Shown here: positions 1 through 64,000 of the stretch, one piece after another
How positions within the stretch are numbered: position 1 is the stretch's first letter
Layout: the number at the start of each line of letters is the position of its first letter
NCBI GenBank assembly: GCA_041497895.1
Contig: JBGQHJ010000004.1
Span: forward strand, 298-64,297
Direction of reading: 5' to 3'
DNA: 64,000 bases
DNA from: Candidatus Methylomirabilia bacterium
GTDB taxonomy: Bacteria > Methylomirabilota > Methylomirabilia > Rokubacteriales > CSP1-6
Made by a program: the position numbers and the translations under genes
Notes under the pieces: generated by a model
The model's input: only the letters and a program-made list of their open reading frames with translations
Database searches by the model: none
What the model was told of the DNA's origin: nothing

Positions 1-1
1 G

Positions 2-202
2 ATCTTCGTCAACTCGGAGCCGGCCTTCGCCTCGATCTCCCACCGGGGCCAGCGGCAGACGCTGCAACGCGCGCCGGCCGCCAGCGGCGCCCGCTACGAG
101 GGCGCGGACGAGCGCGCGTTCTGGGAGCATCAGGGTGAGGCCACCTACCGTGTCGGCGCGGCCGCGCCCGAGGTCCGGTGCGTGCCCGAGGCGATCGGCT
201 AG
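2..202 (+). CDS. MliC-family (lysozyme-inhibitor-like) protein, C-terminal fragment; 5' end lies outside the window
   Basis: Frame 2 is open from the window edge to TAG 200-202. Translation ...AASGARYEGADERAFWEHQGEATYRV... resembles the SGARY..FW.KGDEAT core of MliC. Confidence 0.45.
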   Translation: MFVNSEPAFASISHRGQRQTLQRAPAASGARYEGADERAFWEHQGEATYRVGAAAPEVRCVPEAIG

Positions 203-252
203 CCGCCCCGCGCCCTTGACAGCACCGGCGGCGGGACGCAATCTCTCTCGCC

Positions 253-1329
253 ATGAGCCTTCGAGCCCTGCGCGCGCGTCCCGTCCTGGTCCCGATCAAG
301 CGCCCACCGGTGAGCGCCAGCGGCGCGATCCCCGAGGCGGCCCTGGTGCTCTTCGATCTCGAGACCGACGAGGGTGTCACCGGCCGCTCCTACGTGTTCG
401 GCTTCGCCCCGTGGACCCTGTCGTCGATCGCGGCCTGCGCGCACGGGCTCTTCGAGATGATCGAGGGCGATCCGCTCGCCCCCGTTGATCTCGAGGCCAA
501 GCTGCGTCGCCAGCTCACCCTGCTCGATCCGAACGGGCTGGTCGGCCTGGCCCTGGCCGGCCTCGACATGGCGGCGTGGGACGCGCTGGCCCAGGCGCGC
601 GGGGTACCGCTCTGCACCTTGCTGGGCGGGGCGCCGCGCGGGATCGCCGCGTACAACAGCACCGGCCTCTGGATCCAGCCGGTGGACACGCTGGCCGACG
701 AGGCCGAGGCGCTGCTGGCCGAGGGCTTCTCCGCGGTCAAGCTGCGCCTCGGGCGCGCCGATCCGGCCCAGGACCTGGCCGCGGTGCGCGCGGTGAAGAA
801 GCGGATCGGCGACCGGACCACGCTCATGTGCGACTTCAACCAGCGCCTGACCGTCAGCGAGGCGCTCCGGTACGCGCGGGCGCTCGACGGCGAGGGGCTC
901 TACTGGATCGAGGAGCCGGTGCGCCACGACGACTACGAGGGCTACGCGCGGATCGCGGCCGAGGCGGCGACCCCGATCCAGACCGGCGAGAACCTGGTGG
1001 ACACCTTCGACATGGCGCGCGCCATCGCGCTCCGCTCGCTCGACTTCGTCATGCCCGACGTGCAGCGCATCGGCGGCGTCACCGGCTGGCTGCGCGCGGC
1101 CGCCCTCGCCCACGCGCACGGCATCGAGATGTCGAGCCACCTCTTCCCGGAGTTCAGCGTGCACCTGCTGGGGGTGACCCCGACCTGCCACTGGCTCGAG
1201 TACATGGACTGGGCCGCGCCGGTGCTGCAGGAACCGCTCGCGGTGAAGGACGGGGTCGCGCGCATCCCGGACCGGCCCGGTGCGGGCATCCGTTGGGACG
1301 AGGCCGCGGTGGCCCGCTACGCGGTCTGA
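253..1329 (+). CDS. Mandelate racemase/muconate lactonizing enzyme family protein (enolase superfamily)
   Basis: 358 aa ORF with capping-domain and TIM-barrel layout. Motifs include KLRLG, MCDFNQ, YWIEEP and MPDVQRIGG. Confidence 0.9.
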   Translation: MSLRALRARPVLVPIKRPPVSASGAIPEAALVLFDLETDEGVTGRSYVFGFAPWTLSSIAACAHGLFEMIEGDPLAPVDLEAKLRRQLTLLDPNGLVGLALAGLDMAAWDALAQARGVPLCTLLGGAPRGIAAYNSTGLWIQPVDTLADEAEALLAEGFSAVKLRLGRADPAQDLAAVRAVKKRIGDRTTLMCDFNQRLTVSEALRYARALDGEGLYWIEEPVRHDDYEGYARIAAEAATPIQTGENLVDTFDMARAIALRSLDFVMPDVQRIGGVTGWLRAAALAHAHGIEMSSHLFPEFSVHLLGVTPTCHWLEYMDWAAPVLQEPLAVKDGVARIPDRPGAGIRWDEAAVARYAV

Positions 1330-1341
1330 GGGAGGCGGCGC

Positions 1342-1641
1342 CTACTTCTCGCCGCGGATCTGGGCGATCTTGCGGTCGCGGTCGGTGGCGAGGCGGTCCA
1401 GGTCGCGACGCAGGGCCAGGTTGAGCCCCTCGACCTCCTCGGCGCTGCCGGCCTTGGCCAGCGCCGCGCGGTGCAGGATCTCCCGCTCGGCCATCCGCGC
1501 CTGGTGCACCTGCCGGGCCTCCGCGATGGCGGCCTTCTGCTCGTCGGTGAGCGGGCGGCTCTCGCTGCCGGTCTCCTTGTCCTTCTTGGCGAACCGCTCC
1601 ATCGCCACTTCGTAGGCGGTCTTCGGGCGCTCGTCGGCCAT
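1342..1641 (-). CDS. Hypothetical small charged coiled-coil protein (99 aa)
   Basis: Only the 3' end of the long 1342..2610 ORF looks protein-like (MADERPKTAYEVAMERFAKKDKE...IAQIRGEK). ATG at 1641. The rest overlaps the oxidoreductase gene antisense. Confidence 0.5.
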   Translation of the reverse strand: MADERPKTAYEVAMERFAKKDKETGSESRPLTDEQKAAIAEARQVHQARMAEREILHRAALAKAGSAEEVEGLNLALRRDLDRLATDRDRKIAQIRGEK

Positions 1642-1686
1642 GGCCCGGAGTGTAGCAGAAACGCCTCCTGGGGTATCCTCTAGGCC

Positions 1687-3765
1687 ATGGATATCGCGCC
1701 GTCCGTCTGCCCGCACGACTGCACCAGCACCTGCGCGCTCGAGGTCGAGCGCATCGACGCGCGCACCATCGGCCGCGTGCGCGGCTCCCAGCGCAACACC
1801 TACACCCGTGGGGTGATCTGCGAGAAGGTCGGCCGCTACGCGGAGCGCGTGCACCATCCCGACCGGCTGCTCCATCCCCTGCGGCGCGTGGGGCCCAAGG
1901 GTGCGGGCCGCTTCGAGCGGATCGGCTGGGACGAGGCGCTCGACGCGGTGGCGGAGGCCTTCACCCGCCAGGCGCAGACGCTCGGGCCCGAGACGGTGTG
2001 GCCCTACTACTACGCGGGCACCATGGGCCTCGTGCAGCGCGACGGCATCAACCGCCTGCGCCACGCGCTCGGCTACTCGCGCTACTACTCGACGATCTGC
2101 GTGACCCTGGCCGACACCGGCTGGGCCGCGGGCGTCGGGGCCAAGCGCGGGGTGGACCTGCGCGAGATCGATGAGCACTCGGACCTGGTGGTGATCTGGG
2201 GCGGCAACCCGGTCAACACCCAGGTCAACGTGATGAGCCACGCCATGGCGGCCAGGCGGCGCGGCGCAACCCTGGTGGTGGTCGATCCCTACCGCACCGG
2301 CACCGCCGCGCGGGCCGATCTGCACCTCGCCCCGCGGCCGGGCACCGACGGGGCGCTCGCCTGCGCGATGATGCACGTGCTGTTCGCCGAGGGCCTGGCC
2401 GACTGGGACTACCTGCGCGCCTACACCGACTGCCCCGACGAGCTGGCCGCGCACGTGGCGACCCGCACGCCCGAGTGGGCCGCCGCGATCACCGGGCTCC
2501 CCGTGTCGGAGATCGTGAGCTTCGCCCGGCTCTACGGCCGGACCCGGAAGAGCTTCATCCGCTGCCACCACGGCTTCAGCCGCTCGCGCAACGGGGCGGT
2601 GAACATGCACGCGGTCTCCTGCCTGCCCGCGATCACCGGCGCCTGGCGATATGCAGGTGGCGGCGCGGTCTACGGCCAGACCGCGCTGTATCCGCTGGAC
2701 CGGACGCTCATCGAGGGGCTCGACATGGTCGACAAGTCGATCCGCGCGCTCGATCAGTCGCGGCTGGGCCCGATCCTCACCGGCGACGCCCTAGCCCTGC
2801 TGGGCGGTCCGCCGGTGACCGCGATGCTCGTGCAGAACACGAACCCGGCGATGGTCTGCCCGGAGACCCATCTCGTGCACCGGGGCCTCGCCCGCGAGGA
2901 TCTCTTCCTCTGCGTGCACGAGCAGTTCCTGACCGAGACCGCGGCCTTCGCGGACATCGTGCTCCCCGCCACCATGATGGTCGAGCACGACGACTGCTAC
3001 ACCGCGAGCGGGCATACCTACTTCCAGGTCGCGAAGAAGGTCATCGAGCCGCCCGGCGAGTGCCGGGAGAACCACTGGGTGATCTGCCAGCTCGCCAAGC
3101 GGCTGGGCGCGACTCATCCCGCGTTCCAGATGACCGCGTGGGAGATCATGGACGAGACGCTGCGCCGGTCCGGCATGTGGGACGCCGAGACCAACTGGCG
3201 GAGCGGCGGGCAGGACTTCGCGCCCCCGTTCGAGACCGCCCACTTCCTGGACGGCTTCCCCACTCCGGACCGGCGGTTTCACTTCCGCCCCGACTGGGCG
3301 CGCCGGGGCGGGCGCGGCGCTTCCATGCCGGCCCTGCCCGACCACTTCGACGTGATCGACAACCCGACCGCCGAGAAGCCGTTCCGCCTGGTGGCCGCGC
3401 CGGCGCGCACCTTCCTCAACTCCACGTTCACCGAGACCCCCTCCTCGCGGGAGCGCGAGCAGCGGCCCACCGCCCTGCTCCACCCCGACGACTGCGCGGC
3501 CCTGGGCGCCCCCGCCGGCACCCCGGTCCTGCTCGGCAACGAGCGGGGCCAGGTGATCGCCCACGCGGAGCCGCGCCCCGGCCAGCAGCGGGGGGTGGTG
3601 GTCGTCGAAGGAGTGTGGCCCAACCGGGACTTCGTGGGGGGCGTGGGCATCAACGCGCTCACCAGCGCCGAGCCGGGCTACCCGAACGGCGGCGCCGTCT
3701 TCCACGACACCGCGGTGTGGATCCGCCCCCAACCTCTGCCCCCAACCTCTGCCCCCAACCTCTGA
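1687..3765 (+). CDS. Molybdopterin-dependent oxidoreductase (MopB superfamily, BisC/anaerobic dehydrogenase-like)
   Basis: 692 aa. N-terminal 4Fe-4S Cys motif CPHDCTSTCALEV, followed by molybdopterin-binding regions and a C-terminal beta-barrel region. Confidence 0.9.
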   Translation: MDIAPSVCPHDCTSTCALEVERIDARTIGRVRGSQRNTYTRGVICEKVGRYAERVHHPDRLLHPLRRVGPKGAGRFERIGWDEALDAVAEAFTRQAQTLGPETVWPYYYAGTMGLVQRDGINRLRHALGYSRYYSTICVTLADTGWAAGVGAKRGVDLREIDEHSDLVVIWGGNPVNTQVNVMSHAMAARRRGATLVVVDPYRTGTAARADLHLAPRPGTDGALACAMMHVLFAEGLADWDYLRAYTDCPDELAAHVATRTPEWAAAITGLPVSEIVSFARLYGRTRKSFIRCHHGFSRSRNGAVNMHAVSCLPAITGAWRYAGGGAVYGQTALYPLDRTLIEGLDMVDKSIRALDQSRLGPILTGDALALLGGPPVTAMLVQNTNPAMVCPETHLVHRGLAREDLFLCVHEQFLTETAAFADIVLPATMMVEHDDCYTASGHTYFQVAKKVIEPPGECRENHWVICQLAKRLGATHPAFQMTAWEIMDETLRRSGMWDAETNWRSGGQDFAPPFETAHFLDGFPTPDRRFHFRPDWARRGGRGASMPALPDHFDVIDNPTAEKPFRLVAAPARTFLNSTFTETPSSREREQRPTALLHPDDCAALGAPAGTPVLLGNERGQVIAHAEPRPGQQRGVVVVEGVWPNRDFVGGVGINALTSAEPGYPNGGAVFHDTAVWIRPQPLPPTSAPNL
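3726..3764 (+). repeat. Tandem repeat, 13-bp unit cccccaacctctg x3, at the 3' end of the oxidoreductase CDS
   Basis: Three perfect head-to-tail copies at 3726-3738, 3739-3751 and 3752-3764. They encode PQPLPPTSAPNL, with each unit read in a different frame. The stop codon is TGA 3763-3765. Confidence 0.9.
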
Positions 3766-3795
3766 TTGACTTGACCGGCGCCCGCCGGATATAAC
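3766..3795 (+). promoter_or_regulatory. Candidate sigma-70-type promoter for the liv-like ABC operon
   Basis: TTGACT (3766-3771), 18-nt spacer, TATAAC (3790-3795), about 55 nt upstream of the permease start at 3850. Confidence 0.4.
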
Positions 3796-3849
3796 CGCCC
3801 CCATTACCGTCACGCTGCGACAGGGTCGCCGCGGCGGACGGAGCGGCCG

Positions 3850-4746
3850 GTGGAGCCCGGCGGGGGGTCTGCGCTGGACACGATCCTGCAGCTTGCCCTG
3901 AATGGCCTCGCCGTGGGCTGCATCTACGGCCTGGTCGCCCTCGGCTTCGTCCTCATCTACAAGGCCACCGAGCTGGTCAACTTCGCCCAGGGCGACCTGC
4001 TCATGCTGGGCGCGTTCGTCTGCTACATGTTCGTGGTCTGGTACGGCGTCGGCTACTGGACCGCGTTCGCGCTCGCGGTCGGCATCGTCGGCGCGTTCGG
4101 AGCGGTGCTCGACGCCACCCTGCTCCGGCGCGTCATCGGGCAGCCCCAGTTCGCGGTGGTCATGCTCACCATCGGGCTCGGCGCGATGTTGCGGTCCTTC
4201 GCGTCGGCGACCTGGGGCTCCGAGATCTACACGCTGCCGACCCCGTTCAGCGCCAAGACCACCCGGCTCGGCGGGGTGACCGTGAGCCACGAGTACGTGG
4301 CGATCATCGTGGGCACCGTGGCGCTCTGCGCGCTGCTCTACGCGTTCTTCACCTACTCGCGGGTGGGCGTGGCCATGCAGGCCGCGTCGCAGAACCAGCT
4401 CGCCGCCTACTACATGGGCATCCCGGTGAAGCGGATGTTCTCGCTGATCTGGGCCATCTCGTCCGGCGTGGCCGCCATCGCGGGTGTCCTGCTGGCTCCG
4501 GTCTCGCTGATCGACATCAACCTGGGCTTCATCGGGCTCAAGGCGTTCGCGGCCGCGGTGCTGGGCGGCTTCGGGTCCATCCCGGGCGCGCTGGTGGGCG
4601 GCGTGACCATCGGGCTCATCGAGCTGTTCTCCGGCGCCTACCTGCCGCTCGGGGTGAAGGACGTGGCCGCCTACGTGGTGCTGCTGCTGGTGCTGGCCAT
4701 CCGCCCCCAGGGCATGTTCGGCACCGTGCGCCGGAAGAAGGTCTGA
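3850..4746 (+). CDS. Branched-chain amino acid (HAAT family) ABC transporter permease, LivH-like
   Basis: 298 aa polytopic membrane protein. LNGLAVGCIYGLVALGFVLIY is a typical LivH N-terminus. GTG start. Confidence 0.9.
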   Translation: MEPGGGSALDTILQLALNGLAVGCIYGLVALGFVLIYKATELVNFAQGDLLMLGAFVCYMFVVWYGVGYWTAFALAVGIVGAFGAVLDATLLRRVIGQPQFAVVMLTIGLGAMLRSFASATWGSEIYTLPTPFSAKTTRLGGVTVSHEYVAIIVGTVALCALLYAFFTYSRVGVAMQAASQNQLAAYYMGIPVKRMFSLIWAISSGVAAIAGVLLAPVSLIDINLGFIGLKAFAAAVLGGFGSIPGALVGGVTIGLIELFSGAYLPLGVKDVAAYVVLLLVLAIRPQGMFGTVRRKKV

Positions 4747-4758
4747 GCCCCCGCGGCC

Positions 4759-5901
4759 ATGCGCTTCGCCTTCAAGACCACCTACGATCACGACCTGGGG
4801 CTCTTCCGCGACCCGGTCCAGCGGCGCTGGTACGCGGGCCTGCTCGCCGCGGTGCTGCTGCTGCCGCTCGCGGTGCCCGACTACGTGAGCGACGTCAGCA
4901 TGGTCTTCATCTACGGGCTCTGCGGGCTCTCCCTGATGGTGCTGGCCGGCTACACCGGCCTGGTGAGCCTGGGGCACGCCGCGTTCCTCGGCATCGGGGC
5001 CTACGCCCACGTGTACTTCCTGCAGGATCTCGGGCTGCCGTGGGTGGTCTCGGTCGCCCTCGCCGGGGTCCTCTCGGCGGCGGCCGGGGTGCTGGTGGGC
5101 CTGCCCGCGCTGCGCATGACCGGCGTGTACCTGACGATCGCCACCCTGGCCTTCGCGCTGATCATCCAGGAGGTGTTCACCCGCTGGGAGCACGTGACCC
5201 ACGGTCTGAAGGGCCGGCCGGTGGACAAGCCGATGATCTTCGGCGTCTCCTTCGCCTCCGACGCGGCCTTCTACTTCCTCTGCCTGGCGGTGCTGATATG
5301 CGGCCTCTGGCTCACCGCCAACGTCCTGCGCGCGCCGACCGGCCGCGCGTGGGTGGCCATCCGGGACAGCGAGATCGCGGCGCAGTCGATGGGCGTGCAC
5401 CTGGCCCGCTACAAGACCCTGGCCTTCGCCTACTCGGCGGGCCTCATGGGCGCGGCGGGCGCCCTCTTCGCCCACAAGATCGGCTTCCTCGCCCCCGACA
5501 TCTTCAGCGTCCTGCTCTCGATCCAGTTCCTGTTGATGGTCGTGGTGGGCGGCCTCGGCAGCCTGCACGGCGCGCTCTACGGGGCGGTATTCGTGGCGAT
5601 GCTGCCGGTGCTCATCTCGCAGATGCGCGACACCACGCCCCAGTGGGTCGGCCACCTGGTGGGGGTGCTCGGCAAGGACGCGGGCGCCGCCGCCTACCTG
5701 GCGGTGGACCGCTTCGTCAAGCAGCCCGGGCTCGAGCCCGGGATCTTCGGCCTGATCCTGGTGCTCTTCATCCTGTTCGAGCCGCTCGGCATCTACGGCC
5801 GATGGCGCAAGATCCAGCTCCTCTTCTCCACGTTCCCGCTCTACAAGCGCGCCACCTTCCGGCGCCAGAAGACCTACATGCGCTCGGAGCGCCTTCGGTG
5901 A
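4759..5901 (+). CDS. Branched-chain amino acid ABC transporter permease, LivM-like
   Basis: 380 aa membrane protein containing GYTGLVSLGHAAFLGIGAY. Follows the LivH-like gene. Confidence 0.9.
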   Translation: MRFAFKTTYDHDLGLFRDPVQRRWYAGLLAAVLLLPLAVPDYVSDVSMVFIYGLCGLSLMVLAGYTGLVSLGHAAFLGIGAYAHVYFLQDLGLPWVVSVALAGVLSAAAGVLVGLPALRMTGVYLTIATLAFALIIQEVFTRWEHVTHGLKGRPVDKPMIFGVSFASDAAFYFLCLAVLICGLWLTANVLRAPTGRAWVAIRDSEIAAQSMGVHLARYKTLAFAYSAGLMGAAGALFAHKIGFLAPDIFSVLLSIQFLLMVVVGGLGSLHGALYGAVFVAMLPVLISQMRDTTPQWVGHLVGVLGKDAGAAAYLAVDRFVKQPGLEPGIFGLILVLFILFEPLGIYGRWRKIQLLFSTFPLYKRATFRRQKTYMRSERLR

Positions 5902-6656
5902 CCTTCTTCGCGGCCCACGACCTCGGGGTGAGCTTCGGCGGCATCCGGGCGGTGGACTCGGTGTCCTTCGAGATGGAGGCGGGCCAGGTGTTCACGATCA
6001 TCGGGCCCAACGGCGCGGGCAAGACCACCATCTTCAACCTCATCTCGCGCATCTACGAGCCCACCGACGGGCGTCTCGTCTTCCGCGACGAGGACATCAC
6101 CCGGGTGCCCCCGCACGAGATCGCCCGGCGCGGCATCGCGCGTACCTTCCAGAACATCGAGCTGTTCGAGCACGCCTCGGTGCTCCAGAACCTGCTGCTG
6201 GGCCGGCACACCCACGCGCGGGCGCGCCTGCTGGAGGAGATCTTCTTCCTCCCCGGGGTGCGCGCCCGGGAGCGCGCCCACCGCGAGGCGGCCGAGAAGG
6301 TGATAGACTTCCTCGACCTGCAGGCCTATCGCGACACCCTGGTGGTGAACCTGCCGTACGGGGTCCGCAAGGTCGTCGAGATGGGACGCGCCCTCTGCAC
6401 CGAGCCGGCGCTGCTCCTGCTCGACGAGCCCTCCTCGGGGCTCTCCGTCGAGGAGACCGAGGACATGGCGTTCTGGATCCAGGACATCCGGACGCTGCTC
6501 GGCATCAGCGTGCTGATGGTGGAGCACGACATGAGCCTGGTCGGCGCGGTCTCCGACCGCGTGCTCGCGCTCAACTACGGGCGCGTGGTGGCCTGCGGCA
6601 CCTGTCAGGAGGTCCAGGCGCATCCCGACGTGATCAAGGCGTACCTGGGGGGCTGA
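5898..6656 (+). CDS. ABC transporter ATP-binding protein, LivG-like
   Basis: GTG 5898 overlaps the upstream stop (GTGA). Walker A GPNGAGKTT, signature SSGLSVEE, Walker B LLLLDEP. Confidence 0.9.
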   Translation: MTFFAAHDLGVSFGGIRAVDSVSFEMEAGQVFTIIGPNGAGKTTIFNLISRIYEPTDGRLVFRDEDITRVPPHEIARRGIARTFQNIELFEHASVLQNLLLGRHTHARARLLEEIFFLPGVRARERAHREAAEKVIDFLDLQAYRDTLVVNLPYGVRKVVEMGRALCTEPALLLLDEPSSGLSVEETEDMAFWIQDIRTLLGISVLMVEHDMSLVGAVSDRVLALNYGRVVACGTCQEVQAHPDVIKAYLGG

Positions 6657-6660
6657 CGCG

Positions 6661-7424
<764 letters not shown>

Positions 7425-7434
<10 letters not shown>

Positions 7435-9296
7435 AGACCGAGCCCGGCCGCTCCACCACCCCCGAGCCGATCGCCGCCACCGTGCACGGCCAGGACACCC
7501 TGCCCCGGCTCTTCCGTCACGTGGTGCGGGAGCGGGGCGACCGGGTGGCGATGCGGGAGAAGCAGCTCGGCATCTGGCGCGGCATCTCGTGGCGCGAGTA
7601 CGGCCTGCGCGCGCGGCGGGTCGGCCTGGGGCTGGTCGCGCTCGGCCTCCGGCCGCGCGACGTGGTCTCGATCGTGTCGGACAACCGCCCGGAGTGGCTC
7701 TACACCGACCTCGGCGTCATGTCGGTGGCCGCCATCCCCAACGGCATCTACACCACCGACTCCCCGCGCCAGGTGGAGTACATCGTCAACGACAGCGGGA
7801 CCCGCTTCTTCTTCGCGGAGAACGAGGAGCAGCTCGACAAGATCCTGGCGGTGCGCGAGCGCTGCCCGGAGCTGGTGAAGATCTTCGTCTACGACATGGA
7901 GGGCCTGCACGCGTTCCGCGACGACCAGGTCATGCCCTTCGAGGCGCTGCTCGAGCTGGGCGAGCGGTACGACCGGGAGCACCCCGACGCCTTCGATCGC
8001 CTGGTCGAGATCCCGCGGCCCGACGACCTCGCGATCCTGGTCTACACCTCCGGCACCACCGGCCCCCCCAAGGGGGCGATGCTGAGCCACCGCAACATCC
8101 TGTTCCAGCTCGGCTACGCCGACTTCGTCACCCGGCTACACGAGGGCGACCAGCAGCTCTCCTTCCTGCCCCTCTGCCACATCGCGGAGCGAACCTTCAC
8201 CGTCTTCTACCCGCTCTACACCGGCTCGACGGTGAACTTCGCCGAAAGTCTCGACACGGTGCCCGAGGACATCCGCGAGGTGGCGCCGGCCCTGTTCTTC
8301 GCGGTGCCCCGGATCTGGGAGAAGTTCTACTCGGGGGTGGCCCTGCGCATGCGCGAGGCCACCTGGCTCGGCCGCGTGGCCTACGAGCAGGCGCTCGGGA
8401 TCGGCCAGCGCATCGCGGAGCGGCGGATCGGGGGCCGGCCGGTGCCGTGGGCACTCCGGCTGGCCTTCCGCGCGGCCGACTTCCTCGTGCTCGACAACGT
8501 CAAGCGCTCGATCGGGATGCACCGGGCCCGCGGAGCCGCCACCGGCGCCGCCCCCATCGCCCCCGAGCTGATCCGCTGGTACATGGCGCTCGGGATAAAC
8601 ATGTTAGAGGTCTACGGCCAGACCGAGAACACCGGCCTCGCCACCGCGATGCCGCCCGACCACATCAAGCTCGGCACGGTCGGCGTCGCGCGGGCGGATA
8701 CCGAGGTGCGTCTCTCCCCGGAGGGCGAGATCCTGCTCCGGGGCCCGCACGTCTTCCTCGGCTACTACGGCAAGCCGGAGAAGACCGCGGAGACGGTGGT
8801 CGACGGGTGGCTGCACACCGGTGACGTGGGCACCATCGACGCGGAGGGCTTCGTGCGGATCACCGACCGCATGAAGGACATCATCATCACCGCGGGGGGC
8901 AAGAACGTCACCCCCTCCGAGATCGAGAACCAGCTCAAGTTCTCGCCCTACATCTCCGACGCGGTGGTGATCGGCGACCGGCGGAAGTTCCTCTCGTGCC
9001 TGGTCATGATCGACCACGAGACGGTGGCCCAGTTCGCGCAGGAGCGCAACGTCCCCTTCAGCAACTTCGCGTCCCTCTGCCGGGCGTCCGAGGTGCAGGA
9101 CCTGATCTGGGGCGAGATCGAGCGGGTGAACCGGCAGCTCGCCCGCGTGGAGACGGTCAAGAAGTTCCGGCTGATCGAGCAGCTCCTCACGCCGGAGGAC
9201 GAGGAGCTCACCCCCACCATGAAGCTGAAGCGCGCGTTCGTCAACGTGAAGTACAAGGACCTGATCGACAGCATGTACGAAAGGAGCGAGGGATGA
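7425..9296 (+). CDS. AMP-dependent synthetase/long-chain acyl-CoA ligase
   Basis: 623 aa. AMP-binding motif YTSGTTGPPKGAML, YGQTE, GWLHTGDVG, and the C-terminal TPTMKLKR motif. Confidence 0.9.
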
Positions 9297-10468
9297 AGCG
9301 ACTACTGGTAATCGGAGTGGTGGCGGCCGCGGTGGCCCTGGCCGGGGTGGCCGCGGCCCAGAAGGAGCAGCGCGGGGTCACCAAGACCGAGATCGTGCTC
9401 GGCATGCACACCGACCTCTCGGGCCCCGCCGCGACCTACGGGGTCTCCTCCTCGAACGCGGTGAAGATGCGCTTCGACGAGGTCAACGACAAGGGCGGCA
9501 TCCACGGGCGCAAGATCCGGCTCGTGGTGGAGGACACCCAGTACCAGGTGCCCCGCGCGGTGCAGGCCGGCGCCAAGCTGATCAACCGCGACCACATCTT
9601 CGCGATGGTGGCGGGGCTCGGCACCCCGATGAACAACGCGCTCTTCAAGGACCAGTTCGACGCGGGGGTGCCCAACCTCTTCCCGCTCTCCGCGGCCCGC
9701 TCGATGTACGAGCCCTTCCACAAGCTCAAGTTCTACGGGGCGGCCAGCTACGTCGACCAGATCCGCGCCGGCATCCAGTACTTCGTGAGCAAGAAGGGCA
9801 AGAAGGCCCTCTGCGCCATGTACCAGGACACCGACTTCGGCAAGGAGGTGCTGGACGGCGTGCAGCTGCAGGCCGAGAAGCTCAAGCTCAAGGTCGTGGA
9901 GACCGTCACCCACAAGCCGACCGACCAGGACTTCACCGCCCAGGTCACCAAGCTGAAGGCGGCCGGCTGCGACCTGGTCCTCATGGGCACCATCGTGCGC
10001 GACTCGATCGTGCCCTACGCGACCGCACGCAAGATGGGCTGGACCGACGTGGACTTCCTCGGCTCGGCCGCATCCTACGATCTCTTCGTGGCCGCCGCCC
10101 AGGGCGGGGTGACCGAGGGCTTCTACGCCATGGGGCTCACCGCGATGCCGTATCGCGACACCCTCTCGCCGGAGGCGCAGGCCTGGTTCGACCGCTACAA
10201 GGAGCGCTACAAGGTCGACCCGAACATCGGCGCCATCTACGGGCACGTGGCCGCGGACCTCACCGTGACCGCGCTCGAGAAGACGGGTGTCGAGCTGACC
10301 ACCGACAACTTCGTCCGGGGCCTGGAGTCGATCAAGGGCTACCACGACATCTTCCACGGCCCGGAGATCAACTTCGCGTCCGACAAGCACCAGGGCGCCG
10401 ACTCGTCGTTCCTCGCGGTGGTGAAGGGCGGGCGCTGGACGCGCCTGACCGATCCGCTGCGGTTCTGA
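9293..10468 (+). CDS. ABC transporter substrate-binding protein (LivK/Leu-Ile-Val-binding family)
   Basis: ATG 9293 overlaps the upstream stop (ATGA). Signal peptide MKRLLVIGVVAAAVALAGVAAA, then a periplasmic-binding-protein type I fold sequence. Confidence 0.9.
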   Translation: MKRLLVIGVVAAAVALAGVAAAQKEQRGVTKTEIVLGMHTDLSGPAATYGVSSSNAVKMRFDEVNDKGGIHGRKIRLVVEDTQYQVPRAVQAGAKLINRDHIFAMVAGLGTPMNNALFKDQFDAGVPNLFPLSAARSMYEPFHKLKFYGAASYVDQIRAGIQYFVSKKGKKALCAMYQDTDFGKEVLDGVQLQAEKLKLKVVETVTHKPTDQDFTAQVTKLKAAGCDLVLMGTIVRDSIVPYATARKMGWTDVDFLGSAASYDLFVAAAQGGVTEGFYAMGLTAMPYRDTLSPEAQAWFDRYKERYKVDPNIGAIYGHVAADLTVTALEKTGVELTTDNFVRGLESIKGYHDIFHGPEINFASDKHQGADSSFLAVVKGGRWTRLTDPLRF

Positions 10469-10481
10469 GGTCCGACGCGGA

Positions 10482-10515
10482 CGGCGACGGCGCCGGGATC
10501 CCGGCGCCGTCGCCG
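10482..10515. terminator. Perfect 34-bp palindrome (17-bp arms) between convergent genes; likely a bidirectional terminator hairpin
   Basis: cggcgacggcgccggga|tcccggcgccgtcgccg, located between the stop at 10468 (+) and the stop at 10525 (-). Confidence 0.55.
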
Positions 10516-10524
10516 CCGTGGGCC

Positions 10525-11397
10525 TCAGGGGTCGCCGTCCAGCAGGCCCAGAAGGTACTGGCCGTAGCCGTTCTGCCTCATCGGCGCCGCGATGCGCCGG
10601 ATGTCGTCCGCGGTGATCCAGCCCATGCGCCAGGCGATCTCCTCCACGCACGCGACCATCAGGCCCTGCCGCTCCTCGATGGCCTGGATGAAGTTCGAGG
10701 CCTGCAGCAGCGAGTCGTAGGTGCCGGTGTCGAGCCACGCGATCCCGCGCCCGAGGCGCTCCACGTGCAGCTCCCCCCGCTCGAGGTACGCCCGGTTGAC
10801 GTCGGTGATCTCGAGCTCTCCCCGCGCGGAGGGCTTGAGGCCGGCCGCGATCTCGAGCACCCGGTTGTCGTAGAAGTAGAGGCCGGTGACCGCGAAGTTG
10901 GAGCGCGGCTGGGCCGGCTTCTCCTCGATCTCCCGCGCGCGCCCGTCGGGCCCGAAGGTCACCACTCCGTAGCGCGACGGGTCGCGCACCCGGTAGGCGA
11001 AGACGGTGGCCCCGATGGGGCGGGCCGCCGCCGCCTGCAGCGCGACCGGCAGGTTGTGGCCGTAGAAGACGTTGTCGCCCAGCGCCAGGGCCACCGCGTC
11101 GCGGCCGACGAACTCGCGGCCGATGACGAAGGCCTGGGCCAGCCCCTCGGGCCGGGGCTGCTCCGCGTAGGAGAGCCGGAGCCCCAGGTCGCGCCCGTCC
11201 CCGAAGAGCCGGTGGAAGGCGGGGGCGTCCTCGGGGGTCGTGATCAGGAGGATCTCCCGGATGCCGGCCAGCATGAGGGTGGACAGCGGGTGATACACCA
11301 TCGGCTTGTTGTAGATCGGTACGAGCTGCTTGCTGATCCCCCGGGTCACGGGGTAGAGCCGCGTCCCGGAGCCGCCCGCGAGGATGATCCCCTTCAC
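10525..11397 (-). CDS. rfbA: Glucose-1-phosphate thymidylyltransferase
   Basis: The N-terminus (V)[17 protein letters not shown]...[12 protein letters not shown] is the RmlA signature. About 290 aa if GTG 11397 is the start. The ORF-track extension to 11673 is Arg-rich and implausible. Confidence 0.9.
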
Positions 11398-11503
11398 CAG
11401 GTCATCGTAAGCGGGTCGGCAAGCTCCCTGCCTCGGTTTTTTCGGGGGTGAGGCGAATCCCTCCCCGTGGTACCTTCTGGCACCAACCTTCCCTCGGAGG
11501 TGA

Positions 11504-13033
11504 ATGATGCGTGTTCTCGGCGCGATCCTGACTCTCGTCCTCGTCACCCTGCTGGGCGCGATCCCCGCCGTCGCCGTCCCGCCGGACGGCACCATGGCCA
11601 TCGGCGTCCACGTGACCCTCGTCTCGCGCTGGCTCGATCCCGGCGAGACGGAAGCGCTCATCACCCCGTTCATGGTGCTCTACGCGCTGCACGACGCGCT
11701 CGTGAAGCCCATGCCCGGGGGGATCATGACGCCGAGCCTGGCCGAGTCCTGGACCGCGTCCAAGGACGGCCTGAGCTACGAGTTCGTCATCCGGAAGAAC
11801 GCGCGCTTCCACACCGGCGACCCGGTCACCGCCGAGGACGTGAAGTTCACGTTCGAGCGGTACAAGGGCAGCGGCGCGAAGCTCCTGAAGGACAAGGTGA
11901 AGGAGATCCAGGTCCTCGCGCCGAACCGGGTGCGCTTCGTCCTCAAGGAGCCGTGGCCCGACTTCATGGCCTTCTACGGAACCTCGGCCACCGGGGCCGG
12001 CTGGATCGTGCCGAAGAAGTACATCGAGAAGGTGGGGGAAGATGGCTTCAAGAAGGCCCCGGTCGGCGCGGGGCCCTACAAGTTCGTCGCCTTCACCCCG
12101 GGTATCGAGCTCACGCTCGAGGCCTTCGGGGACTACTGGCGGAAGGCCCCGCAGGTCAAGCGCCTGGTCATGCGCTCCATCCCCGACGAGACCACTCGCG
12201 CCGCCGCGGTGAAGACCGGCGAGGTCGACGCGGCCTATCTCTTCGGCGGGGCCGTCGCGGAGGACCTGAAGCGCTCGCCGGGAGTCCGGGTGGTGGCCCC
12301 CCTCCTCTACGGCATCTACTGGCTGGACTTCCCGGATCAGTGGGACCCGAAGTCGCCCTGGCACGACCGGCGGGTGCGCCTGGCCGCCAGCCTGGCCATC
12401 GACCGGCCGGCCATCAACCAGGCCGAGATGCTGGGGCTGGGGAAACCGGCCGGCGCCTTCGTGCCTCCGGAGTTCGACTTCGCCCTGCACGTCGATCCGC
12501 CCGCCTTTGATCCGAAGCGGGCCAAGGAGCTCATGGTCGAGGCCGGGTACCCGAACGGCTTCGACGCGGGCGACCTCACCCCCCTGCCGCCCTACACCTC
12601 GCTGGCCGAAGCGGTCGGGGGCTACCTGCAGGCGATCGGCATCCGCAGCTCGGTCCGCACGATGGAGCGCGCCACCTTCTTCTCCGGCTGGCGGGAGAAG
12701 AAGTTCCACGGCCTGATCATCGGCGCCACCGGCGCGGCCGGCAACGCCGCCGCCCGCATCGAGCCCTTCTTCACCAAGAGCGGCATCTACGCCTACGGCA
12801 CCCGGCCGGAAATCGACGATCTCTTCCAGCGGCAGACCAACGAGGGTGACCGCAAGAAGCGCGAGGCCGTGCTCCACCAGATCCAGAAGATCATCGTGGA
12901 CCAGACGATGGTCGCGCCGATCTTCCAGCAGGGCTTCATCTGGGGGGTCGGGTCGCGCGTCGAGCAGGCGGGCGCGGGCCTGATCCAGGGCTACCCGTAC
13001 GCGGCGCCCTGCGAGGACCTGAAGCTCAAGTAG
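11504..13033 (+). CDS. ABC transporter substrate-binding protein, family 5 (peptide/nickel type)
   Basis: 509 aa with signal peptide [24 protein letters not shown]. DppA/OppA-like sequence. Confidence 0.9.
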
Positions 13034-13044
13034 GCCGGGCGGCC

Positions 13045-13917
13045 CTACTCGTCGCGGGGGTCTTCCCGGATGAAGCGACCGGTCTGGAGGTCGCGCAGGG
13101 CCTCCTCGATCTCGGCGCGGGTGTTCATGACGAACGGCCCGTGACGAGCGATCGGCTCGCCGAGCGGGCGCGCCGCCGCGAGGAGGAAGCGCCCGCCCCC
13201 GGGCGCGCCGGCGGCCTCCACGAGATCGCCGTCGCCGAAGACCACCAGCGCCGGCGCGCGCGCCGCGGTCCGCTGCGGGCCGAAGCGCACCTCGCCCTGG
13301 TCCACGTACGCGAAGGCGGTGTGCCCGCGCGGCACCGCCTCGCGGAACGCGGCGCCGTCGGGCAGCGTCACGTCGAGGAACTTCGGCGCCACCGCCAGAC
13401 CGTCGACGGGTCCGGTGAGCCGCCCGCCCGCCGCGTCGCCCGCGACGACGCGTGCCCGCGCGCCGCCGTCGAGCGGGGTCTCGGGCAGATGGCTCGCGGT
13501 CAGGTCACGGTACTTCGGCCGCGTCATCTTCTCGCGCGCGGGCAGGTTGAGCCAGAGCTGCAGCCCGCCGATCCCCTCTGGGCGCACCTGCGGCATCTCC
13601 TCGTGGAGGATGCCGCTGCCGGAGGTCATCCACTGGATGTCGCCGGGCCCGATGCTCCCGTGGTGGCCGAGCGAGTCGCAGTGCTGCACCTCCCCGGTGC
13701 GGACGAACGTCACCGTCTCGATCCCGCGGTGGGGATGGTAGGGAAAGCCGGCCTCGTAGTCCTCGGGGCGGACCGACTCGAAGTGGTCGAGGAGCAGGAA
13801 CGGGTCGAGATGGTCGAGACGCCGCGTGCCGATGCTGCGCCGGAGATGCACCCCGGCGCCTTCCACCACCGGCTCCGGCTTGACGACGTGGGCGACCGGG
13901 CGCGAGGTCTCGCTCAT
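13045..13917 (-). CDS. Pirin family protein
   Basis: 290 aa with the bicupin metal motif FPYHPHRGIETVTFV...WMTSGSGILHEE. Confidence 0.9.
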   Translation of the reverse strand: MSETSRPVAHVVKPEPVVEGAGVHLRRSIGTRRLDHLDPFLLLDHFESVRPEDYEAGFPYHPHRGIETVTFVRTGEVQHCDSLGHHGSIGPGDIQWMTSGSGILHEEMPQVRPEGIGGLQLWLNLPAREKMTRPKYRDLTASHLPETPLDGGARARVVAGDAAGGRLTGPVDGLAVAPKFLDVTLPDGAAFREAVPRGHTAFAYVDQGEVRFGPQRTAARAPALVVFGDGDLVEAAGAPGGGRFLLAAARPLGEPIARHGPFVMNTRAEIEEALRDLQTGRFIREDPRDE

Positions 13918-13926
13918 CGGGAGCCC

Positions 13927-14394
13927 TCAGGCGCGCTCGAGGACGACGACCGGGATCTCCCGCATGGTCCGCGCCTGATACTCGTCGTACGGCGGCCAGA
14001 TCGCGGCCATCGTCTTCCACAGCGCCGGCCGCTCGGCCGGAGTGGCGGTGCGGGCGCGCGCCTTGAACCGGTCCGCCATCACCTGCACCTGCACCTCCGG
14101 CTGCGCGACGAGATTGCCGTACCACGCCGGATGCGCCGGGGCACCGCCGCGGGAGGCCACCACCAGGTAGCGCTCGCCGTCGCGGCCGTAGATGAGCGGA
14201 GTCGTGCGCGACTGGCCGGAGCGCCGGCCGGTCGTGGTCAGCAGGAGGGTCGTCACGCCCTCCCAGACGTGACCGTCCTGGCCGCCGGTCGCGAGGTAGC
14301 GCCGGGCATGCTCTTGCTGCCAGCCGGGCGGCCGGCTCGACGGAGCGGGGCGGGGCGTGGACATGGGTGATACCTCCCGGCGCCAGTCTGCCAC
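13927..14394 (-). CDS. Deazaflavin (F420)-dependent oxidoreductase-like protein, DUF385/nitroreductase family
   Basis: LLLTTTGRRSGQSRTTPLIYGRDGERYLVVASRGGAPAHPAWYGNL is typical of the DUF385/Ddn family. The start may instead be ATG 14364. Confidence 0.8.
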   Translation of the reverse strand: MADWRREVSPMSTPRPAPSSRPPGWQQEHARRYLATGGQDGHVWEGVTTLLLTTTGRRSGQSRTTPLIYGRDGERYLVVASRGGAPAHPAWYGNLVAQPEVQVQVMADRFKARARTATPAERPALWKTMAAIWPPYDEYQARTMREIPVVVLERA

Positions 14395-14431
14395 GGCGCC
14401 GGGCCGCCTGCCACCGGCCCGCGGTCGACGA

Positions 14432-14881
14432 TCAGGGCCGGCGGTGCGGCTCCGGGTGCGCCGAGGTCGCCCCGCCGGTCAGCCACACGAAGCCGCGCAG
14501 GATGTCGGTCTCGGTGACGATCCCGATCAGCTTGCCGCCCTCGGTCACCGGCAGCGCGCCGATCTTGTGGTCGAGCATCAGGACCGCGGCGGCCCGCGCG
14601 TCGCGGTCGGGCCCGACCGTGATCACGGTCTTGGTCATGACCTCGCCCACCGTGAGCTTGGTCAGGAGGTGGTTGACCTCCCACACCGAGAGGCTCGTGG
14701 CCTGCGAGGGCAGGTTGAGCCGGATATCGCGGTCGGTCACGATCCCCACCAGGCGGCCGTCGGAGCCGACGACCAGGAGATGCCGGATCTGCTTCTCCAC
14801 CATCGTGTGGCGTGCCTCGAGCACCCCGGTCTCCACCTTGACCGTGATCGGGTTCCTGGTCATGAGCTCGTCGACTCGCAT
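14432..14881 (-). CDS. CBS-pair domain protein
   Basis: 149 aa with two CBS repeats (MRVDELMTRNPITV...; VGEVMTKTVITV...). GGAGG 8 nt upstream of ATG 14881. Confidence 0.85.
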   Translation of the reverse strand: MRVDELMTRNPITVKVETGVLEARHTMVEKQIRHLLVVGSDGRLVGIVTDRDIRLNLPSQATSLSVWEVNHLLTKLTVGEVMTKTVITVGPDRDARAAAVLMLDHKIGALPVTEGGKLIGIVTETDILRGFVWLTGGATSAHPEPHRRP

Positions 14882-14907
14882 GGGGTTCCCTCCTCTCTCG
14901 GCCTCGG

Positions 14908-15477
14908 TCATACCGGCATGCCCCGGCGCCCGGGGCGCTCGGCCTCCCGCTTCTGGTCCATCGCCTCCGCGCGAATGTGCGCCCGGCACGGCTCGCAGAT
15001 CAGCTCGTCGCTCGGCTTGCCGCACACCAGGCACGGCCGTGGCGGTGTGACCGCGGGGGCCGCCGCGGGGGCGGCCGCGCCGACCGCCTCGAGCGACCCG
15101 GCGGGCACGGTGAGGACCGGACAGGGCGCCAGCCGCACCACCGTCTCGGCGACGCTGCCCAGGATCGCGTGGCTAAAACCCGTGCGCCCGTGCGTGCCGA
15201 GCACGATGAGGCCGATGCCCTTCTCGCGCGCGTAGTCGACGATCGTTCGCCCGGCCAGCCCGGTCCGCAGCGCGGTCTCCACCCGGAGCCCCTCGGCGAG
15301 ACCCTGGCTCGCCCGCGCGAGCTGCTCGCGGAAGGTCGATGGATCGGTGACGGGAGGCACCACGTACAGCACGTGCAGGCGAGCCCGCGCCTCGAGGGCC
15401 ATGCCACGCGCGATCCGGCCCGCCGCCTCGGAGGCGGGGGAGAAGTCGGTCGGGAAGAGAATCTCGGTCGGTCGCAT
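14908..15477 (-). CDS. Universal stress protein with a C-terminal CxxC...CxxC zinc-ribbon tail
   Basis: UspA fold residues 1-125 (ILFPTDFS..., GTHGRTGFSHAILGSVAE), an Ala/Pro linker, then CLVCGKPSDELICEPC. Confidence 0.85.
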   Translation of the reverse strand: MRPTEILFPTDFSPASEAAGRIARGMALEARARLHVLYVVPPVTDPSTFREQLARASQGLAEGLRVETALRTGLAGRTIVDYAREKGIGLIVLGTHGRTGFSHAILGSVAETVVRLAPCPVLTVPAGSLEAVGAAAPAAAPAVTPPRPCLVCGKPSDELICEPCRAHIRAEAMDQKREAERPGRRGMPV

Positions 15478-15491
15478 GTCGTCCTCCTCGC

Positions 15492-15959
15492 TCACTTGAC
15501 CACCAGCACCTCGACGGGCGAGCGCTTGAGCGCGGCCTCGGCGACGCTCCCCAGCAGGAAGTGGGTCACCGCGCCCGCCCCCCTCGCCCCCACCACCAGC
15601 ACGTCCGCCCGCTCCGCGCGGAGCGCGGCCAGCAACTCCGGCAGCGGGAGCCCGGTCCGCACGACGCCGCGGGCGCGCCAGCCGGCCTTCGCCAGCAGGG
15701 CGGCGGCGCCGTCGACCTGGCGCTGGGCCACCGACCGGCGGATCCGCTCCATGGAGGCCGCCTGCGCCGCGATCTGCGCGCGCATCGGAGCGGGCACGAG
15801 CGGCATCGCCGGCAGCCGCACCGGCTCGACCACGCGCACGCACGTCACCCGGCCGCCCCGCGGGGGACGGAGCCGCGCCACGAAGGCGGCGGCCCGGCGC
15901 GAGTGCGCCGACCCGTCCAGCCCGACCACGATACGGCGGTACCTCCGCGGAGCGGCCAT
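15492..15959 (-). CDS. Universal stress protein
   Basis: 155 aa. RIVVGLDGS..., VVGARGAGAVTHFLLGSVAE. Confidence 0.85.
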   Translation of the reverse strand: MAAPRRYRRIVVGLDGSAHSRRAAAFVARLRPPRGGRVTCVRVVEPVRLPAMPLVPAPMRAQIAAQAASMERIRRSVAQRQVDGAAALLAKAGWRARGVVRTGLPLPELLAALRAERADVLVVGARGAGAVTHFLLGSVAEAALKRSPVEVLVVK

Positions 15960-15968
15960 CGAGCTCTC

Positions 15969-18059
15969 CTAGGCGCCGAGGCTGGCCCGCGCGTCGACCA
16001 CGATCGCGCCGTCCGGGCTCGCCAGCAGAGGGTTGATCTCGATCTCTCGCAGCTCGGGGAGATCCACCATCAGCTGCGAGAACCGGCTGATGATGCCGGC
16101 GAGCGCGAGGCGATCCACCGGCCGCTCGCCGCGGATGCCGCGGAGCAGCGGCGCGATACGGAGCTCGTCGAGGAGCGTCGCCGCCTCGTCGGGAGAGACC
16201 GGGGCCAGGCACACCGCGGTGTCGCCCATGACCTCGACGTAGATGCCGCCGAGCCCGACCATCAGGACCGGGCCCCACTGCGGATCGCGCACGCCGCCCA
16301 GCAACAGCTCCTTGCCGGTCGGGGCCATCGCCTCGACGAGCAGCCCGCGGATCGTCGCCTGCGGCCGCTCCACCGCGACCCGCGCCAGCATGGCCGCCGC
16401 CGCCTCGCGCACCGCGCGCGCGTCGCGCAGGCCGAGGGCCACGCCGCCCACCTCGGTCTTGTGGGTGATGTCGGGCGAGACGATCTTCAGGGCCACCGGG
16501 AAGCCGAGACGCTCCGCGGCGGCCGCCGCGTCGTCCGCACTCTTGACCACGCGGCCCTCGACGCCGGGAATACCGTAGGCGGTGAGCAGCGGCTGCAGCT
16601 CGGGCGTGCCGAGCTGCCGCGCCCCCGGGCCGCCCTGCTCACCGAGCCAGGCGCGGGCCGCGGCCGGGTCGACCGACGGGACGAACGGGCTCGGGTCCCT
16701 GAGCCGGCGCTCGCTGAGCTTCGCCATGCCGGCCAGCGTCTTGACGGCCGGCTCGGGGAAGGCGTAGCACGGGATGCCGGCCTCCTCGAGGGTGCGGATC
16801 CCGGGGGCCACGCGCGCGCCTCCCACGAAGGCCGCGACCACCGGGATCGACCAGCCGAGCGTCGCGCCCGCGATGGTGCGCGCCACGCTGGCCGCGTCGG
16901 TCGCGGCCTGCGGCGTCAGGAGCACGAGCATCGCGTCGGCGCTCTCGCTGCCCAGGGTGTGCAGCGCGTGGCCGTACCGGCGCGCGTCGGCGTCGCCCAC
17001 CAGGTCCACCGGGTTGCCGAGCCCGGCCGTCGCGGGCAGCCCCTCGGCAAGTCGCCGGCGCAGCGGCTCGGCGGGCGGCTCCATGGTGAAGGCGGCGGCC
17101 CGCGCCGCGTCCGTGGCGACGATGCCGAGACCGCCCCCGTTGGTCACCACCACCAGACGGCGGCCGCGCGGCATCGGCTGGCTCGCGAGCCCGCGCGCGA
17201 CGTCGAACAGCTCCTCGACGGTGTCGACGCGCAGCGCGCCCGCCTGCCGGACCGCCGCGTCGAAGGCCCGGTCGGATCCGGCAAGCGCGCCGGTGTGCGA
17301 GGCGACCGCGCGCGCGCCCTCGGGGGAGCGCCCCGCCTTCAGCACCACCACCGGCTTGATGAGGGCGGCGCGCCGGAGCGCGTCGAGGAACCGGCGGCCG
17401 TCGGCCACGCCCTCGATGTAGCACGCCACCACGCGGGTCTCCGCGTCGGTGGCCACCGCATCGAGCAGGTCGCTCTCGTTGACGTCGGCCTGGTTGCCGA
17501 GCGAGGCGAAGAGGGAGAAGCCGACCCGGCGGTCGCGCGCCCAGTCGAGGATCGCCACCGCGAGCGCGCCGGAATGGGAGAGGAAGGCGATGCCGCCGGG
17601 CTCGGGCATGCCGGGGGCGAACGTCACGTTGAGCCGCCTGGTCGGCCGGATCCAGCCGAGGCAGTTCGGTCCCAGCACGCGGATCGGCTGGTCCCGCAGC
17701 CACTCGCGCAGCTGGGCCTCCCGCCGCGCGCCCTCCCCGCCGATCTCCCGGAAGCCGGCCGAGATCACCACCGCGCCGCCCACTCCCTTGGCCACGCACT
17801 GCACGAGCGCGGGCAGCACGTCGACCGCGGGCAGCGCGATCACGGCCAGGTCCACCGGGCCCTCGGCGTCCTGGATCCGCGGCACCGCGGCCAGGCCCTG
17901 CACCGTGCTCGCGCGCGAGTTGACCGGGATGATGCGGCCGCGGAAGCCGGCCGAGCGCAGGTTGGCGACGACGCTGCCGCCGACCTTGAACGGATCGCGC
18001 GAGGCCCCGATCACCGCCACGCTGCCCGGGTCGAGGAACGGAACGAGCGAGCCGCTCAC
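15969..18059 (-). CDS. ADP-forming acetyl-CoA synthetase / acyl-CoA synthetase (NDP-forming), fused alpha-beta type
   Basis: 696 aa. N-terminal CoA-binding and succinyl-CoA-synthetase-like domains (VAVIGASRDPFKVGG, SHSGAL), with a C-terminal ATP-grasp domain. Confidence 0.9.
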   Translation of the reverse strand: MSGSLVPFLDPGSVAVIGASRDPFKVGGSVVANLRSAGFRGRIIPVNSRASTVQGLAAVPRIQDAEGPVDLAVIALPAVDVLPALVQCVAKGVGGAVVISAGFREIGGEGARREAQLREWLRDQPIRVLGPNCLGWIRPTRRLNVTFAPGMPEPGGIAFLSHSGALAVAILDWARDRRVGFSLFASLGNQADVNESDLLDAVATDAETRVVACYIEGVADGRRFLDALRRAALIKPVVVLKAGRSPEGARAVASHTGALAGSDRAFDAAVRQAGALRVDTVEELFDVARGLASQPMPRGRRLVVVTNGGGLGIVATDAARAAAFTMEPPAEPLRRRLAEGLPATAGLGNPVDLVGDADARRYGHALHTLGSESADAMLVLLTPQAATDAASVARTIAGATLGWSIPVVAAFVGGARVAPGIRTLEEAGIPCYAFPEPAVKTLAGMAKLSERRLRDPSPFVPSVDPAAARAWLGEQGGPGARQLGTPELQPLLTAYGIPGVEGRVVKSADDAAAAAERLGFPVALKIVSPDITHKTEVGGVALGLRDARAVREAAAAMLARVAVERPQATIRGLLVEAMAPTGKELLLGGVRDPQWGPVLMVGLGGIYVEVMGDTAVCLAPVSPDEAATLLDELRIAPLLRGIRGERPVDRLALAGIISRFSQLMVDLPELREIEINPLLASPDGAIVVDARASLGA

Positions 18060-18478
18060 GCGTGGGGCCCCTCGGCGATCGCCAGCAGCGCCTCGAGGGC
18101 GTCCGCGGCCGTGAAGACGCCCACCACCTGCTCCCCGTCCCAGACCGGGAGCGCGCCGATCCGGCGCTCGAGCATGAGCCGCGCCGCCACCGTCATCGGC
18201 ACCCCGCGCCCCACGCTGACCGGGCCCTCGCTCATGATGGAGCGCACCGGCGCGGCGAGCGCGGGCGACCCCGGCTCGTGGCCGACGAGCCGCCGCAGGT
18301 CACGGTTGGAGAGGATGCCGGTGAGCACCGGGCCGTCCATCACGAGCAGGTGCCGCACGGCGGCGCGATCCATCAGGGCGACGGCGACGTGGACCGGGGT
18401 GTCCTCGGCCACCGCCACCGGCGGCTTGCTCATCCAGTCGCCCACCGTCCCGCCGCGCGCCCCGCCGTCCGGCGTCAT
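18056..18478 (-). CDS. CBS-pair domain protein
   Basis: 140 aa with two CBS repeats. The stop overlaps the start of the acetyl-CoA synthetase gene. Confidence 0.85.
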   Translation of the reverse strand: MTPDGGARGGTVGDWMSKPPVAVAEDTPVHVAVALMDRAAVRHLLVMDGPVLTGILSNRDLRRLVGHEPGSPALAAPVRSIMSEGPVSVGRGVPMTVAARLMLERRIGALPVWDGEQVVGVFTAADALEALLAIAEGPHA

Positions 18479-18483
18479 GGCGC

Positions 18484-18924
18484 TCAGGCGGGCTCGCGCA
18501 CCGTGAGCACGGGGCACGGCGCGAGCCGGATCACCCGATCGGCCACGCTGCCGAGGAGCGCGCGGTCGATCCCGCCGCGCCCGTGGGTGCCGATGACGAT
18601 CAGGTCGGCCCGCTCGTCCACCGCGAGCGTCACGATCTCCTGGTAGGCCACGCCGCTGCGGAGCGCGGCGCGCGCCGAGAGGCCCTCGGCCCGCGCCTTG
18701 GCCGCCCACTCCTCGAGCGCGGCGTCGGCGAAGCTCCGGGCCGCCTCGAAGACCTCGCGCACCTTGGGCATGATGAACGGGCCCTCGCGGAACAGCGGAG
18801 CCTCGGTCAGCACGTGGGTCAGCACCAGCTCCGCGCCCGACATGCCGGCGAGCCGCTGCGCGAGACGCCACGCGTCCTCCGAGCACGACGAGAAGTCGGT
18901 CGGGACGATGATCCGGTAGAACAT
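18484..18924 (-). CDS. Universal stress protein
   Basis: 146 aa. IIVPTDFSSCSE..., GTHGRGGIDRALLGSVAD. Confidence 0.9.
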   Translation of the reverse strand: MFYRIIVPTDFSSCSEDAWRLAQRLAGMSGAELVLTHVLTEAPLFREGPFIMPKVREVFEAARSFADAALEEWAAKARAEGLSARAALRSGVAYQEIVTLAVDERADLIVIGTHGRGGIDRALLGSVADRVIRLAPCPVLTVREPA

Positions 18925-18928
18925 GGTG

Positions 18929-19360
18929 CTAGGCCTCCCCGATCGGGATCATGGTGCCCCGGGCCGCGGGCGTCTTGGGCAGCGTCACGGTCAGGAGCCC
19001 GTTCTTGACCGTCGCGGTCACCCGCGCCGCGTCCACCGCCACCGGCAGACGCAGGGTGCGGACGAAGACCCCGCAGACGCGCTCGGCGTGATGATAGCGC
19101 GCCCCGGGCTCCCGGCGCTTCTCCCCCTTGATCGTGAGCAGGCCGTCGTGGAGCGCGATCTCGACGTCCTGCCGCTCCAGTCCCGGCACCTCGAGAGTCG
19201 CGACCAGGCTGTCGCCGGTCTCGGCGACATCCAGGCTGGGTACCCAGTCCCCCAGCGCCGGCAGCTCCGTGCGCTTGACCCGCGCGATGCGATCGAGCAG
19301 CCGGTCCATCTCCCGCTGCAGGCTTTCGATTCCGGCCCACGGCATCAGCCCGCGCATCAT
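18929..19360 (-). CDS. Hsp20/alpha-crystallin family small heat-shock protein
   Basis: 143 aa. WVPSLDVAETGDSLVATLEVPG...GLLTIKGEK...NGLLTVTLPK. Confidence 0.9.
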   Translation of the reverse strand: MMRGLMPWAGIESLQREMDRLLDRIARVKRTELPALGDWVPSLDVAETGDSLVATLEVPGLERQDVEIALHDGLLTIKGEKRREPGARYHHAERVCGVFVRTLRLPVAVDAARVTATVKNGLLTVTLPKTPAARGTMIPIGEA

Positions 19361-19408
19361 GGTGGTCTTCCTCCCTCCTCGAGCGTCACGTGCCCGCCCT
19401 CGAAGATT

Positions 19409-19424
19409 TGCAACGCGAGTGCCA
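19409..19424 (-). promoter_or_regulatory. Sigma-54 promoter (-24/-12), perfect consensus, upstream of the hsp20-USP-CBS operon
   Basis: The minus strand reads TGGCAC-tcgcg-TTGCA. Predicted +1 is ~19398, 38 nt before the hsp20 ATG at 19360, with a GGAGG-rich leader. Confidence 0.75.
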
Positions 19425-19475
19425 CGAGAGACCCCCGTCGATTCGGGCAGTTACGGCCGGCGGCGGCGCGACCGC

Positions 19476-19493
19476 CGAGGCGGCCCCGCCTCG
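19476..19493. promoter_or_regulatory. Inverted repeat CGAGGCGG-cc-CCGCCTCG; candidate enhancer (UAS) for the hsp20 sigma-54 promoter
   Basis: 8-bp arms, 52-69 nt upstream of the -24 element. The arms resemble the TGAGGCGG/CCGCCTCA arms at 27557-27587 and 61149-61166. Confidence 0.3.
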
Positions 19494-19581
19494 CTGTGGC
19501 GACGGCGCCCCAGGACCTCTTGAAGCCACCCGGCCCTTGGCCCACAATGCAGGCGTTCATGATCCCGCGCGCCGAGGCCAC

Positions 19582-21747
<2,166 letters not shown>

Positions 21748-21774
21748 CGGTGACCGGTCGCCCGCGGCGCGGGC

Positions 21775-23208
21775 TCAGTCCCGGTCCTCGCGCTTTGCGG
21801 TCTCGGCGCGCTCGCGATGGAGGCTGCGTGCGTGGAGCAGCAGGCCGAGCGCCAACCACAGCGCGATCACCGCCACCGGCACCGCGATCAGCCGCGGCCA
21901 GACGAGGCCGAGGAGGGCCAGCGCCACGAGCGCGACCCCGGCGCCGCCCATGATGCGCGCCTCGGCCGGACCCAGCGCGCGGCGCCCGGTCACCGCGGCA
22001 CTCACCGCGCTGCCGATGCTCACCGCCCCGGCGGCGGCCCGACCGGCGCTGCCTCGCCGCCGGGCCCGGCGGCGAGGCGAGGGCGCGGTCCGCACCACGC
22101 GCGAGCGCGCCGAGAGGGTGATCTCGGTGGCGCGCGTGAGGTCGTCGAGGTACATCCGCTCCATGGCCTGCGCGAAGCCTTCGTCCTCCACCGCCACGTC
22201 GAGCTCCCAGTTCCCGAACCAGGACTGCAGGTTCAGGTTGGTCGAGCCCACGCGGGCCCAGCGACCGTCCGCGACCGCGGTCTTGGCGTGCAGCATGGAT
22301 CCGTTCCACTCGTAGACGCGCACGCCCGCCTCGAGGAGCGGGCGATAGCCGGCCCGCGACAGGCCCCGCAGCAGCCAGATGTCGCTGGCGCCGGGCACCA
22401 GCAGGCGCACGTCGACGCCGTCGCGGGCCGCCGAGCTCAGGGCCTGCACATAGGTGGCCGTCCCGACGAAGTAGACGTCGGTGAGCCACAGCGTCCGCCG
22501 CGCCGCCGCCGCGATCAGCTGGTCCAGGCGGTACACCGCGGCGGTGCCCGGGGCGCTCGCGATCACCCGCATCGCCATGTGGCCGGCGGGCGCGGCGCGA
22601 TCACGGGCCAGCCGCGAGGTGCCGGGAGCCGGCGACCCGGCGGCCAGCGCCCACATCCGGGCGAACGCCTCCTCGAGCGCGGCCACCGCTGGCCCGCGCA
22701 CCGCCACGCCGGTGTCGCGCCATGGCTCGATCCCGCGCGCGGGATCGCCCACCCAGTGGCGGCCCACGCAGAGGCCGGTGACGAACGCGACCCGCCCGTC
22801 GACCGCGAGCATCTTCCGGTGATCGCGCGCCAGCCAGGCGAACGGGCTCGACAGGCCCGGCGGATTGAAGCCGCGCACCTCGACGCCCGCCGCGCGCAGG
22901 TCGCGCCAGAACCGCCGGCCGGTCTTGCCGACCGCGCCGAGCCAGTCGTAGATCACGCGCACGCGCACCCCCGAGCGGGCGCGCGCCGCGAGCGCGCGGG
23001 CGAACTCCTGTCCGGTCGCGTCGTCGTGGATGATGTAGCTCTCGAAGTGGATCGTGTGCTCCGCCGCCCGGATGGCCCCGAGCCACGCCGGGTAGTTCTG
23101 GCCCGCGTCCTTGAGCAGGCGCACCTCGTTGCCGGTGATGAGGGGTGCTCCCGACGCGCGGGCGAACGCTTGCTCGACGACCGGGAAGGTCTTCCGGGGC
23201 TCGTCCAC
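21775..23208 (-). CDS. Phospholipase D family protein / cardiolipin synthase-like
   Basis: 477 aa with two HKD motifs (HRKMLAVDG; HAKTAVADG) and C-terminal transmembrane helices. Confidence 0.9.
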
Positions 23209-23215
23209 GGGTCCG

Positions 23216-23221
23216 ATTATG
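23216..23221 (-). promoter_or_regulatory. Possible -10 box (CATAAT) for the PLD/cls gene; would give a near-leaderless mRNA
   Basis: The minus strand reads gtagCATAATcggacccGTG. The hexamer ends 7 nt before GTG 23208. No convincing -35. Confidence 0.25.
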
Positions 23222-23275
23222 CTACAGCCCCCGGCGGGTCCCCCGGGGCATACTCGGCACGAGGGAGGTGCCGCG

Positions 23276-24133
23276 ATGGATGCCCTGCTGCCGCCTCAGA
23301 TGGCGGAGCGCGCCGAGACGATCGGGGTGGCGAAGACGTCGATGGACGCCTCGCGGCTCTTCGTGCTCGCGGTCCTGGCCGGCGCGTTCATCGCGCTGGG
23401 GGCCGTCTTCGCCACCACCGCGCTGGCCGGGTCGTCCGCCCTGCCCTGGGGGCCCGCCCGCGTGCTCGGCGGGGTCGCCTTCAGCCTCGGGCTCATCCTG
23501 GTGGTGGTGGGTGGCGCCGAGCTCTTCACCGGTAACAACCTGATCGTGATGGCGTGGGCGAGTGGCCGCGTGAGCACCCCCGCCCTCCTCCAAAACTGGG
23601 CCATCGTGTTCGCCGGCAACTTCGCGGGAGCCGCCGCGACCGCGCTCGCGGTCTGCCTGGCCGGCACCGCCCGCGGCGGCGACGGCGCGTTCGGCGAGGC
23701 CGCCTTCGCCATCGCGCAGGCCAAGCTCGCGCTCCACCCGTTCCAGGCGGTGGTGCTCGGCATGCTGGGCAACTCGCTCGTGTGTCTCGCGGTATGGCTC
23801 GGCTACAGCGCGCGGACCACCGCCGACCGGATCCTCGCGATCGTGCCGCCGATCAGCGCGTTCGTGGCCGCCGGCTTCGAGCACTCGGTCGCGAACATGT
23901 ACTTCGTGCCCTATGCGATCTTCGTCACCGCGCTCGATCCGGAGTGGGTCCGCGCGCACGCGCCGGCCGCGGGCGCCGCCGCGCCGACGTGGGGCGCGTT
24001 CCTGGTGCGCAACCTGGCGCCGGTCACGCTCGGCAACATCATCGGCGGCGCGGTGCTGGTGGGCGCGGTCTACTGGTTCGTCTACCTGCGGGGCCGGCCG
24101 GGCTCGAAGCGCGCGAGCGGGCGCGAGTCCTAG
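23276..24133 (+). CDS. Formate/nitrite transporter (FNT) family protein
   Basis: 285 aa. GAELFTGNN and FEHSVANMY are signature FNT motifs. Confidence 0.9.
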
Positions 24134-25227
24134 GCGGGGGCCTCGTCGCCGAAGATCGTCCCCACGCTGCGCGCCACCGTCACGCGCTCCCCGAGCGGAT
24201 CGACGAGACGCGGACGGGTGACGGTCTCATCGATGGGCACGCGCTCGATCCGATTGCCGTGCAGGGCCACCATGCACCCGGAGTCGCCCTCGGCGAGCGC
24301 GGTCACCGCCGCGACCCCGAACCGGGTCGCCAGCATCCGATCGAACGCGGTCGGGCCCCCGCCGCGCTGCAGGTGCCCCAGCACGACGCAGCGCACCTCG
24401 AAGGGCACGAGGGCCTCGAGCGCGTGGGAGACCACCGCCCCCACCCCGCCCAGGCGGATCGGCTCCGGGCTGTCCGCGATCCGCTGGTGCACCACCGGGC
24501 CCCCGTCGGGACGGAGGGCTCCCTCCGCCACCACCACGATCGAGAACCGGCGGCCGCGATGGGCGCGCGCGAGGATGCCGGTGGCGGCGGCCTCGTAGCG
24601 GAACGGGATCTCCGGGATCAGGACCACGTCCCCGCCCGCCGCGATCCCGGCCTCGAGGGCGATCCAGCCCGCCTGCCGGCCCATCACCTCGACCACCATG
24701 ACGCGGTGATGGGCGGCGGCGGTGGTGTGCAGCCGATCGAGCGCCTCGGTCGCCACGCCCAGGGCCGAGTCGAACCCGACCGTGATGTCGGTGCCCGACA
24801 CGTCGTTGTCGATGGTCTTCGGGATGCCGACGATCGGCAGGCCCCGCGCGGCGAGCCGCCGGGCGATCGTGAGGCTACCGTCGCCGCCGACCACCACCAG
24901 GCCGTCGAGCCCGTGCCGCGCCGCGGTGGCCAGCACCGCGTCCGATCGATCCTCGTAGCCGGTCCCGCCCACGATCGGAACGCGGAACGGATCGTCGCGG
25001 TTGGAGGCGCCCAGCATCGTGCCCCCCTGGGCGAGAATGCCGGCCACGTCGTCGAACCCGAGCGGGCGGGCACGATCCGCGAGCAGCCCGGCGAAGCCGT
25101 CGAGGAAGCCGGTCACCCGGAGCTCGTGCCGGTGCTCCGCGGTCTTCACCACCGCGCGCACCGCCGCGTTCATCCCCGGGCAATCGCCGCCCGCGGTCAG
25201 GACGCCGATGTGGCGGGGGCGCGCCAT
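24130..25227 (-). CDS. pfkA: ATP-dependent 6-phosphofructokinase
   Basis: 365 aa. GVLTAGGDCPGMNAA, VVVGGDGS, IVGIPKTIDND, MGRQAG. Confidence 0.9.
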   Translation of the reverse strand: MARPRHIGVLTAGGDCPGMNAAVRAVVKTAEHRHELRVTGFLDGFAGLLADRARPLGFDDVAGILAQGGTMLGASNRDDPFRVPIVGGTGYEDRSDAVLATAARHGLDGLVVVGGDGSLTIARRLAARGLPIVGIPKTIDNDVSGTDITVGFDSALGVATEALDRLHTTAAAHHRVMVVEVMGRQAGWIALEAGIAAGGDVVLIPEIPFRYEAAATGILARAHRGRRFSIVVVAEGALRPDGGPVVHQRIADSPEPIRLGGVGAVVSHALEALVPFEVRCVVLGHLQRGGGPTAFDRMLATRFGVAAVTALAEGDSGCMVALHGNRIERVPIDETVTRPRLVDPLGERVTVARSVGTIFGDEAPA

Positions 25228-25260
25228 GCCCGGCCGATCAGCTGCGCTGCGCTTTCCAGA

Positions 25261-25566
25261 TCACCGCAGCGATGCGAGGTAGGAGGCGAGGGCCTGCACT
25301 TCGGCCTCGGTGAGCTGGAGCTTCGGCATGTGCTGGCGCGGCTTCTGCTGCGAGGGGTCGCGCAGCCAGCGGCCGAGGTAGGCCTCGTCGTGCTTCGCGC
25401 CGATCCGGGAGAGGTCCGTCGCGATCGGCGTGCCCGTCGCGCCGACCGTGTGACAGCCGTAGCAGCCCTGGTCCCTGAAGAGGCCCTTCCCGCGGGCCAC
25501 CAGCGCGCCGTCCTCCGCCTCCACGCCCGCGGCCAGCAACAGCATCAGCAGCAGTCCCTTGATCAC
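25261..25566 (-). CDS. Monoheme c-type cytochrome (class I-like), secreted
   Basis: Heme motif CYGCH and distal HMP Met. GTG 25566 is preceded by AAGGAGG. Signal peptide VIKGLLLMLLLAAG. Paralog of 45193..45534. Confidence 0.8.
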   Translation of the reverse strand: MIKGLLLMLLLAAGVEAEDGALVARGKGLFRDQGCYGCHTVGATGTPIATDLSRIGAKHDEAYLGRWLRDPSQQKPRQHMPKLQLTEAEVQALASYLASLR

Positions 25567-25925
25567 GGCACGACCTCCTTGCTCTCCTGGCAGACCACGC
25601 ACAAGCGCGCCGCGGGTACCGCCCGCAGGCGCGCGAGCGCGATGGGCTCACGGCAGCTCTCGCACATCCCGTACGCGCCCGATGCCAGCCGGCGCAGTGC
25701 GGCGGCCACCTCGTCGAGCTCCCGCTTCTCCTGACCCGCCAGCCGGGACATCAGCGTGGTCATCGAGCGCGACGAGGCATTGTCCAGCGAGTCGCCGGGG
25801 CCCGGGGCCTCGAGCGCCGACACCTCCTCGTCGCTGGCGGCCACCGTGCGCAGCAGGCTCTCGCGGGCCGCGAGGAGCCGACGGCGGAACTCGTCGTGCA
25901 GGGTCGAATCGAACCGGCCATCCAT
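25563..25925 (-). CDS. DksA/TraR-family C4-type zinc-finger protein
   Basis: 120 aa with a coiled-coil N-terminus and C-terminal CESCREPI...RLCVVC. GAGGAGG precedes ATG 25925. Confidence 0.8.
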   Translation of the reverse strand: MDGRFDSTLHDEFRRRLLAARESLLRTVAASDEEVSALEAPGPGDSLDNASSRSMTTLMSRLAGQEKRELDEVAAALRRLASGAYGMCESCREPIALARLRAVPAARLCVVCQESKEVVP

Positions 25926-25964
25926 CGCGCTCCTCCTCGGTTGTTCTTCCTGGGCAGAGGCAGC

Positions 25965-25980
25965 TGCAACGTGAGTGCCA
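25965..25980 (-). promoter_or_regulatory. Sigma-54 promoter, perfect consensus, upstream of the dksA-like / cytochrome c / pfkA operon
   Basis: The minus strand reads TGGCAC-tcacg-TTGCA. Predicted +1 is ~25954, 29 nt before ATG 25925. Confidence 0.75.
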
Positions 25981-26118
25981 TGCGGTAAGGCTGAAGAATC
26001 AGGACGTTGGCAGGGCCGACGCACACCTGCGTGGGGAGGGCGTGCCTCAGTCGGGGCCGGGCGGCCCCGAACCGGCGGGCCGCCGCTCGGGTCACGCCAC
26101 CAGGCCGTCACTCGCCCA

Positions 26119-26538
26119 TCACGCCGATGCCGGCGCGATGGCGTCCATCAGATCGTTGCGGGAGACCATGCCGACGACCCGCTGTTCGTCGTCGATGACG
26201 GGCAGGCTCCGGAGCTTCGACTCGGTGAGGTACTCGACCGCGGAAGCCAGCGACTCCGTCGGGCGCAGGGCCAGGACCCCGTGAGCCATGAACCGGGACA
26301 CCGGCTGCTGCCAGACCTCGGGGGTTTCGATGGCCAGGCACGCGACGCGCAGGAGGTCGCCCTTGGTGACCATGCCGACCAGACGTCCTTCGCGCGTGAC
26401 GACCGGAAACGCATTGTAGTCGTACTTGGCCGCGACGTTGCGGACCTCGAGCATCGGGATCGCCTCGATGATCTGCACGATCTTCCGCGTCATCACGGTC
26501 TCCACCGGAGCGGCCAGCGCGCTCGGCGCGGAGCCCAT
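26119..26538 (-). CDS. CBS-pair domain protein
   Basis: 139 aa with two CBS repeats. ATG 26538 overlaps the stop of the upstream DUF2267 gene. Confidence 0.85.
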   Translation of the reverse strand: MGSAPSALAAPVETVMTRKIVQIIEAIPMLEVRNVAAKYDYNAFPVVTREGRLVGMVTKGDLLRVACLAIETPEVWQQPVSRFMAHGVLALRPTESLASAVEYLTESKLRSLPVIDDEQRVVGMVSRNDLMDAIAPASA

Positions 26539-26927
26539 CACGCGTCCTCCCAGACGTCCTTGAGATCGCGGGGCAGCTGCGCACACACGTCGTCGGCCTC
26601 GCCGGGCGAGAGCTGCTCCTTGAGCGCGGCGAAGACGCCGATGGTGAGGAAGCGGGCCTCGCGAATGGTCTTGAGGCCCGCCTCCCGCCTGACCCGCTCG
26701 TAGAACTCCGGGCGATTCATCTTGATCGGCTTGCGCCCCGGCACGTCGCCGGCTTTCCACACCTCCTTGAGCGCGCGCGGCAGCTGCGCGACCGCCTGCG
26801 CCGCCTCCGTCGGCAGCAGGCGGTCCCGCAGGGCGTGGAGGACGGCCGCGGATCCGACCTTGGCCACCCCCCGATCCGTCTGCCCGGTCTCGTCGATCAC
26901 CCGGCGGTAGAAGCTGAGCGTGGTCAT
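26538..26927 (-). CDS. DUF2267 domain protein
   Basis: 129 aa with two tandem DUF2267-like halves (...AVLHALRDRLLPTEAAQAVAQLP...; ...GVFAALKEQLSPGEADDVCAQLP...). Confidence 0.8.
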   Translation of the reverse strand: MTTLSFYRRVIDETGQTDRGVAKVGSAAVLHALRDRLLPTEAAQAVAQLPRALKEVWKAGDVPGRKPIKMNRPEFYERVRREAGLKTIREARFLTIGVFAALKEQLSPGEADDVCAQLPRDLKDVWEDA

Positions 26928-26941
26928 TGGGATCCCTCCGG

Positions 26942-27424
26942 CTACTTCTTCAACAGACCGAGTGCCTCGCGGGCCTTGCGGGCCGAGAGGGTCATGTCAC
27001 CCTTCTTGCAGGCGGCATCCGCCTGCTGGACGAGCGCGCCGGCCTGCTTCACCCGCGGCGCCTGGATGTCCTGCCCGCGCGGCACCGGAGGCTCCTGCTG
27101 GCTGCGGGGCGCCTGAATGTCCTGCTGGCGCGGTGCCTGAATGTCCTGCTGCCGCGGTGCCTGAATGTCCTGCTGCCGCGGTGCCTGGATGTCCTGCTGG
27201 CGCGGTGCCTGAATGTCCTGCTGCCGCGGTGCCTGAATGTCCTGCGACCGGGCGCCCGCCTGACTGCGAGGAGACTGGATGTCCTGGCTCTTGGCCTGGG
27301 CGCTCTTGAGCGCGGCCTTGGCCTGGGCCAGCTCCGCCGGACATGGATCGGCAGCTCGGGCCACTCCGGGCGTCGTGAGCGCGATGATCCCGAGACCGAG
27401 CACGACAGCGACGACTTGCCTCAT
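26942..27424 (-). CDS. Secreted tandem-repeat protein with eight QDIQ(A/S)PR repeats; unknown function
   Basis: ATG 27424 is preceded by AAGGAGA. Signal peptide MRQVVAVVLGLGIIALTTPGVARA. Repeats are flanked by short helical regions each containing Cys. GC3 is high in this frame. Confidence 0.7.
   Translation of the reverse strand: MRQVVAVVLGLGIIALTTPGVARAADPCPAELAQAKAALKSAQAKSQDIQSPRSQAGARSQDIQAPRQQDIQAPRQQDIQAPRQQDIQAPRQQDIQAPRQQDIQAPRSQQEPPVPRGQDIQAPRVKQAGALVQQADAACKKGDMTLSARKAREALGLLKK
27111..27254 (-). repeat. Tandem 24-bp repeat x6 (plus-strand unit gcctgaatgtcctgctgccgcggt) inside the repeat-protein CDS
   Basis: Copies start at 27111, 27135, 27159, 27183, 27207 and 27231. Degenerate copies are at ~27060 and ~27273. 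In frame, 8 aa per unit (QQDIQAPR). Confidence 0.9.
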
Positions 27425-27459
27425 GGCATTCTCCTTTTGATGGACCCTTACACGGTGGG

Positions 27460-27475
27460 TGCATTCCGAGTGCCA
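27460..27475 (-). promoter_or_regulatory. Sigma-54 promoter upstream of the repeat-protein / DUF2267 / CBS operon
   Basis: The minus strand reads TGGCAC-tcgga-ATGCA. Predicted +1 is ~27449, 25 nt before ATG 27424. Confidence 0.65.
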
Positions 27476-27556
27476 CGCCACTCGGGTCGGCGGGTGCGAG
27501 AAAACGGGACGTTGGGCGGAGCCCGCGCGGCTCGGCTGGGGCGGCCCGCTCCGGAG

Positions 27557-27587
27557 TGAGGCGGCGATGCCCCGCCGCCCCGCCTCA
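27557..27587. promoter_or_regulatory. Inverted repeat TGAGGCGG-N15-CCGCCTCA; either the rtcB terminator hairpin or a UAS for the 27460 sigma-54 promoter
   Basis: 8-bp arms. The right arm overlaps the rtcB stop (27585-27587). It lies 82-112 nt upstream of the -24 element. The same 8-mers form the palindrome at 61149-61166. Confidence 0.35.
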
Positions 27588-29054
27588 GCCCTTGATGTTG
27601 CCGATCGGCGTGAGTGAAACCACGCGGCGGGAGATGTCGAGGCGGTGCAGGGTGTCGACCACCGCGGTCAGGTCCTTGTAGGCGAACCCGGCTTCCTCGG
27701 CCACTCCGGACTTGGACGCCGCGCGCACGACGATCCCGCGCTCCGCCATGCTCTTGATCAGGGTCTCCCCCCCCACTCGGCGCTTGGCCTGCGCGCGCGA
27801 CATGGTGCGGCCCGCGCCGTGGGCCGTCGAGCCCCAGGTCTCGGCCATGGCCCGTGCGGTCCCGACCAGGAGCGCGGAGCCGGTCTCCATGGAGCCGCCG
27901 ATGATCACCGGCTGGCCGATCTCCCGGTAGTCGGCGGGCACGTCGGGCTCGCCCGGCCCGAAGGAGCGCGTGGCGCCCTTGCGGTGCACGACCAGCTCCA
28001 GCGCCCGGCCGTCCACGACGTGGCGCTCGAGCTTGGCCGTGTTGTGGCAGACGTCGTAGACCACGGAGAGGCCGAGGGCATGCGCGTCGCGCCCGAACAC
28101 CTTGGAAAACACTTCCCGGATCCGGTGGGTGATCACTTGCCGGTTGGCGAACGCGGTGTTCGCCGCGGCCGTCATGGCCCCGAAGTAGGCCTGCCCTTCC
28201 TTCGACCGAAACGGCGCGCACGCGAGCTCGCGGTCCCGCACGCTGATGCCGTACTGCGGCATCACCCGGTCGAACATCTTGAGGTAGTCGGTGCCGACCT
28301 GATGACCGAAGCCGCGCGAGCCGCAGTGGAGCATGACGAAGATCTGACCGGGGCCGTCCACGCCGAGGACGCGCGCCACGCGCTCGTCGTGGATGGCGCC
28401 GGGCCGCACCACCTGGATCTCCAGGTAGTGGTTGCCGGAGCCCAGCGTCCCGAGCTGCTCCATCCCCCGCTCGAGCGCCCGCGCGCTGACCTGCTCGGGA
28501 TCGGCCCCGGGCAGGCAGCCGCCACTCTCGATGTGCGCGAGATCCTCGGGCCACGCGTAGCCGCGCGCCACGCACCAGCCGGCGCCCTCCACCATCACCT
28601 TGCGGAACTCCGACCCGGAGAGGCGCACGAAGCCCTTCGCGCCGACCCCGGCCGGCACCGAGCGGAACAGGGCATCGATCAGCTGGGGCAAGCGCGGCCG
28701 CACCTCGGCCTCGGTGAGGCCGGTCCGCACGAGCCGCATCCCGCAGTTGATGTCGAACCCGATGCCGCCCGGCGAGATCACCCCCGAGTCGGCGCGGAAC
28801 GCGGCGACCCCGCCGATCGGGAAGCCGTACCCCCAGTGGCCGTCGGGCATGCAGAGCGACGCGCGCACGATGCCGGGCAGGCAGGCCACGTTGGTGACCT
28901 GCTCGAACACGCCGTCGTCCATCTGCTCGAGCAACGGGCCCGAGGCGTAGAGACGCGCCGGCACCAGCATGCCGGGCTTCGCCTGCGCCGGGATCTCCCA
29001 GACGCACTCCTCGACCCGCCGGGCCGCGCCGCGCAGCGATTCGGTGATCTTCAT
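27585..29054 (-). CDS. rtcB: RNA-splicing ligase RtcB (3'-phosphate/5'-hydroxyl RNA ligase)
   Basis: 489 aa. GFDINCGMRL, GSGNHYLEIQ, HCGSRGFGHQ, HRKGATR and STAHGAGR motifs. Confidence 0.95.
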   Translation of the reverse strand: MKITESLRGAARRVEECVWEIPAQAKPGMLVPARLYASGPLLEQMDDGVFEQVTNVACLPGIVRASLCMPDGHWGYGFPIGGVAAFRADSGVISPGGIGFDINCGMRLVRTGLTEAEVRPRLPQLIDALFRSVPAGVGAKGFVRLSGSEFRKVMVEGAGWCVARGYAWPEDLAHIESGGCLPGADPEQVSARALERGMEQLGTLGSGNHYLEIQVVRPGAIHDERVARVLGVDGPGQIFVMLHCGSRGFGHQVGTDYLKMFDRVMPQYGISVRDRELACAPFRSKEGQAYFGAMTAAANTAFANRQVITHRIREVFSKVFGRDAHALGLSVVYDVCHNTAKLERHVVDGRALELVVHRKGATRSFGPGEPDVPADYREIGQPVIIGGSMETGSALLVGTARAMAETWGSTAHGAGRTMSRAQAKRRVGGETLIKSMAERGIVVRAASKSGVAEEAGFAYKDLTAVVDTLHRLDISRRVVSLTPIGNIKG

Positions 29055-29061
29055 GCGTCTC

Positions 29062-29490
29062 CTAGATGTCGATGACCACTCGCGCGCGCCAGCCTCCCTC
29101 GACGGGCGCGAGCGCGAACTGGTGGAAGGTGACCGCCTTGGGGTCGGCCCCCAGCGCGGTACGCGGGGGATCGATGATACCGCCCTGGACGTCGGCGGTC
29201 AGCCGGTACGGCCCCTCCCCCGTCACGCGCACCACCGCGTGGGGAAAGACCTGGGCGTCCCGGTCCTTGAGAAAGATCATCTCGGACAGCCAGTCGTACA
29301 GCAGCAGGTCGCGCTCCGCGGCCTCGAGCTCGATCCGCCGCTCGACCGTGATCGCCAGCGTGCCCGGATCCACCATGAGGCGGGCGATGGCCGCCGCCGC
29401 GGTCTCGAAGAGATCGTCGAGGGACTTCCCCTCGATCTCGACCGCGCAGTCGGCCAGCGCCACGTCCTCCAGGAACGTGTAGCGCCCCAT
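29062..29490 (-). CDS. Archease (RtcB cofactor)
   Basis: 142 aa. Starts MGRYTFLEDVALADCAVEIEG (archease N-terminal D...ADxA motif), with KAVTFH near the C-terminus. Located immediately upstream of rtcB. Confidence 0.85.
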   Translation of the reverse strand: MGRYTFLEDVALADCAVEIEGKSLDDLFETAAAAIARLMVDPGTLAITVERRIELEAAERDLLLYDWLSEMIFLKDRDAQVFPHAVVRVTGEGPYRLTADVQGGIIDPPRTALGADPKAVTFHQFALAPVEGGWRARVVIDI

Positions 29491-29495
29491 CCGGG

Positions 29496-29702
29496 CTAGC
29501 GGCCGCCGGGGATCACGGTCTCCTTCCGCGTCGAGATGCCGAGCGCCGACCAGATCGGGCACCATCCCGCGAGCGCGGTGGCGATCGGGACCACCCCGAT
29601 CAGGCCCCACCACGTCTGCGGTCCCACCACGACCAGGGCCAGCAACACCACGCCGACCAGGACCCGGATCACTCGTTCCGCACTCCCCACGTTGAGCGTC
29701 AT
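29496..29702 (-). CDS. DUF2892 (YgaP-like) small membrane protein
   Basis: 68 aa with two TM helices and the GWCP motif. Confidence 0.7.
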   Translation of the reverse strand: MTLNVGSAERVIRVLVGVVLLALVVVGPQTWWGLIGVVPIATALAGWCPIWSALGISTRKETVIPGGR

Positions 29703-29726
29703 CTCGCCTCCTCCTCTCGGGTCAGG

Positions 29727-30119
29727 TCAGCTCTCCGCCGCCTCCGCCATGATCGCCTCGAGCGTGGCCTCCACCTCGCGGGCGACCTCCTTGAGACCCG
29801 GGGTCCCGTAGAGGTCGATCAGCGCGCTCGGCTTGATGGTGGCCAGCTTGGTGACGCCGCCCTCCTCGTAGAGCGAGATCCGGCACGGCAGCGCGGTGGA
29901 GATCTCGAGGTTGGTGTCGAGCACCTTCTTCGCCTGGATCGGGTTGCACACCTCGAAGATCCGGCACTCGTGGTCGAAGGACACGCCCTTCTCGGCCATC
30001 TTGGCCCGGAGGTCGTGCGTCCCCAGCACCCCGAACTTGTGGCGGGCCACCGCGGCCTCGAGATCCTTGGCGACCCGATCCAGCGGCTTGCGGGATTGAA
30101 CGACGTGCAGCATCGGCAT
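29727..30119 (-). CDS. DUF302 domain protein
   Basis: 130 aa. FGVLGTHDL...FEVCNP...LPCRISLYE is typical of DUF302. Confidence 0.85.
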   Translation of the reverse strand: MPMLHVVQSRKPLDRVAKDLEAAVARHKFGVLGTHDLRAKMAEKGVSFDHECRIFEVCNPIQAKKVLDTNLEISTALPCRISLYEEGGVTKLATIKPSALIDLYGTPGLKEVAREVEATLEAIMAEAAES

Positions 30120-30132
30120 GATTGTCCTCCTC

Positions 30133-33100
30133 TCAGCGCTCGGCCATGTAGTAGAGGACCGGCACCGCCATGCGGGACAGCAGGGTGGACGCGACCTCGC
30201 CGGCCATGAGCGACACCGCGAGGCCCTGGAAGATCGGATCGAACAGGATCACCGAGGCGCCCACCACCACCGCGGCCGCGGTGAGCAGCATGGGACGGAA
30301 GCGCACCGCGCCCGCGTCGATCACCGCCTCGGCCAGCGGCATGCCCTGGGCCCGGCGCAGCTCGATGAAGTCCACCAGGATGATCGAGTTGCGCACGATG
30401 ATGCCGGCGCCCGCGATGAAGCCGATCATCGAGGTGGCGGTGAAGAAGGCGCCGAGCAGGCCGTGGGCGGGCAGGATCCCGACCAGGGTGAGCGGGATCG
30501 GCGCCATGATCACGAGCGGCGTGCGGAACGACCGGAACCAGCCCACCACCAGCACGTAGATCAGCACCATCACCGCGCCGAAGGCCAGGCCCAGATCGCG
30601 GAACACCTCGTAGGTCACCTGCCACTCCCCGTCCCACTTCATGGCCACGTGCTCGGTGAGGAACGGCTGGCTGGCCACGTGACGAGGGATGGCGCGCCCG
30701 TCGGGCAAGCGCACCGTGTCCAGCTCCCGGTTCATGCGGAGGATCGCATAGACCGGGCTCTCCTCCTGGCCGGCCACGTCGCCGGTGACGTAGACCACCC
30801 GCTGGAGGTTCTTCCGGTACACGAACGGGGGCTCGGTGGTGGCCTCCACCCGGACGAGCTCGGCCAGCGGCACCAGCGCGCCACTGCCGCTCCGGAGCTT
30901 GAGCCCGGCCAGGGCATCCACCCCGCTTCGCTGGTCGCGGGGCAGCCTCACGAAGATCGGCACGTCCTCCTTCTCGGCCGGCAGGTGGGCGAGGCCCGGG
31001 CTCGCCCCGCCGAGGACCACCCGCAGTGCGTCCACCACGCGCTCCGTCGAGACGCCGAGCAGCGCCGCCTTCTCCTTGTCGAGGACGAAGCGGTAGCCGG
31101 GCTGCGGATCCTCCACGTACCAGTCCACGTCCACCACGCCCGGCGTGCGCTCGAAGACGCCGAGCACCCGCCGCGCGGCGTCGAGCTGGGCGGTCCGATC
31201 GTCGCCGTACACCTCGGCGACGAGGGTTTGCAAGACCGGCGGGCCCGGCGGGACCTCGGCGACCTTGATGCGAGCGCCCGCGGGCCCCGCGATCCGCGCC
31301 AGCACCGGGCGCAGCCGCCCGGCGATCTCGTGGCTCTGGACGCTCCGCTCGCCCTTGGGCCGGAGGTTCACCTGGATGTCGGCCACGTTCGATCCCTGCC
31401 GCACCGGCGGGAAGTAGTGGCGGATCAGCCCGTTGAAATTGTACGGCGCCGCGGTCCCCACGTAGAGCTGCAGGTCGGTCACGTCGCGATCGGCGGCCAG
31501 GGCCCGGCCGAGCTCGCGGCCCACCCGCGCCGTCTCCTCGAGCGTGGTGCCCTCCGGCATGTCCACGATCACCTGCAGCTCGCTCTTGTTGTCGAAGGGC
31601 AGCATCTTCACCCGCACCAGCCGGAAGTACACGAGCGAGCCCGATCCCAGCAGGAGCAGGCCGACCACGCCCAGGAAGAGCCAGCGGCGCTTCCAGTCGG
31701 TGAGCAGCGGCGTCATGATCCGGCGGTAGAGGCGCGTGGTCCAGTCCTCCGCGCCCTCCTCGTGGCCGGGCCCGCCGCCGGTGGGCGCGCGCAGCAGTCG
31801 GGTGGCGGCCCACGGGGAGACCATGAACGCGATGAAGAGCGAGAAGAGCATGGCCACCGAGGCGCCCACCGGGATCGGCCGCATGTACGGACCCATGAGC
31901 CCGCCCACGAAGGCCATGGGCAGGATCGCGGCGATCACCGCGAACGTGGCGAGGATGGTGGGGTTGCCGACCTCGTCCACCGCCTCGACCGCCACCGCGG
32001 CCCGGGAGCGGCCGCGGTTGGCGGGCAGGTGGACGTGACGCGCGATGTTCTCGACCACCACGATCGCGTCGTCCACCAGGATGCCGATGGAGAAGATCAG
32101 GGCGAAGAGGGTGACCCGGTTCAGCGTGTAGCCGTAGAGATAGTAGAGGAAGAGGGTGAGCGCCAGCGTGACCGGGATCGCCACCAGCACCACCAGGGAC
32201 GCGCGCAGGCCCAGGAACAGCGCGATCAGCCCGGTCACCGACACCGTGGCGAGCAGCAGGTGCCGGAGGAGCTCGTTGGACTTCTCGCTGGCCGTCTCCC
32301 CGTAGTTGCGGGTCACGGCCAGGTGCACGTCGGCGGGGATCAGGCCGCCGCGGACCGCCTGCACCTTGGCCAGCACGCGGTCGGCGATCACCACCGCGTT
32401 GGTGCCCTTGCGCTTGGCCACCGACAGCGTCACCGCGGAGGCGACGTGTCCCGGAGCGGGGCCGTGGCCCGAGGCGCCCGCCCCCCCGCTCATCAGCACG
32501 TACTCCCGCGGCTCCTCGGGCCCGTCGTCCACGGAGGCCACGTCCCGCAGGTGGACGGGCCGGCCACGCGTCACCCCCACCACCACCTGCCCCAGCGCGG
32601 CGGGCTCGGCCAGGAAGACGCCGGCGTCGACCAGGTACTCGCGGTTGCCCCGGGAGAAGCGCCCGACCCGGAGCTCGCGGTTCGCCTCGCCGAGCGCCGC
32701 CACCACCGCGTCCGGCGTCACCCCGAAGCCGGCGAGGCGCTCGCGGTCGAGCGTCACCCGGAGCTGCCGGCGCAGCCCGCCGATGAGGCGCGTCTCGGCC
32801 ACGTCGGAGACGGCCTTGACCTGGTCGTCGAGCTGCGCGGCGATGCGGCGCAGGGTGAACGGATCGGCGTGCTCGCTCCAGAGGGTGAGCGCCAGGATCG
32901 GCACGTCGTCGATGGAGCGGGGCTTGACGAGGGGCTGGGAGGCCCCGGGTGGGATCAGGTCGAAGTTGGCCCGCAGCTTGTCGTGGAGCTTGACCATGCT
33001 GCGCTCCTCGTCCTCGCCCACGTAAAAGCGCACGATGGCCAGGGCGGCCCCGGGCTGGCTGGTCGAGTAGACATACTCGACGCCGGGGATCTCCCGCAGC

Positions 33101-33330
33101 TTCTTCTCCAGCGGAATGCTGATGCGCTCCTCGATCTCCTTGATCCCGGCCCCGGGCATCTCCACGAAGACGTCCGCGAAGGGCACCACGATCTGCGGCT
33201 CCTCCTCCCGCGGGGTGGCGAGGACCGCGAAGAGACCCAGCAGGAGCGAGCCCAGCACCACGAGCTGGGTCAGCTTGGAATCGATGAAGGCCTGCGCCAG
33301 CCGGCCCGCCACGCCGATCGGGCGGCTCAC
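30133..33330 (-). CDS. Efflux RND transporter permease (AcrB/CzcA superfamily)
   Basis: 1065 aa with 12-TM architecture and two large periplasmic loops. Typical [10 protein letters not shown]-terminus. Confidence 0.95.
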
Positions 33331-34523
33331 GACCCGGTCGCGACGCTCGCGCCGTCACTCAGGCGGGGCGCGCCCTCCACCACGAGGCGCTCCCCCGCGT
33401 CCAGGCCCGAGAGGATCTCGACGCGGTCTCCGTACCGCGCGCCCGCGGTGACCAGGCGGAGCCGGGCGATCCCCCGGGCGTCCACGACGTACGCGCTGGT
33501 GAGCTGGCCGCGCTCGACCAGGGCGGCGAGCGGGACCAGCAGGGCCTGGCGCTCCGCGGCGGGAAAGCGGGCGCGCCCGAACAGGCCGGTGCGCAGCCCG
33601 GGGTCGGCCGGCAGGTCGAGCTTGACCGTCACCGTGCGGCTGGTCGGATCGGCGGCGGGGATGATCTCGGCCACGCGGCCGAGCAGCGTGCGCGCGAGCG
33701 AGTCGACCACGACCGGGACGCTCTGGCCGATCTGCACGCGGCCGACCGCGGACTCCCCGACCACGGCCTCGAGGCGGTACGCACGCGGGTCGTCGAGCAC
33801 GAGCAGGGGCTGGCCGGGGACCGCCAGGTCTCCCGGCTCCGCGCGGCGATCCACCACCACCCCGGTGGCCGGCGCGGTGATGCGCGTCTCGCCCAGCGCG
33901 ATCTCGCTCGCCTGCAGCTCCGCGCTCGCTCCGTCGATGCGATAGCGCATCTGCTTCTCGCGGGCGTGCAGCGAGGCGATGCGCGCCTGGGCCTGCTCGA
34001 CCGCGGCTGCGGTGCTCTTCCGCTTCATCTCCACCGCCTCGTAGTCCTGCGCGCTGACCAGCTCGCGCTGCCAGAGCTGGCGATAGCGTCCCGCGGTGGC
34101 CGCCGCATAGACGTGATCGGCGTCGGCCGATCGAAGGGCGGCCTCCCCCTCCTCGAGCGTCCGCCGCGCCTCGTCGAGCGCCATCTCGGCCTCCGCGAGC
34201 GCGGCCCGGGCCCGCTCCGCGCGCGCCGCGAGCTCACGCTCGTCGACGGTCACCAGCACCCGGCCCTGCTCGACGTGGTCGCCCTGGCGCACCCGGATCT
34301 CGCGGACGTAGCCTTGCACCTTGCTCGAGACCAGCATCTGGGTCTTGGTCCGCACGGTCCCGACGACCTCCTCGGCGTCCCGCAGCGCCGAGAGGGCCAG
34401 CGTCTCCACCCGCACGCCGGTCACCGGCACGGCCCGATCCGCGGGGGCCTCGGCGGCGCGCTCGCCGCGGCAGGCCGCGAGCGCCGCGAGCGCCACGACC
34501 GCGACGAGGCACCGCGAGGTCAC
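33327..34523 (-). CDS. Efflux RND transporter periplasmic adaptor subunit (MFP/HlyD family), lipoprotein
   Basis: GTG 34523 overlaps the upstream stop (GTGA). Lipobox ALAAC. Contains a coiled-coil hairpin and beta-barrel domains. Confidence 0.85.
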
Positions 34524-34729
34524 GCGCGCACGCCCGCCGCGCCGCGCTCGACGCCGAGCTTCCGGAGGAACGTCTCCATCAGGCACCAGCCGGTGAGCGC
34601 AGACTGGAAGAGGTTGAGGCCCACGAACAGCGTGAAGAGCAGCCAGTACGGGCTGTGCACGTAGCTCAGCACGACGCTCACGGTGACGAAGGTCCCGGCG
34701 ATGAGGCGGATCCAGCGTTCGAGCGACAT
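34520..34729 (-). CDS. DUF2892 small membrane protein
   Basis: 69 aa starting at ATG 34729, which is preceded by GGAGG. Contains the TGWC motif. Paralog of 29496..29702. Confidence 0.7.
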   Translation of the reverse strand: MSLERWIRLIAGTFVTVSVVLSYVHSPYWLLFTLFVGLNLFQSALTGWCLMETFLRKLGVERGAAGVRA

Positions 34730-34787
34730 GGCTTCCTCCCGCGTTGCGCCCGTCACGGGCTAGGAGTGATGTACCCGCTCATGACGG

Positions 34788-34803
34788 TGCAACCGGGGTG
34801 CCA
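34788..34803 (-). promoter_or_regulatory. Sigma-54 promoter, perfect consensus, upstream of the DUF2892 / RND efflux / DUF302 / archease / rtcB operon
   Basis: The minus strand reads TGGCAC-cccgg-TTGCA. Predicted +1 is ~34777, 48 nt before ATG 34729. Confidence 0.75.
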
Positions 34804-34914
34804 CTGCTCTTCTGCCGTGGAATCCGAGACTTGCGGCGGCGAGCGGCGGCCCGGGCTGGGGAGCGCGCGCCTCAGCCGGGACCGCGGCGCCCCGGGCGCA
34901 CGCAGGCTACCGGC

Positions 34915-37440
<2,526 letters not shown>

Positions 37441-39177
37441 CTAGTCGTCGCCCCCGTAGCGCACCGTGATCAGCGCGTCGATCGCCTCGCGCAGATCCGG
37501 CAGCTCGCCGCGCCGCCAGCGCGTCTCGGCCTTGCCGAGCTGTCGCGCCAGCTCGCTGTCGGCGAATACGTCGCGCACCCAGCGCGAGAAGTCGCCGCGC
37601 TCGGCGTGGTACGCGAGCAGCTCTTCCGGCGTGATGGCCACCACGCGGCGAAAGGCCTGCAGGCTGTTGGCCGAACCGAGCACCCGGCCGCCGGCCCCCC
37701 GGAACAGGAACTCGCGGCCCGGGGGCACGTGCGAATCCACGTACTTGGTCAGGTGGCGCACGTGGACCGTCTGGCGCGGCGCGGCCACGAAGGTCACCGC
37801 GGTCGCCCGGCCGCCGGGGTCGCGCTGGACGATGAGGAACTGCCCGCGTGGCAGCCGCGAGAGCGCGGCCGACACCGCCTCGCTCCCGTCGATGGCGGGT
37901 AGGGTGGAATGGAGAAAGGCGAGCTCCTCGGGCACCGTGGTCCGCGCGAGGACGAATACGTCCACCGCCCGGATGACGGCCGCGCGCACCCACCGCGGCC
38001 GGTAGGTCACGAAGCAGAAGCCGCGGTCCTCGAGACCGAGCGCGTCGCTCGCGATGCCGCCGTCGTGCACCAGGTAGTGAGCCTCGTCGACCAGCACCCA
38101 GTGCGGACGCCCGACGCGCCGCCGGATCTCGCGGATGCGCCGCAGGGCCCGTTCGATCAGGAGGACCTTCTCGGCGTGGGACAGCGTGGAGAGGTCGAGG
38201 ACCGCCGAGGCCGTGGGGACGTGCTGGAGATGATCCAGCACCCGATCCACGTCCGCCGCCTCGGACACTTCGGCCCACGCGACGCCCGGCAGGCGCGAGA
38301 GCACACGGTAGTCCCCCTCCGGATCGATCACGCAGACCGCGTAGCGCGCAGCGACCAGCCGCTCGACGAGGGCGCCGGCGAGCCAGGACTTGCCGGAGTG
38401 CGGATCGCCGTGGATCAGCACGTTGATCCGGCGGGCCGGGATGGTGATCGGCTCGCTGGTGGTCGCGCCCCAGCCGAGCGAGATCCGGTGGCGTGGTGAC
38501 TGCTGCACCGCGAGCTGGTCCTCGAGCACCGGCCCGGCGATGGCGGCCCCGACGTCGGCGCCCGCGCCGCCCGGCAAGACCCAGTCCACGCGGTCGCGGA
38601 CGACCGCGATGCTGTTGCCCGGGCAGGCGCTGAAGCCGCACGCGTCGAAGAGGGCGAGGTCGTTCTCGGCGTCGCCCAGGGCCAGCACGTCGTGCGGCGA
38701 GAGCTCGAGAAATCGCAGCACCTGCTGGACCCCGGAGCCCTTGGACACGCCGGAGGGCAGCAGCATGAGGGCGGCGCGGTTCGGGATCAGGTCCCGGGTC
38801 ACGTCGGCCGCGCGCAGCGCCTCGCGCACCCCCGCCTCGTCGCCACGGCCGGTGCCGACGATGACCCGGCCCACCTGGTAGTAGATGCCCCGCCGCTCGA
38901 GCTCTCCGAGCAGCCGGCCGGGCACCGGGGGTCCCTGGTCGCGGATCATCGCCGAGCCGGGATAGTAGATCACCGCGCCGTTCTCGGCCACCACGCCGTC
39001 GAAGAGCTCCAGGCAGTCGCACACGCGCGTGAGCTCGAAGAAGGTGCGCCCGGTCACGAGCATCAGCCGGAGGCCCGCCTTCTTCGCCTGCTCGAGCGCG
39101 GCGCGCACCGACGGACCGATCCGGTCATCGACTGCGAGCGTGCCGTCGAAATCGCAAGCGAGCGCCTTGAAGAACAC
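37441..39177 (-). CDS. Fusion protein: N-terminal HAD-IIB (Cof-like) phosphatase plus C-terminal HerA/FtsK-like P-loop ATPase domain
   Basis: 578 aa. HAD motif I ACDFDGTLA and motif IV GDAENDL. Then Walker A GDPHSGKSW and Walker B VLVDEAHYL. GTG start. The stop abuts the mgtA start. Confidence 0.8.
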   Translation of the reverse strand: MFFKALACDFDGTLAVDDRIGPSVRAALEQAKKAGLRLMLVTGRTFFELTRVCDCLELFDGVVAENGAVIYYPGSAMIRDQGPPVPGRLLGELERRGIYYQVGRVIVGTGRGDEAGVREALRAADVTRDLIPNRAALMLLPSGVSKGSGVQQVLRFLELSPHDVLALGDAENDLALFDACGFSACPGNSIAVVRDRVDWVLPGGAGADVGAAIAGPVLEDQLAVQQSPRHRISLGWGATTSEPITIPARRINVLIHGDPHSGKSWLAGALVERLVAARYAVCVIDPEGDYRVLSRLPGVAWAEVSEAADVDRVLDHLQHVPTASAVLDLSTLSHAEKVLLIERALRRIREIRRRVGRPHWVLVDEAHYLVHDGGIASDALGLEDRGFCFVTYRPRWVRAAVIRAVDVFVLARTTVPEELAFLHSTLPAIDGSEAVSAALSRLPRGQFLIVQRDPGGRATAVTFVAAPRQTVHVRHLTKYVDSHVPPGREFLFRGAGGRVLGSANSLQAFRRVVAITPEELLAYHAERGDFSRWVRDVFADSELARQLGKAETRWRRGELPDLREAIDALITVRYGGDD

Positions 39178-39191
39178 GTGAGCGGTACCGG

Positions 39192-39207
39192 AGCAATCCT
39201 AGTGCCA
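39192..39207 (-). promoter_or_regulatory. Sigma-54 promoter upstream of the HAD-ATPase / mgtA operon
   Basis: The minus strand reads TGGCAC-tagga-TTGCT. Predicted +1 is ~39181, only ~4 nt before GTG 39177, so the transcript is near-leaderless. Confidence 0.7.
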
Positions 39208-39351
39208 CGCCGGCCGGTTCGGAAGACCCCGTTGGATGGCGATCATGGCCCGACCGGAGCGGGACACCCCTGCCCCACTGTCGTGGGAATTCCGTGCGGG
39301 CGGACCGGCTGGGCGAGGAGCGGATCGTCGATTCGGCGCGCGCTTGGGGCC

Positions 39352-39367
39352 GGGCACCACGCTTGCA
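39352..39367 (+). promoter_or_regulatory. Sigma-54 promoter upstream of the pal-like / gdh / DUF3300 / DUF2950 / OPT operon
   Basis: GGGCAC-cacgc-TTGCA. Predicted +1 is ~39378, 3 nt before ATG 39381. No Shine-Dalgarno is visible. Confidence 0.65.
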
Positions 39368-39380
39368 CCATGACAGGGGC

Positions 39381-39914
39381 ATGAGCACGATACCCGTCCT
39401 TGCGCTGCTGGTTCTCCTGGTCTCCGCCGCCGGCTGCGGGACGGCGAAGAGCAGTCAGCCGGACCTCGCGGCATCCCCGCGCGAGCCCTCGCCCGCGGTG
39501 GCCGCCACGGAGCCTCCAGATGAAGGCGCCCTGACCCCCACGGGCTCACCGCCGCCGCCCCAGGAGTTCATCCCGGCCGCCCGGCTGGCCGACATCTACT
39601 TCGCCTTCGACGCCCACGAGATCCGTGCCGAGGACACGCGCGTGCTCGACGAGAACGCGGCGTGGCTGCGGGCGACCCCGAACGCGCTCGTCCTGATCGA
39701 GGGGCACACCGACGAGCGCGGGACCAGCGAGTACAACCTGGGGCTCGGGGATCTGCGCGCCCGCGCCGCCATGACCTACCTGATGGCCCACGGCGTGCCG
39801 GCGGTCCGCATGGTCGCGATCTCCTACGGCAAGGAGCGGCCGATCTGCACCGAGCACGACGAGAGCTGCTGGGCGCGGAATCGCCGGGCCCACTTCCTGG
39901 TCAAGCTGCTCTGA
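39381..39914 (+). CDS. OmpA-family peptidoglycan-associated lipoprotein (Pal-like)
   Basis: Lipobox LVSAAGC. OmpA_C domain with GHTDERGTSEYNLGLGDLRA. Confidence 0.85.
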   Translation: MSTIPVLALLVLLVSAAGCGTAKSSQPDLAASPREPSPAVAATEPPDEGALTPTGSPPPPQEFIPAARLADIYFAFDAHEIRAEDTRVLDENAAWLRATPNALVLIEGHTDERGTSEYNLGLGDLRARAAMTYLMAHGVPAVRMVAISYGKERPICTEHDESCWARNRRAHFLVKLL

Positions 39915-39924
39915 CGAGCCGGCG

Positions 39925-41031
39925 ATGGACGTCCTCACCGCTGGCGGCGGCGACGAGCTCGGCCCGGCCAAGGTCGTGCTGATCAGGGAGCCGCGGGCCG
40001 GCCTCGAGGCCATCGTCGTCGTCGACAACGTCGCCTGCGGCCCCGCCATCGGCGGGGTGCGCATGGCCCCGGACGTGACGCTCGCGGAAGTGGCGCGGCT
40101 CGCGCGGGCCATGACCATGAAGAACGCGGCCGCCGGCCTGGCCCACGGTGGCGGCAAGGCCGGCATCGTCGCCGACCCCGCCGCCAATCCCGCGGACAAG
40201 GAGCGCCGGGTCCGGACATTCGCGCGGGCGATCCGCTCCCTCACGGAATACATTCCGGGCCCCGACATGGGCACCGACGAGCGCTGCATGGCGTGGGTCA
40301 AGGACGAGATCGACCGGGCGGTCGGCCTTCCGCGGGTGATCGGCGGCATCCCCCTCGACGAGATCGGGGCCACCGGCCTGGGCGTGGCCGTCGCGGCGGA
40401 GGTCGCGGCGCCGGAGGCCGGGATCTCCCTCGCCGGCGCGCGGGTGGCCGTCGAGGGCTTCGGCGCGGTGGGCCAGCACGCGGCGCGCTTCCTCGCCGCC
40501 CGCGGCGCCAGACTGGTCGCCGCCTCCGACAGTCGCGGCGCCATCCACGAACCGGCCGGGCTCGGCATCGACGCCCTGATCGCCCACAAGCGGGCGGGAC
40601 GGCCGCTGTCCGGCTTCGCGGGCGGCCGGGCGATCACCCGTGAGGCGTTGATCGGCGTCCCGTGCGACATGTGGATTCCCGCCGCCCGACCCGACACGCT
40701 CACCCTCGACAACGTGAAGGATCTCAAGGCCAGGCTGGTGATCCAGGGCGCCAACATCCCGGCCACCGGGCCGGCCGAGGAGTGGATGCACGCCCACGGC
40801 ATCCTGAGCATCCCCGACTTCATCGCCAATGCGGGCGGAGTCATCTGCGCCGCGATCGAGTACCACGGCGGCACGGAGACGCAGGCGCTGGCGGCCATCG
40901 AGGAGCGCATCCGCGCCAACACCCGCGAGACCCTCGAGCGCGCGCGCGCCGATCGGGTGCCGCCCCGGCAGGCGGCCACCCGGATGGCCACCGCCCGCGT
41001 GTGCGAGGCGATGGGCTACCGTCGGCCCTGA
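39925..41031 (+). CDS. Glu/Leu/Phe/Val dehydrogenase family protein (glutamate dehydrogenase-like)
   Basis: 368 aa. Catalytic-domain motif GGGKAG and Rossmann motif VEGFGAVG. Confidence 0.9.
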   Translation: MDVLTAGGGDELGPAKVVLIREPRAGLEAIVVVDNVACGPAIGGVRMAPDVTLAEVARLARAMTMKNAAAGLAHGGGKAGIVADPAANPADKERRVRTFARAIRSLTEYIPGPDMGTDERCMAWVKDEIDRAVGLPRVIGGIPLDEIGATGLGVAVAAEVAAPEAGISLAGARVAVEGFGAVGQHAARFLAARGARLVAASDSRGAIHEPAGLGIDALIAHKRAGRPLSGFAGGRAITREALIGVPCDMWIPAARPDTLTLDNVKDLKARLVIQGANIPATGPAEEWMHAHGILSIPDFIANAGGVICAAIEYHGGTETQALAAIEERIRANTRETLERARADRVPPRQAATRMATARVCEAMGYRRP

Positions 41032-41088
41032 CGCCCATCGGAGGCGACGACGAGACATCGAGGCGGTCGCGGCTGGCGGCTCGTCGGT

Positions 41089-42387
41089 CTGCGGGACACC
41101 CTCGCGGGCCTGCTGGCCCTGGCGCTCGCCGCGCCGCTCCCGCTGCTTGCCCAGCAGCCGGTCGCGCCCCGATCCTTCGCCCCGGAGGAGCTGGAGCAGA
41201 TCGCCGCGCCGATCGCCCTCTACCCCGACCCGCTCTTGGCGCAGGTGCTGATGGCGGCCACCTATCCGCTCGAGGTGGTCATGGCCGCTCGATTCGTCCA
41301 GGCCAATCCCGGGCTCACCGGCCCGGCCCTGAACGAGGCGCTCACCGCCCAGAACTGGGACGACAGCGTGAAATCGCTGGTCGCGTTCCCCCAGGTCCTC
41401 GGCATGATGAACGAGCAGCTCGCGTGGACCCAGAAGCTGGGCGACGCGTCCCTGGGGCAGCGGGAAGAGCTGATGGAGGCGATCCAGCGTCTCCGCGCTC
41501 GGGCCCAGGCCGAGGGCACGCTCGCCACGACCCCGCAGCAGGTGGTCACGGTGGAGCCCGCGCCGGCCGAGGGGCCACCGGTCATCGGCATCGAGCCGGC
41601 CGAGCCCGGCGTGGTCTACGTGCCGGCCTACGATCCGCTGGTCGTCTACGGCCCCTGGCCCTACCCGGCCTATCCGCCGTACTACTACTACCCGCCGGGA
41701 TGGATCGTGGGCGGCTTCTTCACCTTCGGCGTCGGCATCGTCGTCGGCATGGCGCTCTGGGGCCGGTGCGACTGGCATCGCCACCGGCTCGACCTGGACG
41801 TCGGACGCTACCAGCGCTTCACGCGCGTCGTGAACGTCGACCGCGATCGCGGCGAGCTGATCCGCGGGAGGCTGATCCCGGGAGGGGAGCGCCTGCCGTG
41901 GGAGCACAGCCCCGAGCATCGTCGCGGCGTCCTGTATCGCACCGAGAGCCTGCAGCGCGTGTTCGGCCGGCAAGTGGTGCCGGACCCGACGGCCCGCGAG
42001 ATGTTCCGCGGGCGGGAGGACGCGGGCCGGCCGCAGCCCGGGCGCGCGCCGGGAGCCGAGATCCGTCCCGGCCCTCAGTCCGGACGCGCGCCGGGCGCCG
42101 ACGTCCGCCCCGGCCCGGCACCGAGGCCGGAGCGGGGTCCCGGCACCGCCGCGCCGAGTCGCCCGATCGCGCCCGGCATCACGCCACGGGAGCCTGGCGC
42201 GTTTCAAGGCCTCGGCCGCGGCCCGGACACGCGAAGCTACAGCGATCGAGGCCGCGAGAGCCGTCGAAACATCGCCCCGCCGCCCAGGCCCGCTCCGCGA
42301 TCTTCCCCGTCTCGTCCGGCCCCGTCTCGACCCGGCCCCTCCGGCCCGAGCCACGGCGCGGCGCCGGGCGGCGGAGGTCGGCGATGA
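41089..42387 (+). CDS. DUF3300 domain protein; start codon unresolved (CTG 41089 proposed)
   Basis: APIALYPDPLLAQVLMAATYPLEV is the DUF3300 signature. A signal-peptide-like segment LAGLLALALAAPLPLLAQQ lies upstream of the first canonical start (TTG 41236). Pro/Arg-rich C-terminus. Confidence 0.7.
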   Translation: MRDTLAGLLALALAAPLPLLAQQPVAPRSFAPEELEQIAAPIALYPDPLLAQVLMAATYPLEVVMAARFVQANPGLTGPALNEALTAQNWDDSVKSLVAFPQVLGMMNEQLAWTQKLGDASLGQREELMEAIQRLRARAQAEGTLATTPQQVVTVEPAPAEGPPVIGIEPAEPGVVYVPAYDPLVVYGPWPYPAYPPYYYYPPGWIVGGFFTFGVGIVVGMALWGRCDWHRHRLDLDVGRYQRFTRVVNVDRDRGELIRGRLIPGGERLPWEHSPEHRRGVLYRTESLQRVFGRQVVPDPTAREMFRGREDAGRPQPGRAPGAEIRPGPQSGRAPGADVRPGPAPRPERGPGTAAPSRPIAPGITPREPGAFQGLGRGPDTRSYSDRGRESRRNIAPPPRPAPRSSPSRPAPSRPGPSGPSHGAAPGGGGRR

Positions 42388-43295
42388 TTCCGGCGCGGAT
42401 CGCGCTCGCGGTGGTCCTCCTGTGGGCGGCGGGCTCGAGCGCCGCGCCGGCCGCACCCACGCGTTTTCCGTCTCCCGAGGCCGCCGTCGCGGCCCTCGTC
42501 CAGGCGGTGCGAGCAAGCGACACCGCGACGCTGCTGCGCGTGCTCGGACCGGACGCCCGGGCGCTCGTCGCCTCGGGTGACGACGTGGCCGATCGACAGA
42601 GCCGGGAGCGCTTCGTCCGCGGCTACGACGAGGCCCACCGGCTCGCCGAGGTCGGCCCGGGGATGCTCGTCCTCACGGTCGGCCGAGACGAGTGGCCCAT
42701 GCCGATCCCGCTCGTCCAGGACGCCGCGGGCTGGTGGTTCGACACCTCCCGGGGTCGGGAAGAGATCCTCAACCGGCGTATCGGGCGGAACGAGCTCAAC
42801 GCGGTCCAGGTCTGCCTGGCCTACGTCGACGCCCAGCGCGAGTACTACGTGCGCGATCCCGACGGGGACGCCCTGCTGCAGTACGCGCAGCGGTTCCGCA
42901 GCACGCCCGGCAAGCGCGACGGGCTCTACTGGGACGCGCCGCCCGACGAGGCGCCGAGCCCGCTGGGTGCGCTGGTCGCCCGGGCCGAGGCGGAAGGCTA
43001 TCCGACGAAGCGTCCGAGTGGCGGGCGCATCCCCTACTGGGGGTACTATTACCGCATCGTGAAGGCCCAGGGAGCGCGCGCGCCGGGCGGAGCCTACGAC
43101 TACGTCGTGCGCGGCAACATGATCGGCGGCTTCGCGCTGGTCGCCTACCCGGCCGAGTACGGCGCCTCGGGCGTGATGACCTTCATCGTCAGCCACGACG
43201 GGGTGGTCTACCAGAAGGACCTGGGCCCGGGCACCGATGTGGCCGCGCGGGCGCTCACGCTCTTCGATCCCGACCCCACCTGGTCGCGCTTCTGA
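42384..43295 (+). CDS. DUF2950 domain protein
   Basis: ATG 42384 overlaps the upstream stop (ATGA). Has a signal peptide. YWGYYYRIV and GGFALVAYPAEYGASGVMTF are typical of DUF2950, the usual partner of DUF3300. Confidence 0.8.
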   Translation: MIPARIALAVVLLWAAGSSAAPAAPTRFPSPEAAVAALVQAVRASDTATLLRVLGPDARALVASGDDVADRQSRERFVRGYDEAHRLAEVGPGMLVLTVGRDEWPMPIPLVQDAAGWWFDTSRGREEILNRRIGRNELNAVQVCLAYVDAQREYYVRDPDGDALLQYAQRFRSTPGKRDGLYWDAPPDEAPSPLGALVARAEAEGYPTKRPSGGRIPYWGYYYRIVKAQGARAPGGAYDYVVRGNMIGGFALVAYPAEYGASGVMTFIVSHDGVVYQKDLGPGTDVAARALTLFDPDPTWSRF

Positions 43296-43333
43296 GCCAC
43301 CCGCCCCTCGCGGCCGAGCCGGACGCGCTCCCG

Positions 43334-45196
43334 GTGCGCGGGTTTCAGGGCAGCGCCGAGGAGATCGAGCGGCAGTGGTACGAGCAGGTCTACCGCGGCC
43401 GCGGCGACCGGCTGCCCCAGCTCACGTGGCGCGCGGTGGTCATGGGCTCGGTGCTGGGCGGGCTGCTTTCCCTCACTAATCTCTACATCGGGCTCAAGGC
43501 GGGCTGGGGCTTCGGGGTCGCCATCACCGCCTCCATCCTCTCGTACGCGATCTGGAGCGTGGTGCACCGGCTGGGCCTCGCGCGCACGCCGATGACCATC
43601 CTCGAGAACAACTGCATGCAGTCCACCGCGAGCGCGGCCGGCTACTCCACCGGCGGGACGCTCATCTCCGCCTTCGCGGCCTACATGCTGATCAACGACC
43701 GCGCGCTGTCGCTCCCGGTGATGCTCGCGTGGATCTTCTTCCTCTCGGTGCTCGGGGTGACCATGGCCATCCCGATGAAGCGCCAGATGATCAACATCGA
43801 GCAGCTCCGCTTCCCGAGCGGCATCGCGGCGGCGGAGACCCTCCGAGCGCTCCACTCGGTCGGCGACCGCGGCGCGCGCTCGGCCCGGGCCCTCGGCTGG
43901 GCCGGCCTCGGCGCGGTCCTCGGCAAGTTCTGGGCCGAGGGCCTCGTGCTAGTGAGCCCGAAGCTCGCCCCCTTCATGGTCGGCACGTGGATCGCGGCGG
44001 CCAACGAGCGCCTGCTCGGGCCCGCCTGGATCGGGCGGACCGTGATGCTCTCCTGGGAACCCATGTTCGTCGCGGCGGGCGCCATCACCGGCTGGCACGT
44101 GGGCTGGAGCATGCTGCTCGGCAGCGTCGGCGCGTGGATGATCTTCGTGCCCATGCTGCAGCACCAGGGCGTGATCGAGGGCTCGGGCTACGGCACGCTC
44201 GTGCAGTGGACGCTCTGGGGCGGCGTGGCGTGCATGGTCACCTCGAGCCTCGTCGCCTTCGCCATGCAGTGGCGGACCGCGCGCCGCGCCTTCGCCGATC
44301 TCGGCGCGATGTTCAGCGGCCGCGGGCGGGCCGCGGACGATCCGCTCGCCGCGATCGAGACCCCCGCCTCCTGGTTCCTCTGGGGCCAGGTCGTGGGCTT
44401 CGCCGGCCTCGCCTGGCTCGGCCACGTCACGTTCGGCATGCCGTACTGGCAGACCGGGGCCGCGGTGCTCCTCTCCTTCGTGCTGGCCCTCGTCGCGTGC
44501 CGCGTCACCGGGGAGACCGACACCACGCCGGTGGGCGCCATGGGGAAGATCACCCAGCTCTTCTTCGGCGCGGTGAGCCCCGGCAACATGAACGTGAACC
44601 TCATGAGCGCCGCGGTCACCGCCGCGGCCGCGAGCAGCAGCGCCGACCTGCTCACCGACCTGAAGAGCGGCTATCTCCTCGGGGCGCACCCGCGCCGGCA
44701 GTTCGTGGCCCAGTTCGCCGGCATCTTCGTCGGCACCCTCGTGAGCGTGCTGTCGTTCCGGCTGCTCGTGCCGGACGCGAGCGCGCTGGGTGGGGACCAG
44801 TTCCCCGCGCCCGCGGCCCAGGCGTGGCGCGCGGTCGCGCTCGCGCTGTCCCACGGCGTCCTCGCGCTCGGCCCGGTCAAGACGTGGTCGATCGCGGTCG
44901 GGGCCGGCGTCGGCGTCGTCCTGTCCGTGCTGCCGGCGATGTTCCCCGCGCGCCGGCACCTCTTCCCGTCACCGGCCGGGCTCGGCCTGGCGTGGACCTT
45001 CCACTGGCACTACGGCCTGCTGTTCTTCCTGGGCGGCGGGCTGGGCTGGTGGGCCGAGAAGAAGTACCCCCGGTGGTCGGAGGAGCTCACCTTCCCGGTG
45101 GCCTCGGGCTGGATCGCGGGCGAGAGCCTGATGGGCGTGCTACTCGTGATGTGGCAGAACGGCCCCGAGCTCGTGCGCAGGCTGACCGGCCACTAG
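43334..45196 (+). CDS. OPT family oligopeptide transporter
   Basis: About 620 aa polytopic protein with QLTWRAVVMGSVLGGLLSLTNLYIGLKAGW. The start (GTG 43334) is uncertain. Confidence 0.85.
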   Translation: MRGFQGSAEEIERQWYEQVYRGRGDRLPQLTWRAVVMGSVLGGLLSLTNLYIGLKAGWGFGVAITASILSYAIWSVVHRLGLARTPMTILENNCMQSTASAAGYSTGGTLISAFAAYMLINDRALSLPVMLAWIFFLSVLGVTMAIPMKRQMINIEQLRFPSGIAAAETLRALHSVGDRGARSARALGWAGLGAVLGKFWAEGLVLVSPKLAPFMVGTWIAAANERLLGPAWIGRTVMLSWEPMFVAAGAITGWHVGWSMLLGSVGAWMIFVPMLQHQGVIEGSGYGTLVQWTLWGGVACMVTSSLVAFAMQWRTARRAFADLGAMFSGRGRAADDPLAAIETPASWFLWGQVVGFAGLAWLGHVTFGMPYWQTGAAVLLSFVLALVACRVTGETDTTPVGAMGKITQLFFGAVSPGNMNVNLMSAAVTAAAASSSADLLTDLKSGYLLGAHPRRQFVAQFAGIFVGTLVSVLSFRLLVPDASALGGDQFPAPAAQAWRAVALALSHGVLALGPVKTWSIAVGAGVGVVLSVLPAMFPARRHLFPSPAGLGLAWTFHWHYGLLFFLGGGLGWWAEKKYPRWSEELTFPVASGWIAGESLMGVLLVMWQNGPELVRRLTGH

Positions 45197-45530
45197 AACT
45201 CGCGGAGCGAGCTGAGATAGGCGGCCAGCGTCTCCAGCTCGGGCCCGGCCAGCTGGATCTTCGGCATGTGCTCCACCGACCCTCGCGCCGGCGTGTCCCG
45301 GAGCCAGCGGGACAGGTACTCCCGCGAATACTTGGCGCCCACCCGCGAGAGGCTCGGCGCGGTCGTGGCGCCCACGCCGCCGATGGCGTGACAGCCGTAG
45401 CAGCCGTGGGTCTCGAAGAGGCGCCGTCCGCGCGCCACCGGCGAGTCGCCGTCCTCCGCCGCGGCCGGCGCGGCGGCGAGGAGCAGGGCACTCACGGTCA
45501 CCGCCCGCATCACGGTCCCGAGCGAAGCCA

Positions 45531-45534
<4 letters not shown>
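45193..45534 (-). CDS. Monoheme c-type cytochrome, secreted; paralog of 25261..25566
   Basis: CYGCH heme motif, HMP, and a signal peptide. The start overlaps the ppsA stop (GTGATG). Confidence 0.8.
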
Positions 45535-47937
<2,403 letters not shown>

Positions 47938-47945
<8 letters not shown>

Positions 47946-49170
47946 GGCGGAGCGCCTCGATCGGGTTGAGCCGGGATGCCTTCCGGGCCGGGTAGTAGCC
48001 GAAGAAGATCCCGACCGCGGCGGCGAAGAGGAACGCAGGCAGGACGGCCGACCACGAGACCAGCACGCTCCACTCGAAGAAGTAGGCGATCACGTAGGAC
48101 GAGGCGGCCCCGACCACGATGCCGATCAGGCCCCCGGCCAGGGACACGAACACCGCCTCGATCAGGAACTGGCCCAGGATGTCCCGGCGCCGCGCGCCGA
48201 CCGCCCGGCGCAGGCCGATCTCCCGCGTCCGCTCCGTCACCGAGACCAGCATGATGTTCATGATCCCGATGCCGCCCACCACCAGCGAGACCGCGGCCAC
48301 CGCGGCCAGGAGCAGGCTGAGGACGCGGGAAGACGCCTCCTGGCTGGCCAGGACCTCGGCCAGGTTCCGGAGCGCGAAGTCGTCGTCCTGGTTGGGCTGC
48401 AGGTGATGCCGCTGCCGGAGCAGCTCGCGGATCTGCAGCTCGGCCTCCCCCATGCGCGCGGGATCGGCGACCTTGACGAGGATGCCGCCCACCGATCGGG
48501 CGTTGGCCGGGCTCACCCCCAGGACCTTCTTCTTCGCGGTCGAGATGGGGATGATCACCGTGTCGTCCTGGTCCTCGCCCCGGGCGCTCTGCCCCTTGCG
48601 GGCCAGCACGCCGACGACGGTGAACGGCACCGTCTTGATCCGCACCGTCTGGTCGAGCGGGTCGCTGCCCCCGAAGAGATTGTCGGCCACCGTCTGCCCG
48701 AGCAGGATCACCTTCCCGGCGGCGTCGACGTCCTCCGCGGTGAGGAGCCGGCCGGTGGTCACGCCCCAGTCGCGGGCCTGGAAGTATTCCGGGGTCACGC
48801 CCTGCATCGCGGTCGACCAGTTGCTGTTGCCGACCACCGCCTGGACGCCGCCCCGCACCGTGGGCGCGGCCGCCTCGACGCTCGGCACGTCCCGCTGGAT
48901 CGCGCGGGCGTCGTCCTCGGTGATCGTGAGCAGGCTGCCCGAGCCGAGGCGGACGCCGCCCGAGGTGATGGAGCCCGACATCACGATGATCAGGTTCGAG
49001 CCGAGGCTCCGGATCTGCTCGGCGACACGGACCTGCGCGCCCGCCCCGACCGCCATCATGGTCACCACCGCCCCCACCCCGATGATGACCCCGAGCGCGG
49101 TGAGGGCGGTCCGGAGCCGGTTGCTCCGGAGCGCGGCCGACGCCATCTGCAGCGTGGCGCCGATCTTCAC
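47938..49170 (-). CDS. ABC transporter permease, MacB/FtsX-like
   Basis: MacB periplasmic-domain sequence followed by an FtsX C-terminal 3-TM module. GTG 49170 overlaps the upstream stop. Confidence 0.9.
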
Positions 49171-49904
49171 GCCGCCCGCCCCGCGTCCACCGCGAGCCCG
49201 GCCCGGGCGTCCCGGGGGTGCTCGATCCGCTCGTCGCCGACCAGCTCGCCGTCGCGGAAGCTCAGCACGCGCTGCGCGAACTGCGCGATGTCGGGCTCGT
49301 GGGTCACGAGCACGATGGTGAGACCGGCCCGGTGCAGGTCCTGGACGACCGCCATGATCTCGGCGCTGGTGCGCGTGTCGAGGTTGCCGGTCGGCTCGTC
49401 GGCCAGGAGGAGGATGGGATCGTTGACGAGGGCGCGCGCGATCGCGACCCGCTGCTGCTGGCCTCCCGAGAGCTGCCCGGGCCGGTGCTGGGCCCACCGC
49501 TCGAGCCCGACCATCGCGAGCTTGCGCCGCGCCCGCTCCCGGCGCTCGCGCCCGGGGACATCCCCGTAGAGCAGCGGCATCTCCACGTTGGCCTGGGCCG
49601 TGATGCGCGGGAGCAGGTTGAACTGCTGGAACACGAAGCCGACGCGCCGGTGCCGGATGGCCGACAGCGCATCGTCGTCGAGGCTCGACACGTCGCGGCC
49701 CTCCAGCAGGTACCGCCCCGCCGTCGGCGTGTCGAGGCACCCGAGAATCGTCATGAACGTCGACTTCCCGGAGCCGGACGGGCCCATGACCGCCACCATC
49801 TCCCCGGCCCGGATCTCGACCGAGACGCCCCGCAGCGCGTGCACCGTGTGGTCGCCGAGGGAATAGTCCTTCGAGAGCCCCTGGGTCGTGATCAGCGGAA
49901 TCAG
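49167..49904 (-). CDS. ABC transporter ATP-binding protein (MacB/LolD-like); apparently a non-canonical (CTG/ATT) start
   Basis: Walker A GPSGSGKST, signature LSGGQQQRV, Walker B LLLADEP. The homology-defined N-terminus (L)IPLITTQGLSKDY begins at CTG 49904, 5 nt after GAGGAGGAG. Confidence 0.85.
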   Translation of the reverse strand: MIPLITTQGLSKDYSLGDHTVHALRGVSVEIRAGEMVAVMGPSGSGKSTFMTILGCLDTPTAGRYLLEGRDVSSLDDDALSAIRHRRVGFVFQQFNLLPRITAQANVEMPLLYGDVPGRERRERARRKLAMVGLERWAQHRPGQLSGGQQQRVAIARALVNDPILLLADEPTGNLDTRTSAEIMAVVQDLHRAGLTIVLVTHEPDIAQFAQRVLSFRDGELVGDERIEHPRDARAGLAVDAGRAA

Positions 49905-50104
49905 TCGAGCTCCTCCTCGGAGCGCCCGCAGTGGTCGCAGCGGGTCGCCGGCCAGTCGGTCCCTGCAGCGTCTTCCTCGCCGGAGGCGGCGTGGATCAGC
50001 CCGCCGCAGGGGCAGGGCTCCGGATACTCCTCCAGGCACTCCGGGCATCTCGCGTCGCCCACGACGTGCGTCGTCTCGTCGCCGATCACGAACAGCTCAG
50101 GCAT
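49901..50104 (-). CDS. Small acidic Cys-rich protein (67 aa), putative zinc ribbon
   Basis: CPEC...CPC...CDHC. GGGAGG upstream of ATG 50104. High GC3 in this frame. Confidence 0.55.
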   Translation of the reverse strand: MPELFVIGDETTHVVGDARCPECLEEYPEPCPCGGLIHAASGEEDAAGTDWPATRCDHCGRSEEELD

Positions 50105-50118
50105 GGTGCCCGCCTCCC

Positions 50119-50556
50119 TCACCGGCAGACCAGCACCGGGATCTTGCTGTGGGTGAGCACCTTCATCGTCTCGCTGCCGAGCACCAGGGCCGACATGCCC
50201 TTCCGCCCGTGGGAGGCCATGAAGATCAGGTCGCAGCCCCCCTTGCGGGCGGTGTCGATGATCGCCTCGTAGGGGTGGGGCGCCCGGACGTGGAGCGTCT
50301 CGCAGGGCACGCCCGCGACGCTCGCCTCGGCCTTGGCCATCCCGAGACACTTCTCGGCCAGCGCCTCGCAGTGCTGCTCGTACTGCCCGGGGGTGTCGCT
50401 CACCATGACCGGATCGAGCGCGAAGGCGTGGAACGGGATCGAGACGGTCATCGCGGTCACCCGCGCCTGCATGCTCTTGGCGAAGAGAATGCCTTGCCGG
50501 ATCGCCAGCTCGGACAGCGTGGACCCATCGGTGGGGATCAGGATGTGCTTGTACAT
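50119..50556 (-). CDS. Universal stress protein
   Basis: 145 aa. MYKHILIPTDGS..., ASHGRKGMSALVLGSET. Confidence 0.9.
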   Translation of the reverse strand: MYKHILIPTDGSTLSELAIRQGILFAKSMQARVTAMTVSIPFHAFALDPVMVSDTPGQYEQHCEALAEKCLGMAKAEASVAGVPCETLHVRAPHPYEAIIDTARKGGCDLIFMASHGRKGMSALVLGSETMKVLTHSKIPVLVCR

Positions 50557-51209
50557 GTGGAGCCTCCTTCGGGCCAGCCCTCGGCCCCGATCAGTGGGAC
50601 GAATGCCACGTACTCCAGGTTCTCGTGCTCGTACTCGTGTGCGTCGGTCCGGGTCACCCGGACGAGCCGCTGGCTGCGCGGGTCCGTGCCCACCGGCATG
50701 ATCAGCCGGCCGCCGACCGCGAGCTGGTGCAGGAGAGCCTTGGGCACGCGCGGCCCACCCGCGGTCACCAGGATCGCTTCATAGGGGGCGTGCTCGGGCC
50801 AGCCCAGGCTGCCGTCGCCCTCGAGCACGTGGACGTTGTCGTATCCGAGCTCCGCCAGCCGCCGGCGCGCCGTCTCGGCCAGCTCCCCGACCCGCTCGAC
50901 CGTGTACACCTCGCCCGCGATCCGGGCCAGGACCGCCGCGCCATAGCCGGAGCCGGTCCCGATCTCGAGCACCCGCTCGCCGGGCTTGATCCCGACCGCC
51001 GCGGTCATGACCGCCACGATGTACGGCTGCGAGATGGTCTGGCCCTTGCCGATCGGCAGCGGGCCGTCGTCATAGGCGAACCGCTCCATCGAGGCGGGCA
51101 CGAAGCGCTCCCGCGGGACGGTCCGCATCGCGTCGAGCACGAGCGGATCGGTGATGCCCCGGGCCTCGATCTGGGTCGCGACCATGCGCTCCCGGTCCTC
51201 GCTCAGCAT
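50538..51209 (-). CDS. pcm: Protein-L-isoaspartate O-methyltransferase
   Basis: 223 aa. QTISQPYIVA and the SAM motif VLEIGTGSGY. Confidence 0.9.
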   Translation of the reverse strand: MLSEDRERMVATQIEARGITDPLVLDAMRTVPRERFVPASMERFAYDDGPLPIGKGQTISQPYIVAVMTAAVGIKPGERVLEIGTGSGYGAAVLARIAGEVYTVERVGELAETARRRLAELGYDNVHVLEGDGSLGWPEHAPYEAILVTAGGPRVPKALLHQLAVGGRLIMPVGTDPRSQRLVRVTRTDAHEYEHENLEYVAFVPLIGAEGWPEGGSTCTSTS

Positions 51210-51241
51210 CGGAGCATCACCTCCCGCTCGTCCGGATCCGG

Positions 51242-51682
51242 CTACTCGGCCTTGATCGGGATCATCGTGCCCTTGGCCGCCGGCGTCTTGGGCAGGGTCA
51301 CGGTCAGCAGGCCATTCTTGAAGCTCGCGGTCACCCGGCTCGCGTCCACCGCCACCGGCAGGCGCACGCTGCGGGTGAACGACCCGTAGGTCCGCTCCAC
51401 GCGGTGATAGCGCTCGTCCTTCTCTTCCTTCTCCTGCTTCTTCTCCCCCTTGATGGTCAGGAGGTTCTCCTGGAGCGAGATCTGGATGTCCTTCTCTTCC
51501 ATGCCGGGCGCCTCGATCTTCGCGACCAGGCTGTCCTTCGTCTCCGAGATGTCCATGCTCGGAGCCCAGTCACCGAGCGCCGGGAAGTCCTCCCACTTGC
51601 TCTCGAAGACCCGGTCGAACGCCCGATCCATCTCCTGCTTCAGACTCGCCATCCCCGTCCACGGCATCAACATGCGCATCAT
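51242..51682 (-). CDS. Hsp20/alpha-crystallin family small heat-shock protein; paralog of 18929..19360
   Basis: MMRMLMPWTG... parallels MMRGLMPWAG in the paralog. GAGGAGG precedes ATG 51682. Confidence 0.9.
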   Translation of the reverse strand: MMRMLMPWTGMASLKQEMDRAFDRVFESKWEDFPALGDWAPSMDISETKDSLVAKIEAPGMEEKDIQISLQENLLTIKGEKKQEKEEKDERYHRVERTYGSFTRSVRLPVAVDASRVTASFKNGLLTVTLPKTPAAKGTMIPIKAE

Positions 51683-51735
51683 CGATCCTCCTCTTGGCGA
51701 GAACGTTCCTCTCAACCTACCCGCCGGGCTCCAGG

Positions 51736-51751
51736 TGCATCGTGAGTGCCA
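51736..51751 (-). promoter_or_regulatory. Sigma-54 promoter upstream of the hsp20 / pcm / USP / ABC / ppsA / cytochrome c operon
   Basis: The minus strand reads TGGCAC-tcacg-ATGCA. Predicted +1 is ~51725, 43 nt before ATG 51682. Confidence 0.6.
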
Positions 51752-51881
51752 GGTAGAAGCCGCGCCAATTCAACCGCTTGGCGCGGGCGCGCGGACGAGT
51801 TGCCGAGGCACGCGCGCCCCGGTGAGGCCCGCCCGCCCCAGCGCGTGACGCCGGAAGGCCCGATCTAGCGAGCATTTCCAT

Positions 51882-51897
51882 CGGCATCTGCCTTGCA
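51882..51897 (+). promoter_or_regulatory. Sigma-54-like promoter upstream of the CBS / ACP-FAAL-acyltransferase / HdeD operon
   Basis: CGGCAT-ctgcc-TTGCA. Predicted +1 is ~51908, 31 nt before ATG 51939. Divergent from the 51736 promoter. Confidence 0.5.
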
Positions 51898-51938
51898 CCA
51901 CGATGGGCCGACCCACTCTCACTCACAGGAGGAATGCC

Positions 51939-52361
51939 ATGCTCGGGAAGATCTGCACCAAGCCAGTGGTGACCGCGTCGGCCCAGATGACGGTGGATCA
52001 AGCCGCGCGAGCGATGCGATCCAAGAACGTCGGATCCCTCGTGGTCGTCAACGCCGGACGGCCGGTCGGGATGCTGACCGACCGGGACATCGTCGTCGAG
52101 GTCGTGGCCCGCGGGATGGATCCCGAGGAGGTCCGGGTCGGCGACGTCATGGTCAAGAAGCCGGTGACGATCCGGCAGGATCTCGGGATCTTCGACGCGG
52201 CCAGGACTTTCGCCAAGACCGGCGTCCGCCGGCTCCCCGTCGTCACCGGCAGTGGCGCGCTGGTCGGCGTCATCACGATGGACGACGTGCTCATGCTCCT
52301 CGGCAACGAGATGGGCCACATGGCCGGGGCCCTCTCGGCCGGGCTTCGCCGGGTCTCGTAG
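51939..52361 (+). CDS. CBS-pair domain protein
   Basis: 140 aa starting at ATG 51939, preceded by CAGGAGGA. Two CBS repeats. Confidence 0.85.
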   Translation: MLGKICTKPVVTASAQMTVDQAARAMRSKNVGSLVVVNAGRPVGMLTDRDIVVEVVARGMDPEEVRVGDVMVKKPVTIRQDLGIFDAARTFAKTGVRRLPVVTGSGALVGVITMDDVLMLLGNEMGHMAGALSAGLRRVS

Positions 52362-52379
52362 GCCCGGCGAAGCGCGACC

Positions 52380-55229
52380 GTGCTGGCCGCGGACGCGATC
52401 CGGCAGGACCCGCGGGCGGTCGCGCGCGACGTCCTCGGCATCGTCTCGGTGCTCGTCGACGAGCTCGGCGGCCGGTCCGGCGACCGGCCGGTCGGGCTCG
52501 ACGACGCGCTCGACCGAGACCTCGGCATCGGCAGCCTCGAGCGGGTCGAGCTGCTGGTGCGGCTCGAGCAGCGCTACGGAATACGTCTGCCCGACGCGGT
52601 GATGGCGGAGGCGGTCAGCCCGCGCGATCTGGTCACCGCCATCCAGGGCGCCGAGCCCCCGGGGGTCGAGACCATGCCGCCGCCTCGCGCGCCGGTCGGC
52701 GAGGCCACTCCGGCGCCGGCACAAGCGAGATCGCTCGTCGAGGCGCTCGACTGGCACGCCCACGCCTCGCCCGAGCGCGTTCACATCTTCCTGCGGGACG
52801 ACGATGGGAAGGAGCGGCCGATCACCTATGGCTCGCTCTGGCAGCGGGCGCACGCGGTCGCGGCCTCCCTGCGAGAGCGGAAGCTCGGCCGGGGCGACAC
52901 GGTGGCGATCATGCTCAGGACCGAAGAGGCCTTCTTCCACGCCTTCTTCGGGGTCTTGCTCACCGGGGCGGTGCCCGTGCCCATCTACCCGCCGTTCCGG
53001 CGCGACCTGATCGAGGACTACGCCCGTCGCCAGACCGGCATCCTGCGGAACTCGGCCGCGCGAGCGATCATCACGTTCCCGGAGGCCCTCCGCGTGGCCA
53101 CGCTGCTCCGCTCCCGCGTGCCGTCGCTGTGGCACGTCGTGGCCGCCCCCGACCTCGCGCGGTCCGGGGGGCCCGGCGCCAGCGAGCGCGGGGGATCGGG
53201 GGACCCCGCGTTGATCCAGTACACCTCCGGGAGCACCGGGGAGCCCAAGGGCGTGCTGCTCTCCCATGGGAACCTGCTCGAGAACCTCCGGGCGATCGGC
53301 GAGGCGATCCGGGTGCGTCCCGACGACGTCGCCGTGAGCTGGCTGCCGCTCTACCACGACATGGGTCTGATCGGATCCTGGCTGGGCGCGCTCTATTTCG
53401 GCATCCCGATCGCGATCCTCTCCCCGCTGGCCTTTCTCGCCCGTCCCGCCCGGTGGCTGCAGGCCATCCACGCCCACCGCGCCACCATCTCCGCCGCTCC
53501 GAACTTCGCCTTCGATCTGTGCGCCCGGCGGCTGACCGACGAGGAGGTCGGTGGCCTCGATCTGTCGTCGTGGCGCCTCGCGCTCAACGGCTCGGAGCCG
53601 GTCAGCCCGGCGACGATCGACCGGTTCACCCTGCGCTTCGGCCCGCGGGGGTTCAGGGCGAGCGCGATGTGCCCGGTCTACGGGCTCGCCGAGGCCTCGG
53701 TGGCCCTCACGATCCCGCCGCCGGGGGCCCCGCGTGTGGACACGATCGGCCGGACGACCTTCCAGGAGGCGGGCCGGGCCGTCCCCGCCGCGCCGGACGA
53801 GCCGGCGCCGTTGCGCTTCGTCTCGTGCGGCCCGCCCCTGCCGCGACACGAGGTGCGCGTGGTCGATCGGGCGGGCCGGCCGCTCGGCGAGCGGGTCGAG
53901 GGCCGGATCGAGTTTCGCGGCCCCTCGGTCACCGACGGCTACTGGCGGAACCCGGCCGCGACCCGGGCGGCGCGACACGACGGGTGGATGGATTCGGGAG
54001 ACCTGGGTTACTGGGCCGACGGCGAGCTGTACGTCACCGGGCGGCAGAAGGATCTCATCATCAAGGCGGGACGCAATCTCTACCCGCAGGAGGTCGAGGA
54101 CATCGTGGGCGCCGTCCCGGGCATCCGGAAGGGCTGCGTGGCCGCCTTCGGCGTCCACGACCCGAGCGTGGGAACCGAGCGGCTGGTGGTCGTCGCGGAG
54201 ACCCGGACGCGCCCGGGCCCCGAGCGGGAGCAGCTCCGGGCCGCGGTGATGGACCGGGTGGTGGCCGCGCTCGGGATCCCGGCCGACGTGGTCGTGATCG
54301 CGGATCCCCACGCCGTGCTCAAGACCTCCAGCGGCAAGGTCCGGCGCAGCGCGACCCGCGCCGTCTACGTGAAGGGCACCCTGGGCCGCCCGGGGCGGAC
54401 GGTCGCGGCGCAGTGGGCGCGCCTGCTCCTGGGCGATCTCGGGGCGCGGGCGGGCCGGGCCGCCGGCCGGCTGCCCGCTCTCGTCCGCGCCGGCTACCTG
54501 GGCTCACTGCTCCTGCTCACCGTCCCGCCGCTCTGGCTGGCCGTGCGCCTCGCCCCGACCGGCCCCACGGCCGACCGGATGGTCCGAGGCTGGTGTCGCC
54601 TGATGCTCACGGCCTCCGGCTGCTCGCTTCGGCTGGAGGGAGCCGACCACCTCTCCGCGCGCGGACCGCTCGTGCTGGCCGCGAACCACGGGAGCTACCT
54701 GGACGTGGTCGCGCTCCTCGCGACCTTGCCGATCCCGTTCCGGTTCGTGGCCAAGCAAGAGCTCGTCACCACGCCGGTCGTGGGAAGCATCATCCGCAAG
54801 GTCGGACACCTGACCGTGGAGCGCGGGCCGACCTCTCGCAGCGTGGCCGACGCCCTACGGGTGACCCGGGCCCTGCGCGACGGCTTCTCGGTGCTGGTGT
54901 TCCCGGAGGGCACGTTCGTGCGGGCGCCGGGCATCCTGCCGTTCCGCCTGGGCGGCTTCAAGGCGGCGGTGGAGACCGGGTGCCCGGTCATCCCGGTCAC
55001 GATCCGGGGAACCCGCGAGATCCTGCCCGATGACAGCTGGCTCCCACGCCCCGGGCCGGTCACGGTGGCGGTCGGTGCCCCGATCGCCCCCGAGCGTGAT
55101 GGCTGGCCGGCCATGGTCCGCCTGCGCGACCGCAGCCGGGCCGAGATCATCCGCCGCTCGGGCGAGCCGGCAGTCGACCGCCACCAGATCCTCCCACCCC
55201 AACCCGGAGACCAAGATGATCAGCGATAG
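52380..55229 (+). CDS. Tri-domain fusion: acyl-carrier-like domain, fatty acyl-AMP ligase, TM linker, lysophospholipid acyltransferase (PlsC/LPLAT)
   Basis: 949 aa. Phosphopantetheine-binding-like LGIGSLERVELL. AMP-binding motifs YTSGSTGEPKGV and SGDLGY. Acyltransferase motifs NHGSYLD (HX4D) and FPEGT. Confidence 0.85.
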   Translation: MLAADAIRQDPRAVARDVLGIVSVLVDELGGRSGDRPVGLDDALDRDLGIGSLERVELLVRLEQRYGIRLPDAVMAEAVSPRDLVTAIQGAEPPGVETMPPPRAPVGEATPAPAQARSLVEALDWHAHASPERVHIFLRDDDGKERPITYGSLWQRAHAVAASLRERKLGRGDTVAIMLRTEEAFFHAFFGVLLTGAVPVPIYPPFRRDLIEDYARRQTGILRNSAARAIITFPEALRVATLLRSRVPSLWHVVAAPDLARSGGPGASERGGSGDPALIQYTSGSTGEPKGVLLSHGNLLENLRAIGEAIRVRPDDVAVSWLPLYHDMGLIGSWLGALYFGIPIAILSPLAFLARPARWLQAIHAHRATISAAPNFAFDLCARRLTDEEVGGLDLSSWRLALNGSEPVSPATIDRFTLRFGPRGFRASAMCPVYGLAEASVALTIPPPGAPRVDTIGRTTFQEAGRAVPAAPDEPAPLRFVSCGPPLPRHEVRVVDRAGRPLGERVEGRIEFRGPSVTDGYWRNPAATRAARHDGWMDSGDLGYWADGELYVTGRQKDLIIKAGRNLYPQEVEDIVGAVPGIRKGCVAAFGVHDPSVGTERLVVVAETRTRPGPEREQLRAAVMDRVVAALGIPADVVVIADPHAVLKTSSGKVRRSATRAVYVKGTLGRPGRTVAAQWARLLLGDLGARAGRAAGRLPALVRAGYLGSLLLLTVPPLWLAVRLAPTGPTADRMVRGWCRLMLTASGCSLRLEGADHLSARGPLVLAANHGSYLDVVALLATLPIPFRFVAKQELVTTPVVGSIIRKVGHLTVERGPTSRSVADALRVTRALRDGFSVLVFPEGTFVRAPGILPFRLGGFKAAVETGCPVIPVTIRGTREILPDDSWLPRPGPVTVAVGAPIAPERDGWPAMVRLRDRSRAEIIRRSGEPAVDRHQILPPQPGDQDDQR

Positions 55230-55785
55230 GCCCCACGGACACTTCCTTCTCGTCACGCTCGGCAAGAACTGGTGGATGATCGTTGCCCGGGGCGCGCTCG
55301 CGATCCTGTTCGGCGCCCTGCTCCTTCTCCGGCCTGCCACGTCCCTGAACGTGCTGGTCGCGTTCTTCGGTGTCTACGCGCTGCTCGACGGCGGCTGGGC
55401 TATCGCGTCGGCCCTCTGGGTCACACGGACGCCCTTCGCGGCCTGGCCGGTCCTGTTCGAGGGCGCGGTGAGCGTCGCGGTGGGTGGGCTCGCCCTGGCG
55501 TGGCCGCTCGTACCCCGCGAGCTGGTGCTCGCCATCGCCACCTGGGGTCTCCTCACCGGGGCCCTTGAGATCACCGCGGCCGTCCGCCTGCCCCGCCGGG
55601 GAGCCGGCTACTGGCTGCTGGCGACGGGCGGCGTGTTCTCGCTGTTCCTGGCCGTGGTCATCCTGATCCTGCCCCACGCCGCGCAGCCGTCGGTCGTCCG
55701 TGCCCTGGGCATCTACGCGCTCGGCTTCGGCGCCCTGCTGGTGGCGGTGGCCTTCTCGCTCCGGAGGACGCTGCCGGCACGGTGA
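55216..55785 (+). CDS. HdeD/DUF308 family membrane protein
   Basis: 189 aa with six predicted TM helices. NWWMIVARGALAILFGALLLL is typical of DUF308. Confidence 0.8.
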   Translation: MISDRPHGHFLLVTLGKNWWMIVARGALAILFGALLLLRPATSLNVLVAFFGVYALLDGGWAIASALWVTRTPFAAWPVLFEGAVSVAVGGLALAWPLVPRELVLAIATWGLLTGALEITAAVRLPRRGAGYWLLATGGVFSLFLAVVILILPHAAQPSVVRALGIYALGFGALLVAVAFSLRRTLPAR

Positions 55786-55852
55786 TCCGGTGAGCGGCGC
55801 CCCGATCTCCGCGGGCGGCATGGCTCGGGGACCAGGGCGCCACGGCCCGGCG

Positions 55853-56329
55853 TCACATCACGGCTTCACGCGACCTGCGTCGCGCCACCTCCGCCTCCGT
55901 GGTCCGCATCAGCAACACGGGGATCTCCGCCTCCCGCAGCACGGCCTCGGCCACCGACCCGAAGATCAGGCGTCCGAGGCCGCCACGGCCGTGGGTGGAC
56001 ATCGCGATGAGATCGGCCCCGGCCGCACGCGCGGCCGCCACGATCTCCTCGGCCGGCCCGCCGCTGCGCACCGCGGTCGTGACACGCACGCCCTTGTTCC
56101 GAAGCTCGACCGCCACCGGGGCGAGGTACTCCTCCGCGTCGATCCGCCGCGCGGCCGGGTCCTCGGCCGACAGGTATGGCGAGCCCTCGAGCACCATCGG
56201 CGGGAGGGGCTGGAGGACGCGGAGGAGGGTCACCTCCAGGTCCAGGGGCCCGGCGATGTCCAGGATGAACGGGATGATGGTCTCGGCCACCGGAGAGCCA
56301 TCGAGTGCGACCAGTGCGCGCTTGTACAT
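55853..56329 (-). CDS. Universal stress protein
   Basis: 158 aa. MYKRALVALDGS..., STHGRGGLGRLIFGSVAE. Confidence 0.9.
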   Translation of the reverse strand: MYKRALVALDGSPVAETIIPFILDIAGPLDLEVTLLRVLQPLPPMVLEGSPYLSAEDPAARRIDAEEYLAPVAVELRNKGVRVTTAVRSGGPAEEIVAAARAAGADLIAMSTHGRGGLGRLIFGSVAEAVLREAEIPVLLMRTTEAEVARRRSREAVM

Positions 56330-56425
56330 CGTCGTCTCCTCTAGGCTGGTTCAGGGTCGTTGCTATTTGAACTTCGCGATGGCGCTCCGCAGGGCCGGCG
56401 GCCCTGTCGCCCGTGGCTCATGGAG

Positions 56426-56441
56426 TGCATGGGCGATGCCG
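56426..56441 (-). promoter_or_regulatory. Weak sigma-54-like match upstream of the USP gene
   Basis: The minus strand reads CGGCAT-cgccc-ATGCA. GG and GC are correctly spaced but both hexamers are degenerate. Predicted +1 is ~56415, 86 nt before the ATG. Confidence 0.3.
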
Positions 56442-56584
56442 AGGGGGAAGGCCAGGAAAATCGAGGTCCTGGGAATCTCGCCGCCCCGCCCGAGACCGAG
56501 CGGGCGAGGCGCCACCGCCTCTCGTGGGTCGGCCGCGCCACGCCTGGCCCTTCCGGGCCGGGCATGGCAAGCTGCCCCAGCCCC

Positions 56585-57103
56585 ATGTCCACCATGGCCA
56601 CCTGCCTGTCGCGCGTCGGCCGACTCGTGTATTTCATGGCTCCGGCCTACATCGCCAACATGACCCCGCCCCTCGTCCGTTACTGGCGGGGATGGAACCG
56701 GCCGATCAGCGTGCGGTGGCTCGGCAGTCACAAGACCGTGGTCGGCTTCGGGGCGGGCGTCCTCGCGGCGGTGGTCGTCACGCTCGCCCAGTCGCACATC
56801 GCCTGGCCGGGCGGGCTCGTCGCGCACGACCGCTGGCTCGCGCTCGGTCTTCGATTCGGCGCCGGGGCCATGGCGGGCGACGCCGCGAAGAGCTTCGTGA
56901 AGCGCCGCCTGGGAATCGCCCCGGGCAAGCCCTGGATCCCATGGGACCAGGTGGACTTCGTACTCGGGGCGCTCATCCTGGTCTGGGGTCAGGCGGCCCT
57001 GTCATGGTCCGACGTGGCGATCATCCTGCTCCTGAGCGCCACGGGTCACATCCTGGCGAGCCACGTGGGCTACTGGATCGGGGTGCGGGACGTGAAGTGG
57101 TAG
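56585..57103 (+). CDS. CDP-archaeol synthase (CarS, DUF46/PF01864)-like integral membrane protein
   Basis: APAYIANMTPP, GSHKTVVGFGAG, GDAAKSFVKRRLGIAPGKPWIPWDQ and the C-terminal VRDVKW mirror archaeal CarS motifs. The start (ATG 56585 or 56594) is uncertain. Confidence 0.7.
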   Translation: MSTMATCLSRVGRLVYFMAPAYIANMTPPLVRYWRGWNRPISVRWLGSHKTVVGFGAGVLAAVVVTLAQSHIAWPGGLVAHDRWLALGLRFGAGAMAGDAAKSFVKRRLGIAPGKPWIPWDQVDFVLGALILVWGQAALSWSDVAIILLLSATGHILASHVGYWIGVRDVKW

Positions 57104-57115
57104 ATCCGGGAGGAT

Positions 57116-57313
57116 CTACCCCTTCTTGACCTTGGGCTTGGTGACGCCCCACAGCACGCGCGGTCCCTCGGCGGCCTGGTGAATCGTCGTGTCCTTGCGG
57201 AAGGCGGCCCGGGCGCTCTTCATCCGCCGCGCGACACGCGGGGCCAGCACCCGCACCTCGGGAGGCCGACCCGCCTTGCGGGAACGAGACGCCCCGGTCT
57301 TCGCCTTTGCCAT
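57116..57313 (-). CDS. Hypothetical small basic protein (65 aa)
   Basis: AGGAGG lies 5 nt upstream of ATG 57313. Lys/Arg-rich MAKAKTGASRSRKAGRPP... Directly downstream of a CBS gene. No homology recognised. Confidence 0.4.
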   Translation of the reverse strand: MAKAKTGASRSRKAGRPPEVRVLAPRVARRMKSARAAFRKDTTIHQAAEGPRVLWGVTKPKVKKG

Positions 57314-57337
57314 CACGTCCTCCTGTGGCCGTTGCTG

Positions 57338-57802
57338 CTACCACATGTAGCCGCCGACGAACTCGGCGACCCGGCCCTCCATCATGAGGGCCTTCAGCAC
57401 GTCCTGCTCGGTGAGCAGGCCGACGAGCCGGCCGCGCTCGATGACCGGCAGGCTGCCCACGCGGCTCTCGAACATGATGAGGGCCGCGGAGAGCACCGGG
57501 GTCTCCGGAGCCGTCGTGACGACGGCCCACGTCATCACGTCCCTCACCCGCAGGTTCTCCAGGGTCTCGCCCAGCTGCCGCGCGAGCCGTCGGGCCCGGA
57601 CCGAGAGGTATTCCTGCACCGCGGGCGCGAAGGCGGCGTGCCGCAGGTCGCGGTCGGTGACGATTCCCATCAGCGCTCCCTTTTCATCCACGACCGGCAG
57701 GTGACGAACGTGCTTCGTCCGCATGACGTCCAGCGCCGTGCCCACGGCCGCTTCCGGCTCGATCGTCAGCGGGTCCTTGGCCATCACGTCCCTGACCTTC
57801 AT
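57338..57802 (-). CDS. CBS-pair domain protein
   Basis: 154 aa with two CBS repeats (MKVRDVMAKDPLTI...; VRDVMTWAVVTT...). Confidence 0.85.
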   Translation of the reverse strand: MKVRDVMAKDPLTIEPEAAVGTALDVMRTKHVRHLPVVDEKGALMGIVTDRDLRHAAFAPAVQEYLSVRARRLARQLGETLENLRVRDVMTWAVVTTAPETPVLSAALIMFESRVGSLPVIERGRLVGLLTEQDVLKALMMEGRVAEFVGGYMW

Positions 57803-57892
57803 CTTGTGCTCCCTTCGCCGGACCGAACGCCTGGCACTGCGGGTCCGTCGGGCTCGGGTCATGGCTCGATCGCTCCTCCGCTTCCCTGAGAG

Positions 57893-57908
57893 TGCATCCG
57901 GCCTGCCA
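57893..57908 (-). promoter_or_regulatory. Sigma-54-like promoter upstream of the CBS / small basic protein genes
   Basis: The minus strand reads TGGCAG-gccgg-ATGCA. Predicted +1 is ~57882. Shares two upstream blocks with the 27460 promoter at identical offsets. Confidence 0.5.
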
Positions 57909-58011
57909 ACGCCCCACGTCTGCGACCGCTTCCGAACCGGGATGTTAGCCGCGATCTCCCGGGGCCCGCTGGGTCTGCGGCTCCCCGGCTGAGGCGTTCC
58001 GGCCCCAGGAG

Positions 58012-59397
58012 TCATGCGCTCGGTGGATTCGCGATGAGGCCTTCGCGCATGAGGAGCGCGACCGCTTCGCGCGCCTCCCGCATGGTCCTGGCCGCGTCGG
58101 TGTAGAGCCGCTCCCAGTCCTTCGATAAGACCGCGACACCGTCCTCCTGGGCCGCGACTCCCGCCGCGGCGGCCACCCGGGGAAAGACGTCCCACTCGTC
58201 CATGCGCGGCAGGATGTCCTCGTCGTGGATCGACCGTGACTCGGCGAAGCGCGCCAGCTCCCGGGCGACGCTCCGCGCCATGCCGTCCGTGATGGCCCGG
58301 GTGCGAACGTCGAGAGCGCCCCGGAACAGGCCCGGGAAGACCAGCGAGTTGTTGAGCTGGTTGGGAAAATCGCCCCGCCCCGTCGCGATCACGCGGGCGC
58401 CCGCCGCCCTGGCCTCCCACGGCCAGATCTCCGGAACCGGATTCGCGCAGGCGAACACGATGGCGTCGCGGGCCATGCCCGCCACCCACTCGGGCTTGAT
58501 GATCCCGGGCCCGGAGGCCGAGAACGCCGCGCAGACGTCCGCGCCGCGGAGGGCGTCGGCGATGCCGCCGACCAGGCCGTCGGCGTTGCTCTCCCGGCAC
58601 ACGCGCCACTTGTCCGGGAAGCGCGCCTGCTCGGCCTCGATATCGTGCCGCCCCCGATGCAGGATGCCCGCTCGGTCGCACGCCACGATGGCGCCCGGCT
58701 CGACGCCGCTGGTGGTGAGCAGGCGATATCCCGCGACGTTCGCCGCCCCGATTCCGACCATCACGATCCGCACCCGGCCCAGGTCCTTGCCGACAACCTT
58801 GAGGGCGTTGAGCAGTCCGGCCAGGAGGCAGGTGGCCGTCCCCTGCTGATCGTCGTGCCAGACGGGAATGCGGAGGTCCCGCCGGAGCGCGTCGAGCACG
58901 CGGAAGCACTTGGGCTGGGCGATGTCCTCCAGGTTGATCGCCCCGAAGGCGGGCTCGATCAGCTTGACCGCGCGCGTCAGCTCGTCGGGATCCTTGGTCG
59001 CCAGGCAGATCGGCACCGCGTCGACGCCGCCGAGGTACTTGAAGAGCATCGCCTTGCCTTCCATGACCGGCAGGCTGGCCTCGGGGCCGATGTCGCCGAG
59101 GCCGAGCACTCGCGTGCCGTCGGTCACGATCGCGATCGAGTTGCCCTTGTTGGTGTGGGCGTACACCTGCTCTGGATCGGCCTGGATGGCCCGGCACGGG
59201 GCGGCCACACCGGGCGAGTACCAGATCGCCAGGTCCGACAAGCCACGGATCGCGCACTTCGGCATCACCTGCAGCTTGCCGCGGTAGAAGGGATGCAGGC
59301 GCAGGGCCTCTTCCGCCGGCTTCGCCGCCCGCGCGAGCAGCTCCTCCATCCCGGAAGGCGGCGGCGTCTTCATGATCACACGCTCCATCGCCTGCAA
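58012..59397 (-). CDS. NAD(P)-dependent malic enzyme (short form, no PTA domain)
   Basis: YSPGVAAPC, VTDGTRVLGLGDIGP and GIGAANVA. The true start is probably GTG 59379 or ATG 59373, because the sigma-54 promoter overlaps the 59397 ATG. Confidence 0.9.
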   Translation of the reverse strand: MQAMERVIMKTPPPSGMEELLARAAKPAEEALRLHPFYRGKLQVMPKCAIRGLSDLAIWYSPGVAAPCRAIQADPEQVYAHTNKGNSIAIVTDGTRVLGLGDIGPEASLPVMEGKAMLFKYLGGVDAVPICLATKDPDELTRAVKLIEPAFGAINLEDIAQPKCFRVLDALRRDLRIPVWHDDQQGTATCLLAGLLNALKVVGKDLGRVRIVMVGIGAANVAGYRLLTTSGVEPGAIVACDRAGILHRGRHDIEAEQARFPDKWRVCRESNADGLVGGIADALRGADVCAAFSASGPGIIKPEWVAGMARDAIVFACANPVPEIWPWEARAAGARVIATGRGDFPNQLNNSLVFPGLFRGALDVRTRAITDGMARSVARELARFAESRSIHDEDILPRMDEWDVFPRVAAAAGVAAQEDGVAVLSKDWERLYTDAARTMREAREAVALLMREGLIANPPSA

Positions 59398-59408
59398 CTC
59401 GACTGCCA
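59393..59408 (-). promoter_or_regulatory. Sigma-54 promoter upstream of the malic enzyme gene
   Basis: The minus strand reads TGGCAG-tcgag-TTGCA. Predicted +1 is ~59382, 3 nt before GTG 59379. Confidence 0.6.
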
Positions 59409-59460
59409 GGCGAGGCGCCCACGATCACGGACACTTCTGATGCGAGCATGGAGGCACGCG

Positions 59461-59476
59461 CGCCCCAGCTGGGGCG
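59461..59476. promoter_or_regulatory. 16-bp perfect palindrome cgCCCCAGCTGGGGcg; candidate bEBP enhancer between divergent sigma-54 promoters
   Basis: Centrally placed between the -24 elements at 59408 (-) and 59553 (+). Homologous in sequence and position to the palindrome at 61149-61166. Confidence 0.4.
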
Positions 59477-59552
59477 GTGACTCCCCCGGTCGAGCTGAGC
59501 GTCCCGGTCGCCGGAGGATCGCCTGGTCTGCCCTCGTCAGCACTTGAGCGCC

Positions 59553-59568
59553 AGGCACGGGGTTTGCT
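59553..59568 (+). promoter_or_regulatory. Sigma-54 promoter upstream of the small 2-TM protein gene
   Basis: AGGCAC-ggggt-TTGCT, preceded by the conserved box ACTTGAGCG (59542-59550). Predicted +1 is ~59579. ATG at 59590. Confidence 0.65.
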
Positions 59569-59589
59569 CTCCCTCTGGAGGACGAGATC

Positions 59590-59901
59590 ATGAGCTATCA
59601 ATTCACCCGTATCTGGAGCCGGGCCTCGGTCGTCGTCGGGACCGGGGTGATCGTGCTGACCGTGCTCGTCGCGTCGTGGCTCGGCTTCTCGAGCGAGCCC
59701 GAGTTGGAGCGCTTCGCCTCGGCGAGCCGCATCCTGACCGGCCTGATCGTGAGCCTCGCGGGCCTGGTCGTCGGGGGCACCATGATCGTCGCGGGGCAGC
59801 TCGTCTCCGTGCTCCTCGACCAGCGCGAGCTCCTGGTCGAGATCCATCAGGCGCTCACCGCGCAGGCCAACCCGGCCTCGGAGGTGGCCCGACGGCCCTG
59901 A
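59590..59901 (+). CDS. Small membrane protein (103 aa, two TM helices plus an amphipathic C-terminal helix); unknown family
   Basis: MSYQFTRIWSRASVVVGTGVIVLTVLVASWLGFSS...GGTMIVAGQLVSVLLDQRELL. Clear paralog at 61286..61594. Confidence 0.65.
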   Translation: MSYQFTRIWSRASVVVGTGVIVLTVLVASWLGFSSEPELERFASASRILTGLIVSLAGLVVGGTMIVAGQLVSVLLDQRELLVEIHQALTAQANPASEVARRP

Positions 59902-59924
59902 CCCGTCACCGGCTGGCGGGGCTC

Positions 59925-60350
59925 CTATCCTGGGCCGGTACTTTCTGGGGATCCCACGACGGCCCGAATGACGTCGGTGGCCGTGAGGATCCCGACCACC
60001 CGGCCGGCGTCGGCCACCGGCAGGGCGCCGAGCTTGTGCTCGTGCATGATGCGGGCGGCGTCGCGAATGTCCGCGTCGGGTCCCACGGTTATCACGCCCC
60101 AGGTCATGATCTCGTTGGTCCTCAGACGGCCGAGGGTCCCGACCAACCGGTCCGGCTCCTCTTGCAGGCACCATCCGAGGATCACCAGCTGCAGATCATG
60201 GTCGGTGACCATCCCGATGAGCCGGCGGTCGCTATCGAGCACCGGGAGATGGCGCACCTGCCGGGAGCGGAGGATGCTCCACGCATCCGCGATCGTCGCG
60301 TCGTGGCCGATCGTGATCACCGGACCGGTCATCAGGTCTGCGACCCGCAT
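59925..60350 (-). CDS. CBS-pair domain protein
   Basis: 141 aa from ATG 60350, preceded by AAGAGGAG. Two CBS repeats. Confidence 0.85.
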   Translation of the reverse strand: MRVADLMTGPVITIGHDATIADAWSILRSRQVRHLPVLDSDRRLIGMVTDHDLQLVILGWCLQEEPDRLVGTLGRLRTNEIMTWGVITVGPDADIRDAARIMHEHKLGALPVADAGRVVGILTATDVIRAVVGSPESTGPG

Positions 60351-60400
60351 CGCTCCTCTTTCACGAGTCTCGCTCCGCACGCTCCTGGATCGCGCGGCTC

Positions 60401-60425
60401 GCCGCCGGTCTCACCTGCCGGCGGC
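60401..60425 (-). terminator. GC hairpin (8-bp stem gccgccgg/ccggcggc, 9-nt loop) between two CBS genes; possible attenuator or terminator
   Basis: Located 18 nt downstream of the stop of CBS gene 60443..61003. No U-tract. Confidence 0.3.
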
Positions 60426-60442
60426 GATCACGCGCCCGGGGG

Positions 60443-61003
60443 TCAGGCCTCGGCGCCCCAGCGACCCGGGAACGAGATCACGCCCTCGTCGAGCATCCGG
60501 ACCACCGTCTTCAGGACATCGCCGGCCGCGAGCATGCCGATCACCCGATCGTGCTCCACGACCGGCACGGCCCCGATCTTGTTGGCGTGGATGAGCCGCG
60601 CGACCTCACGCAGCAAGGCATCCGGCTTCGTGGTGATCACGCCCCAGGTCATCACGTCCTTGACGGTCTGGGTCCGGAGCGCCCGATCCAGATCCTCGAA
60701 CGCGTCGCGGAGGGCGGGGCTGAGAACCGTCTGGCGCAGGTCGCGGTCGCTTACGATGCCGACGAGATGCCCGGTGTCGTCCAATACCGGCGCGTGGCGG
60801 ATATTCCGGGTCCGCATGGCCTTGACTGCGGCACCGACGAGCATCCCCTCACGGAACGTCACGGCCGGACGGGTCATGACGTCGCGCACCCGCACGACCC
60901 CCTCCGGCCAGCCGGCCTCTTCCAGCTCGCGCCCGGCCCGCCCCGGGCGTTTCGGATTCCTGGTTCGCACGGCTCGGGTGATCGCTCTCTTCGGATGCTT
61001 CAT
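60443..61003 (-). CDS. CBS-pair domain protein with a basic N-terminal extension
   Basis: 186 aa from ATG 61003, preceded by GGAAGGAGGA. N-terminal region KHPKRAITRAVRTRNPKRPGRAGR, then two CBS repeats. Confidence 0.8.
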   Translation of the reverse strand: MKHPKRAITRAVRTRNPKRPGRAGRELEEAGWPEGVVRVRDVMTRPAVTFREGMLVGAAVKAMRTRNIRHAPVLDDTGHLVGIVSDRDLRQTVLSPALRDAFEDLDRALRTQTVKDVMTWGVITTKPDALLREVARLIHANKIGAVPVVEHDRVIGMLAAGDVLKTVVRMLDEGVISFPGRWGAEA

Positions 61004-61045
61004 GGGAGGTCCTCCTTCCATCGACGCGGTCGAGTTCGTGCGATG

Positions 61046-61061
61046 TGCATCTGCCCTGCCA
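61046..61061 (-). promoter_or_regulatory. Sigma-54-like promoter upstream of the tandem CBS genes
   Basis: The minus strand reads TGGCAG-ggcag-ATGCA. Predicted +1 is ~61035, 32 nt before ATG 61003. Confidence 0.5.
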
Positions 61062-61073
61062 GGGTCGAGTGGT

Positions 61074-61087
61074 GGTGATCGATCACC
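61074..61087. promoter_or_regulatory. 14-bp perfect palindrome GGTGATCGATCACC just upstream of the 61046 promoter; possible regulator site
   Basis: Lies 13-26 nt upstream of the -24 element. Confidence 0.25.
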
Positions 61088-61148
61088 CTCGATCCAGGAC
61101 ATTAGCCTCCATCCACCGTTGCGCTCCGGCTCGGTACCCGGGGCATCG

Positions 61149-61166
61149 CCGCCTCAGCTGAGGCGG
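61149..61166. promoter_or_regulatory. 18-bp perfect palindrome CCGCCTCAGCTGAGGCGG; candidate bEBP enhancer between divergent sigma-54 promoters
   Basis: Its CYCAGCTGRG core ends 79 nt upstream of the plus-strand -24 element, the same distance as the 59461 palindrome. The sequence between the conserved blocks has diverged. Confidence 0.4.
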
Positions 61167-61241
61167 TAATCTCCCGCACCGCCGAGGGCTCGATGCCCCG
61201 CTCGAGGTCAGCCCGCGTGCCTTTGCAAGGACTTGAGCGGA

Positions 61242-61257
61242 GGGCACAAAGCTTGCT
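61242..61257 (+). promoter_or_regulatory. Sigma-54 promoter upstream of the small 2-TM protein / lipoprotein / MlaC-like operon
   Basis: GGGCAC-aaagc-TTGCT, preceded by ACTTGAGCG (61231-61239). Predicted +1 is ~61268. GGAGGAAG is followed by ATG 61286. Confidence 0.65.
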
Positions 61258-61285
61258 CGCTCATACGGCGGTGGAGGAAGAGGCG

Positions 61286-61594
61286 ATGCGCTATCGATTC
61301 ACTCGCAGTTGGGGTCAGGCGTCGGTGATGGTCGGCGGGGGCGTGTTCGTAGTCGCCCTGATCCTCGCGTGGTGGCTCGGCTTCTCGAGCGACGACGGGT
61401 TCGAGCGCTTCTCCCCGGCGGTGCGCATCCTGGCCGCCCTGGTCGTGAGCTTGGCTGGGCTCCTGGTGGGGGGGACCATGATCGTGGCGGGACAGCTCGT
61501 CTCCGTGCTGCTCGACCAGCGCGCCCTGCTGGCGCAGATCCGCGAGGTGCTCACGGAGAAGGCCGGCGCGGGCGAGAAGGCCCTCGGTCGTTGA
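61286..61594 (+). CDS. Small membrane protein (102 aa); paralog of 59590..59901
   Basis: MRYRFTRSWGQASVMVGGGVFVVALILAWWLGFSS...GGTMIVAGQLVSVLLDQRALL. Confidence 0.65.
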   Translation: MRYRFTRSWGQASVMVGGGVFVVALILAWWLGFSSDDGFERFSPAVRILAALVVSLAGLLVGGTMIVAGQLVSVLLDQRALLAQIREVLTEKAGAGEKALGR

Positions 61595-61608
61595 CAGGAG
61601 GGAGATCG

Positions 61609-61869
61609 ATGCGCTACACGAGATCGACCGCAGCAGCGCTGATGCTCGCCGCCGCGGCAATATTCGTGGCGGGGTGCGCGACGGGTCGCATCGCCTGGGA
61701 GAAGGCCGGCATCACCCAGGCGGACCGGGAGCGGGACGAGAACGCGTGTCTCCGGTCCGCCATCACCGCGGATAGCGGTGGCGGGCAGTTGCTCGCCCCC
61801 TACTGCATCGACCGTGAGATCTACACTCGATGCATGGAAGGCCGCGGCTACACCGTTCATTCCCAGTGA
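61609..61869 (+). CDS. Small lipoprotein (86 aa), unknown function
   Basis: GGAGGGAG precedes ATG 61609. Signal peptide with lipobox FVAGC. Three further Cys residues. Confidence 0.6.
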   Translation: MRYTRSTAAALMLAAAAIFVAGCATGRIAWEKAGITQADRERDENACLRSAITADSGGGQLLAPYCIDREIYTRCMEGRGYTVHSQ

Positions 61870-62477
61870 AGCGATTCCTCACCCTGGGGGTGATCGGCCT
61901 GGCTTGCACGCTCGGCTGGGCGCCGGGGGCCGGCGGGGCCGGGTCGGGTCCGACCGAGCAGCTCAAGGGCGCCATCGACCGTGTGCTCCAGGTCCTGGAG
62001 GATCCGGCTCTCAAGGGTGAAGCGCGGGCCGCGGAGCGCCGTCGCGCGCTCAGACAGATCGCCGACGAGATCTTCGACTTCGACGAGACCGCGCGTCGGG
62101 CCATGGCGCAGCACTGGCGGACGCTCACCGAGGCCCAGCGCAAGGAGTTCGTCGAGCTCTTCAGCGATCTGCTGGAGCGCACCTACACGTCGAAGCTCGA
62201 GCTCTACGGCGGGGAGCGGATCCAGTACTCCGCCGCGCGGATCGAGGGCGACTTCGCCACCGTCTCCACCCGGCTCATCACGGAGAAGGGCACCGAGGTG
62301 CCGATCGACTACCGGATGCTCAGGCAGGGAGAGCGATGGCGGATCTACGACGTCAGCATCGAGGGAGTCAGTCTCGTCGCCAACTTTCGTGGGCAATTCA
62401 ACAACGTCATCCGCACCTCCTCCTACGACGAGCTCCTCCGGAGGCTGCGGAGCCGGGGCGCGGAGGTCCGGCCGTAG
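61866..62477 (+). CDS. MlaC/Ttg2D-family phospholipid-binding periplasmic protein
   Basis: GTG 61866 overlaps the upstream stop (GTGA). FDFDETARRAMAQHWRTLTEAQRKEFVELF and WRIYDVSIEGVSLVANFRGQF are typical of the Tgt2/MlaC family. Confidence 0.85.
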   Translation: MKRFLTLGVIGLACTLGWAPGAGGAGSGPTEQLKGAIDRVLQVLEDPALKGEARAAERRRALRQIADEIFDFDETARRAMAQHWRTLTEAQRKEFVELFSDLLERTYTSKLELYGGERIQYSAARIEGDFATVSTRLITEKGTEVPIDYRMLRQGERWRIYDVSIEGVSLVANFRGQFNNVIRTSSYDELLRRLRSRGAEVRP

Positions 62478-62514
62478 GTCACCCGCCAACCGGGACCGGC
62501 GGGCTCCCGGAGGA

Positions 62515-63069
62515 TCAGGCGGAATGCGACCAGGAGCGGACCCGCCCGACGTCCACGTGGACGAAGTCCGAGTCAGGGTAGTAGCCGACCCCACCCGCAC
62601 GGAGTGCCATGGCGGTGTCGCGGACGGCGCGAAGCAGGCGCCCCGGGACCCGGATGTCGATGGCCATGCCCACCACGTGCAGGCTGGTGGGCGAGACGCC
62701 GCTCGTGGTCGACACGAGCGAGGCATTCGTGGCCGGCGACCGGTACCCGGAGATGACCTCGAAGGGCTCGCGGGTGTCGAGCCGGCCATGGAGCTCGTCC
62801 AGCACCGCCAGCAGGCGCCGGTCGATCGGGTGTACCGCGTTGGTGCGATGGTCGCGCAGGAGGCGGTCGATCCGGCTCAGCCCCTCTCCCAGGTACCGTC
62901 CGGCGGCCCAGTAGGTCGCCCGCACGAACTCGCCGGTGTGGAGGCTGCGCAGCGCGAGCACCCGCGTGCCGGCCTCCGCCGCGATGCCCCGGGTCGGCAC
63001 GAGCAGGGCGGCCATTCCCGCGACGCCGAGCCGTACGAACCGCCGCCTCGCCCGGTTCCGATCAGTCAT
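62515..63069 (-). CDS. DUF882 / peptidase M15A family protein (YcbK-like) with a Tat signal
   Basis: 184 aa. Twin-arginine RRRFVRLG. SGYRSP...H..G.A.D and a C-terminal FVHVD motif. Confidence 0.85.
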   Translation of the reverse strand: MTDRNRARRRFVRLGVAGMAALLVPTRGIAAEAGTRVLALRSLHTGEFVRATYWAAGRYLGEGLSRIDRLLRDHRTNAVHPIDRRLLAVLDELHGRLDTREPFEVISGYRSPATNASLVSTTSGVSPTSLHVVGMAIDIRVPGRLLRAVRDTAMALRAGGVGYYPDSDFVHVDVGRVRSWSHSA

Positions 63070-64000
63070 CTCGCCCACTCCGATCCCCCTCGGCCAGCGC
63101 GGCGGCCAGCCGCCGGTCACGCCCGTAGACGTCCGCCCGGAACTGAACCGACCCGTCCGGCTCCACGAATGCCGTCCAGTACAGTATGTACACGGGTAGC
63201 GGCCGGGTGAGGGAAATTCGCTGCGTCTCGCCGGCGTCCAGGGCGTCGTCGAGGCGCCGCCGGGTCCATCCCTGCGCCTCGTCCTCGAGCACGTGGACGG
63301 CCAGGTCATCGGCCCGCTCCACCCGGATGCACCCATGGCTGGCCGTCCGCACCGGCCGCGCGAACAGTGCCCGGGTCGGCGTGTCGTGCAGGTACACGTC
63401 GAAGCGGTTCGGGATGTCGAGCTTGATGCGGCCCAGTGGGTTGTCGGGCCCGGGCTGCTGCTGCAGCCGGAACGGGAAGCGATCCGCGGGGATCGCGGCC
63501 CAGTCGATCGCGAGCCCGAACGGATCGCTCTCGCGCCGCTCCAGCACCACGATGTCGTTCTCGGCCAGATAGCGACGATTCTCGCGAAGCCGGGGCAGGA
63601 CCTCCTCGACCGCGATGGAGGTCGGCACGTTCCAGCGCGGGTGGAGAACGATCGCGTCCACCCAGGCCTGTACCACCGGCGTCGGATGCCGGAGATCGCC
63701 GACCACGACCCGCGAGGTCAGCACCGGGCGCCCGTCCACGACGACGTGGAGGCGCGCGTCGGGCACGTTGACCACGACGTGGTGGCGCCCGAGCTCCCGC
63801 GGCAGCCAGCGCCACCGCTCCAGGTTCACGACGATCTGCCGGATGCGGTCGGTCACCGGGACGTTCAGGGCCTCGACGGTCGCGGGACCCACGATCCCGT
63901 CGACGGCGAGCCCGTGGCGCGCCTGGAAGCGGCGCACGGCCTCGGCGAGCAGGTCATCGTAACGGACGTCGGCCCGGTGCGACACCAGCTCGTCCTCGGC
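63062..64000 (-). CDS. L,D-transpeptidase (YcbB/LdtD-like: PG-binding plus YkuD domains); N-terminus lies outside the window
   Basis: Contains the PG_binding_1 motif FQARHGLAVDGIVGPAT and the YkuD catalytic motif HDTP...ASHGCIRV. The frame remains open to the window edge. Confidence 0.85.
   Translation of the reverse strand, partial: AEDELVSHRADVRYDDLLAEAVRRFQARHGLAVDGIVGPATVEALNVPVTDRIRQIVVNLERWRWLPRELGRHHVVVNVPDARLHVVVDGRPVLTSRVVVGDLRHPTPVVQAWVDAIVLHPRWNVPTSIAVEEVLPRLRENRRYLAENDIVVLERRESDPFGLAIDWAAIPADRFPFRLQQQPGPDNPLGRIKLDIPNRFDVYLHDTPTRALFARPVRTASHGCIRVERADDLAVHVLEDEAQGWTRRRLDDALDAGETQRISLTRPLPVYILYWTAFVEPDGSVQFRADVYGRDRRLAAALAEGDRSGRDD

Follow-up and report, generated by a model that had tools for sequence, protein, structure and literature searches.

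The concept of a stress-survival regulon such as the one proposed here has precedents: Myxococcus xanthus has an NmpR/sigma-54 (NtrC-like) hypoxia regulon that includes CBS and universal stress protein (USP) genes (PMC11841059), and the lxa locus of Burkholderia cenocepacia provides a second case (PMC3721108). The gene cluster described here lies in a 64,000-nucleotide stretch, referred to below as the window, from a metagenome-assembled genome of a soil-dwelling, uncultured member of the Rokubacteria (Methylomirabilota). It has no DosR, NmpR or Fnr box.

The original prediction had drawn a parallel with the DosR regulons. This parallel holds at the level of shared protein families, and is in part a likeness of function alone, and induction by hypoxia is a proposal. 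PfkA (PF00365) and the PfkB of M. tuberculosis belong to separate protein families, the nitroreductases of the DosR set are of the Acg type and differ from DUF385/Ddn-type reductases, and FNT and NarK2 are separate transporter families; we take several of these 'counterparts' to be functional analogies rather than homologues. The wiring is different as well, consisting of a sigma-54 promoter and an upstream activating site (UAS) in place of a DosR box and a LuxR/DosR-type regulator, none of which was found in the window.

Gene calling by GC3 and Pfam confirmed nine closely spaced minus-strand genes at 13045-19360, in the families originally named (Table 1). The USP of gene 2 has the G-x2-G-x9-G-S ATP-binding motif, as read from its translation, with MJ0577 as its nearest solved structure, while the USP of gene 6 ends in a CxxC-x8-CxxC tail whose region is spanned by the orthologue matches. 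The reductase of gene 8 matches TIGR00026 above cut-off. When gene neighbourhoods are compared among relatives, the USP-CBS-ACD-USP-USP-CBS core proves to be conserved (ACD being the NDP(ADP)-forming acyl-CoA synthetase), but hsp20, DUF385 and pirin are accessories of the closest relatives only (L007 and L014 for hsp20), and are probably lineage-specific add-ons to the operon.

Table 1. Features of the operon, its control region and the other module copies in the window
Feature	Position	Strand	Remarks
Gene 1, small heat-shock protein Hsp20	18929-19360	-	143 aa; PF00011, 5.5e-20
Gene 2, USP	18484-18924	-	146 aa; Pfam Usp
Gene 3, stand-alone CBS-pair protein	18056-18478	-	140 aa; GC3 gene calling, Pfam
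Gene 4, fused alpha-beta NDP(ADP)-forming acyl-CoA synthetase (ACD)	15969-18059	-	696 aa; CoA_binding, Succ_CoA_lig, ATP-grasp_5
Gene 5, USP	15492-15959	-	155 aa; Pfam
Gene 6, USP with Cys-rich tail	14908-15495	-	189-195 aa by start codon; Pfam Usp
Gene 7, stand-alone CBS-pair protein (CBS2)	14432-14881	-	149 aa; Pfam
Gene 8, deazaflavin (F420H2)-dependent reductase, DUF385/Ddn family	13927-14394	-	145-155 aa; Pfam F420H2_quin_red/DUF385
Gene 9, pirin (bicupin), last of operon	13045-13917	-	290 aa; Pirin, Pirin_C
-24/-12 sigma-54 promoter element TGGCACTCGCGTTGCA	19409-19424	-	49 nt upstream of hsp20 ATG
IHF-like element GTAAC-N4-CGAAT (reverse complement of WATCAANNNNTTR)	19441-19454	-	between UAS and -24 box
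Tandem UAS, two abutting 20-bp palindromes, CYGRGGC-N6-GCCYCRG	19475-19513		
Weak sigma-70-like promoter TTGAAG-17-CACAAT, putatively of kinase gene	19520-19548	+	8/12; conserved in orthologues
Sensor histidine kinase, divergent from operon	19582-21747	+	CHASE3, PAS, FixL/DosP-like PAS, HisKA, HATPase
Second module copy, before DksA/TraR, cytochrome c, PfkA	25965-26070	-	UAS pair 26031-26070; -24/-12 at 25965-25980
Module copy before secreted repeat protein, DUF2267, CBS	27460-27575	-	
Module copy before YgaP-like, HlyD, AcrB, DUF302, YgaP-like, archease, RtcB	34788-34895	-	
Divergent sigma-54 promoters: HAD/P-loop and P-type ATPase (-); OmpA-like and Glu/Leu dehydrogenase (+)	39192-39367		weaker UAS between
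Two divergent promoters	51736-51897		one common UAS pair, 51803-51841
Promoter before Hsp20, PCMT, USP, ABC transporter, PpsA, cytochrome c	51736-51751	-	
Promoter before CBS gene	51882-51897	+	
Weaker -24/-12 (TGGCAGGCCGGATGCA) before CBS gene	57893-58008	-	perfect UAS 57989-58008, plus 57969-57988
Divergent promoters: malic enzyme (-); small membrane protein (+)	59393-59568		one common UAS pair, 59449-59488
Divergent promoters: CBS-CBS (-); small membrane protein (+)	61046-61257		UAS 61138-61177

The sigma-54 promoter predicted before hsp20 was borne out as a perfect -24/-12 match, with TGGCAC and GTTGCA invariant, and spacer and flanks variable, across eight orthologous loci (L001-L005, L007, L010 and L014). 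Throughout the window, TGGCAC-N5-TTGC occurs 12 times with at most one mismatch against 2.6 expected, a count reached by none of 100 shuffles, and all 10 sites that score at least 19/20 are intergenic, each pointing at a gene. Read towards the operon, the module runs from the tandem palindromes through the IHF-like site to the -24/-12 element. Counted from the T of TGGCAC, the two palindromes begin some 70 and 90 nt further upstream, offsets (-70 and -90) that are fixed in the window and in relatives, and their CTGGGGC...GCC is invariant in orthologues. Six such tandem pairs are present in the window, where 0.01 would be expected (200 shuffles), and eight of nine UAS sites with at most one mismatch fall in intergenic regions bearing a sigma-54-like promoter; the UAS is the presumed binding site of an enhancer-binding protein (EBP). 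The IHF-like element, a putative IHF site by comparison with the known consensus, reads TTGAAT in place of CGAAT in relatives, with conserved alignment columns at G137, A139, A140, G147, A149 and T150.

This composite module precedes at least 10 operons in the window, with one UAS pair common to both members of divergent promoter pairs, and in relatives it is also found before USP, CBS and P-type ATPase, DUF2267, COX2-like and Cu-oxidase genes. The shared tandem UAS and IHF-like site mark out a regulon of 10 or more operons. Every item of the predicted island inventory was correct (5 USP, 7 CBS, 2 Hsp20, PfkA, PpsA, malic enzyme, P-type ATPase, FNT channel and DUF385). The island further holds genes for RND efflux, OmpA, a PLD/cardiolipin-synthase-like protein, an Aas-like acyltransferase, MlaC, PCMT and RtcB repair.

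The histidine kinase encoded divergently from the operon, an arrangement that is syntenic in relatives, is a candidate sensor of the regulon and its most likely input. AtoS and ZraS are the best-matching families of its transmitter, which suggests a sigma-54 activator as its partner. Save for one uncharacterised sensor kinase, every top solved-structure match of its second PAS domain (PAS2) is a haem domain of FixL or DosP; the proximal His aligns with those domains and is kept in all orthologues. No residue lines up clearly with the Arg through which FixL binds O2, and a nearby Arg is R or Q among orthologues. The likeness of PAS2 to FixL and DosP hints that O2 or NO is sensed through haem. 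The kinase also has the CHASE3 and first PAS domains, a point against the explanation proposed below. The putative promoter of its gene scores below what the sigma-70 scan flagged. The original prediction of RpoN and an EBP rather than a LuxR-type regulator agrees with the sigma-54 wiring, the shared UAS and the lack of a LuxR/DosR regulator, but the window and roughly 10 kb beyond each of its ends contain neither an EBP nor an rpoN gene, and the activator and its kinase link are therefore conjecture. One clade member (L009) carries an NtrC-type EBP with GAFTGA.

It is possible, if somewhat doubtful, that the sigma-54 regulon is real and answers to a signal other than oxygen, such as starvation for carbon or nitrogen, drying or osmotic stress, heat, or envelope or metal stress, the resemblance to DosR then reflecting only a generic growth-arrest toolkit. 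Many stresses induce USP, Hsp20 and CBS genes, ZraS is a sensor of envelope and metal stress, and the extracytoplasmic CHASE3 and ZraS-like transmitter of the kinase fit such a signal, as do the island genes from RND efflux to RtcB, which point to envelope and macromolecule maintenance. Against this stand the closeness of PAS2 to the haem O2 sensors, with its proximal His, and the presence in the regulon of cytochromes c, the FNT channel, PfkA and ACD, to which relatives add COX2-like and Cu-oxidase genes; together these suggest a switch between respiration and fermentation.

The ACD was predicted to be an ADP-forming acetyl-CoA synthetase. It is closest to an ADP-forming ligase and keeps both catalytic histidines of the ADP-forming enzymes (SHTGAL, ITHKTE), but acetate is not established as its substrate, since it scores under all NCBIfam equivalog cut-offs and the closest relative with a solved structure is a 4-hydroxybutyrate-CoA ligase (8wzu, 1e-140). 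Also against the explanation proposed below, the island showed no enzyme leading from pyruvate to acetyl-CoA. USP or CBS genes adjoin ACD in 15 of 15 Rokubacteria loci, as compared with only 3 of 64 in other phyla, and CBS2 most resembles the CBS portion of AcuB-like proteins. CBS proteins sense the energy charge for acetyl-CoA synthesis (PMC13121692), a synthesis that AcuB controls in this way (PMC13121692, PMC13039410). The specific and conserved USP-CBS-ACD linkage could mean that the operon is mainly a metabolic unit for organic-acid activation and not a dormancy module, ACD forming CoA esters of acetate or hydroxy-acids under dedicated USP and CBS regulators, as AcuB is for AcsA; the nearest characterised ACD relatives, 4-hydroxybutyrate-CoA and 3-hydroxypropionate-CoA ligases, work in the synthetase direction. 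We consider this unlikely: the promoter and UAS are common to many stress and repair operons, the operon opens with Hsp20 in this genome, ACD shares moderate identity with the archaeal ligase and misses every equivalog cut-off, and no carbon-fixation or fatty-acid pathway genes adjoin the operon.

It is likewise improbable that the sigma-54 promoter serves only the first few genes while DUF385-pirin, and perhaps USP3-CBS2, have unrecognised promoters of their own, for although gaps of 26 nt precede CBS2 and 37-67 nt precede DUF385 (at 67 nt, room for a separate start), and DUF385-pirin behaves as a mobile sub-module, which in relatives is missing or sits elsewhere (behind USP2 in both L006 and L008), all nine genes share one strand at spacings of -4 to 67 nt, four junctions overlap or are at most 9 nt (by 4 nt where the stop codon of gene 3 meets the start of ACD), a convergent gene ending at 13033 closes the cluster, hairpins in the spacers do not exceed shuffled controls in stability, no strong sigma-54-like site was found inside the operon, and the internal sigma-70 promoters named beforehand as a refutation were, like intrinsic terminators, not seen in 12900-19700 by a scan with the E. 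coli consensus, which describes promoters of high-GC phyla poorly.

We regard it as fairly probable that this region of a Rokubacteria genome forms the lead operon of a stress-survival regulon that depends on sigma-54 and acts as follows. Sigma-54 RNA polymerase would rest in closed form at TGGCAC-N5-TTGCA, and a putative NtrC-type EBP would bind the two abutting palindromes, centred near -106 and -86. A bend at the IHF-like site near -50 would bring activator and polymerase together and the promoter would open, yielding one transcript of nine genes, with several junctions translationally coupled. The same module would drive at least nine further island operons, supplying more USP, CBS and Hsp20 proteins, PfkA, PpsA, malic enzyme, P-type ATPase, efflux with RtcB-archease, and the protein-repair enzyme PCMT. 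Within the conserved core, ACD may provide ATP by substrate-level phosphorylation once respiration fails, tuned or protected by the ATP-binding USPs and by the CBS proteins as adenine-nucleotide sensors. The programme looks like one of low-oxygen or low-energy survival, wired differently from those already known.

The window has a G+C content of about 72%, so raw open reading frame lists are crowded with shadow frames. Genes were therefore mapped by third-codon-position G+C and then checked against Pfam, which resolved the operon into exactly nine minus-strand genes at 13045-19360 (table below). The coordinates, gene order and families of the original prediction were all recovered in this way, its nine operon families by HMM annotation of each ORF, as was its inventory of the wider stress-gene island (five USPs, seven CBS proteins, two Hsp20 proteins, PfkA, PpsA, a malic enzyme, a P-type ATPase, an FNT channel and a DUF385 protein). 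Adjacent genes of the operon overlap by as much as 4 nt or lie up to 67 nt apart, and a convergent gene past the 3' side ends at 13033. Independent transcription from internal sigma-70 promoters, the arrangement that would speak against a single unit, found no counterpart in a scan of 12900-19700, which detected neither a sigma-70-like promoter nor an intrinsic terminator. Folding at the longest spacer (67 nt, between the second CBS gene and the DUF385 gene) and at the operon's 3' end was no better than that of shuffled controls. All nine genes are probably carried on one transcript.

Features of the operon, its divergent kinase gene and the other in-window units behind the module of sigma-54 element, tandem palindromes and IHF-like element
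Feature	Position	Strand	Basis or remark
Sigma-54 -24/-12 element TGGCACTCGCGTTGCA	19409-19424	-	49 nt before hsp20 ATG
Histidine kinase	19582-21747	+	CHASE3, PAS, PAS, HisKA, HATPase (Pfam)
Gene 1, Hsp20	18929-19360	-	G+C gene map + Pfam
Gene 2, USP (USP1)	18484-18924	-	G+C gene map + Pfam
Gene 3, CBS pair (CBS1)	18056-18478	-	G+C gene map + Pfam
Gene 4, CoA_binding + Succ_CoA_lig + ATP-grasp_5, 696 aa (ACD)	15969-18059	-	Gene map + Pfam
Gene 5, USP (USP2)	15492-15959	-	G+C gene map + Pfam
Gene 6, USP with Cys-rich tail (USP3)	14908-15495	-	G+C gene map + Pfam
Gene 7, CBS pair (CBS2)	14432-14881	-	G+C gene map + Pfam
Gene 8, F420H2_quin_red/DUF385	13927-14394	-	G+C gene map + Pfam
Gene 9, Pirin	13045-13917	-	G+C gene map + Pfam
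Operon behind the module: DksA/TraR, cytochrome c, PfkA			In window
Operon behind the module: secreted repeat protein, DUF2267, CBS			In window
Operon behind the module: YgaP, HlyD, AcrB, DUF302, YgaP, archease, RtcB			In window
Operon behind the module: HAD/P-loop + P-type ATPase			In window
Operon behind the module: OmpA-like + Glu/Leu dehydrogenase			In window
Operon behind the module: Hsp20, PCMT, USP, ABC transporter, PpsA, cytochrome c			In window
Behind the module: several CBS genes			In window
Behind the module: malic enzyme			In window
Behind the module: two paralogous small membrane proteins			In window

Ahead of the operon, TGGCACTCGCGTTGCA has the GG at -24 and the GC at -12 in the exact spacing TGGCAC-N5-TTGCW that we used to define a sigma-54 promoter, upstream of the gene to which it is oriented. 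With at most one mismatch, TGGCAC-N5-TTGC occurs 12 times in the window against 2.6 expected, a number reached by no shuffle. All ten sites with a weighted score of at least 19/20 are intergenic and aimed at the nearest gene, the top-scoring ones typically 35-85 nt upstream of the start codon. Both boxes (TGGCAC and GTTGCA) are invariant in the eight orthologous loci compared (L001-L005, L007, L010 and L014; ACD 76-94% and the kinase 60-90% identical), while the 5-nt spacer and the flanks vary. The perfect sigma-54 promoter of the original prediction is thus borne out, and the sigma-54 wiring is supported far beyond what reading the sequence alone could give; transcription of the operon very probably depends on sigma-54.

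Aligning all promoters at the -24 box brought out a 20-bp palindrome, CYGRGGC-N6-GCCYCRG. In most cases it comes as an abutting pair whose copies begin roughly 90 and 70 nt before the T of TGGCAC, which puts their midpoints near -106 and -86 as counted from the predicted start of transcription. Single palindromes with up to two mismatches are common in such GC-rich DNA and weakly enriched (38 versus 26.6 expected), for which reason the motif alone was rejected as a signal. The signal of this enhancer (UAS) resides in the tandem copies (six pairs, where 200 dinucleotide shuffles gave 0.01), in their constant offset and in the matches with no more than one mismatch, eight of nine of which lie in intergenic regions bearing a sigma-54-like promoter. 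Four intergenic regions, near 39.2, 51.8, 59.4 and 61.1 kb, hold divergent sigma-54 promoter pairs with one common palindrome pair. Palindrome offsets in relatives are those seen in the window, and orthologues keep GTAAC-N4-TTGAAT between the palindromes and the -24 box. Read on the opposite strand, this element differs from the IHF consensus WATCAANNNNTTR at a single position, from which we infer a putative IHF site. Dyad-symmetric activator sites about 80-150 bp upstream, often with an intervening IHF site, are what characterizes an enhancer-activated sigma-54 promoter, and the tandem palindromes and the IHF-like element conform to this; the module is textbook enhancer-dependent sigma-54 promoter architecture.

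The regulatory logic had been proposed to be RpoN plus an enhancer-binding protein (EBP) instead of a LuxR-type regulator. The sigma-54 promoter and the lack of any NarL/LuxR-type regulator among the window proteins agree with this proposal, but neither an EBP nor rpoN is encoded in the window or in the deposited stretches that extend it by about 4 kb to the left (L082) and about 9 kb to the right (L083). No Sigma54_activat domain occurs in the roughly 65 window proteins, and no GAFTGA motif in a six-frame translation of the window. Among the relatives GAFTGA is found only in L009, a locus of the same clade in which an NtrC-type activator carrying the motif adjoins ACD, indicating that the lineage uses sigma-54 activators.

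The histidine kinase encoded divergently from the operon has a DHp/CA transmitter closest to those of ZraS (9jfj, 7e-42) and AtoS (338 bits), kinases that pair with sigma-54 activators, and falls below every NCBIfam equivalog cut-off. Haem domains of FixL or DosP account for 13 of the 14 solved-structure matches of its second PAS domain, the top match being an uncharacterised sensor kinase. A His kept in all kinase orthologues aligns with that of the FixL 'RSRHDSY' segment, which we take to be the proximal haem ligand on the F-alpha helix. Conservation of the FixL O2-binding Arg was considered and dropped, since HMMER places the distal Arg ambiguously and orthologues have either R or Q. The kinase presumably carries a haem-binding PAS sensor, and its gene would be served by a weak promoter, TTGAAG-17-CACAAT, that is conserved in orthologues. 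We consider the chances evenly balanced that this kinase provides the input to the regulon. It differs from both of its nearest models: FixL, to whose haem domain the second PAS domain aligns, signals to FixJ, a LuxR-type regulator working with sigma-70, unlike the sigma-54 wiring here, whereas ZraS and AtoS have a similar transmitter but lack a haem PAS domain, and the combination with CHASE3 is different.

The exact ACD sequence is present in two Methylomirabilia assemblies, and its closest relatives are in metagenome-assembled Rokubacteria/Methylomirabilota genomes. Comparison of gene neighbourhoods upheld the core of the operon as a clade-wide stable unit, consisting of the divergent histidine kinase and USP-CBS-ACD-USP-USP-CBS, but not its ends: hsp20 stands at the head only in the closest relatives, and the DUF385 and pirin genes are kept only in some, directly following the second USP gene in L006 and L008. 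ACD homologues have USP or CBS genes at their flanks in all 15 Rokubacteria loci examined versus 3 of 64 loci of other phyla, and the idea of USP-CBS-ACD as a universal module was rejected because the arrangement is essentially confined to Rokubacteria.

ACD aligns end to end (1e-140) with 8wzu, an ADP-forming 4-hydroxybutyrate-CoA ligase and its nearest solved relative, and in that alignment it keeps the phosphohistidine loop ASHTGALAGS of the alpha part and the second His, in DITHKTEVGG, of the beta part. By domain architecture and both histidines it belongs to the NDP-forming acyl-CoA synthetase superfamily. This much of the earlier designation as an ADP-forming acetyl-CoA synthetase stands; the acetate specificity does not, as ACD misses every NCBIfam equivalog cut-off (499 bits against 567 for TIGR02717, 409 against 1200 for NF045494 and 533 against 1300 for NF045493), which makes the name a reasonable guess and not a result. 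A Pat/PatZ-type protein acetyltransferase was rejected: the catalytic His is present and there is no GNAT domain, an absence that marks ACD as an enzyme rather than a Pat-type acetyltransferase.

All three operon USPs have the G-x2-G-x9-G-S motif of the ATP-binding MJ0577 class. The third also has a C-terminal tail of about 60 aa, encoded at 14908-15060(-), with the pattern CLVCG-x7-CEPC; the tail, which looks like a zinc ribbon, is kept in orthologues (matches of 189-195 aa). The DUF385 protein scores 157.6 bits against PF04075 (cut-off 22) and 115 against TIGR00026 (cut-off 46) and matches Ddn structures at 3e-28, and is thus assigned as a predicted Ddn-family F420H2-dependent reductase. CBS2 most resembles the CBS portion of AcuB-like proteins, and the CBS protein AcuB was recently reported to sense energy charge and Ap4A and to control acetyl-CoA synthesis (PMC13121692, PMC13039410). 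The conserved core suggests the hypothesis of an ATP-forming acyl-CoA synthetase under the control of USP and CBS proteins that sense nucleotides, which fits the energy-charge control exerted by AcuB; a literature search found no papers linking ACD with USPs.

Beyond the units tabulated, the right extension has three further sigma-54 promoters: one leads to CBS and Peptidase_M50 genes, one to a gene for a GYD protein and one to the genes of an HU/IHF-like protein and a CBS protein; the left extension encodes PilZ, lipase and MliC proteins. The HU/IHF-family gene (Bac_DNA_binding; L083 6210-7000) is followed by the CBS gene behind a sigma-54-like promoter with UAS, so a putative promoter-bending factor could itself be a regulon member. 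Among relatives the module precedes genes for USPs, CBS proteins with a P-type ATPase, DUF2267, a lipoate ligase, a COX2-like protein and a multicopper oxidase. Distant Rokubacteria (L012 11557-13866; L003 1518-2645) have it ahead of oxidase-type genes: behind one copy comes a COX2/cupredoxin gene, and the 544-aa ORF next to it may encode subunit I of a haem-copper oxidase; a two-domain multicopper oxidase behind the module may be NirK-like.

Several individual genes of the island deserve mention. The archease and RtcB genes at 27585-29490(-) end a sigma-54-driven gene string whose promoter lies at 34788-34803; E. coli rtcBA is likewise sigma-54-dependent, via RtcR, and the window has no RtcR-like gene. 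The sigma-54 promoter at 27460-27475 leads first to the gene of a secreted protein of about 160 aa (26942-27424, minus strand), which has a signal peptide and some ten QDIQAPRQ repeats in tandem; this gene is absent from the G+C gene-caller output, and the deposited annotation (L080 708-1118) assigns its product to no Pfam family. The small membrane paralogues (59647-59901 and 61325-61594, both plus strand) have no Pfam matches and share the motif RILxxLxVSLAGLxVGGTMIVAGQLVSVLLDQR; each has its own sigma-54 promoter and a UAS in common with a divergent operon. The sigma-54 operon with the gene for the P2-type cation ATPase starts with the gene at 37441-39108(-), whose 555-aa product joins a HAD phosphatase (Hydrolase_3/S6PP-like) to a HerA/AAA-like P-loop domain. 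In the second Hsp20 operon, a 73-aa Cys-rich ORF without a Pfam match (49901-50122, minus strand; CPEC...CPCGG...CDHCG) separates the USP gene from the ABC transporter genes. PP-binding, AMP-binding and acyltransferase domains are fused in an Aas-like protein of 949 aa (52380-55229, plus strand); its gene, which is followed by DUF308, suggests together with a PLD-like gene (21775-23208) and a CarS-like gene (56585-57103) that membrane-lipid remodelling is part of the island. Also within the island, a DUF3300-DUF2950 pair and an OPT oligopeptide transporter (41236-43295, plus strand) show no recognisable sigma-54 promoter of their own.

The original prediction likened this repertoire to the DosR/DevR regulon of Mycobacterium tuberculosis and its Streptomyces counterpart OsdR. 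At the level of families the parallel stands for Hsp20/alpha-crystallin, ATP-binding USPs, stand-alone CBS proteins and the P2-type ATPase, and CBS2 matches Rv2626c at 8e-10 and USP1 matches Rv2623 at 6e-13. Phosphofructokinase activity and an anion channel or transporter are matched in function only, and with the reductase they are analogues, since we take PfkA and PfkB, DUF385/Ddn and Acg-type nitroreductases, and FNT and NarK2 to be non-homologous pairs. ACD, pirin, RtcB-archease, PCMT and efflux proteins, present here in a different phylum, are absent from DosR. The regulation differs as well: DosR receives its input from the GAF-haem kinases DevS and DosT and works with sigma-70 through a NarL/LuxR-type regulator, in contrast to the presumed PAS-haem kinase and the sigma-54 enhancer promoters here, and the DosR box (GGGAC-N4-GTCCC core) occurs three times in the window against 8.4 expected, never in promoter regions.

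Two further systems are comparable. The lxa island of the soil bacterium Burkholderia cenocepacia, with about 50 low-oxygen-activated genes, encodes six USPs, alpha-crystallin, a nitroreductase, a phosphofructokinase-like kinase and a cation ATPase and carries one palindromic motif at many intergenic points, and its authors already noted the convergence with DosR (PMC3721108). Its motif is the Fnr/Anr-like TGA-N6-TCA, used by CRP/Fnr regulators with sigma-70 (PMC3721108), whereas the recurring motif here is a sigma-54 enhancer; the window has no CRP/Fnr protein, the Fnr/Anr box TTGAT-N4-ATCAA is not enriched in it, and its only two one-mismatch matches to the box (4507 and 51252) both lie within genes. 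In Myxococcus xanthus, the NtrC-like activator NmpR was shown experimentally to drive a hypoxia-responsive regulon with sigma-54 from paired dyads (GCGCA-N5-TGCGC, 14-15 bp between sites) upstream of -24/-12 promoters, with targets that include a CBS-domain protein, a single-domain ATP-type USP and a P-type ATPase (PMC11841059). The NmpRSTU system, however, is a four-part phosphorelay with a globin-coupled kinase as haem sensor, in contrast to the CHASE3-PAS-PAS kinase here, and no globin domain was found among the window proteins. Its regulon is small, centred on cbb3 oxidase, HemN and hemerythrin, without Hsp20, ACD, Pfk or Pps, and encodes its own activator, unlike the window and its two extensions. 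The dyads are not spaced by 14-15 bp here but abut in a different sequence, and the NmpR site occurs nine times in the window against 13 expected, with none in promoter regions. In Pseudomonas aeruginosa, according to work cited in PMC11841059, survival by pyruvate fermentation involves AckA-Pta with the USPs PA3309 and PA4352, which is a precedent for the idea of USP-assisted substrate-level ATP formation in anaerobic survival. A literature search on Rokubacteria and sigma-54 found no paper on such a regulon.

The operon finding is real, and the most fitting class for it would be that of the survival regulons for low oxygen or growth arrest, here in an uncultured phylum and with an enhancer motif and a pairing of sensor with sigma factor that are both new. 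A function in dormancy or hypoxia is a well-motivated prediction, favoured by the FixL-like PAS domain and by the respiratory and fermentative genes in the regulon; that O2 or energy limitation is the signal we put forward tentatively, a little short of an even chance. The full picture, which joins all of these elements, is possible but on balance rather doubtful: a clade-wide Rokubacteria dormancy/hypoxia programme that would span over 60 kb and no fewer than 13-17 operons, in which a FixL-like haem-PAS kinase would act on a new sigma-54 EBP recognising the abutting palindromes and a USP/CBS-regulated ACD would be the maintenance-energy engine, as another independent convergence, after DosR, Fnr/Anr-lxa and NmpR, on the set of Hsp20, USP, CBS, Pfk and P-type ATPase.

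Rokubacteria/Methylomirabilota are widespread in soil and groundwater and uncultured, so that their persistence is known from gene lists only; the Rokubacteria are abundant, slow-growing soil bacteria. From sequence alone, the analysis gives a testable regulon map with a precise promoter, a 40-bp enhancer, a candidate gas-sensing kinase and more than ten operons. The map could supply metatranscriptomic markers for a dormant or energy-limited state, and the 40-bp UAS could serve as DNA bait to identify the activator. It also offers a clear case for asking why unrelated bacteria repeatedly gather the Hsp20/USP/CBS/Pfk/ATPase set under different regulators.

Follow-up and report, generated by a model that had tools for sequence, protein, structure and literature searches.

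The window analyzed here, a 64,000-nucleotide stretch of a Rokubacteriales contig, carries seven co-directional genes (n = 7, assigned by Pfam) on its minus strand. In the 5′ to 3′ direction, these encode a DUF2892 protein, an MFP adaptor, an RND permease, a DUF302 protein, a second DUF2892 protein, archease and RtcB. The genes and the elements that precede them are the following.

34915-39207, minus strand: upstream sigma-54 unit, with a HAD-P-loop ATPase fusion (37441-39177), an MgtA-type P-type ATPase (34915-37440) and a promoter at 39207
34856-34875, minus strand: enhancer-like dyad CTGAGGcgcgcgctCCCCAG, 20 bp, 72 nt upstream of the T of TGGCAC; perfect CTG[AG]GG-N8-CC[CT]CAG
34821-34833, minus strand: IHF-like element CAAGTCTCGGATT, 30 nt upstream of TGGCAC; 2 mismatches to YAA-N4-TTGATW
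34788-34803, minus strand: predicted sigma-54 promoter TGGCAC-cccgg-TTGCA; -24 GG at 34802-34801, -12 GC at 34790-34789, predicted start near 34777
34520-34729, minus strand: DUF2892/YgaP-like two-TM protein (YgaP_TM), 69 aa; PF11127, 47 bits; SD GGGAGGAAG
33327-34523, minus strand: RND periplasmic adaptor (MFP) lipoprotein; PF16576/PF13437; lipobox LAAC
30133-33330, minus strand: RND permease, 1065 aa; PF00873, 515 bits
29727-30119, minus strand: DUF302 protein, 130 aa; PF03625, 62 bits
29496-29702, minus strand: second DUF2892 protein, 68 aa; PF11127, 78 bits
29062-29490, minus strand: archease, 142 aa; PF01951, 106 bits
27585-29054, minus strand: RtcB 3′-phosphate/5′-OH RNA ligase, archaeal type, 489 aa; PF01139, 557 bits

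The preliminary description had proposed a seven-gene unit with tight junctions or overlaps that ends in archease-rtcB, and the reading frames agree with this. In order, the junctions measure -4 (GTGA), -4 (GTGA), 13, 24, 5 and 7 nt. The MFP start overlaps the stop of the preceding DUF2892 gene within a GTGA, and archease, which has no SD, begins 5 nt after the stop of the second DUF2892 gene. A terminator scan detected no intrinsic terminator within the unit, and neither the scan nor folding of the rtcB 3′ region revealed one downstream of rtcB (folding z-scores of +0.92 for the spacer between mgtA and the promoter and -0.63 for the rtcB 3′ region). An Rfam scan of positions 26500-39500 returned no match. 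The perfect sigma-54 site that had been put forward as the promoter of the unit, TGGCAC-N5-TTGCA at 34803-34788, holds up as well; no other TGGC-N8-TGC site occurs on the minus strand from 34803 to 27475. The junctions, together with the absence of terminators and further sigma-54 promoters, predict a single transcript, and we infer one operon, dependent on sigma-54, that comprises all seven genes.

RtcB matches PF01139 over its full length (557 bits, model positions 1-426) and gives a full-length alignment to the P. horikoshii (Pyrococcus) enzyme 1uc2 (E = 6e-164), with the DINCG, GSGNH, HxGSRGxGHQ, DVxHN and STxHGAGR motifs all conserved. From the roles described in structure papers, we take the conserved positions to correspond to the Asp/Cys and three His that bind metal in the P. 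horikoshii enzyme and to its guanylylated His. A genome-wide search identifies this gene as the sole RtcB gene. Archease, which lies 7 nt upstream of rtcB, also matches its family model in full (PF01951, 106 bits, model positions 1-136), as well as PDB entries 1jw3 and 4n2p. The reported lack of rtcA is correct for the window, but the gene is present elsewhere in the genome, unlinked to rtcB, on a different contig (C25:19831-20865), where it lacks an upstream sigma-54 site.

Among the pump components, the MFP adaptor matches TIGR01730 above cut-off (183 bits). The RND permease has an AcrB-like DD motif in TM4, and its best score with the NCBIfam RND subfamily models is 450 bits versus a cut-off of 1250, such that no subfamily cut-off is reached. 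A heavy-metal (CusA/CzcA) identity was rejected as unsupported on both of these grounds. No outer-membrane factor gene is found in the seven-gene unit. The two DUF2892 proteins are distant paralogues that have a GWC motif in common; recent duplication was rejected as their source, because only 7 of 21 residues are alike in the single stretch that aligns. The literature found on DUF302 and DUF2892 consists of genome notes that tie DUF302 to gene clusters of sulfur oxidizers, with no functional study among it.

Homologous sigma-54 promoters precede archease, or the partner genes of archease, in related genomes. The dyad is found with up to two mismatches upstream of 18 of the 102 strict sigma-54 sites in this genome versus 2 of 102 in the downstream control, and at 12 of 21 orthologous promoters in relatives versus 3.5% of random windows. 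With the same tolerance, the IHF-like element is present at about -30 in 7/21 regulon promoters, compared with 0.8% of controls. The dyad at 34856-34875 is presumed to be a bEBP binding site, and we infer promoter use and enhancer function for the 34788-34875 region from its motifs. When archease comes first, only 29-41 nt separate its start codon from TGGCA, so that the mRNA would be nearly leaderless.

The regulon dyad, CTGRGG-N8-CCYCAG, occurs at about 18 promoters in this genome. These precede genes for Hsp20, USP, CBS, ribosome hibernation factor, DksA-like, HU/IHF-like and BON proteins, and also those for cbb3 oxidase, malic enzyme and acetyl-CoA synthetase. The absence of rtcR or CARF genes near rtcB, noted in the preliminary description, extends to the genome as a whole: a search for RtcR-like bEBPs was negative, and the RtcR/CARF sensor domain (PF06956) has no match in the entire MAG. 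Across the order, RtcR is absent from 60 of 61 genomes, and in the remaining one it stands beside a different RtcB paralogue. The genome encodes approximately 18 bEBPs, none on this contig and nearly all with REC-AAA-HTH architecture. The single bEBP without a receiver domain (contig C162) was rejected as an RtcR-like activator, its N-terminus being a GFO/DapB-type Rossmann domain and not the RtcR domain. An NtrC-type bEBP gene (C25:33915-35459) is the only one that adjoins a regulon-type promoter, which provides a lead to a candidate activator. Because the dyad is common to about 18 promoters and RtcR is missing, rtcB appears to be controlled by a global NtrC-type enhancer system rather than by a dedicated RtcR. 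Dormancy or low energy is the more likely trigger than a specific toxin.

The seven genes could instead be the tail of a nine-gene transcript that begins at 39207 with the HAD-ATPase and MgtA genes, the site at 34803 then being additive or redundant. No terminator-like structure was found between mgtA and the 34803 promoter by the scan or by folding of the spacer, so read-through from the mgtA unit is possible. Synteny of HAD-ATPase/mgtA with rtcB is widespread in the genus, and archease-rtcB is fused to the HAD-ATPase/mgtA unit in three genomes: in G015 and G018 it follows mgtA and a His-rich gene and has no sigma-54 site of its own, and in G024 archease begins 20 nt after mgtA. We nonetheless consider such a transcript unlikely to account for expression of the operon. 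Enhancer, IHF-like site and perfect -24/-12 elements are all present in the 185-nt spacer and are conserved in G017, G013, G016, G019 and G020, and read-through and an internal promoter are mutually compatible.

The genomes compared are MAGs throughout, drawn from Rokubacteriales/Methylomirabilota and including public MAGs. The constant unit among them is the sigma-54 promoter plus archease-rtcB, and the genes in between vary. The promoter leads directly into archease-rtcB in G019, G007, G052, G035, G021 and several public MAGs. At four loci hsp20 precedes archease-rtcB, and USP and CBS genes are also seen in this position. DUF302 lies directly 5′ of archease in G017 and in G036, which belongs to another genus. 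The second DUF2892 gene stands alone before archease in G020 and is absent in G017 and G016. G012 has an empty site.

Linkage of the pump block to rtcB is confined to a single genus, and within it to one shallow clade (G000, G001, G013, G016 and probably G009, which amounts to four or five species). Within its clade the block is tightly packed, and co-expression of pump and ligase may have selective value. G001 and G016 feature two efflux systems before rtcB, a MacB-like ABC exporter and the RND pump. In the RtcB tree, the pump-bearing genomes fall into one shallow group and pump-less G017 is sister to the window (100/99 support), but the tree is poorly resolved inside the genus and the direction of change, insertion versus repeated loss, rests on it. 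The window and G017 differ by two clean indels of 4.64 and 0.23 kb, with the pump block absent in G017; promoter and enhancer align at 85% identity and DUF302 at 95%. The RND gene of G013 contains 69 frameshifting indels next to an intact rtcB and looks decayed, though the frameshifts could be assembly errors. The DUF2892-MFP-RND cassette is unlinked to rtcB in G052 and G055, as is the pump in G035. In G052, a member of another family, the RND is 88% identical and, with DUF2892 and MFP, forms a stand-alone unit preceded by a sigma-54 site and dyad of its own. A Met/Gly/His-rich secreted peptide, of a kind typical of metal handling, precedes this cassette. The linkage, which the preliminary description had allowed might prove unique and incidental, is therefore not unique, but it is evolutionarily labile, as seen from G017 without the pump and from the disrupted RND of G013.

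These distributions make it probable that the pump genes ahead of archease-rtcB are a recent, easily lost insertion and not a conserved functional partnership. We likewise favor, as the likely explanation of the whole locus, a sigma-54 operon that joins an ancestral archease-rtcB core to recent, labile cargo under general regulon control, with the pump as a passenger. The core, comprising archease-rtcB behind the sigma-54 promoter, the IHF-like site and the 20-bp dyad, would be ancestral in Rokubacteriales/Methylomirabilota. Three cargo modules (DUF2892-MFP-RND, DUF302 and the second DUF2892 gene) would have been gained and lost separately from one another in the narrow gap that divides the promoter from archease. 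CTGRGG-N8-CCYCAG would be recognized by an enhancer-binding protein that is encoded elsewhere and is probably of the NtrC type. Membership in the shared-dyad regulon suggests that RtcB ligation, made multi-turnover by archease, would be switched on within a general programme for stress, low energy or dormancy. The pump would be co-regulated, having joined by operon fusion inside the regulon.

A specific coupling of export and repair is quite unlikely. Such a scheme would have the RND/MFP pump export an RNA-damaging toxin (a ribotoxic xenobiotic, for example, or a reactive species of sulfur or metal), with accessory roles for DUF302 and DUF2892 and with RtcB-archease repairing the RNA. The tight junctions with their two GTGA overlaps, the recurrence of the pump-rtcB arrangement in four or five species, the linkage of DUF302 alone to archease-rtcB in two genera, the second exporter upstream in G001 and G016 and the secreted peptide of G052 are all consistent with it. 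However, neither the sister species G017 nor most of the order has the linkage, three genomes (G052, G055 and G035) carry the pump apart from rtcB, and G013 retains an intact rtcB along with a disrupted RND. Partner genes in other lineages are hsp20, USP, CBS or mgtA, the promoter uses the general regulon enhancer, and the DD motif of the permease is AcrB-like rather than of the heavy-metal type. Of the shared toxic-stress trigger suggested earlier, the shared control is real but general, exerted through the regulon dyad; the specific toxin trigger is not sustained by a linkage this shallow and labile. We also find it very doubtful that the pump block and RtcB-archease were co-selected within the clade, with DUF2892/MFP/RND/DUF302 expelling a membrane-permeant RNA-damaging agent while RtcB-archease reseals cleaved tRNA and rRNA; if true, the locus would be the first detoxification operon to combine efflux with RNA repair. 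Finally, an internal housekeeping-type promoter that also or mainly transcribes archease-rtcB independently of sigma-54 is highly improbable: the promoter scan yields a single sigma-70-like match (9/12, 29202-29174, inside archease and ~120 nt 5′ of rtcB), but this is a weak match in 72% G+C DNA to a consensus that may not be the phylum's own, it would split the ligase gene from that of its cofactor, the junctions measure only 5 and 7 nt, and relatives have the sigma-54 site immediately upstream of archease.

The rtcBA operon of E. coli and Salmonella is controlled by a divergent sigma-54 activator, RtcR (PMC4987338, PMC10630183, PMC4012209). As in that system, RtcB is placed, at the level of sequence, behind a sigma-54 promoter that needs an enhancer-binding ATPase, with a tie to stress on the translation apparatus. 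Unlike rtcBA, the present locus has no RtcR/CARF activator in its genome, some 18 unrelated promoters share its enhancer, archease rather than the unlinked rtcA is the partner gene, RtcB is of the archaeal, archease-dependent type, and cargo genes lie between promoter and ligase. Archease and rtcB also form the "tRNA splicing operon" of Pyrococcus horikoshii, in which archease allows RtcB to act through multiple turnovers (Desai et al. 2014, as cited in PMC10630183). The adjacent genes and close sequence similarity are shared with the archaeal operon, whereas the bacterial host, the sigma-54/enhancer control and the stress regulon membership are not, and no role in intron splicing is implied. 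The pump resembles tripartite RND systems (AcrAB-type HAE and CusCBA-type HME) in its MFP lipoprotein and translationally coupled 12-TM permease, with the TM4 DD as in AcrB, but differs in the missing outer-membrane factor gene, the unreached subfamily cut-offs and the flanking DUF2892 and DUF302 proteins. The DosR dormancy regulon of Mycobacterium tuberculosis relies on a LuxR-type response regulator and sigma-70-type promoters, with one motif before alpha-crystallin/Hsp20, USP, CBS, nitroreductase-like, respiratory and central-carbon genes. A single regulator motif ahead of many similar operons is common to both regulons; the one described here differs in its sigma-54 plus bEBP wiring and in its additional members, namely RNA repair and a hibernation factor, joined by an efflux pump in some species.

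With cargo captured in the short stretch that separates a near-leaderless promoter from its first gene, the locus would be a clean natural example of operon growth. It also carries a caution for annotation, in that tight but phylogenetically shallow gene linkage is a poor guide to function. For this uncultured soil bacterium of the Rokubacteria, and for its widespread, uncultured phylum, the arrangement would represent a second way for bacteria to wire RtcB to sigma-54, one with no private RNA-end sensor (RtcR), and with the ligase among the outputs of a global, enhancer-driven programme for stress or dormancy. RNA repair would thereby take its place alongside small heat-shock proteins, Mg2+ uptake and ribosome hibernation in the upkeep of the translation apparatus.

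The window belongs to contig C4 of a 5.1-Mb MAG (87% complete, ~72% G+C), whose nearest public relatives are labelled Candidatus Rokubacteria/Methylomirabilota. Third-position G+C and Pfam define seven co-directional genes, listed here in order behind their promoter elements:

34875-34856, dyad CTGAGG-N8-CCCCAG, 20 bp, 72 nt from TGGCA
34803-34788, perfect sigma-54 element TGGCAC-N5-TTGCA, leader of ~48 nt to the first ATG
34520-34729, minus strand, DUF2892/YgaP-TM
33327-34523, minus strand, MFP lipoprotein
30133-33330, minus strand, RND permease
29727-30119, minus strand, DUF302
29496-29702, minus strand, second DUF2892
29062-29490, minus strand, archease
27585-29054, minus strand, RtcB

The successive junctions measure -4, -4, 13, 24, 5, and 7 nt. 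Translational coupling is implied by the GTGA overlaps and by archease, whose start lacks an SD and comes 5 nt behind the preceding stop. Scanning the unit revealed no intrinsic terminators, an Rfam search returned no match, and no second TGGC-N8-TGC occurs on the same strand before the next unit's promoter at 27475. RtcB can be aligned over its full length to the Pyrococcus horikoshii enzyme and retains the catalytic motifs. Pfam, the junctions, and the promoter and terminator scans show that the preliminary description, which placed archease-rtcB at the end of a sigma-54 operon with an RND pump, was accurate in gene content, order, and promoter. At the far end (27475-27587), the rtcB stop codon sits inside a dyad-like sequence, TGAGGCGG...CCGCCTCA, which presumably acts as enhancer for the sigma-54 promoter that follows, that of a repeat-protein gene; this dyad-like region folds no more stably than shuffled sequence does.

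The 185-nt spacer after mgtA, a P-type ATPase gene of the upstream sigma-54 unit, contains the dyad, an IHF-like element 30 nt from TGGCA, and the promoter. Allowing ≤2 mismatches at 67-113 nt upstream of strict sigma-54 sites, the dyad precedes 18 of ~100 such sites genome-wide, compared with 2 in the downstream control region; contig C4 accounts for 10 of these 18. It also occurs at 12 of 21 orthologous archease-unit promoters in relatives (3.5% of random windows), and the IHF-like element at 7 of 21 (0.8% of controls). The first genes behind dyad promoters encode CBS proteins, USP, Hsp20, the S30AE/HPF hibernation factor, HU/IHF-like, DksA-like and BON proteins, CcoNO cbb3 oxidase, malic enzyme, acetyl-CoA synthetase, and a radical-SAM enzyme. 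Abutting mgtA, window positions 37441-39177 (minus strand) encode a Cof-type HAD phosphatase fused to a HerA/DUF87-like P-loop ATPase. Its synteny with mgtA and rtcB is kept across the genus; in G042 (locus L050) it lies just downstream of rtcB.

The comparison drew on RtcB orthologues (76-95% identity) in 60 related genomes and in public contigs, each taken with as much as 10 kb of sequence upstream. The archease-rtcB pair is constant across these loci, and most Methylomirabilota loci have a TGGCA-N7-TGC site ahead of the unit; the intervening genes vary. Archease directly follows the promoter in G019, G007, G052, G035, G021, and public MAGs (start 29-41 nt from TGGCA). In five loci (L038 4903-4934, L041 4931-4961, L053 9462-9492, L060 9514-9543, and L066 9512-9541) the T of TGGCA and the archease ATG are 29-31 nt apart, so that the sigma-54 transcripts are predicted to be leaderless or nearly so. 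Elsewhere the interval holds USP or CBS genes or, in four loci, hsp20; in others it holds DUF302 alone (G017, G036) or the second DUF2892 alone (G020). In G024 mgtA itself precedes archease, and in G015 and G018 a gene for a His-rich secreted protein comes straight after mgtA with no promoter of its own. Read-through from the mgtA unit is a plausible addition, compatible with initiation at the dyad-type promoter. The site is empty in the congener G012, which has no rtcB: there the next promoter comes directly after mgtA. The His-rich protein (~210-220 aa, His-rich N- and C-terminal stretches) is conserved in three congeners between mgtA, or the HAD-ATPase gene, and archease (L036 6854-7513, L037 3507-4130, L051 6610-7278), and has no Pfam match in any of them.

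A specific coupling of pump and RNA repair is possible but unlikely; the distribution of the pump block (DUF2892-MFP-RND) argues against it. Full linkage to rtcB is confined to the window's genome, G001, G013, and G016, and probably extends to the fragmented G009; in the RtcB tree the pump-linked genomes fall within a single group that is shallow and poorly resolved. The sister of the window, with good support, is the pump-less G017, which differs by two clean indels, 34774-30135 (leader, DUF2892, MFP, RND) and 29724-29495 (second DUF2892), and aligns at 85-95% over the enhancer-promoter segment, DUF302, and archease-rtcB. In G052 and G055, an 88% identical RND with DUF2892 and MFP is unlinked to rtcB. 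Given this patchiness, the clean indels, and the unlinked copies, the linkage reads as genuine yet of recent origin, built from modules and broken more than once. In the G013 RND (L033 5829-9092) there are 69 frameshifting indels and every frame is interrupted by stop codons, against none in the neighbouring MFP and rtcB genes; either the gene is decaying into a pseudogene or the assembly is locally faulty.

The G052 cassette has its own sigma-54 site and dyad, and follows a Met/Gly-rich peptide gene. This first gene behind the promoter (L133 2701-2919) encodes a small secreted protein with MGPGM/GHMGPG repeats (Met/Gly/His-rich); a 140-aa protein with no Pfam match (3002-3424) lies between it and the pump genes. 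In G001 and G016 a MacB-like ABC exporter (FtsX permease and ATPase; L034 9495-11784, L035 10172-13159) stands before the pump block in place of mgtA. The G016 exporter has a second MFP; G001 lacks the sigma-54 site and the DUF2892 gene, and there the start of the MFP gene overlaps the stop codon of the ATPase gene.

The reported lack of a nearby rtcR holds for the whole genome, where no RtcR domain was found; 60 of the 61 genomes of the order lack it. The sole exception, G021, carries the domain beside a divergent RtcB fragment (C45:14039-14575, minus strand, and 15921-16190, plus strand). This RtcB is a different, E. coli-type paralogue, which suggests that a canonical Rtc module was acquired separately, alongside the archaeal-type one. 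The window's genome encodes ~18 sigma-54 activators, none on contig C4 and nearly all receiver-AAA-HTH; in one (C162:~3700-5050, plus strand) an NAD-binding Rossmann N-terminus (GFO_IDH_MocA/DapB_N) replaces the receiver. The NtrC-type gene C25:33915-35459 is the only activator gene adjoining a dyad-type promoter, and offers a lead to the candidate activator. The preliminary description also noted no rtcA; the gene is indeed unlinked to rtcB, but it exists outside the window (C25:19831-20865, plus strand), with no sigma-54 site upstream. A divergent gene lies only ~37 nt away, and contig C25 carries many regulon-type promoters and stress genes (by eye GroEL-like and Lon-like).

Most likely, an activator encoded away from the unit would bind the dyad and, aided by DNA bending, open the sigma-54 complex, yielding a single transcript that runs from the cargo genes through archease to rtcB. 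An internal promoter inside archease is doubtful: the scan of the unit gave one sigma-70-like match there, a weak fit to the consensus. Through the dyad-type promoter, RtcB-archease would be switched on along with hibernation, chaperone, and low-oxygen functions, and would reseal 2',3'-cyclic-phosphate/5'-OH breaks in tRNA and rRNA, the activity described in the literature (PMC10630183). The pump would share this control because each unit was in the regulon before the two fused in this clade. We infer transcription, activator, signal, and pump substrate. The earlier interpretation is thus supported in part: the sigma-54 RNA-repair unit stands, and the pump linkage is less significant than at first sight. 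Control of rtcB by a global enhancer without RtcR, plus cargo capture, is the favoured reading, and would give the sigma-54 RNA-repair theme a new form, with a shared enhancer in place of RtcR and cargo between promoter and ligase.

Follow-up and report, generated by a model that had tools for sequence, protein, structure and literature searches.

A window of 64,000 nucleotides from a Candidatus Methylomirabilia bacterium carries, according to an initial annotation, four pairs of back-to-back sigma-54 promoters. The question raised by this locus is whether both promoters of each pair are real and, if so, whether one enhancer between them serves both. We consider it likely that the four regions, R1 (39193-39366; 144 nt spacer), R2 (51737-51896; 130 nt), R3 (59394-59567; 144 nt) and R4 (61047-61256; 180 nt), are bidirectional sigma-54 control regions in which outward-facing promoters flank a single enhancer, and that they belong to one regulon of the stress/dormancy type. 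The predicted regulon includes genes encoding Usp, Hsp20, CBS-pair proteins, PCMT, P-type ATPase, RND efflux components, malic enzyme, PFK and GDH. The computational evidence consists of the -24/-12 boxes and the dyads between them, both of which are conserved and found together.

All eight boxes of the four pairs were found where the annotation had placed them, with the minus-strand coordinates shifted by one base, and the remeasured spacers between paired boxes were identical to those given earlier. The four regions contain the following features.

39193..39207, minus strand: R1(-) sigma-54 box TGGCACTAGGATTGC, predicted driver of a HAD + P-loop ATPase gene (37441-39177) and a P-type ATPase gene (34915-37440)
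39259..39293, no strand: R1 central conserved block GCGGGACACCCCTGCCCCACTGTCGTGGGAATTCC, about 74 bp from either -24 element
39352..39366, plus strand: R1(+) sigma-54 box GGGCACCACGCTTGC, predicted driver of OmpA/Pal-GDH-DUF3300-DUF2950-OPT
51737..51751, minus strand: R2(-) sigma-54 box TGGCACTCACGATGC, predicted driver of Hsp20-PCMT-Usp (51242-51715, 50538-51209, 50119-50556)
51765..51781, minus strand: putative IHF-type bending site CCAAGCGGTTGAATTGG (minus-strand reading), containing CAA-N4-TTGAAT, between the enhancer and the R2(-) box
51805..51839, no strand: R2 predicted shared enhancer GAGGCACGCGCGCCCC-GGT-GAGGCCCGCCCGCCCC, tandem dyads with 0 + 0 mismatches to GRGGC-N6-GCCYC
51882..51896, plus strand: R2(+) sigma-54 box CGGCATCTGCCTTGC, predicted driver of CBS-FAAL/acyltransferase-DUF308
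59394..59408, minus strand: R3(-) sigma-54 box TGGCAGTCGAGTTGC, predicted driver of the malic enzyme gene (58012-59373)
59451..59486, no strand: R3 predicted shared enhancer GAGGCACGCGCGCCCC-AGCT-GGGGCGGTGACTCCCC, dyads with 0 + 1 mismatches
59553..59567, plus strand: R3(+) sigma-54 box AGGCACGGGGTTTGC, predicted driver of a gene for a 103-aa two-TM protein (59590-59901)
61047..61061, minus strand: R4(-) sigma-54 box TGGCAGGGCAGATGC, predicted driver of CBS-CBS (60443-61003, 59925-60380)
61140..61175, no strand: R4 predicted shared enhancer GGGGCATCGCCGCCTC-AGCT-GAGGCGGTAATCTCCC, tandem dyads
61242..61256, plus strand: R4(+) sigma-54 box GGGCACAAAGCTTGC, predicted driver of a two-TM gene (61286-61594), a small ORF and MlaC (61830-62477)

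Gene names assigned to both flanks agreed with Pfam, which identified HAD + P-loop ATPase, P-type ATPase, OmpA/Pal, GDH, DUF3300, DUF2950 and OPT, along with HSP20, PCMT, Usp, CBS, FAAL-acyltransferase, malic enzyme and MlaC. The two-TM proteins behind R3(+) and R4(+) are paralogues with 60% identity.

In every one of the eight boxes the GG and GC doublets lie exactly 10 nt apart, with 0-2 mismatches to TGGCAC-N5-TTGC. Chance expectation was modelled by 300 dinucleotide-preserving shuffles of the window. Boxes with at most one mismatch and intact GG/GC numbered 10 in the window versus 2.2 +/- 1.6 in shuffled DNA, and outward-facing pairs with a spacer of 100-220 nt numbered five versus a shuffled mean of 0.39 (maximum 3). 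The same scan of the window detected no pair in the opposite order. The fifth outward-facing pair (56286/56414), located inside coding DNA with two mismatches in each of its boxes, is probably a chance occurrence and was set aside. Each box of the four pairs points at its gene, with 14-55 nt between the C of the -12 element and the start codon. This distance is 15 nt to a GTG for R1(-), 20 nt to an ATG for R3(-) and 14 nt to the ATG at 39381 for R1(+), where 10 of 12 orthologous sequences have the start codon 14-15 nt downstream. A Shine-Dalgarno sequence lies downstream of R2(+), followed by an ATG at 51939, and GGAGG precedes the R4(-) ATG at 61003.

Up to 11 related metagenome-assembled genomes preserve this arrangement. 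The R1 pair recurs in 11 further sequences, the R2 and R3 pairs in at least four lineages each, and the R4 pair in three. Only three blocks stand out in the orthologous alignments: each of the boxes plus a central stretch of roughly 35 bp. Across the 12 R1 spacers, identity is 0.90 (mean column identity) in the (-) box, 0.89 in the central block and 0.88 in the (+) box, versus 0.58 and 0.61 in the DNA between them; the (-) box matches consensus without mismatch in 11 of the 12. This box/centre/box pattern is repeated in R2-R4. The R2(-) box is kept in L006, L010, L012/13 and L023, R2(+) orthologues read CGGCA(T/C)-N5-(T/A)TGCAC (box identity 0.90), and the R2 enhancer has an identity of 0.83 versus 0.74/0.69 in flanking spacer. 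At R3, the (-) box is retained in L001, L002-5, L012/13 and L010, the (+) box has an identity of 0.90, and GCCCCAnCTGGGGC within the enhancer is free of variation across six sequences. R4(-) orthologues carry TGGCAG-N5-TTGC; identity at R4 is 0.92 in the enhancer and 0.98 in the (+) box. Because the boxes are conserved while their orthologous spacer flanks have diverged, and because they are correctly placed before start codons, in silico evidence supports both members of each pair behaving as real sigma-54 promoters. A conserved ACTTGAG box was also observed immediately 5' of the R3(+) and R4(+) -24 elements. Two readings of it, IHF site and -35 element, were rejected, since it is too near the promoter for IHF and has no -10 partner.

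What lies between the boxes has a recognizable structure. In R2-R4, the central block consists of two 16-bp dyads, GRGGC-N6-GCCYC, whose starts are 19-20 bp apart. This start spacing corresponds to about two helical turns. A third R4 dyad is possible at 61184-61199. The R1 block contains a single canonical dyad, GGGACACCCCTGCCCC (39261-39276), together with a conserved non-canonical half, and both dyads are canonical in the L025 orthologue; the R1 block is a predicted variant enhancer with one canonical dyad. Distances from the enhancer centre to the (-) and (+) -24 elements are 72.5 and 61.5 bp at R2, 62 and 86 bp at R3, and 98 and 86 bp at R4, where relatives show 83-92 and 85-86 bp. The R2(+) box is 61.5-62.5 bp from the dyads in five lineages. 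The earlier proposal that the spacers are of the right range for a single, centrally bound enhancer-binding protein holds up on sequence grounds, since one conserved block is positioned 61-98 bp from each -24 element. Relative to expected start sites, the block is at about -86 to -122, which is normal enhancer range. A site that is dyad-symmetric and roughly central would allow a single bound complex to act on both operons. In the relative L006, the spacer is 545 bp and each promoter has a separate tandem; enhancer sharing between paired promoters appears to be optional.

Single dyads with at most one mismatch are common by chance in DNA of 72% GC (43 in the window), so only tandems are informative. 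Tandem dyads number eight in the window versus 2.25 +/- 1.5 in shuffled sequence. Seven of these precede a -24/-12 box by 60-100 bp, and such intervals make up ~1.9% of the window (binomial P ~6e-12). A tandem at 56506 is intragenic with no promoter close by. In the window and 27 related loci taken together, an outward-pointing box lay 40-130 bp from 66 of the 85 tandems. Five one-directional sigma-54 promoters of the window also have a tandem 72-82 bp upstream.

Box 19410-19424, dyads 19477-19511, minus strand: module TGGCACTCGCGTTGC, 71.5 bp, predicted driver of Hsp20-Usp
Box 25966-25980, dyads 26033-26068, minus strand: module TGGCACTCACGTTGC, 72 bp, predicted driver of cytochrome c-PFK
Box 27461-27475, variant tandem 27537-27573 (GGGGCATCGCCGCCTC, GGAGCGGGCCGCCCC), minus strand: module TGGCACTCGGAATGC, upstream of an unknown ORF + DUF2267
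Box 34789-34803, dyads 34858-34893, minus strand: module TGGCACCCCGGTTGC, 74 bp, predicted driver of MFP-AcrB efflux genes
Box 57894-57908, dyads 57971-58006, minus strand: module TGGCAGGCCGGATGC, 82 bp, for a CBS-pair protein gene (57338-57862)

The three one-directional promoters with perfect boxes (19410, 25966 and 34789) have their tandem at 71.5-74 bp. The module at 34789 possibly also drives DUF302-archease-RtcB. The L024 orthologue of the 27461 module was scored as a tandem at 82 bp, and the 82 bp distance of the 57894 module is the same in L001, L002, L006 and L012. The presence of the same tandem before at least five one-directional promoters suggests a shared enhancer, with the promoter pairs as nodes of one regulon. 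At least 13 sigma-54 promoters fall within about 45 kb, a densely packed regulon island that accounts for the four pairs in 22 kb. Enhancer-to-box distances form three groups of roughly 62, 72 and 82-87 bp, no value falling between them; the R4(-) distance of 98 bp is outside these classes. A period of 9.5-12 bp over 14 promoter families (Monte Carlo p ~0.004) and the clustered distances fit a face-of-helix constraint; as the best-fit period is ~12 bp rather than 10.5, we limit the claim to discrete distance classes. The dyad arms lack co-variation (GAGGC opposite GCCCC), a feature that fits protein binding over a hairpin. A symmetric change in R4 made a hairpin, or the site of one protein, a candidate reading of the R3 palindrome GCCCCAGCTGGGGC; this was rejected upon comparison of all promoters and given the arms without co-variation. 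The palindrome reads instead as the junction of two neighbouring 16-bp dyads.

No activator gene was found in the window or close syntenic loci (GAFTGA/Walker-A motifs over the window and 61 loci; Pfam over window genes), nor does rpoN appear among the genes identified there. A metagenome scan with tandem dyads plus a sigma-54 box as query revealed regulators of REC-Sigma54_activat-HTH_8 (NtrC-type) architecture adjoining the motif. In L084, the dyads start 8 nt past the regulator stop codon; after them come an A/T-containing box, then TGGCAC-N5-TTGC, then a Usp gene. On the MAG-derived Rokubacteria contigs L092-L094, the tandem lies directly behind an operon of PAS kinase and regulator, with a sigma-54 box 74.5 bp away and three successive Usp genes after it. 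L095/L096 have the same operon, then an opposite-strand gene, variant dyads that the tandem search had missed, a sigma-54 box and Usp genes. By sequence, the regulator is a canonical NtrC-family protein, and its family (at least 70% identity) extends across more than 100 clusters named Rokubacteria, NC10 or Methylomirabilota. Adjacency in other genomes thus makes a PAS-kinase-linked NtrC-type response regulator the candidate activator of the regulon. Regulators with the Sigma54_activat domain are abundant in Rokubacteria/Methylomirabilota records.

Both promoters could be real with the central block unshared, either because different paralogous activators act on different regions or in different directions or because the block is a repressor or nucleoid-protein site with enhancers elsewhere. 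We judge this unlikely. Phyla rich in sigma-54 promoters usually have many activators, and the symmetric difference between R3 and R4 at the dyad junction (GCCCCAGCTGGGGC versus GCCTCAGCTGAGGC) might denote distinct specificities; however, R/Y variation at the differing position also occurs within single sites. The R1 block, with its second half-element off the dyad consensus, is unlike the R2-R4 tandem. Enhancers elsewhere are difficult to place, as the spacers have no second conserved block that would fit as one. Moreover, the same class of motif precedes one-directional promoters at canonical distance and directly adjoins the conserved NtrC-type regulator gene.

Less probable still, and in our estimation very unlikely, is that each pair has a single working promoter, the strong minus-strand TGGCAC/TGGCAG, the plus-strand boxes being weak or fortuitous and the plus-strand genes transcribed from another promoter type. 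All four plus-strand boxes indeed lack the first T of TGGCAC (G/C/A-GGCAC), R2(+) has a GGCAT variant with two mismatches, and perfect boxes of the window are confined to the minus strand. Given the missing T and the R2(+) GGCAT, plus-strand promoters may be weaker. Yet the plus-strand boxes are conserved like the minus-strand ones (identity 0.88-0.98) amid drifting spacers, with GGCAC-N5-TTGCA unchanged in 12 of 12 R1 sequences, and they keep a fixed relation to start codons. They also hold a constant distance to the dyads, at 86 bp for R3(+) and R4(+) and within 1 bp across lineages for R2(+). In L006, the R3(+) box persists with its own tandem after loss of its partner. Finally, no sigma-70 consensus was detected across 51-62 kb, a consensus that may not fit this phylum. 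An interpretation of the central dyads as structures or repeats (REP-like hairpins, a small RNA) that collect between genes with no regulatory tie is barely credible: GC-rich palindromes in a 72% GC genome, where single units often arise by chance, would suit it, but distances to -24 boxes are quantised, seven of eight tandems co-localize with a box, hairpin-type co-variation of the arms is absent, Rfam gave no hits in the window, and the dyads lie upstream of both start sites and hence would not be transcribed from these promoters.

For bidirectional control from a single enhancer, the mechanism that we infer, from regulator and signal to bending and activity of both promoters, would proceed as follows. 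Upon phosphorylation by the PAS-domain histidine kinase, the NtrC-type regulator would oligomerize on the dyads, whose centre is expected at about -86 to -122 relative to each of the two start sites. Bending, possibly by IHF/HU at an A/T-containing box, would deliver the regulator to closed sigma-54 holoenzyme on either side, and ATP hydrolysis would open the promoter. Boxes resembling the IHF sequence YAANNNN(T/C)TGATW occur 30-44 bp upstream of minus-strand -24 boxes as loose matches in GC-rich DNA. The best matches to the WATCAANNNNTTR consensus are at 25966 and 51737, and the box is partly conserved. Columns ATTCA...CTTG of the putative R2 site are conserved in the R2 alignment, its likeness to IHF being one of consensus resemblance only.

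The initial annotation took the rarity of such regions to imply a dedicated design. This does not hold, as the same layout is found at E. coli zraP/zraS and hycA/hypA and in the D. vulgaris orp1/orp2 and T3SS operons. In E. coli and Salmonella, the NtrC-family response regulator ZraR/HydG controls both divergent promoters of zraP/zraSR (PMC4987338), and it binds the inverted repeats that lie between them. At E. coli K-12 zraP/zraS, 139 nt separate TGGCACGGAAGATGC (-) from TGGCATGATTTCTGC (+), and GAGTAAAAATGACTC...GAGTCATTTTTACTC falls within this spacer. The window resembles this system in having divergent sigma-54 promoters around central inverted repeats, with spacers of 130-180 nt. However, zra is a single autoregulated locus responding to zinc/envelope stress, with regulator and kinase encoded in one divergent operon, whereas in the window the layout occurs four times in a regulon of at least 13 promoters with no regulator at the loci. 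The motif, two copies of GRGGC-N6-GCCYC, is also unlike zra. Divergent sigma-54 boxes at the formate hydrogenlyase locus hycA/hypA of E. coli, TGGCACAAAAAATGC (-) and TGGCACAATTATTGC (+), are 113 nt apart, and both operons are FhlA-dependent (PMC4987338). The activator there, FhlA, senses formate as a one-component protein and has another site, CATTTCGTACGAAATG. In D. vulgaris, orp1/orp2 are co-regulated by one activator (OrpR/DVU2106) at palindromic sites, and IHF sites separate these from the promoters (PMC3897727). The window shares the divergent sigma-54 operons and has predicted palindromic activator sites; in contrast, the orp activator gene lies between or beside the operons and IHF dependence is experimental, where the window has a loose IHF sequence match only. 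A common upstream motif has likewise been predicted for two divergent T3SS operons of D. vulgaris pDV1 (PMC4641369).

The window dyads agree with the general description of NtrC-type enhancers as two or more dyad sites on one helical face, some 80-150 bp upstream of the start (PMC11841059). A related case is NmpR (NmpRSTU) of Myxococcus xanthus, an NtrC-like regulator that binds paired dyads before several sigma-54 promoters and whose regulon, linked to low oxygen, includes universal stress and CBS-domain proteins (PMC11841059). Its site differs (GCGCA-N5-TGCGC, 14-15 bp between sites), it belongs to another phylum, and bidirectional use of one enhancer is not among its described features.

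In gene content, the window regulon resembles the clustered and co-regulated DosR regulon of M. tuberculosis, which includes several Usp, Hsp20/alpha-crystallin, a CBS-pair protein, phosphofructokinase and a P-type ATPase under two-component control. DosR is a LuxR/NarL-type sigma-70 activator, whereas sigma-54 and an AAA+ activator are predicted here, and the resemblance implies no homology of regulators.

The architecture itself is already known from zraP/zraSR, hyc/hyp and orp1/orp2; this locus adds a further member and no new design. A literature search for Rokubacteria or Methylomirabilota together with sigma-54 or RpoN retrieved nothing relevant. More tentatively, and with somewhat more doubt than confidence, we propose a phylum-wide sigma-54 dormancy/energy-stress regulon, a functional analogue of DosR by gene content, in which one PAS-kinase/NtrC-type system would act through tandem enhancers, often bidirectional and at helically phased distances, with several transcripts essentially leaderless. 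Leaderless transcripts, if true, would be unusual for sigma-54 promoters. Reuse of one enhancer in both directions at 62, 72 and 84 bp would offer a natural series on how an AAA+ complex partitions between closed complexes. A defined enhancer motif, no fewer than 13 predicted target promoters in the window and a candidate kinase/regulator pair provide a testable regulatory map for a phylum whose present lineage has no cultured representative, and the gene set points to persistence in soil when energy or oxygen is limiting.

All eight -24/-12 boxes (TGGCAC-N5-TTGC type) that the initial annotation assigned to four divergent sigma-54 promoter pairs, R1-R4, were found in the window. The claimed spacers of 144, 130, 144 and 180 nt were measured at the same values, and Pfam bore out the flanking-gene labels.

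-24/-12 boxes of the four divergent pairs
39193, minus strand: R1(-) box, TGGCACTAGGATTGC
51737, minus strand: R2(-) box, TGGCACTCACGATGC
59394, minus strand: R3(-) box, TGGCAGTCGAGTTGC
61047, minus strand: R4(-) box, TGGCAGGGCAGATGC
39352, plus strand: R1(+) box, GGGCACCACGCTTGC
51882, plus strand: R2(+) box, CGGCATCTGCCTTGC
59553, plus strand: R3(+) box, AGGCACGGGGTTTGC
61242, plus strand: R4(+) box, GGGCACAAAGCTTGC

The chance baseline was 300 dinucleotide-preserving shuffles of the window, whose G+C content is 72%. The window has 10 boxes that keep GG/GC and deviate at no more than one position, versus 2.2 +/- 1.6 in shuffles, and 5 outward-facing pairs spaced 100-220 nt, versus 0.39 (maximum 3). 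The same scan returned no opposite-order pairs in the window. The fifth outward pair, 56286(-)/56414(+), lying in coding DNA with two mismatches in each box, was taken as chance. Several start codons were reassigned using Shine-Dalgarno motifs and orthologue lengths.

Corrected start codons
ATG 39381: OmpA lipoprotein
ATG 51939: CBS gene, R2 side
ATG 61003: CBS gene, R4 side
ATG 61286: second two-TM gene

A scan of syntenic metagenome and MAG loci (L numbers) showed that all four pairs recur: R1 in 11 further sequences; R2 in L006, L010, L012/13 and L023; R3 in L001, L002-5, L010/11 and L012/13, and partially in L014-16; and R4 in L001, L002/3/5 and L006/7/9. The HAD + P-loop ATPase adjoining R1 has relatives at 90-91% identity (one Candidatus Methylomirabilota MAG plus a further contig), 73-76% (several Methylomirabilota/Rokubacteria MAGs) and 62-63% (a Rokuibacteriota MAG and an unclassified MAG; L025, L026). 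Homologues of the two-TM protein occur in metagenomes and MAGs only. These matches place the window in the Rokubacteria/Methylomirabilota lineage. Four loci 73-91% identical to the Rokubacteria-type locus (L018, L022, L023, L024) were deposited as Deferrimicrobiaceae, Nitrosotalea, Limnocylindria and Verrucomicrobiia, names that probably reflect MAG binning contamination.

Alignments of the orthologous spacers (A1-A5) read as a classic phylogenetic footprint. Across 12 R1 spacers the (-) box, a central 35-bp block and the (+) box had mean column identities of 0.90, 0.89 and 0.88 respectively, versus 0.58 and 0.61 between these elements; R2-R4 showed the same pattern. The plus-strand boxes, which in every case miss the first T of TGGCAC, are as conserved as their minus-strand partners and keep constant distances to start codons and central block. 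A pair can outlast a change of neighbouring genes, the R3(-) gene being malic enzyme in the window, Usp in L012, CBS in L010 and PGK in L014.

To define the central-block motif, all upstream regions were aligned in promoter orientation. In R2-R4 the block is a pair of neighbouring 16-bp dyads, GRGGC-N6-GCCYC, whose starts are offset by 19-20 bp, as in the R3 tandem GAGGCACGCGCGCCCC-AGCT-GGGGCGGTGACTCCCC. The palindrome GCCCCAGCTGGGGC was ruled out as an element in its own right, being merely the junction between two dyads. With at most three mismatches in total, 8 tandems were detected in the window versus 2.25 +/- 1.5 in shuffles, and seven of these sit 60-100 bp upstream of a -24/-12 box, at R2, R3, R4 and four one-directional promoters.

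One-directional promoters with a tandem
19410, minus strand: Hsp20-Usp
25966, minus strand: cytochrome c-PFK
34789, minus strand: RND efflux
57894, minus strand: CBS

Because such upstream intervals cover just ~1.9% of the window, the binomial probability of this co-localisation is ~6e-12. R1 is a variant in which one dyad (39261-39276) is canonical and the other half, though conserved, is not; both dyads are present in the L025 orthologue. Similarly, mismatches are more numerous in the tandem of promoter 27461, whose L024 orthologue does score as a tandem. There is no co-variation between dyad arms: GAGGC often stands with GCCCC, a pattern that suits protein recognition better than a hairpin. 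Within a CarS-like gene, not far from the 56286/56414 box pair, a tandem at 56506-56541 (0 + 2 mismatches) with no sigma-54 box in range is kept in L001, L002 and L004; this conservation may reflect coding constraint.

The window together with 27 related loci holds 85 tandems, 66 of them with an outward-pointing box 40-130 bp off. Distances from tandem centre to -24 GG form discrete classes of ~62 bp (R2(+), R3(-)), ~71-75 bp (three perfect one-directional promoters, R2(-) and R1 on both sides) and ~82-87 bp (R3(+), R4(+), 57894 and the HU-family gene of relatives); R4(-), at 83-98 bp, is the sole variable distance. Monte Carlo analysis of 14 promoter families gave p ~0.004 for a 9.5-12 bp period, and because the best period lay closer to 12 than 10.5 bp, we claim only that the classes are consistent with helical-face dependence. 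At both promoters of all pairs the enhancer centre falls ~-86 to -122 from the expected start sites, a normal enhancer range. An A/T-containing box 30-44 bp upstream of minus-strand -24 boxes shifts along with the enhancer and loosely resembles the IHF consensus on the opposite strand (YAANNNNTTGATW), making it a possible bending site. The relatives' HU/IHF-family gene (Bac_DNA_binding; L001 16871-17313, L002 ~13661-14106, L006 16723-17165), which the window stops short of, has its own TGGCAG-N5-TTGC box and, at 84-85 bp, its own tandem enhancer; the regulon thus includes, in these loci, a possible DNA-bending protein.

No activator gene is encoded in the window or close syntenic loci. Scanning metagenome contigs for tandem, spacer and box yielded 28 loci, two of which encode an NtrC-type response regulator (REC, Sigma54_activat, HTH_8), 69% identical to each other. 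In L084 the regulator stop codon lies 8 nt before the dyads, beyond which come CCAACATTCCGGATTC and TGGCACCTCGGTTGC, then a Shine-Dalgarno sequence and a Usp gene. In three Rokubacteria MAG contigs (L092-L094) the regulator gene and the PAS-HisKA-HATPase kinase gene upstream of it overlap, and a tandem, a sigma-54 box at 74.5 bp and a Usp-Usp-Usp-APH-AAA_33-CBS-REC cluster follow the regulator gene; in L095/L096 a gene on the opposite strand lies in between, and the dyads, a variant, escaped the tandem search. The family is conserved at >=70% identity in >100 clusters that bear the names Rokubacteria, NC10 or Methylomirabilota. The protein is a canonical NtrC-family member, and its nearest solved structures (e.g., 4l4u and 1ny5) come from the same family. 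Adjacency to a motif-bearing target is a standard comparative-genomics basis for regulator assignment. It was used in the D. vulgaris regulome study (PMC4641369), and by this inference the motif-adjacent protein is a candidate regulator of the tandem-dyad promoters. A second tandem with a perfect TGGCACGCGGGTTGC, 73.5 bp apart, lies ~4.6 kb downstream of the first module in L092 (14031-14134) and L094 (14109-14212), between a stand-alone REC gene and a methyltransferase gene. In the window, a CHASE3-PAS-PAS histidine kinase (19390-21747, plus strand), with no partner regulator nearby, is encoded divergently from the Hsp20-Usp promoter. Because the longest ORF of this kinase runs across the box and enhancer at 19410-19511, the true start must be further downstream.

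We propose that a PAS-domain kinase would sense a signal, speculatively redox, oxygen or energy state given the gene set, and phosphorylate the NtrC-type regulator, which would oligomerise on the tandem dyads. Bending would carry it to closed sigma-54 holoenzyme on either side, and ATP hydrolysis would open the promoter. The dyad symmetry and central position of the enhancer would let a single bound complex fire both divergent operons. This mechanistic core of the initial annotation, one central activator serving both promoters, is supported computationally. The view of the four pairs as a dedicated regulatory design was not borne out. In L006, which lacks the malic-enzyme gene and has a 545-bp spacer, the CBS(-) and two-TM(+) promoters each have a separate tandem, at 82 and 83 bp; the shared layout is thus a compaction of ordinary enhancer-promoter modules, with sharing optional rather than obligatory.

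Rarity was likewise overstated, since divergent sigma-54 promoters with a central activator site are already established in known systems; four E. coli sigma-54 promoters form two such pairs. The hycA and hypA operons, both FhlA-dependent, have paired divergent boxes 113 nt apart, versus 130-180 nt here. Divergent zraP/zraSR promoters are under ZraR (PMC4987338), and in E. coli K-12 we measured 139 nt between their boxes, with two inverted repeats at the centre. In D. vulgaris, OrpR acts at palindromes to co-activate the divergent sigma-54 operons orp1/orp2, with IHF sites lying between (PMC3897727), and the plasmid T3SS operons have a predicted upstream activator motif in common (PMC4641369). 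The closest functional parallel is the oxygen-linked NtrC-type NmpR regulon of M. xanthus, with paired dyad sites and Usp/CBS targets, although its motif is GCGCA-N5-TGCGC (PMC11841059) rather than GRGGC-N6-GCCYC.

R1-R4 fall within a ~45-kb island of stress/dormancy-type genes (15492-62477) with at least 13 sigma-54 boxes, encoding at least five Usp, two Hsp20 and six CBS-pair proteins along with PCMT, RtcB and archease, P-type ATPase, RND efflux, PFK, PEP synthase, malic enzyme, GDH and ADP-forming acyl-CoA synthetase. This content resembles the mycobacterial DosR regulon. Downstream of the box at 34789, MFP, AcrB, DUF302, archease and RtcB genes run head-to-tail (27585-34803, minus strand) with one sizeable gap, 113 nt, before archease, and RtcB may be under sigma-54 control. 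E. coli rtcBA is sigma-54-controlled; the operon and activator here would be different. R3(+) (59451-59901) and R4(+) (61140-61594) are paralogous modules with the same dyad layout, the same enhancer-to-box distance of 86 bp, 60% identical two-TM proteins and a conserved ACTTGAG box immediately upstream of the -24 element. Start codons lie near the -12 C at 39175-39207 (-), 39352-39383 (+) and 59371-59408 (-): R1(-) has GTG or ATG 13-16 nt after it, without Shine-Dalgarno, in 12/12 genomes; R1(+) has ATG 14-15 nt past it in 10/12; and R3(-) starts 16-20 nt past it. At such distances these transcripts would have little or no leader, an unusual situation for sigma-54 promoters. Collectively, the novelty lies in the organism, whose phylum is uncultivated, in the enhancer motif, in how large the regulon is and what it contains, in the repeated use of enhancers in both directions, and in the very short leaders at some of the window's sigma-54 promoters.

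Follow-up and report, generated by a model that had tools for sequence, protein, structure and literature searches.

The open reading frame at positions 56585-57103 (+) of the window, the whole stretch of 64 000 nucleotides that was analysed from an uncultured soil bacterium, encodes a predicted membrane cytidylyltransferase of the CarS-like family (PF01864; 172 residues, five helices), which belongs to a bacterial-only subfamily and lies within a stress island. We favour, with modest confidence, the reading that this protein serves the stress programme, and not the archaeol pathway, as a CTP:lipid-phosphate cytidylyltransferase with a bacterial lipid as its substrate, phosphatidate being the probable one. 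A bacterial lipid was considered the most likely substrate, rather than archaeol, because the protein falls on a bacterial-only branch, its relatives are encoded in low-oxygen/stress islands and their hosts are without the archaeal pathway.

The reading frame starts with ATG and ends with TAG; an alternative in-frame ATG is present at 56564, seven codons upstream. The GC content of the window is 72% and the GC3 of the coding sequence is 0.86. Homologues are mostly of 172 residues, some being of 180 residues. The four motifs quoted in the initial annotation were all located in the translated sequence: P20-A-Y-I-A-N25..P28, G47..K50-T51..G54..A57-G58, G98-D99...S103-F104.K106-R107-R108.G110...G114......D121-Q122 and the C-terminal V167.D-V-K-W172. 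The Pfam profile PF01864 was matched with 79.2 bits (E = 4.8e-22, cutoff 22) over profile positions 8-175 of 175, in agreement with the assignment to the CarS-like (DUF46) family made there. PDB entry 5GUF (A. pernix CarS) was matched by sequence with E = 1.7e-13. The AF2 model (pLDDT 90.7, pTM 0.86) predicts the five-helix CarS fold; its top Foldseek match was 5GUF (probability 1.00, TM 0.64/0.69, r.m.s.d. 2.8 Å, 32% identity), followed by TmCdsA (4Q2E; TM 0.54).

Catalytic residues were assessed by family conservation. In an alignment of 36 diverse family members, all invariant or ≥90% conserved columns were present in the window protein, and its catalytic core is intact. 26 family-conserved residues are common to the bacterial clade and the remaining sequences, including K50, T51, D99, S103, K106, R107, D121, Q122 and D124, and only five positions (P29, W34, G36, V52 and M96) are clade-specific. 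The bacterial clade has its own first cytoplasmic loop (PPFVRYWxGWNxP). All catalytic residues are conserved in the ~94 clade members, which come from several phyla.

The window protein shares with archaeal CarS (A. fulgidus; A. pernix, 5GUF) the Pfam family, a length of ~170 residues, the five helices and the motifs PAxxAN, GxxKT, GDxxxSFxKRR and DQxD. By analogy it presumably uses the CTP/Mg2+ chemistry of the archaeal enzyme, ApCarS being Mg2+-dependent (PMC9385802). It differs from archaeal CarS in its first loop, in its separate clade, in the embedding of its gene in stress islands with no adjacent CDP-alcohol phosphatidyltransferase gene, in a host that lacks GGGPS, DGGGPS and G1PDH, and in its score of 105.6 bits against the NCBIfam CarS equivalog NF003114 (EC 2.7.7.67), for which the cutoff is 148 bits. 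On the same profile bacterial clade members scored 87-111 bits, a Methanosarcinales CarS 150.4 bits and another archaeal protein 136.2 bits. CdsA (T. maritima, 4Q2E) has the superfamily and the catalytic core architecture in common with the window protein and catalyses the reaction proposed for it; the window protein is, however, ~100 residues shorter and is without the dimerization domain. Its match to PF01148 (CdsA/CTP_transf_1) was partial and did not reach the gathering threshold (22.5 versus 24 bits).

The protein was placed in a bacterial-only clade with a support of 98 SH-aLRT in a quick tree and 100/99 in a careful tree. It did not group with archaeal CarS, the bacterial clade forming one side of the 100/99 branch. 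The sequences nearest to the clade from outside are archaeal. The archaeal nature of these nearest outside sequences was deduced from their neighbouring genes, which include diphthamide synthase, Hel308 and ATP-dependent DNA ligase. The bacterial subfamily probably branched from archaeal CarS through an old transfer from archaea, after which the gene would have moved patchily among soil bacteria.

Related loci were searched for starting from an alignment of seven bacterial sequences. Carriers of the clade amount to at least 174 of ~185 000 species genomes, the hosts being Rokubacteria, Gemmatimonadota and Beta- and Gammaproteobacteria, with the cultured genera Rhodanobacter, Lysobacter, Dokdonella and Rudaea among them. 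The gene is present in ~1-2% of Lysobacterales and in ~14% of sampled Methylomirabilota. No relative of it was found in a search of plasmids. No paper on the CarS-like proteins of these bacterial lineages turned up in a literature search, and CarS is not treated by Coleman et al. (2019).

The genome was searched for the upstream genes of the archaeol pathway. GGGPS was not found (no PF01884/PcrB match). The profiles PF13685 and PF01040 are too general for G1PDH and DGGGPS, respectively, and their matches were reclassified with NCBIfam; neither enzyme was found in this genome, the Fe-ADH matches being AroB and generic ADH and the UbiA matches being heme O synthase and decaprenyl-P phosphoribosyltransferase (DPPR synthase). 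The earlier observation that GGGPS and DGGGPS are not seen in the window therefore extends to the genome. Likewise, 19 of 20 further carrier genomes, ten isolates among them, gave no GGGPS match. With a completeness of 87% and a contamination of 7%, the MAG offers no proof of absence; the cultured carrier genomes offset this incompleteness for GGGPS only. A separate canonical CdsA (185.7 bits) is encoded elsewhere in the genome. The window protein is not supported as part of the archaeol pathway, and the name 'CDP-archaeol synthase' in its proper sense was rejected on account of the low equivalog score, the separate clade and the missing GGGPS, DGGGPS and G1PDH. The initial suggestions of a functional CarS and of a bearing on mixed archaeal/bacterial membranes found no support for these reasons, and also because the CDP-alcohol phosphatidyltransferase gene found beside the nearest archaeal relatives does not recur next to the bacterial genes.

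Within the window, a universal stress protein (Usp) gene at 55853..56329 (-) is divergent from the CarS-like gene. A fusion of ACP, fatty-acyl-AMP ligase (FAAL) and PlsC-type acyltransferase (949 residues) is encoded at 52380..55229 (+), 1.3 kb upstream. The core stress genes, coding for Usp, PCMT and Hsp20 (-) and for a CBS-pair protein (+), occupy 50119..52361, and their linkage to the CarS-like gene is kept in relatives; a gene for an MgtA-type Mg2+-importing P-type ATPase at 34915..37440 (-) belongs to the same island. On the downstream side, a small basic 66-residue reading frame at 57116..57316 (-) is convergent with the CarS-like gene; it is 91% conserved among the nearest relatives and did not match any family. 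A lipid-binding protein of the MlaC family is encoded at 61830..62477 (+), 4.7 kb downstream (HpnM-like 94 bits, above MlaC with 45 bits, both below cutoff), and a YkuD (L,D-transpeptidase) gene is found at 63062-63985. A protein of the PLD superfamily resembling cardiolipin synthase, with two HKD motifs, is encoded at 21775..23208 (-), 34 kb from the CarS-like gene.

Neighbourhoods of CarS-like genes vary between loci. Across the clade the commonest neighbour is a Usp gene (nine), followed by genes for P-type ATPase (seven), CBS (five), PRTase (four), cytochrome b561 (four) and Crp (two); Crp/Fnr and YkuD genes are among the conserved neighbours. Usp, Hsp20, CBS or PCMT genes were found within ~5 kb at 36 of 80 loci, compared with 4.1% of random 10 kb windows drawn from this one genome, and a P-type ATPase gene was found at a distance of 5 kb or less at 17 of the 80. 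In Rhodanobacter the CarS-like gene directly follows, on the same strand, an orthologue of the MgtA-type ATPase gene. The proposed membership in a stress programme is borne out by this association with Usp, Hsp20, CBS and P-type ATPase genes. The three lipid genes named as neighbours in the initial annotation all exist, and its notion of a lipid-remodelling neighbourhood is upheld for the ACP-FAAL-PlsC fusion, which adjoins the CarS-like gene in three lineages (Rokubacteria, a betaproteobacterium, locus L069, and Rhodanobacter, locus L113) and co-occurs with it within a genus (6/3/2/10; Fisher p = 0.03, phylogeny ignored). It does not hold for the other two: the MlaC gene was found near the CarS-like gene at 13 loci, all in Rokubacteria, and its linkage was rejected as a general feature, while the PLD/cardiolipin synthase gene never recurs at other loci.

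The set of Usp, Hsp20, CBS, P-type ATPase, PFK and Crp/Fnr-type genes with which the CarS-like gene clusters resembles the lxa locus of Burkholderia cenocepacia, the gene classes of which were likened by its authors to the DosR regulon (PMC3721108). Multiple Usp, α-crystallin/Hsp20, cation P-type ATPase, cytochrome b561, a Crp/Anr regulator, phosphofructokinase and an ABC transporter are encoded around the CarS-like gene, as in lxa and the M. tuberculosis DosR regulon; the likeness is one of context and not of protein family. In contrast, no CarS-like gene is among the lxa genes listed (PMC3721108), and the island in Rokubacteria appears to be driven largely by sigma-54 rather than by Anr. Fnr/Anr boxes precede some of the CarS-like orthologues: at five proteobacterial loci two perfect and five one-mismatch boxes were found within 300 nt upstream, compared with ~0.02 perfect boxes expected by chance.

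No Fnr/Anr box was found at the window locus; a private palindrome and a weak site of sigma-54-like type are all that was detected there. The near-palindrome TGGCAAGCTGCC(A) at 56565..56576 (+) lies 9-20 nt upstream of the start codon, occurs as a single copy in the window and is found at the same place in the Rokubacteria orthologues. The coding frame is not kept across it, so that it is probably a cis element (an operator or a small RNA hairpin). The sigma-54-like match TGGCTCATGGAGTGC (GG-N10-GC) at 56414..56428 (+) is a tentative promoter with two mismatches and is semi-conserved at loci L016 and L019. A scan with the sigma-54 consensus showed no enrichment in the window overall, and the ACTTGAGCG enhancer box of the island was not found upstream of the CarS-like gene; a sigma-54 promoter for the gene itself is a weak proposal at best. 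No sigma-70 promoter or intrinsic terminator was found near the gene.

In the reading that we prefer, the CarS-like protein would be one component of an island for survival under stress and low oxygen, regulated largely through sigma-54 in Rokubacteria and through Crp/Fnr-type factors in Proteobacteria, and we infer from this setting that it is induced in non-growing, oxygen- or energy-limited cells. With CTP and Mg2+ the enzyme would convert a bacterial lipid phosphate to its CDP-activated form. The likeliest substrate would be phosphatidate, possibly from a pool supplied by the neighbouring FAAL-ACP-PlsC fusion using scavenged fatty acids, and the CDP-diacylglycerol formed could supply envelope remodelling and the synthesis of anionic phospholipids (PG/cardiolipin) by a route separate from the housekeeping CdsA. 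Against this reading count the varied neighbourhoods and the lack of a recurrent CDP-alcohol transferase partner, no CDP-alcohol phosphatidyltransferase gene being among the recurrent bacterial neighbours. Why a genome that already encodes CdsA should need a second CDP-DAG synthase is left unexplained. Archaeal CarS is selective against phosphatidate, and AfCarS fails to rescue an E. coli cdsA mutant (PMC9385802). Because of this discrimination, and with only the five clade-specific positions noted above, the lipid groove may still prefer isoprenoid chains, which counts against phosphatidate as the substrate. It is conceivable, if distinctly unlikely, that a captured archaeal CarS lineage placed in hypoxia/dormancy regulons CDP-activates an isoprenoid-type or other non-canonical lipid, self-made or scavenged.

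The CTP-transferase superfamily also includes CTP-dependent kinases, namely dolichol kinase, phytol kinase and yeast Dgk1. A CarS fold put to another reaction or substrate, either as a CTP-dependent lipid kinase or as a cytidylyltransferase for polyprenyl or other envelope lipid phosphates, would have its role in the recycling of envelope carrier lipids during stress; we regard this as unlikely, if worth weighing. In its favour, CarS-like genes repeatedly have a YkuD gene next to them, the two being translationally coupled through a GTGA overlap in one cluster, and, as described above, a YkuD gene is present in the window; CarS relatives prefer isoprenoid chains (PMC9385802) and few clade-specific changes are found in the lipid-facing helices. 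Opposed to these points are the retention of the full CarS signature, including both Asp residues of the DQxD metal site and S-F-x-K-R-R, the ranking of CarS and then CdsA, both cytidylyltransferases, as the best HMM and fold matches, and the lack of any recurrent polyprenyl-synthesis gene near CarS-like genes.

The re-activation of scavenged archaeal-type or other exogenous isoprenoid ether lipids, as is thought to occur in lipid-auxotrophic small archaea, is a speculative idea that we judge quite improbable. It draws on the closest archaeal relatives, which have low-GC genomes of ~1.1 Mb, are also without GGGPS, keep CarS beside a CDP-alcohol phosphatidyltransferase gene and encode proteins 45-47% identical to those of the bacterial clade; CarS without GGGPS thus has a precedent. 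The bacterial genes, however, have no head-group transferase partner nearby and no uptake system specifically linked to them, and CdsA is present in the hosts, which are ordinary diderms from soil. That the protein is a genuine CDP-archaeol synthase for a self-made mixed archaeal/bacterial membrane is very improbable: the family, fold and catalytic residues fit and the automatic annotations carry this name, but the protein scores below the equivalog cutoff in a separate clade, the upstream enzymes were not found here and GGGPS is missing from all but one of the 20 other carrier genomes searched, and the Cloacimonadota, for which archaeal-type lipids have been proposed, have GGGPS and DGGGPS and lack CarS (PMC7852524). 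Least probable of all is that a transferred archaeal gene survives here only as a decaying or functionless remnant; the patchy, accessory distribution would fit a remnant, whereas the intact frame, the conservation of the catalytic residues across the clade, the GC3 value and the conserved upstream elements would not.

In the debate on the 'lipid divide', CarS counts as a signature enzyme of archaea. Hundreds of bacterial proteins are labelled 'CDP-archaeol synthase' in databases purely by Pfam membership, and at least one group of them is a distinct bacterial subfamily; because this subfamily is without the upstream pathway and is consistently found in a stress/low-oxygen context, the label is probably a functional misannotation. 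The question raised is which lipid a CarS-fold enzyme activates in non-growing bacteria. Since cultures exist of several carriers (Rhodanobacter spp., Lysobacter niastensis, Dokdonella immobilis, Rudaea cellulosilytica and Noviherbaspirillum pedocola), it can be answered with the usual genetic, lipidomic and enzymological methods. The outcome may be a new stress-specific step in bacterial phospholipid synthesis or, less likely, the activation of an isoprenoid lipid in bacteria. Were an isoprenoid or other non-canonical lipid the substrate, soil bacteria under stress would for a time make themselves a membrane that is in part 'archaeal-style', a natural and conditional breach of the lipid divide for which Rhodanobacter and Lysobacter cultures could provide the test.

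A second bacterial PF01864 ('DUF46') subfamily, larger than the clade of the window protein, was found in Nitrosomonas, Methylocaldum, Bradyrhizobium and Burkholderiales. The initial description of bacterial homologues as rare agrees with the count of carrier genomes given above, but not with their share of Methylomirabilota nor with the size of this second subfamily. Like the clade of the window protein, the second subfamily is bacterial, uncharacterized and automatically annotated as 'CDP-archaeol synthase'; it differs in having ~30% identity to the window protein and in forming a clade of its own (100 SH-aLRT) that is not sister to that of the window protein.

The CarS-like gene (56585–57103, + strand; window GC content 72%) is an ATG-to-TAG open reading frame encoding 172 residues. 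In a profile search the protein matched PF01864 (CarS-like) from end to end with 79.2 bits (gathering score 22 bits) and PF01148 (CdsA) only weakly, with 22.5 bits, below the cutoff of 24. CarS from A. pernix (PDB entry 5GUF) was the sole significant PDB relative by sequence (E = 1.7e-13). An AlphaFold2 model calculated using 34 homologs was of high confidence (pLDDT 90.7, pTM 0.86), and its top structural match was again 5GUF (probability 1.00, TM-score 0.64/0.69, r.m.s.d. 2.8 Å, 32% identity), with T. maritima CdsA ranked second. Conservation was judged on a 36-sequence alignment spanning the PF01864 family; every invariant residue (P20, A24, G47, K50, T51, G54, D99, S103, K106, R107, G114, D121) and every near-invariant residue is present. 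The initial annotation had assigned the protein to the CarS/DUF46 family from motifs, all of which were found at the implied positions, and the profile score and the agreement with 5GUF in sequence and fold place this assignment far beyond chance. The protein thus has the CarS fold and an intact CTP/metal site.

Classification as CarS proper is not supported. The protein scored 105.6 bits with NF003114, the NCBI equivalog model for CDP-archaeol synthase, and did not reach the cutoff of 148 bits; four other members of its bacterial clade scored 87–111 bits and a Methanosarcinales protein 150.4 bits. In a maximum-likelihood tree of 177 homologs, the window protein and every sequence from a named bacterium fell in one clade (SH-aLRT 98), and in a careful tree of 90 rows the 40 bacterial rows were split off by one branch (100 UFBoot/99 SH-aLRT). 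The nearest sequences beyond this clade come from contigs bearing archaeal marker genes (for diphthamide synthase, an archaeal Hel308-type helicase, ATP-dependent DNA ligase and Rpr2), and the clade therefore seems to have branched off from archaeal CarS. In two of three such cases, representing the archaeal proteins nearest the clade, a CDP-alcohol phosphatidyltransferase shares an operon with CarS, adjoining diphthamide synthase (L118:5424-7112 and L119:839-1923); the L118 operon has an additional second CTP_transf_1 gene. The catalytic core is wholly common to the clade and the rest of the family. Only a few residues are specific to the clade (P29, W34, G36, V52, M96), and they are concentrated around PPFVRYWxGWNxP, the first cytoplasmic loop. 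Placement in the CarS-like family is correct, but the gene is best filed under an uncharacterised bacterial subfamily rather than as CarS.

The best-named close homologs belong to Methylomirabilota/Rokubacteria. The gene was found in 11 of 41 relatives; nine of these are among the 21 genomes of the window's genus, and no relative from another family has it. About 28 of 201 sampled genomes of the phylum held a full-length copy, nearly all from the window's family. A scan with one genome per species gave at least 174 carriers among Rokubacteria, Gemmatimonadota, Betaproteobacteria and Gammaproteobacteria; cultured carriers include Rhodanobacter ginsengisoli, R. soli, Rudaea cellulosilytica, Lysobacter niastensis, Dokdonella immobilis and Noviherbaspirillum pedocola. 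Carriers make up only ~1–2% of Lysobacterales genomes, where the other weak matches were rejected as CdsA cross-matches. None of the plasmids searched carried the gene. Bacterial homologs had been described as rare; they are rare and patchy but phylogenetically dispersed, a distribution that suggests horizontal spread. A segment of 0.6–2.0 kb containing the gene is common, at 92–98% nucleotide identity, to five MAGs that were binned to different phyla, with Gallionellaceae, Syntrophales, Rhodoferax, Gemmatimonadetes and Hyphomicrobiales labels (L072:4673-5519, L073, L074, L079 and L087). It also takes in the 3' part of a YkuD-like ORF, with stop and start codons overlapping in a GTGA, and the flanks and GC content of the five MAGs are unlike; it represents either a recent small-cassette transfer or mis-binned/chimeric contigs. 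Some MAG record titles clash with placement: loci L037 (G017) and L041 (G001), in the window's genus, are labelled Verrucomicrobiia and Deferrimicrobiaceae, L051, the protein of which groups with Rokubacteria, is labelled Verrucomicrobiia, and L077, a betaproteobacterial-type locus, is labelled Klebsiella pneumoniae. Such taxon labels should be used with care.

The window belongs to a 5.1 Mb MAG made up of 280 contigs (86.8% complete, 7.2% contamination), which has one CarS-like gene and, on another contig, a normal CdsA (185.7 bits). No PcrB/GGGPS was found in this 86.8% complete assembly. Both Fe-ADH-family matches, AroB and a generic alcohol dehydrogenase, were rejected as G1P dehydrogenase, and both UbiA-family matches, heme O synthase and a decaprenyl-phosphate phosphoribosyltransferase, as DGGGPS, so that none of the three enzymes was found in the incomplete assembly. 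The phosphoribosyltransferase-type enzyme (G000:C44, L122:850-2352; 276 bits, cutoff 234) suggests that this Rokubacterium carries out sugar chemistry linked to polyprenyl phosphate. Since the MAG is incomplete, the GGGPS search was widened to 20 other carrier genomes, ten of them cultured isolates; GGGPS was missing from 19, the single positive being a MAG labelled Bacteroidales. GGGPS was also missing from the searchable small archaeal genomes (~1.1 Mb, low GC) nearest the bacterial clade, so that CarS without GGGPS has precedent; these archaea are presumably lipid scavengers. Cloacimonadota, proposed makers of archaeal-type lipids, have GGGPS and DGGGPS and lack CarS (PMC7852524). As the upstream archaeal pathway was not found, the mixed archaeal/bacterial membrane implied by the initial annotation is unsupported, and de novo CDP-archaeol synthesis by this bacterium is unlikely.

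A Usp gene (55853–56329) is divergent from the CarS-like gene, and its upstream side also has a CBS gene and genes for Hsp20, PCMT and another Usp. The ACP-FAAL-acyltransferase fusion (949 residues) occupies 52380–55229; a DUF308 (HdeD-like) ORF, taken from its first ATG (55030–55785), shares 200 nt with the 3' end of the fusion gene and is likely to start further downstream than listed. The downstream side comprises a small basic ORF, a CBS gene, malic enzyme, two further CBS genes, an MlaC-family gene and YkuD. The small ORF (57116–57316, − strand, convergent) encodes a highly basic product of 66 residues that matched no protein family; its conservation is 91% among the closest relatives and 60% in one Rokubacterium further removed. 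The 'MlaC' protein (61830–62477) scored higher with the hopanoid-associated HpnM model (94 bits) than with MlaC (45 bits), both under their cutoffs. More distant genes (15969–25227 and 34915–37440) encode an ADP-forming acetyl-CoA synthetase, a CHASE3-PAS histidine kinase, a cardiolipin-synthase-like PLD protein, a formate/nitrite transporter, phosphofructokinase and an MgtA-type ATPase; an RtcB gene is also among the window's distant genes. With PEP synthase and malic enzyme, these make up a set suited to energy conservation and non-growth survival.

This setting recurs elsewhere. In eight related Rokubacteria loci the CarS-like gene always lies amid Usp, CBS, Hsp20 and PCMT genes, the fusion adjoining it in the closest relatives only. 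Usp, Hsp20, CBS or PCMT genes lie within ~5 kb in 36 of 80 named loci, compared with 4.1% of random 10 kb windows taken from the window's genome alone. At 47 non-Rokubacteria loci, the most frequent families in an unbiased Pfam tally (150 flanking genes) were Usp (9), P-type cation ATPase (7), CBS (5), SDR, cytochrome b561 and phosphoribosyltransferase (4 each), and Crp-type regulators also occurred; at Rokubacteria loci MlaC (6) and the 4-TM 'holin_4_2' family (5) led, followed by CBS, Usp and Hsp20. Neither tally contained a recurrent prenyl-synthesis or CDP-alcohol transferase gene. Of the 80 loci, 17 have a P-type ATPase gene no more than 5 kb away. Four Rhodanobacter genomes (L107:2408-5510; also L111, L113 and L114) encode an MgtA-type Mg2+ importer (TIGR01524, 829 bits versus 611) whose gene ends ~40 nt upstream of the CarS-like gene on the same strand; the two probably form an operon. 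At L092, L094 and L104 other P-type ATPases lie directly downstream.

The same gene classes make up lxa, the low-oxygen-activated locus of Burkholderia cenocepacia, and the authors describing that locus compare it with the DosR regulon of mycobacteria (PMC3721108). Consistent with this, seven Fnr/Anr-type boxes were found within 300 nt upstream of the gene at five proteobacterial loci; two, at −53 and −76, are perfect TTGAT-N4-ATCAA palindromes (~0.02 expected by chance). The stress/low-oxygen setting of the gene is conserved, and some lineages have Fnr/Anr boxes as well. In the window no sigma-70 promoter, terminator or copy of the island's enhancer box was found for the CarS-like gene; a sigma-54-like site (56414–56428) has two mismatches and is semi-conserved in two relatives. 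The near-palindrome TGGCAAGCTGCC(A) (56565–56576, 9–20 nt before the start codon) occurs once in the window. Rokubacteria orthologs keep it even if the frame across it is shifted, and it may serve as an operator specific to this gene or as a small RNA hairpin or other RNA element.

Lipid and envelope genes are also linked. A betaproteobacterium carries a full-length ACP-FAAL-PlsC homolog with the same three domains 0.7 kb from its CarS-like gene, and Rhodanobacter sp. T12-5 a related fusion at 1.3 kb. Within the genus the fusion and the CarS-like gene tend to occur together: six genomes have both, three the CarS-like gene alone, two the fusion alone and ten neither (Fisher p = 0.03, uncorrected for phylogeny). 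YkuD L,D-transpeptidases recur near CarS-like genes and in one cluster are translationally coupled to them.

We infer an active CTP:lipid-phosphate cytidylyltransferase of non-growing, oxygen- or energy-limited cells, serving envelope remodelling. The preferred substrate would be phosphatidate, possibly made from scavenged fatty acids by the FAAL-ACP-PlsC fusion, and the product CDP-diacylglycerol would lead to phosphatidylglycerol and cardiolipin. Linkage to an Mg2+ importer fits the reported Mg2+ dependence of CarS (PMC9385802). The main weakness of phosphatidate as substrate is that archaeal CarS discriminates against it (PMC9385802). In the bacterial clade the regions facing the lipid have also changed little, so that the substrate may be an isoprenoid or other unusual lipid phosphate. 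CTP-dependent kinase activity is possible instead. The stress-programme membrane remodelling proposed earlier is supported in modified form.

A literature search found no paper on bacterial CarS-like proteins; the present result corrects an automatic annotation in wide use and raises a question that can be tackled in cultured bacteria. Another bacterial PF01864 subfamily, larger than this one (1415 clusters at 90% identity; proteins P0274–P0393, locus L036:5854-6357) forms its own clade, with Nitrosomonas sp. Is79A3, Methylocaldum marinum and Bradyrhizobium guangdongense, and is labelled 'CDP-archaeol synthase' or 'DUF46' in databases. The Liberibacter gene mentioned in PMC7936317 probably belongs to it. 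Thermus thermophilus, used as a control genome, also gave a PF01864 match above the cutoff.
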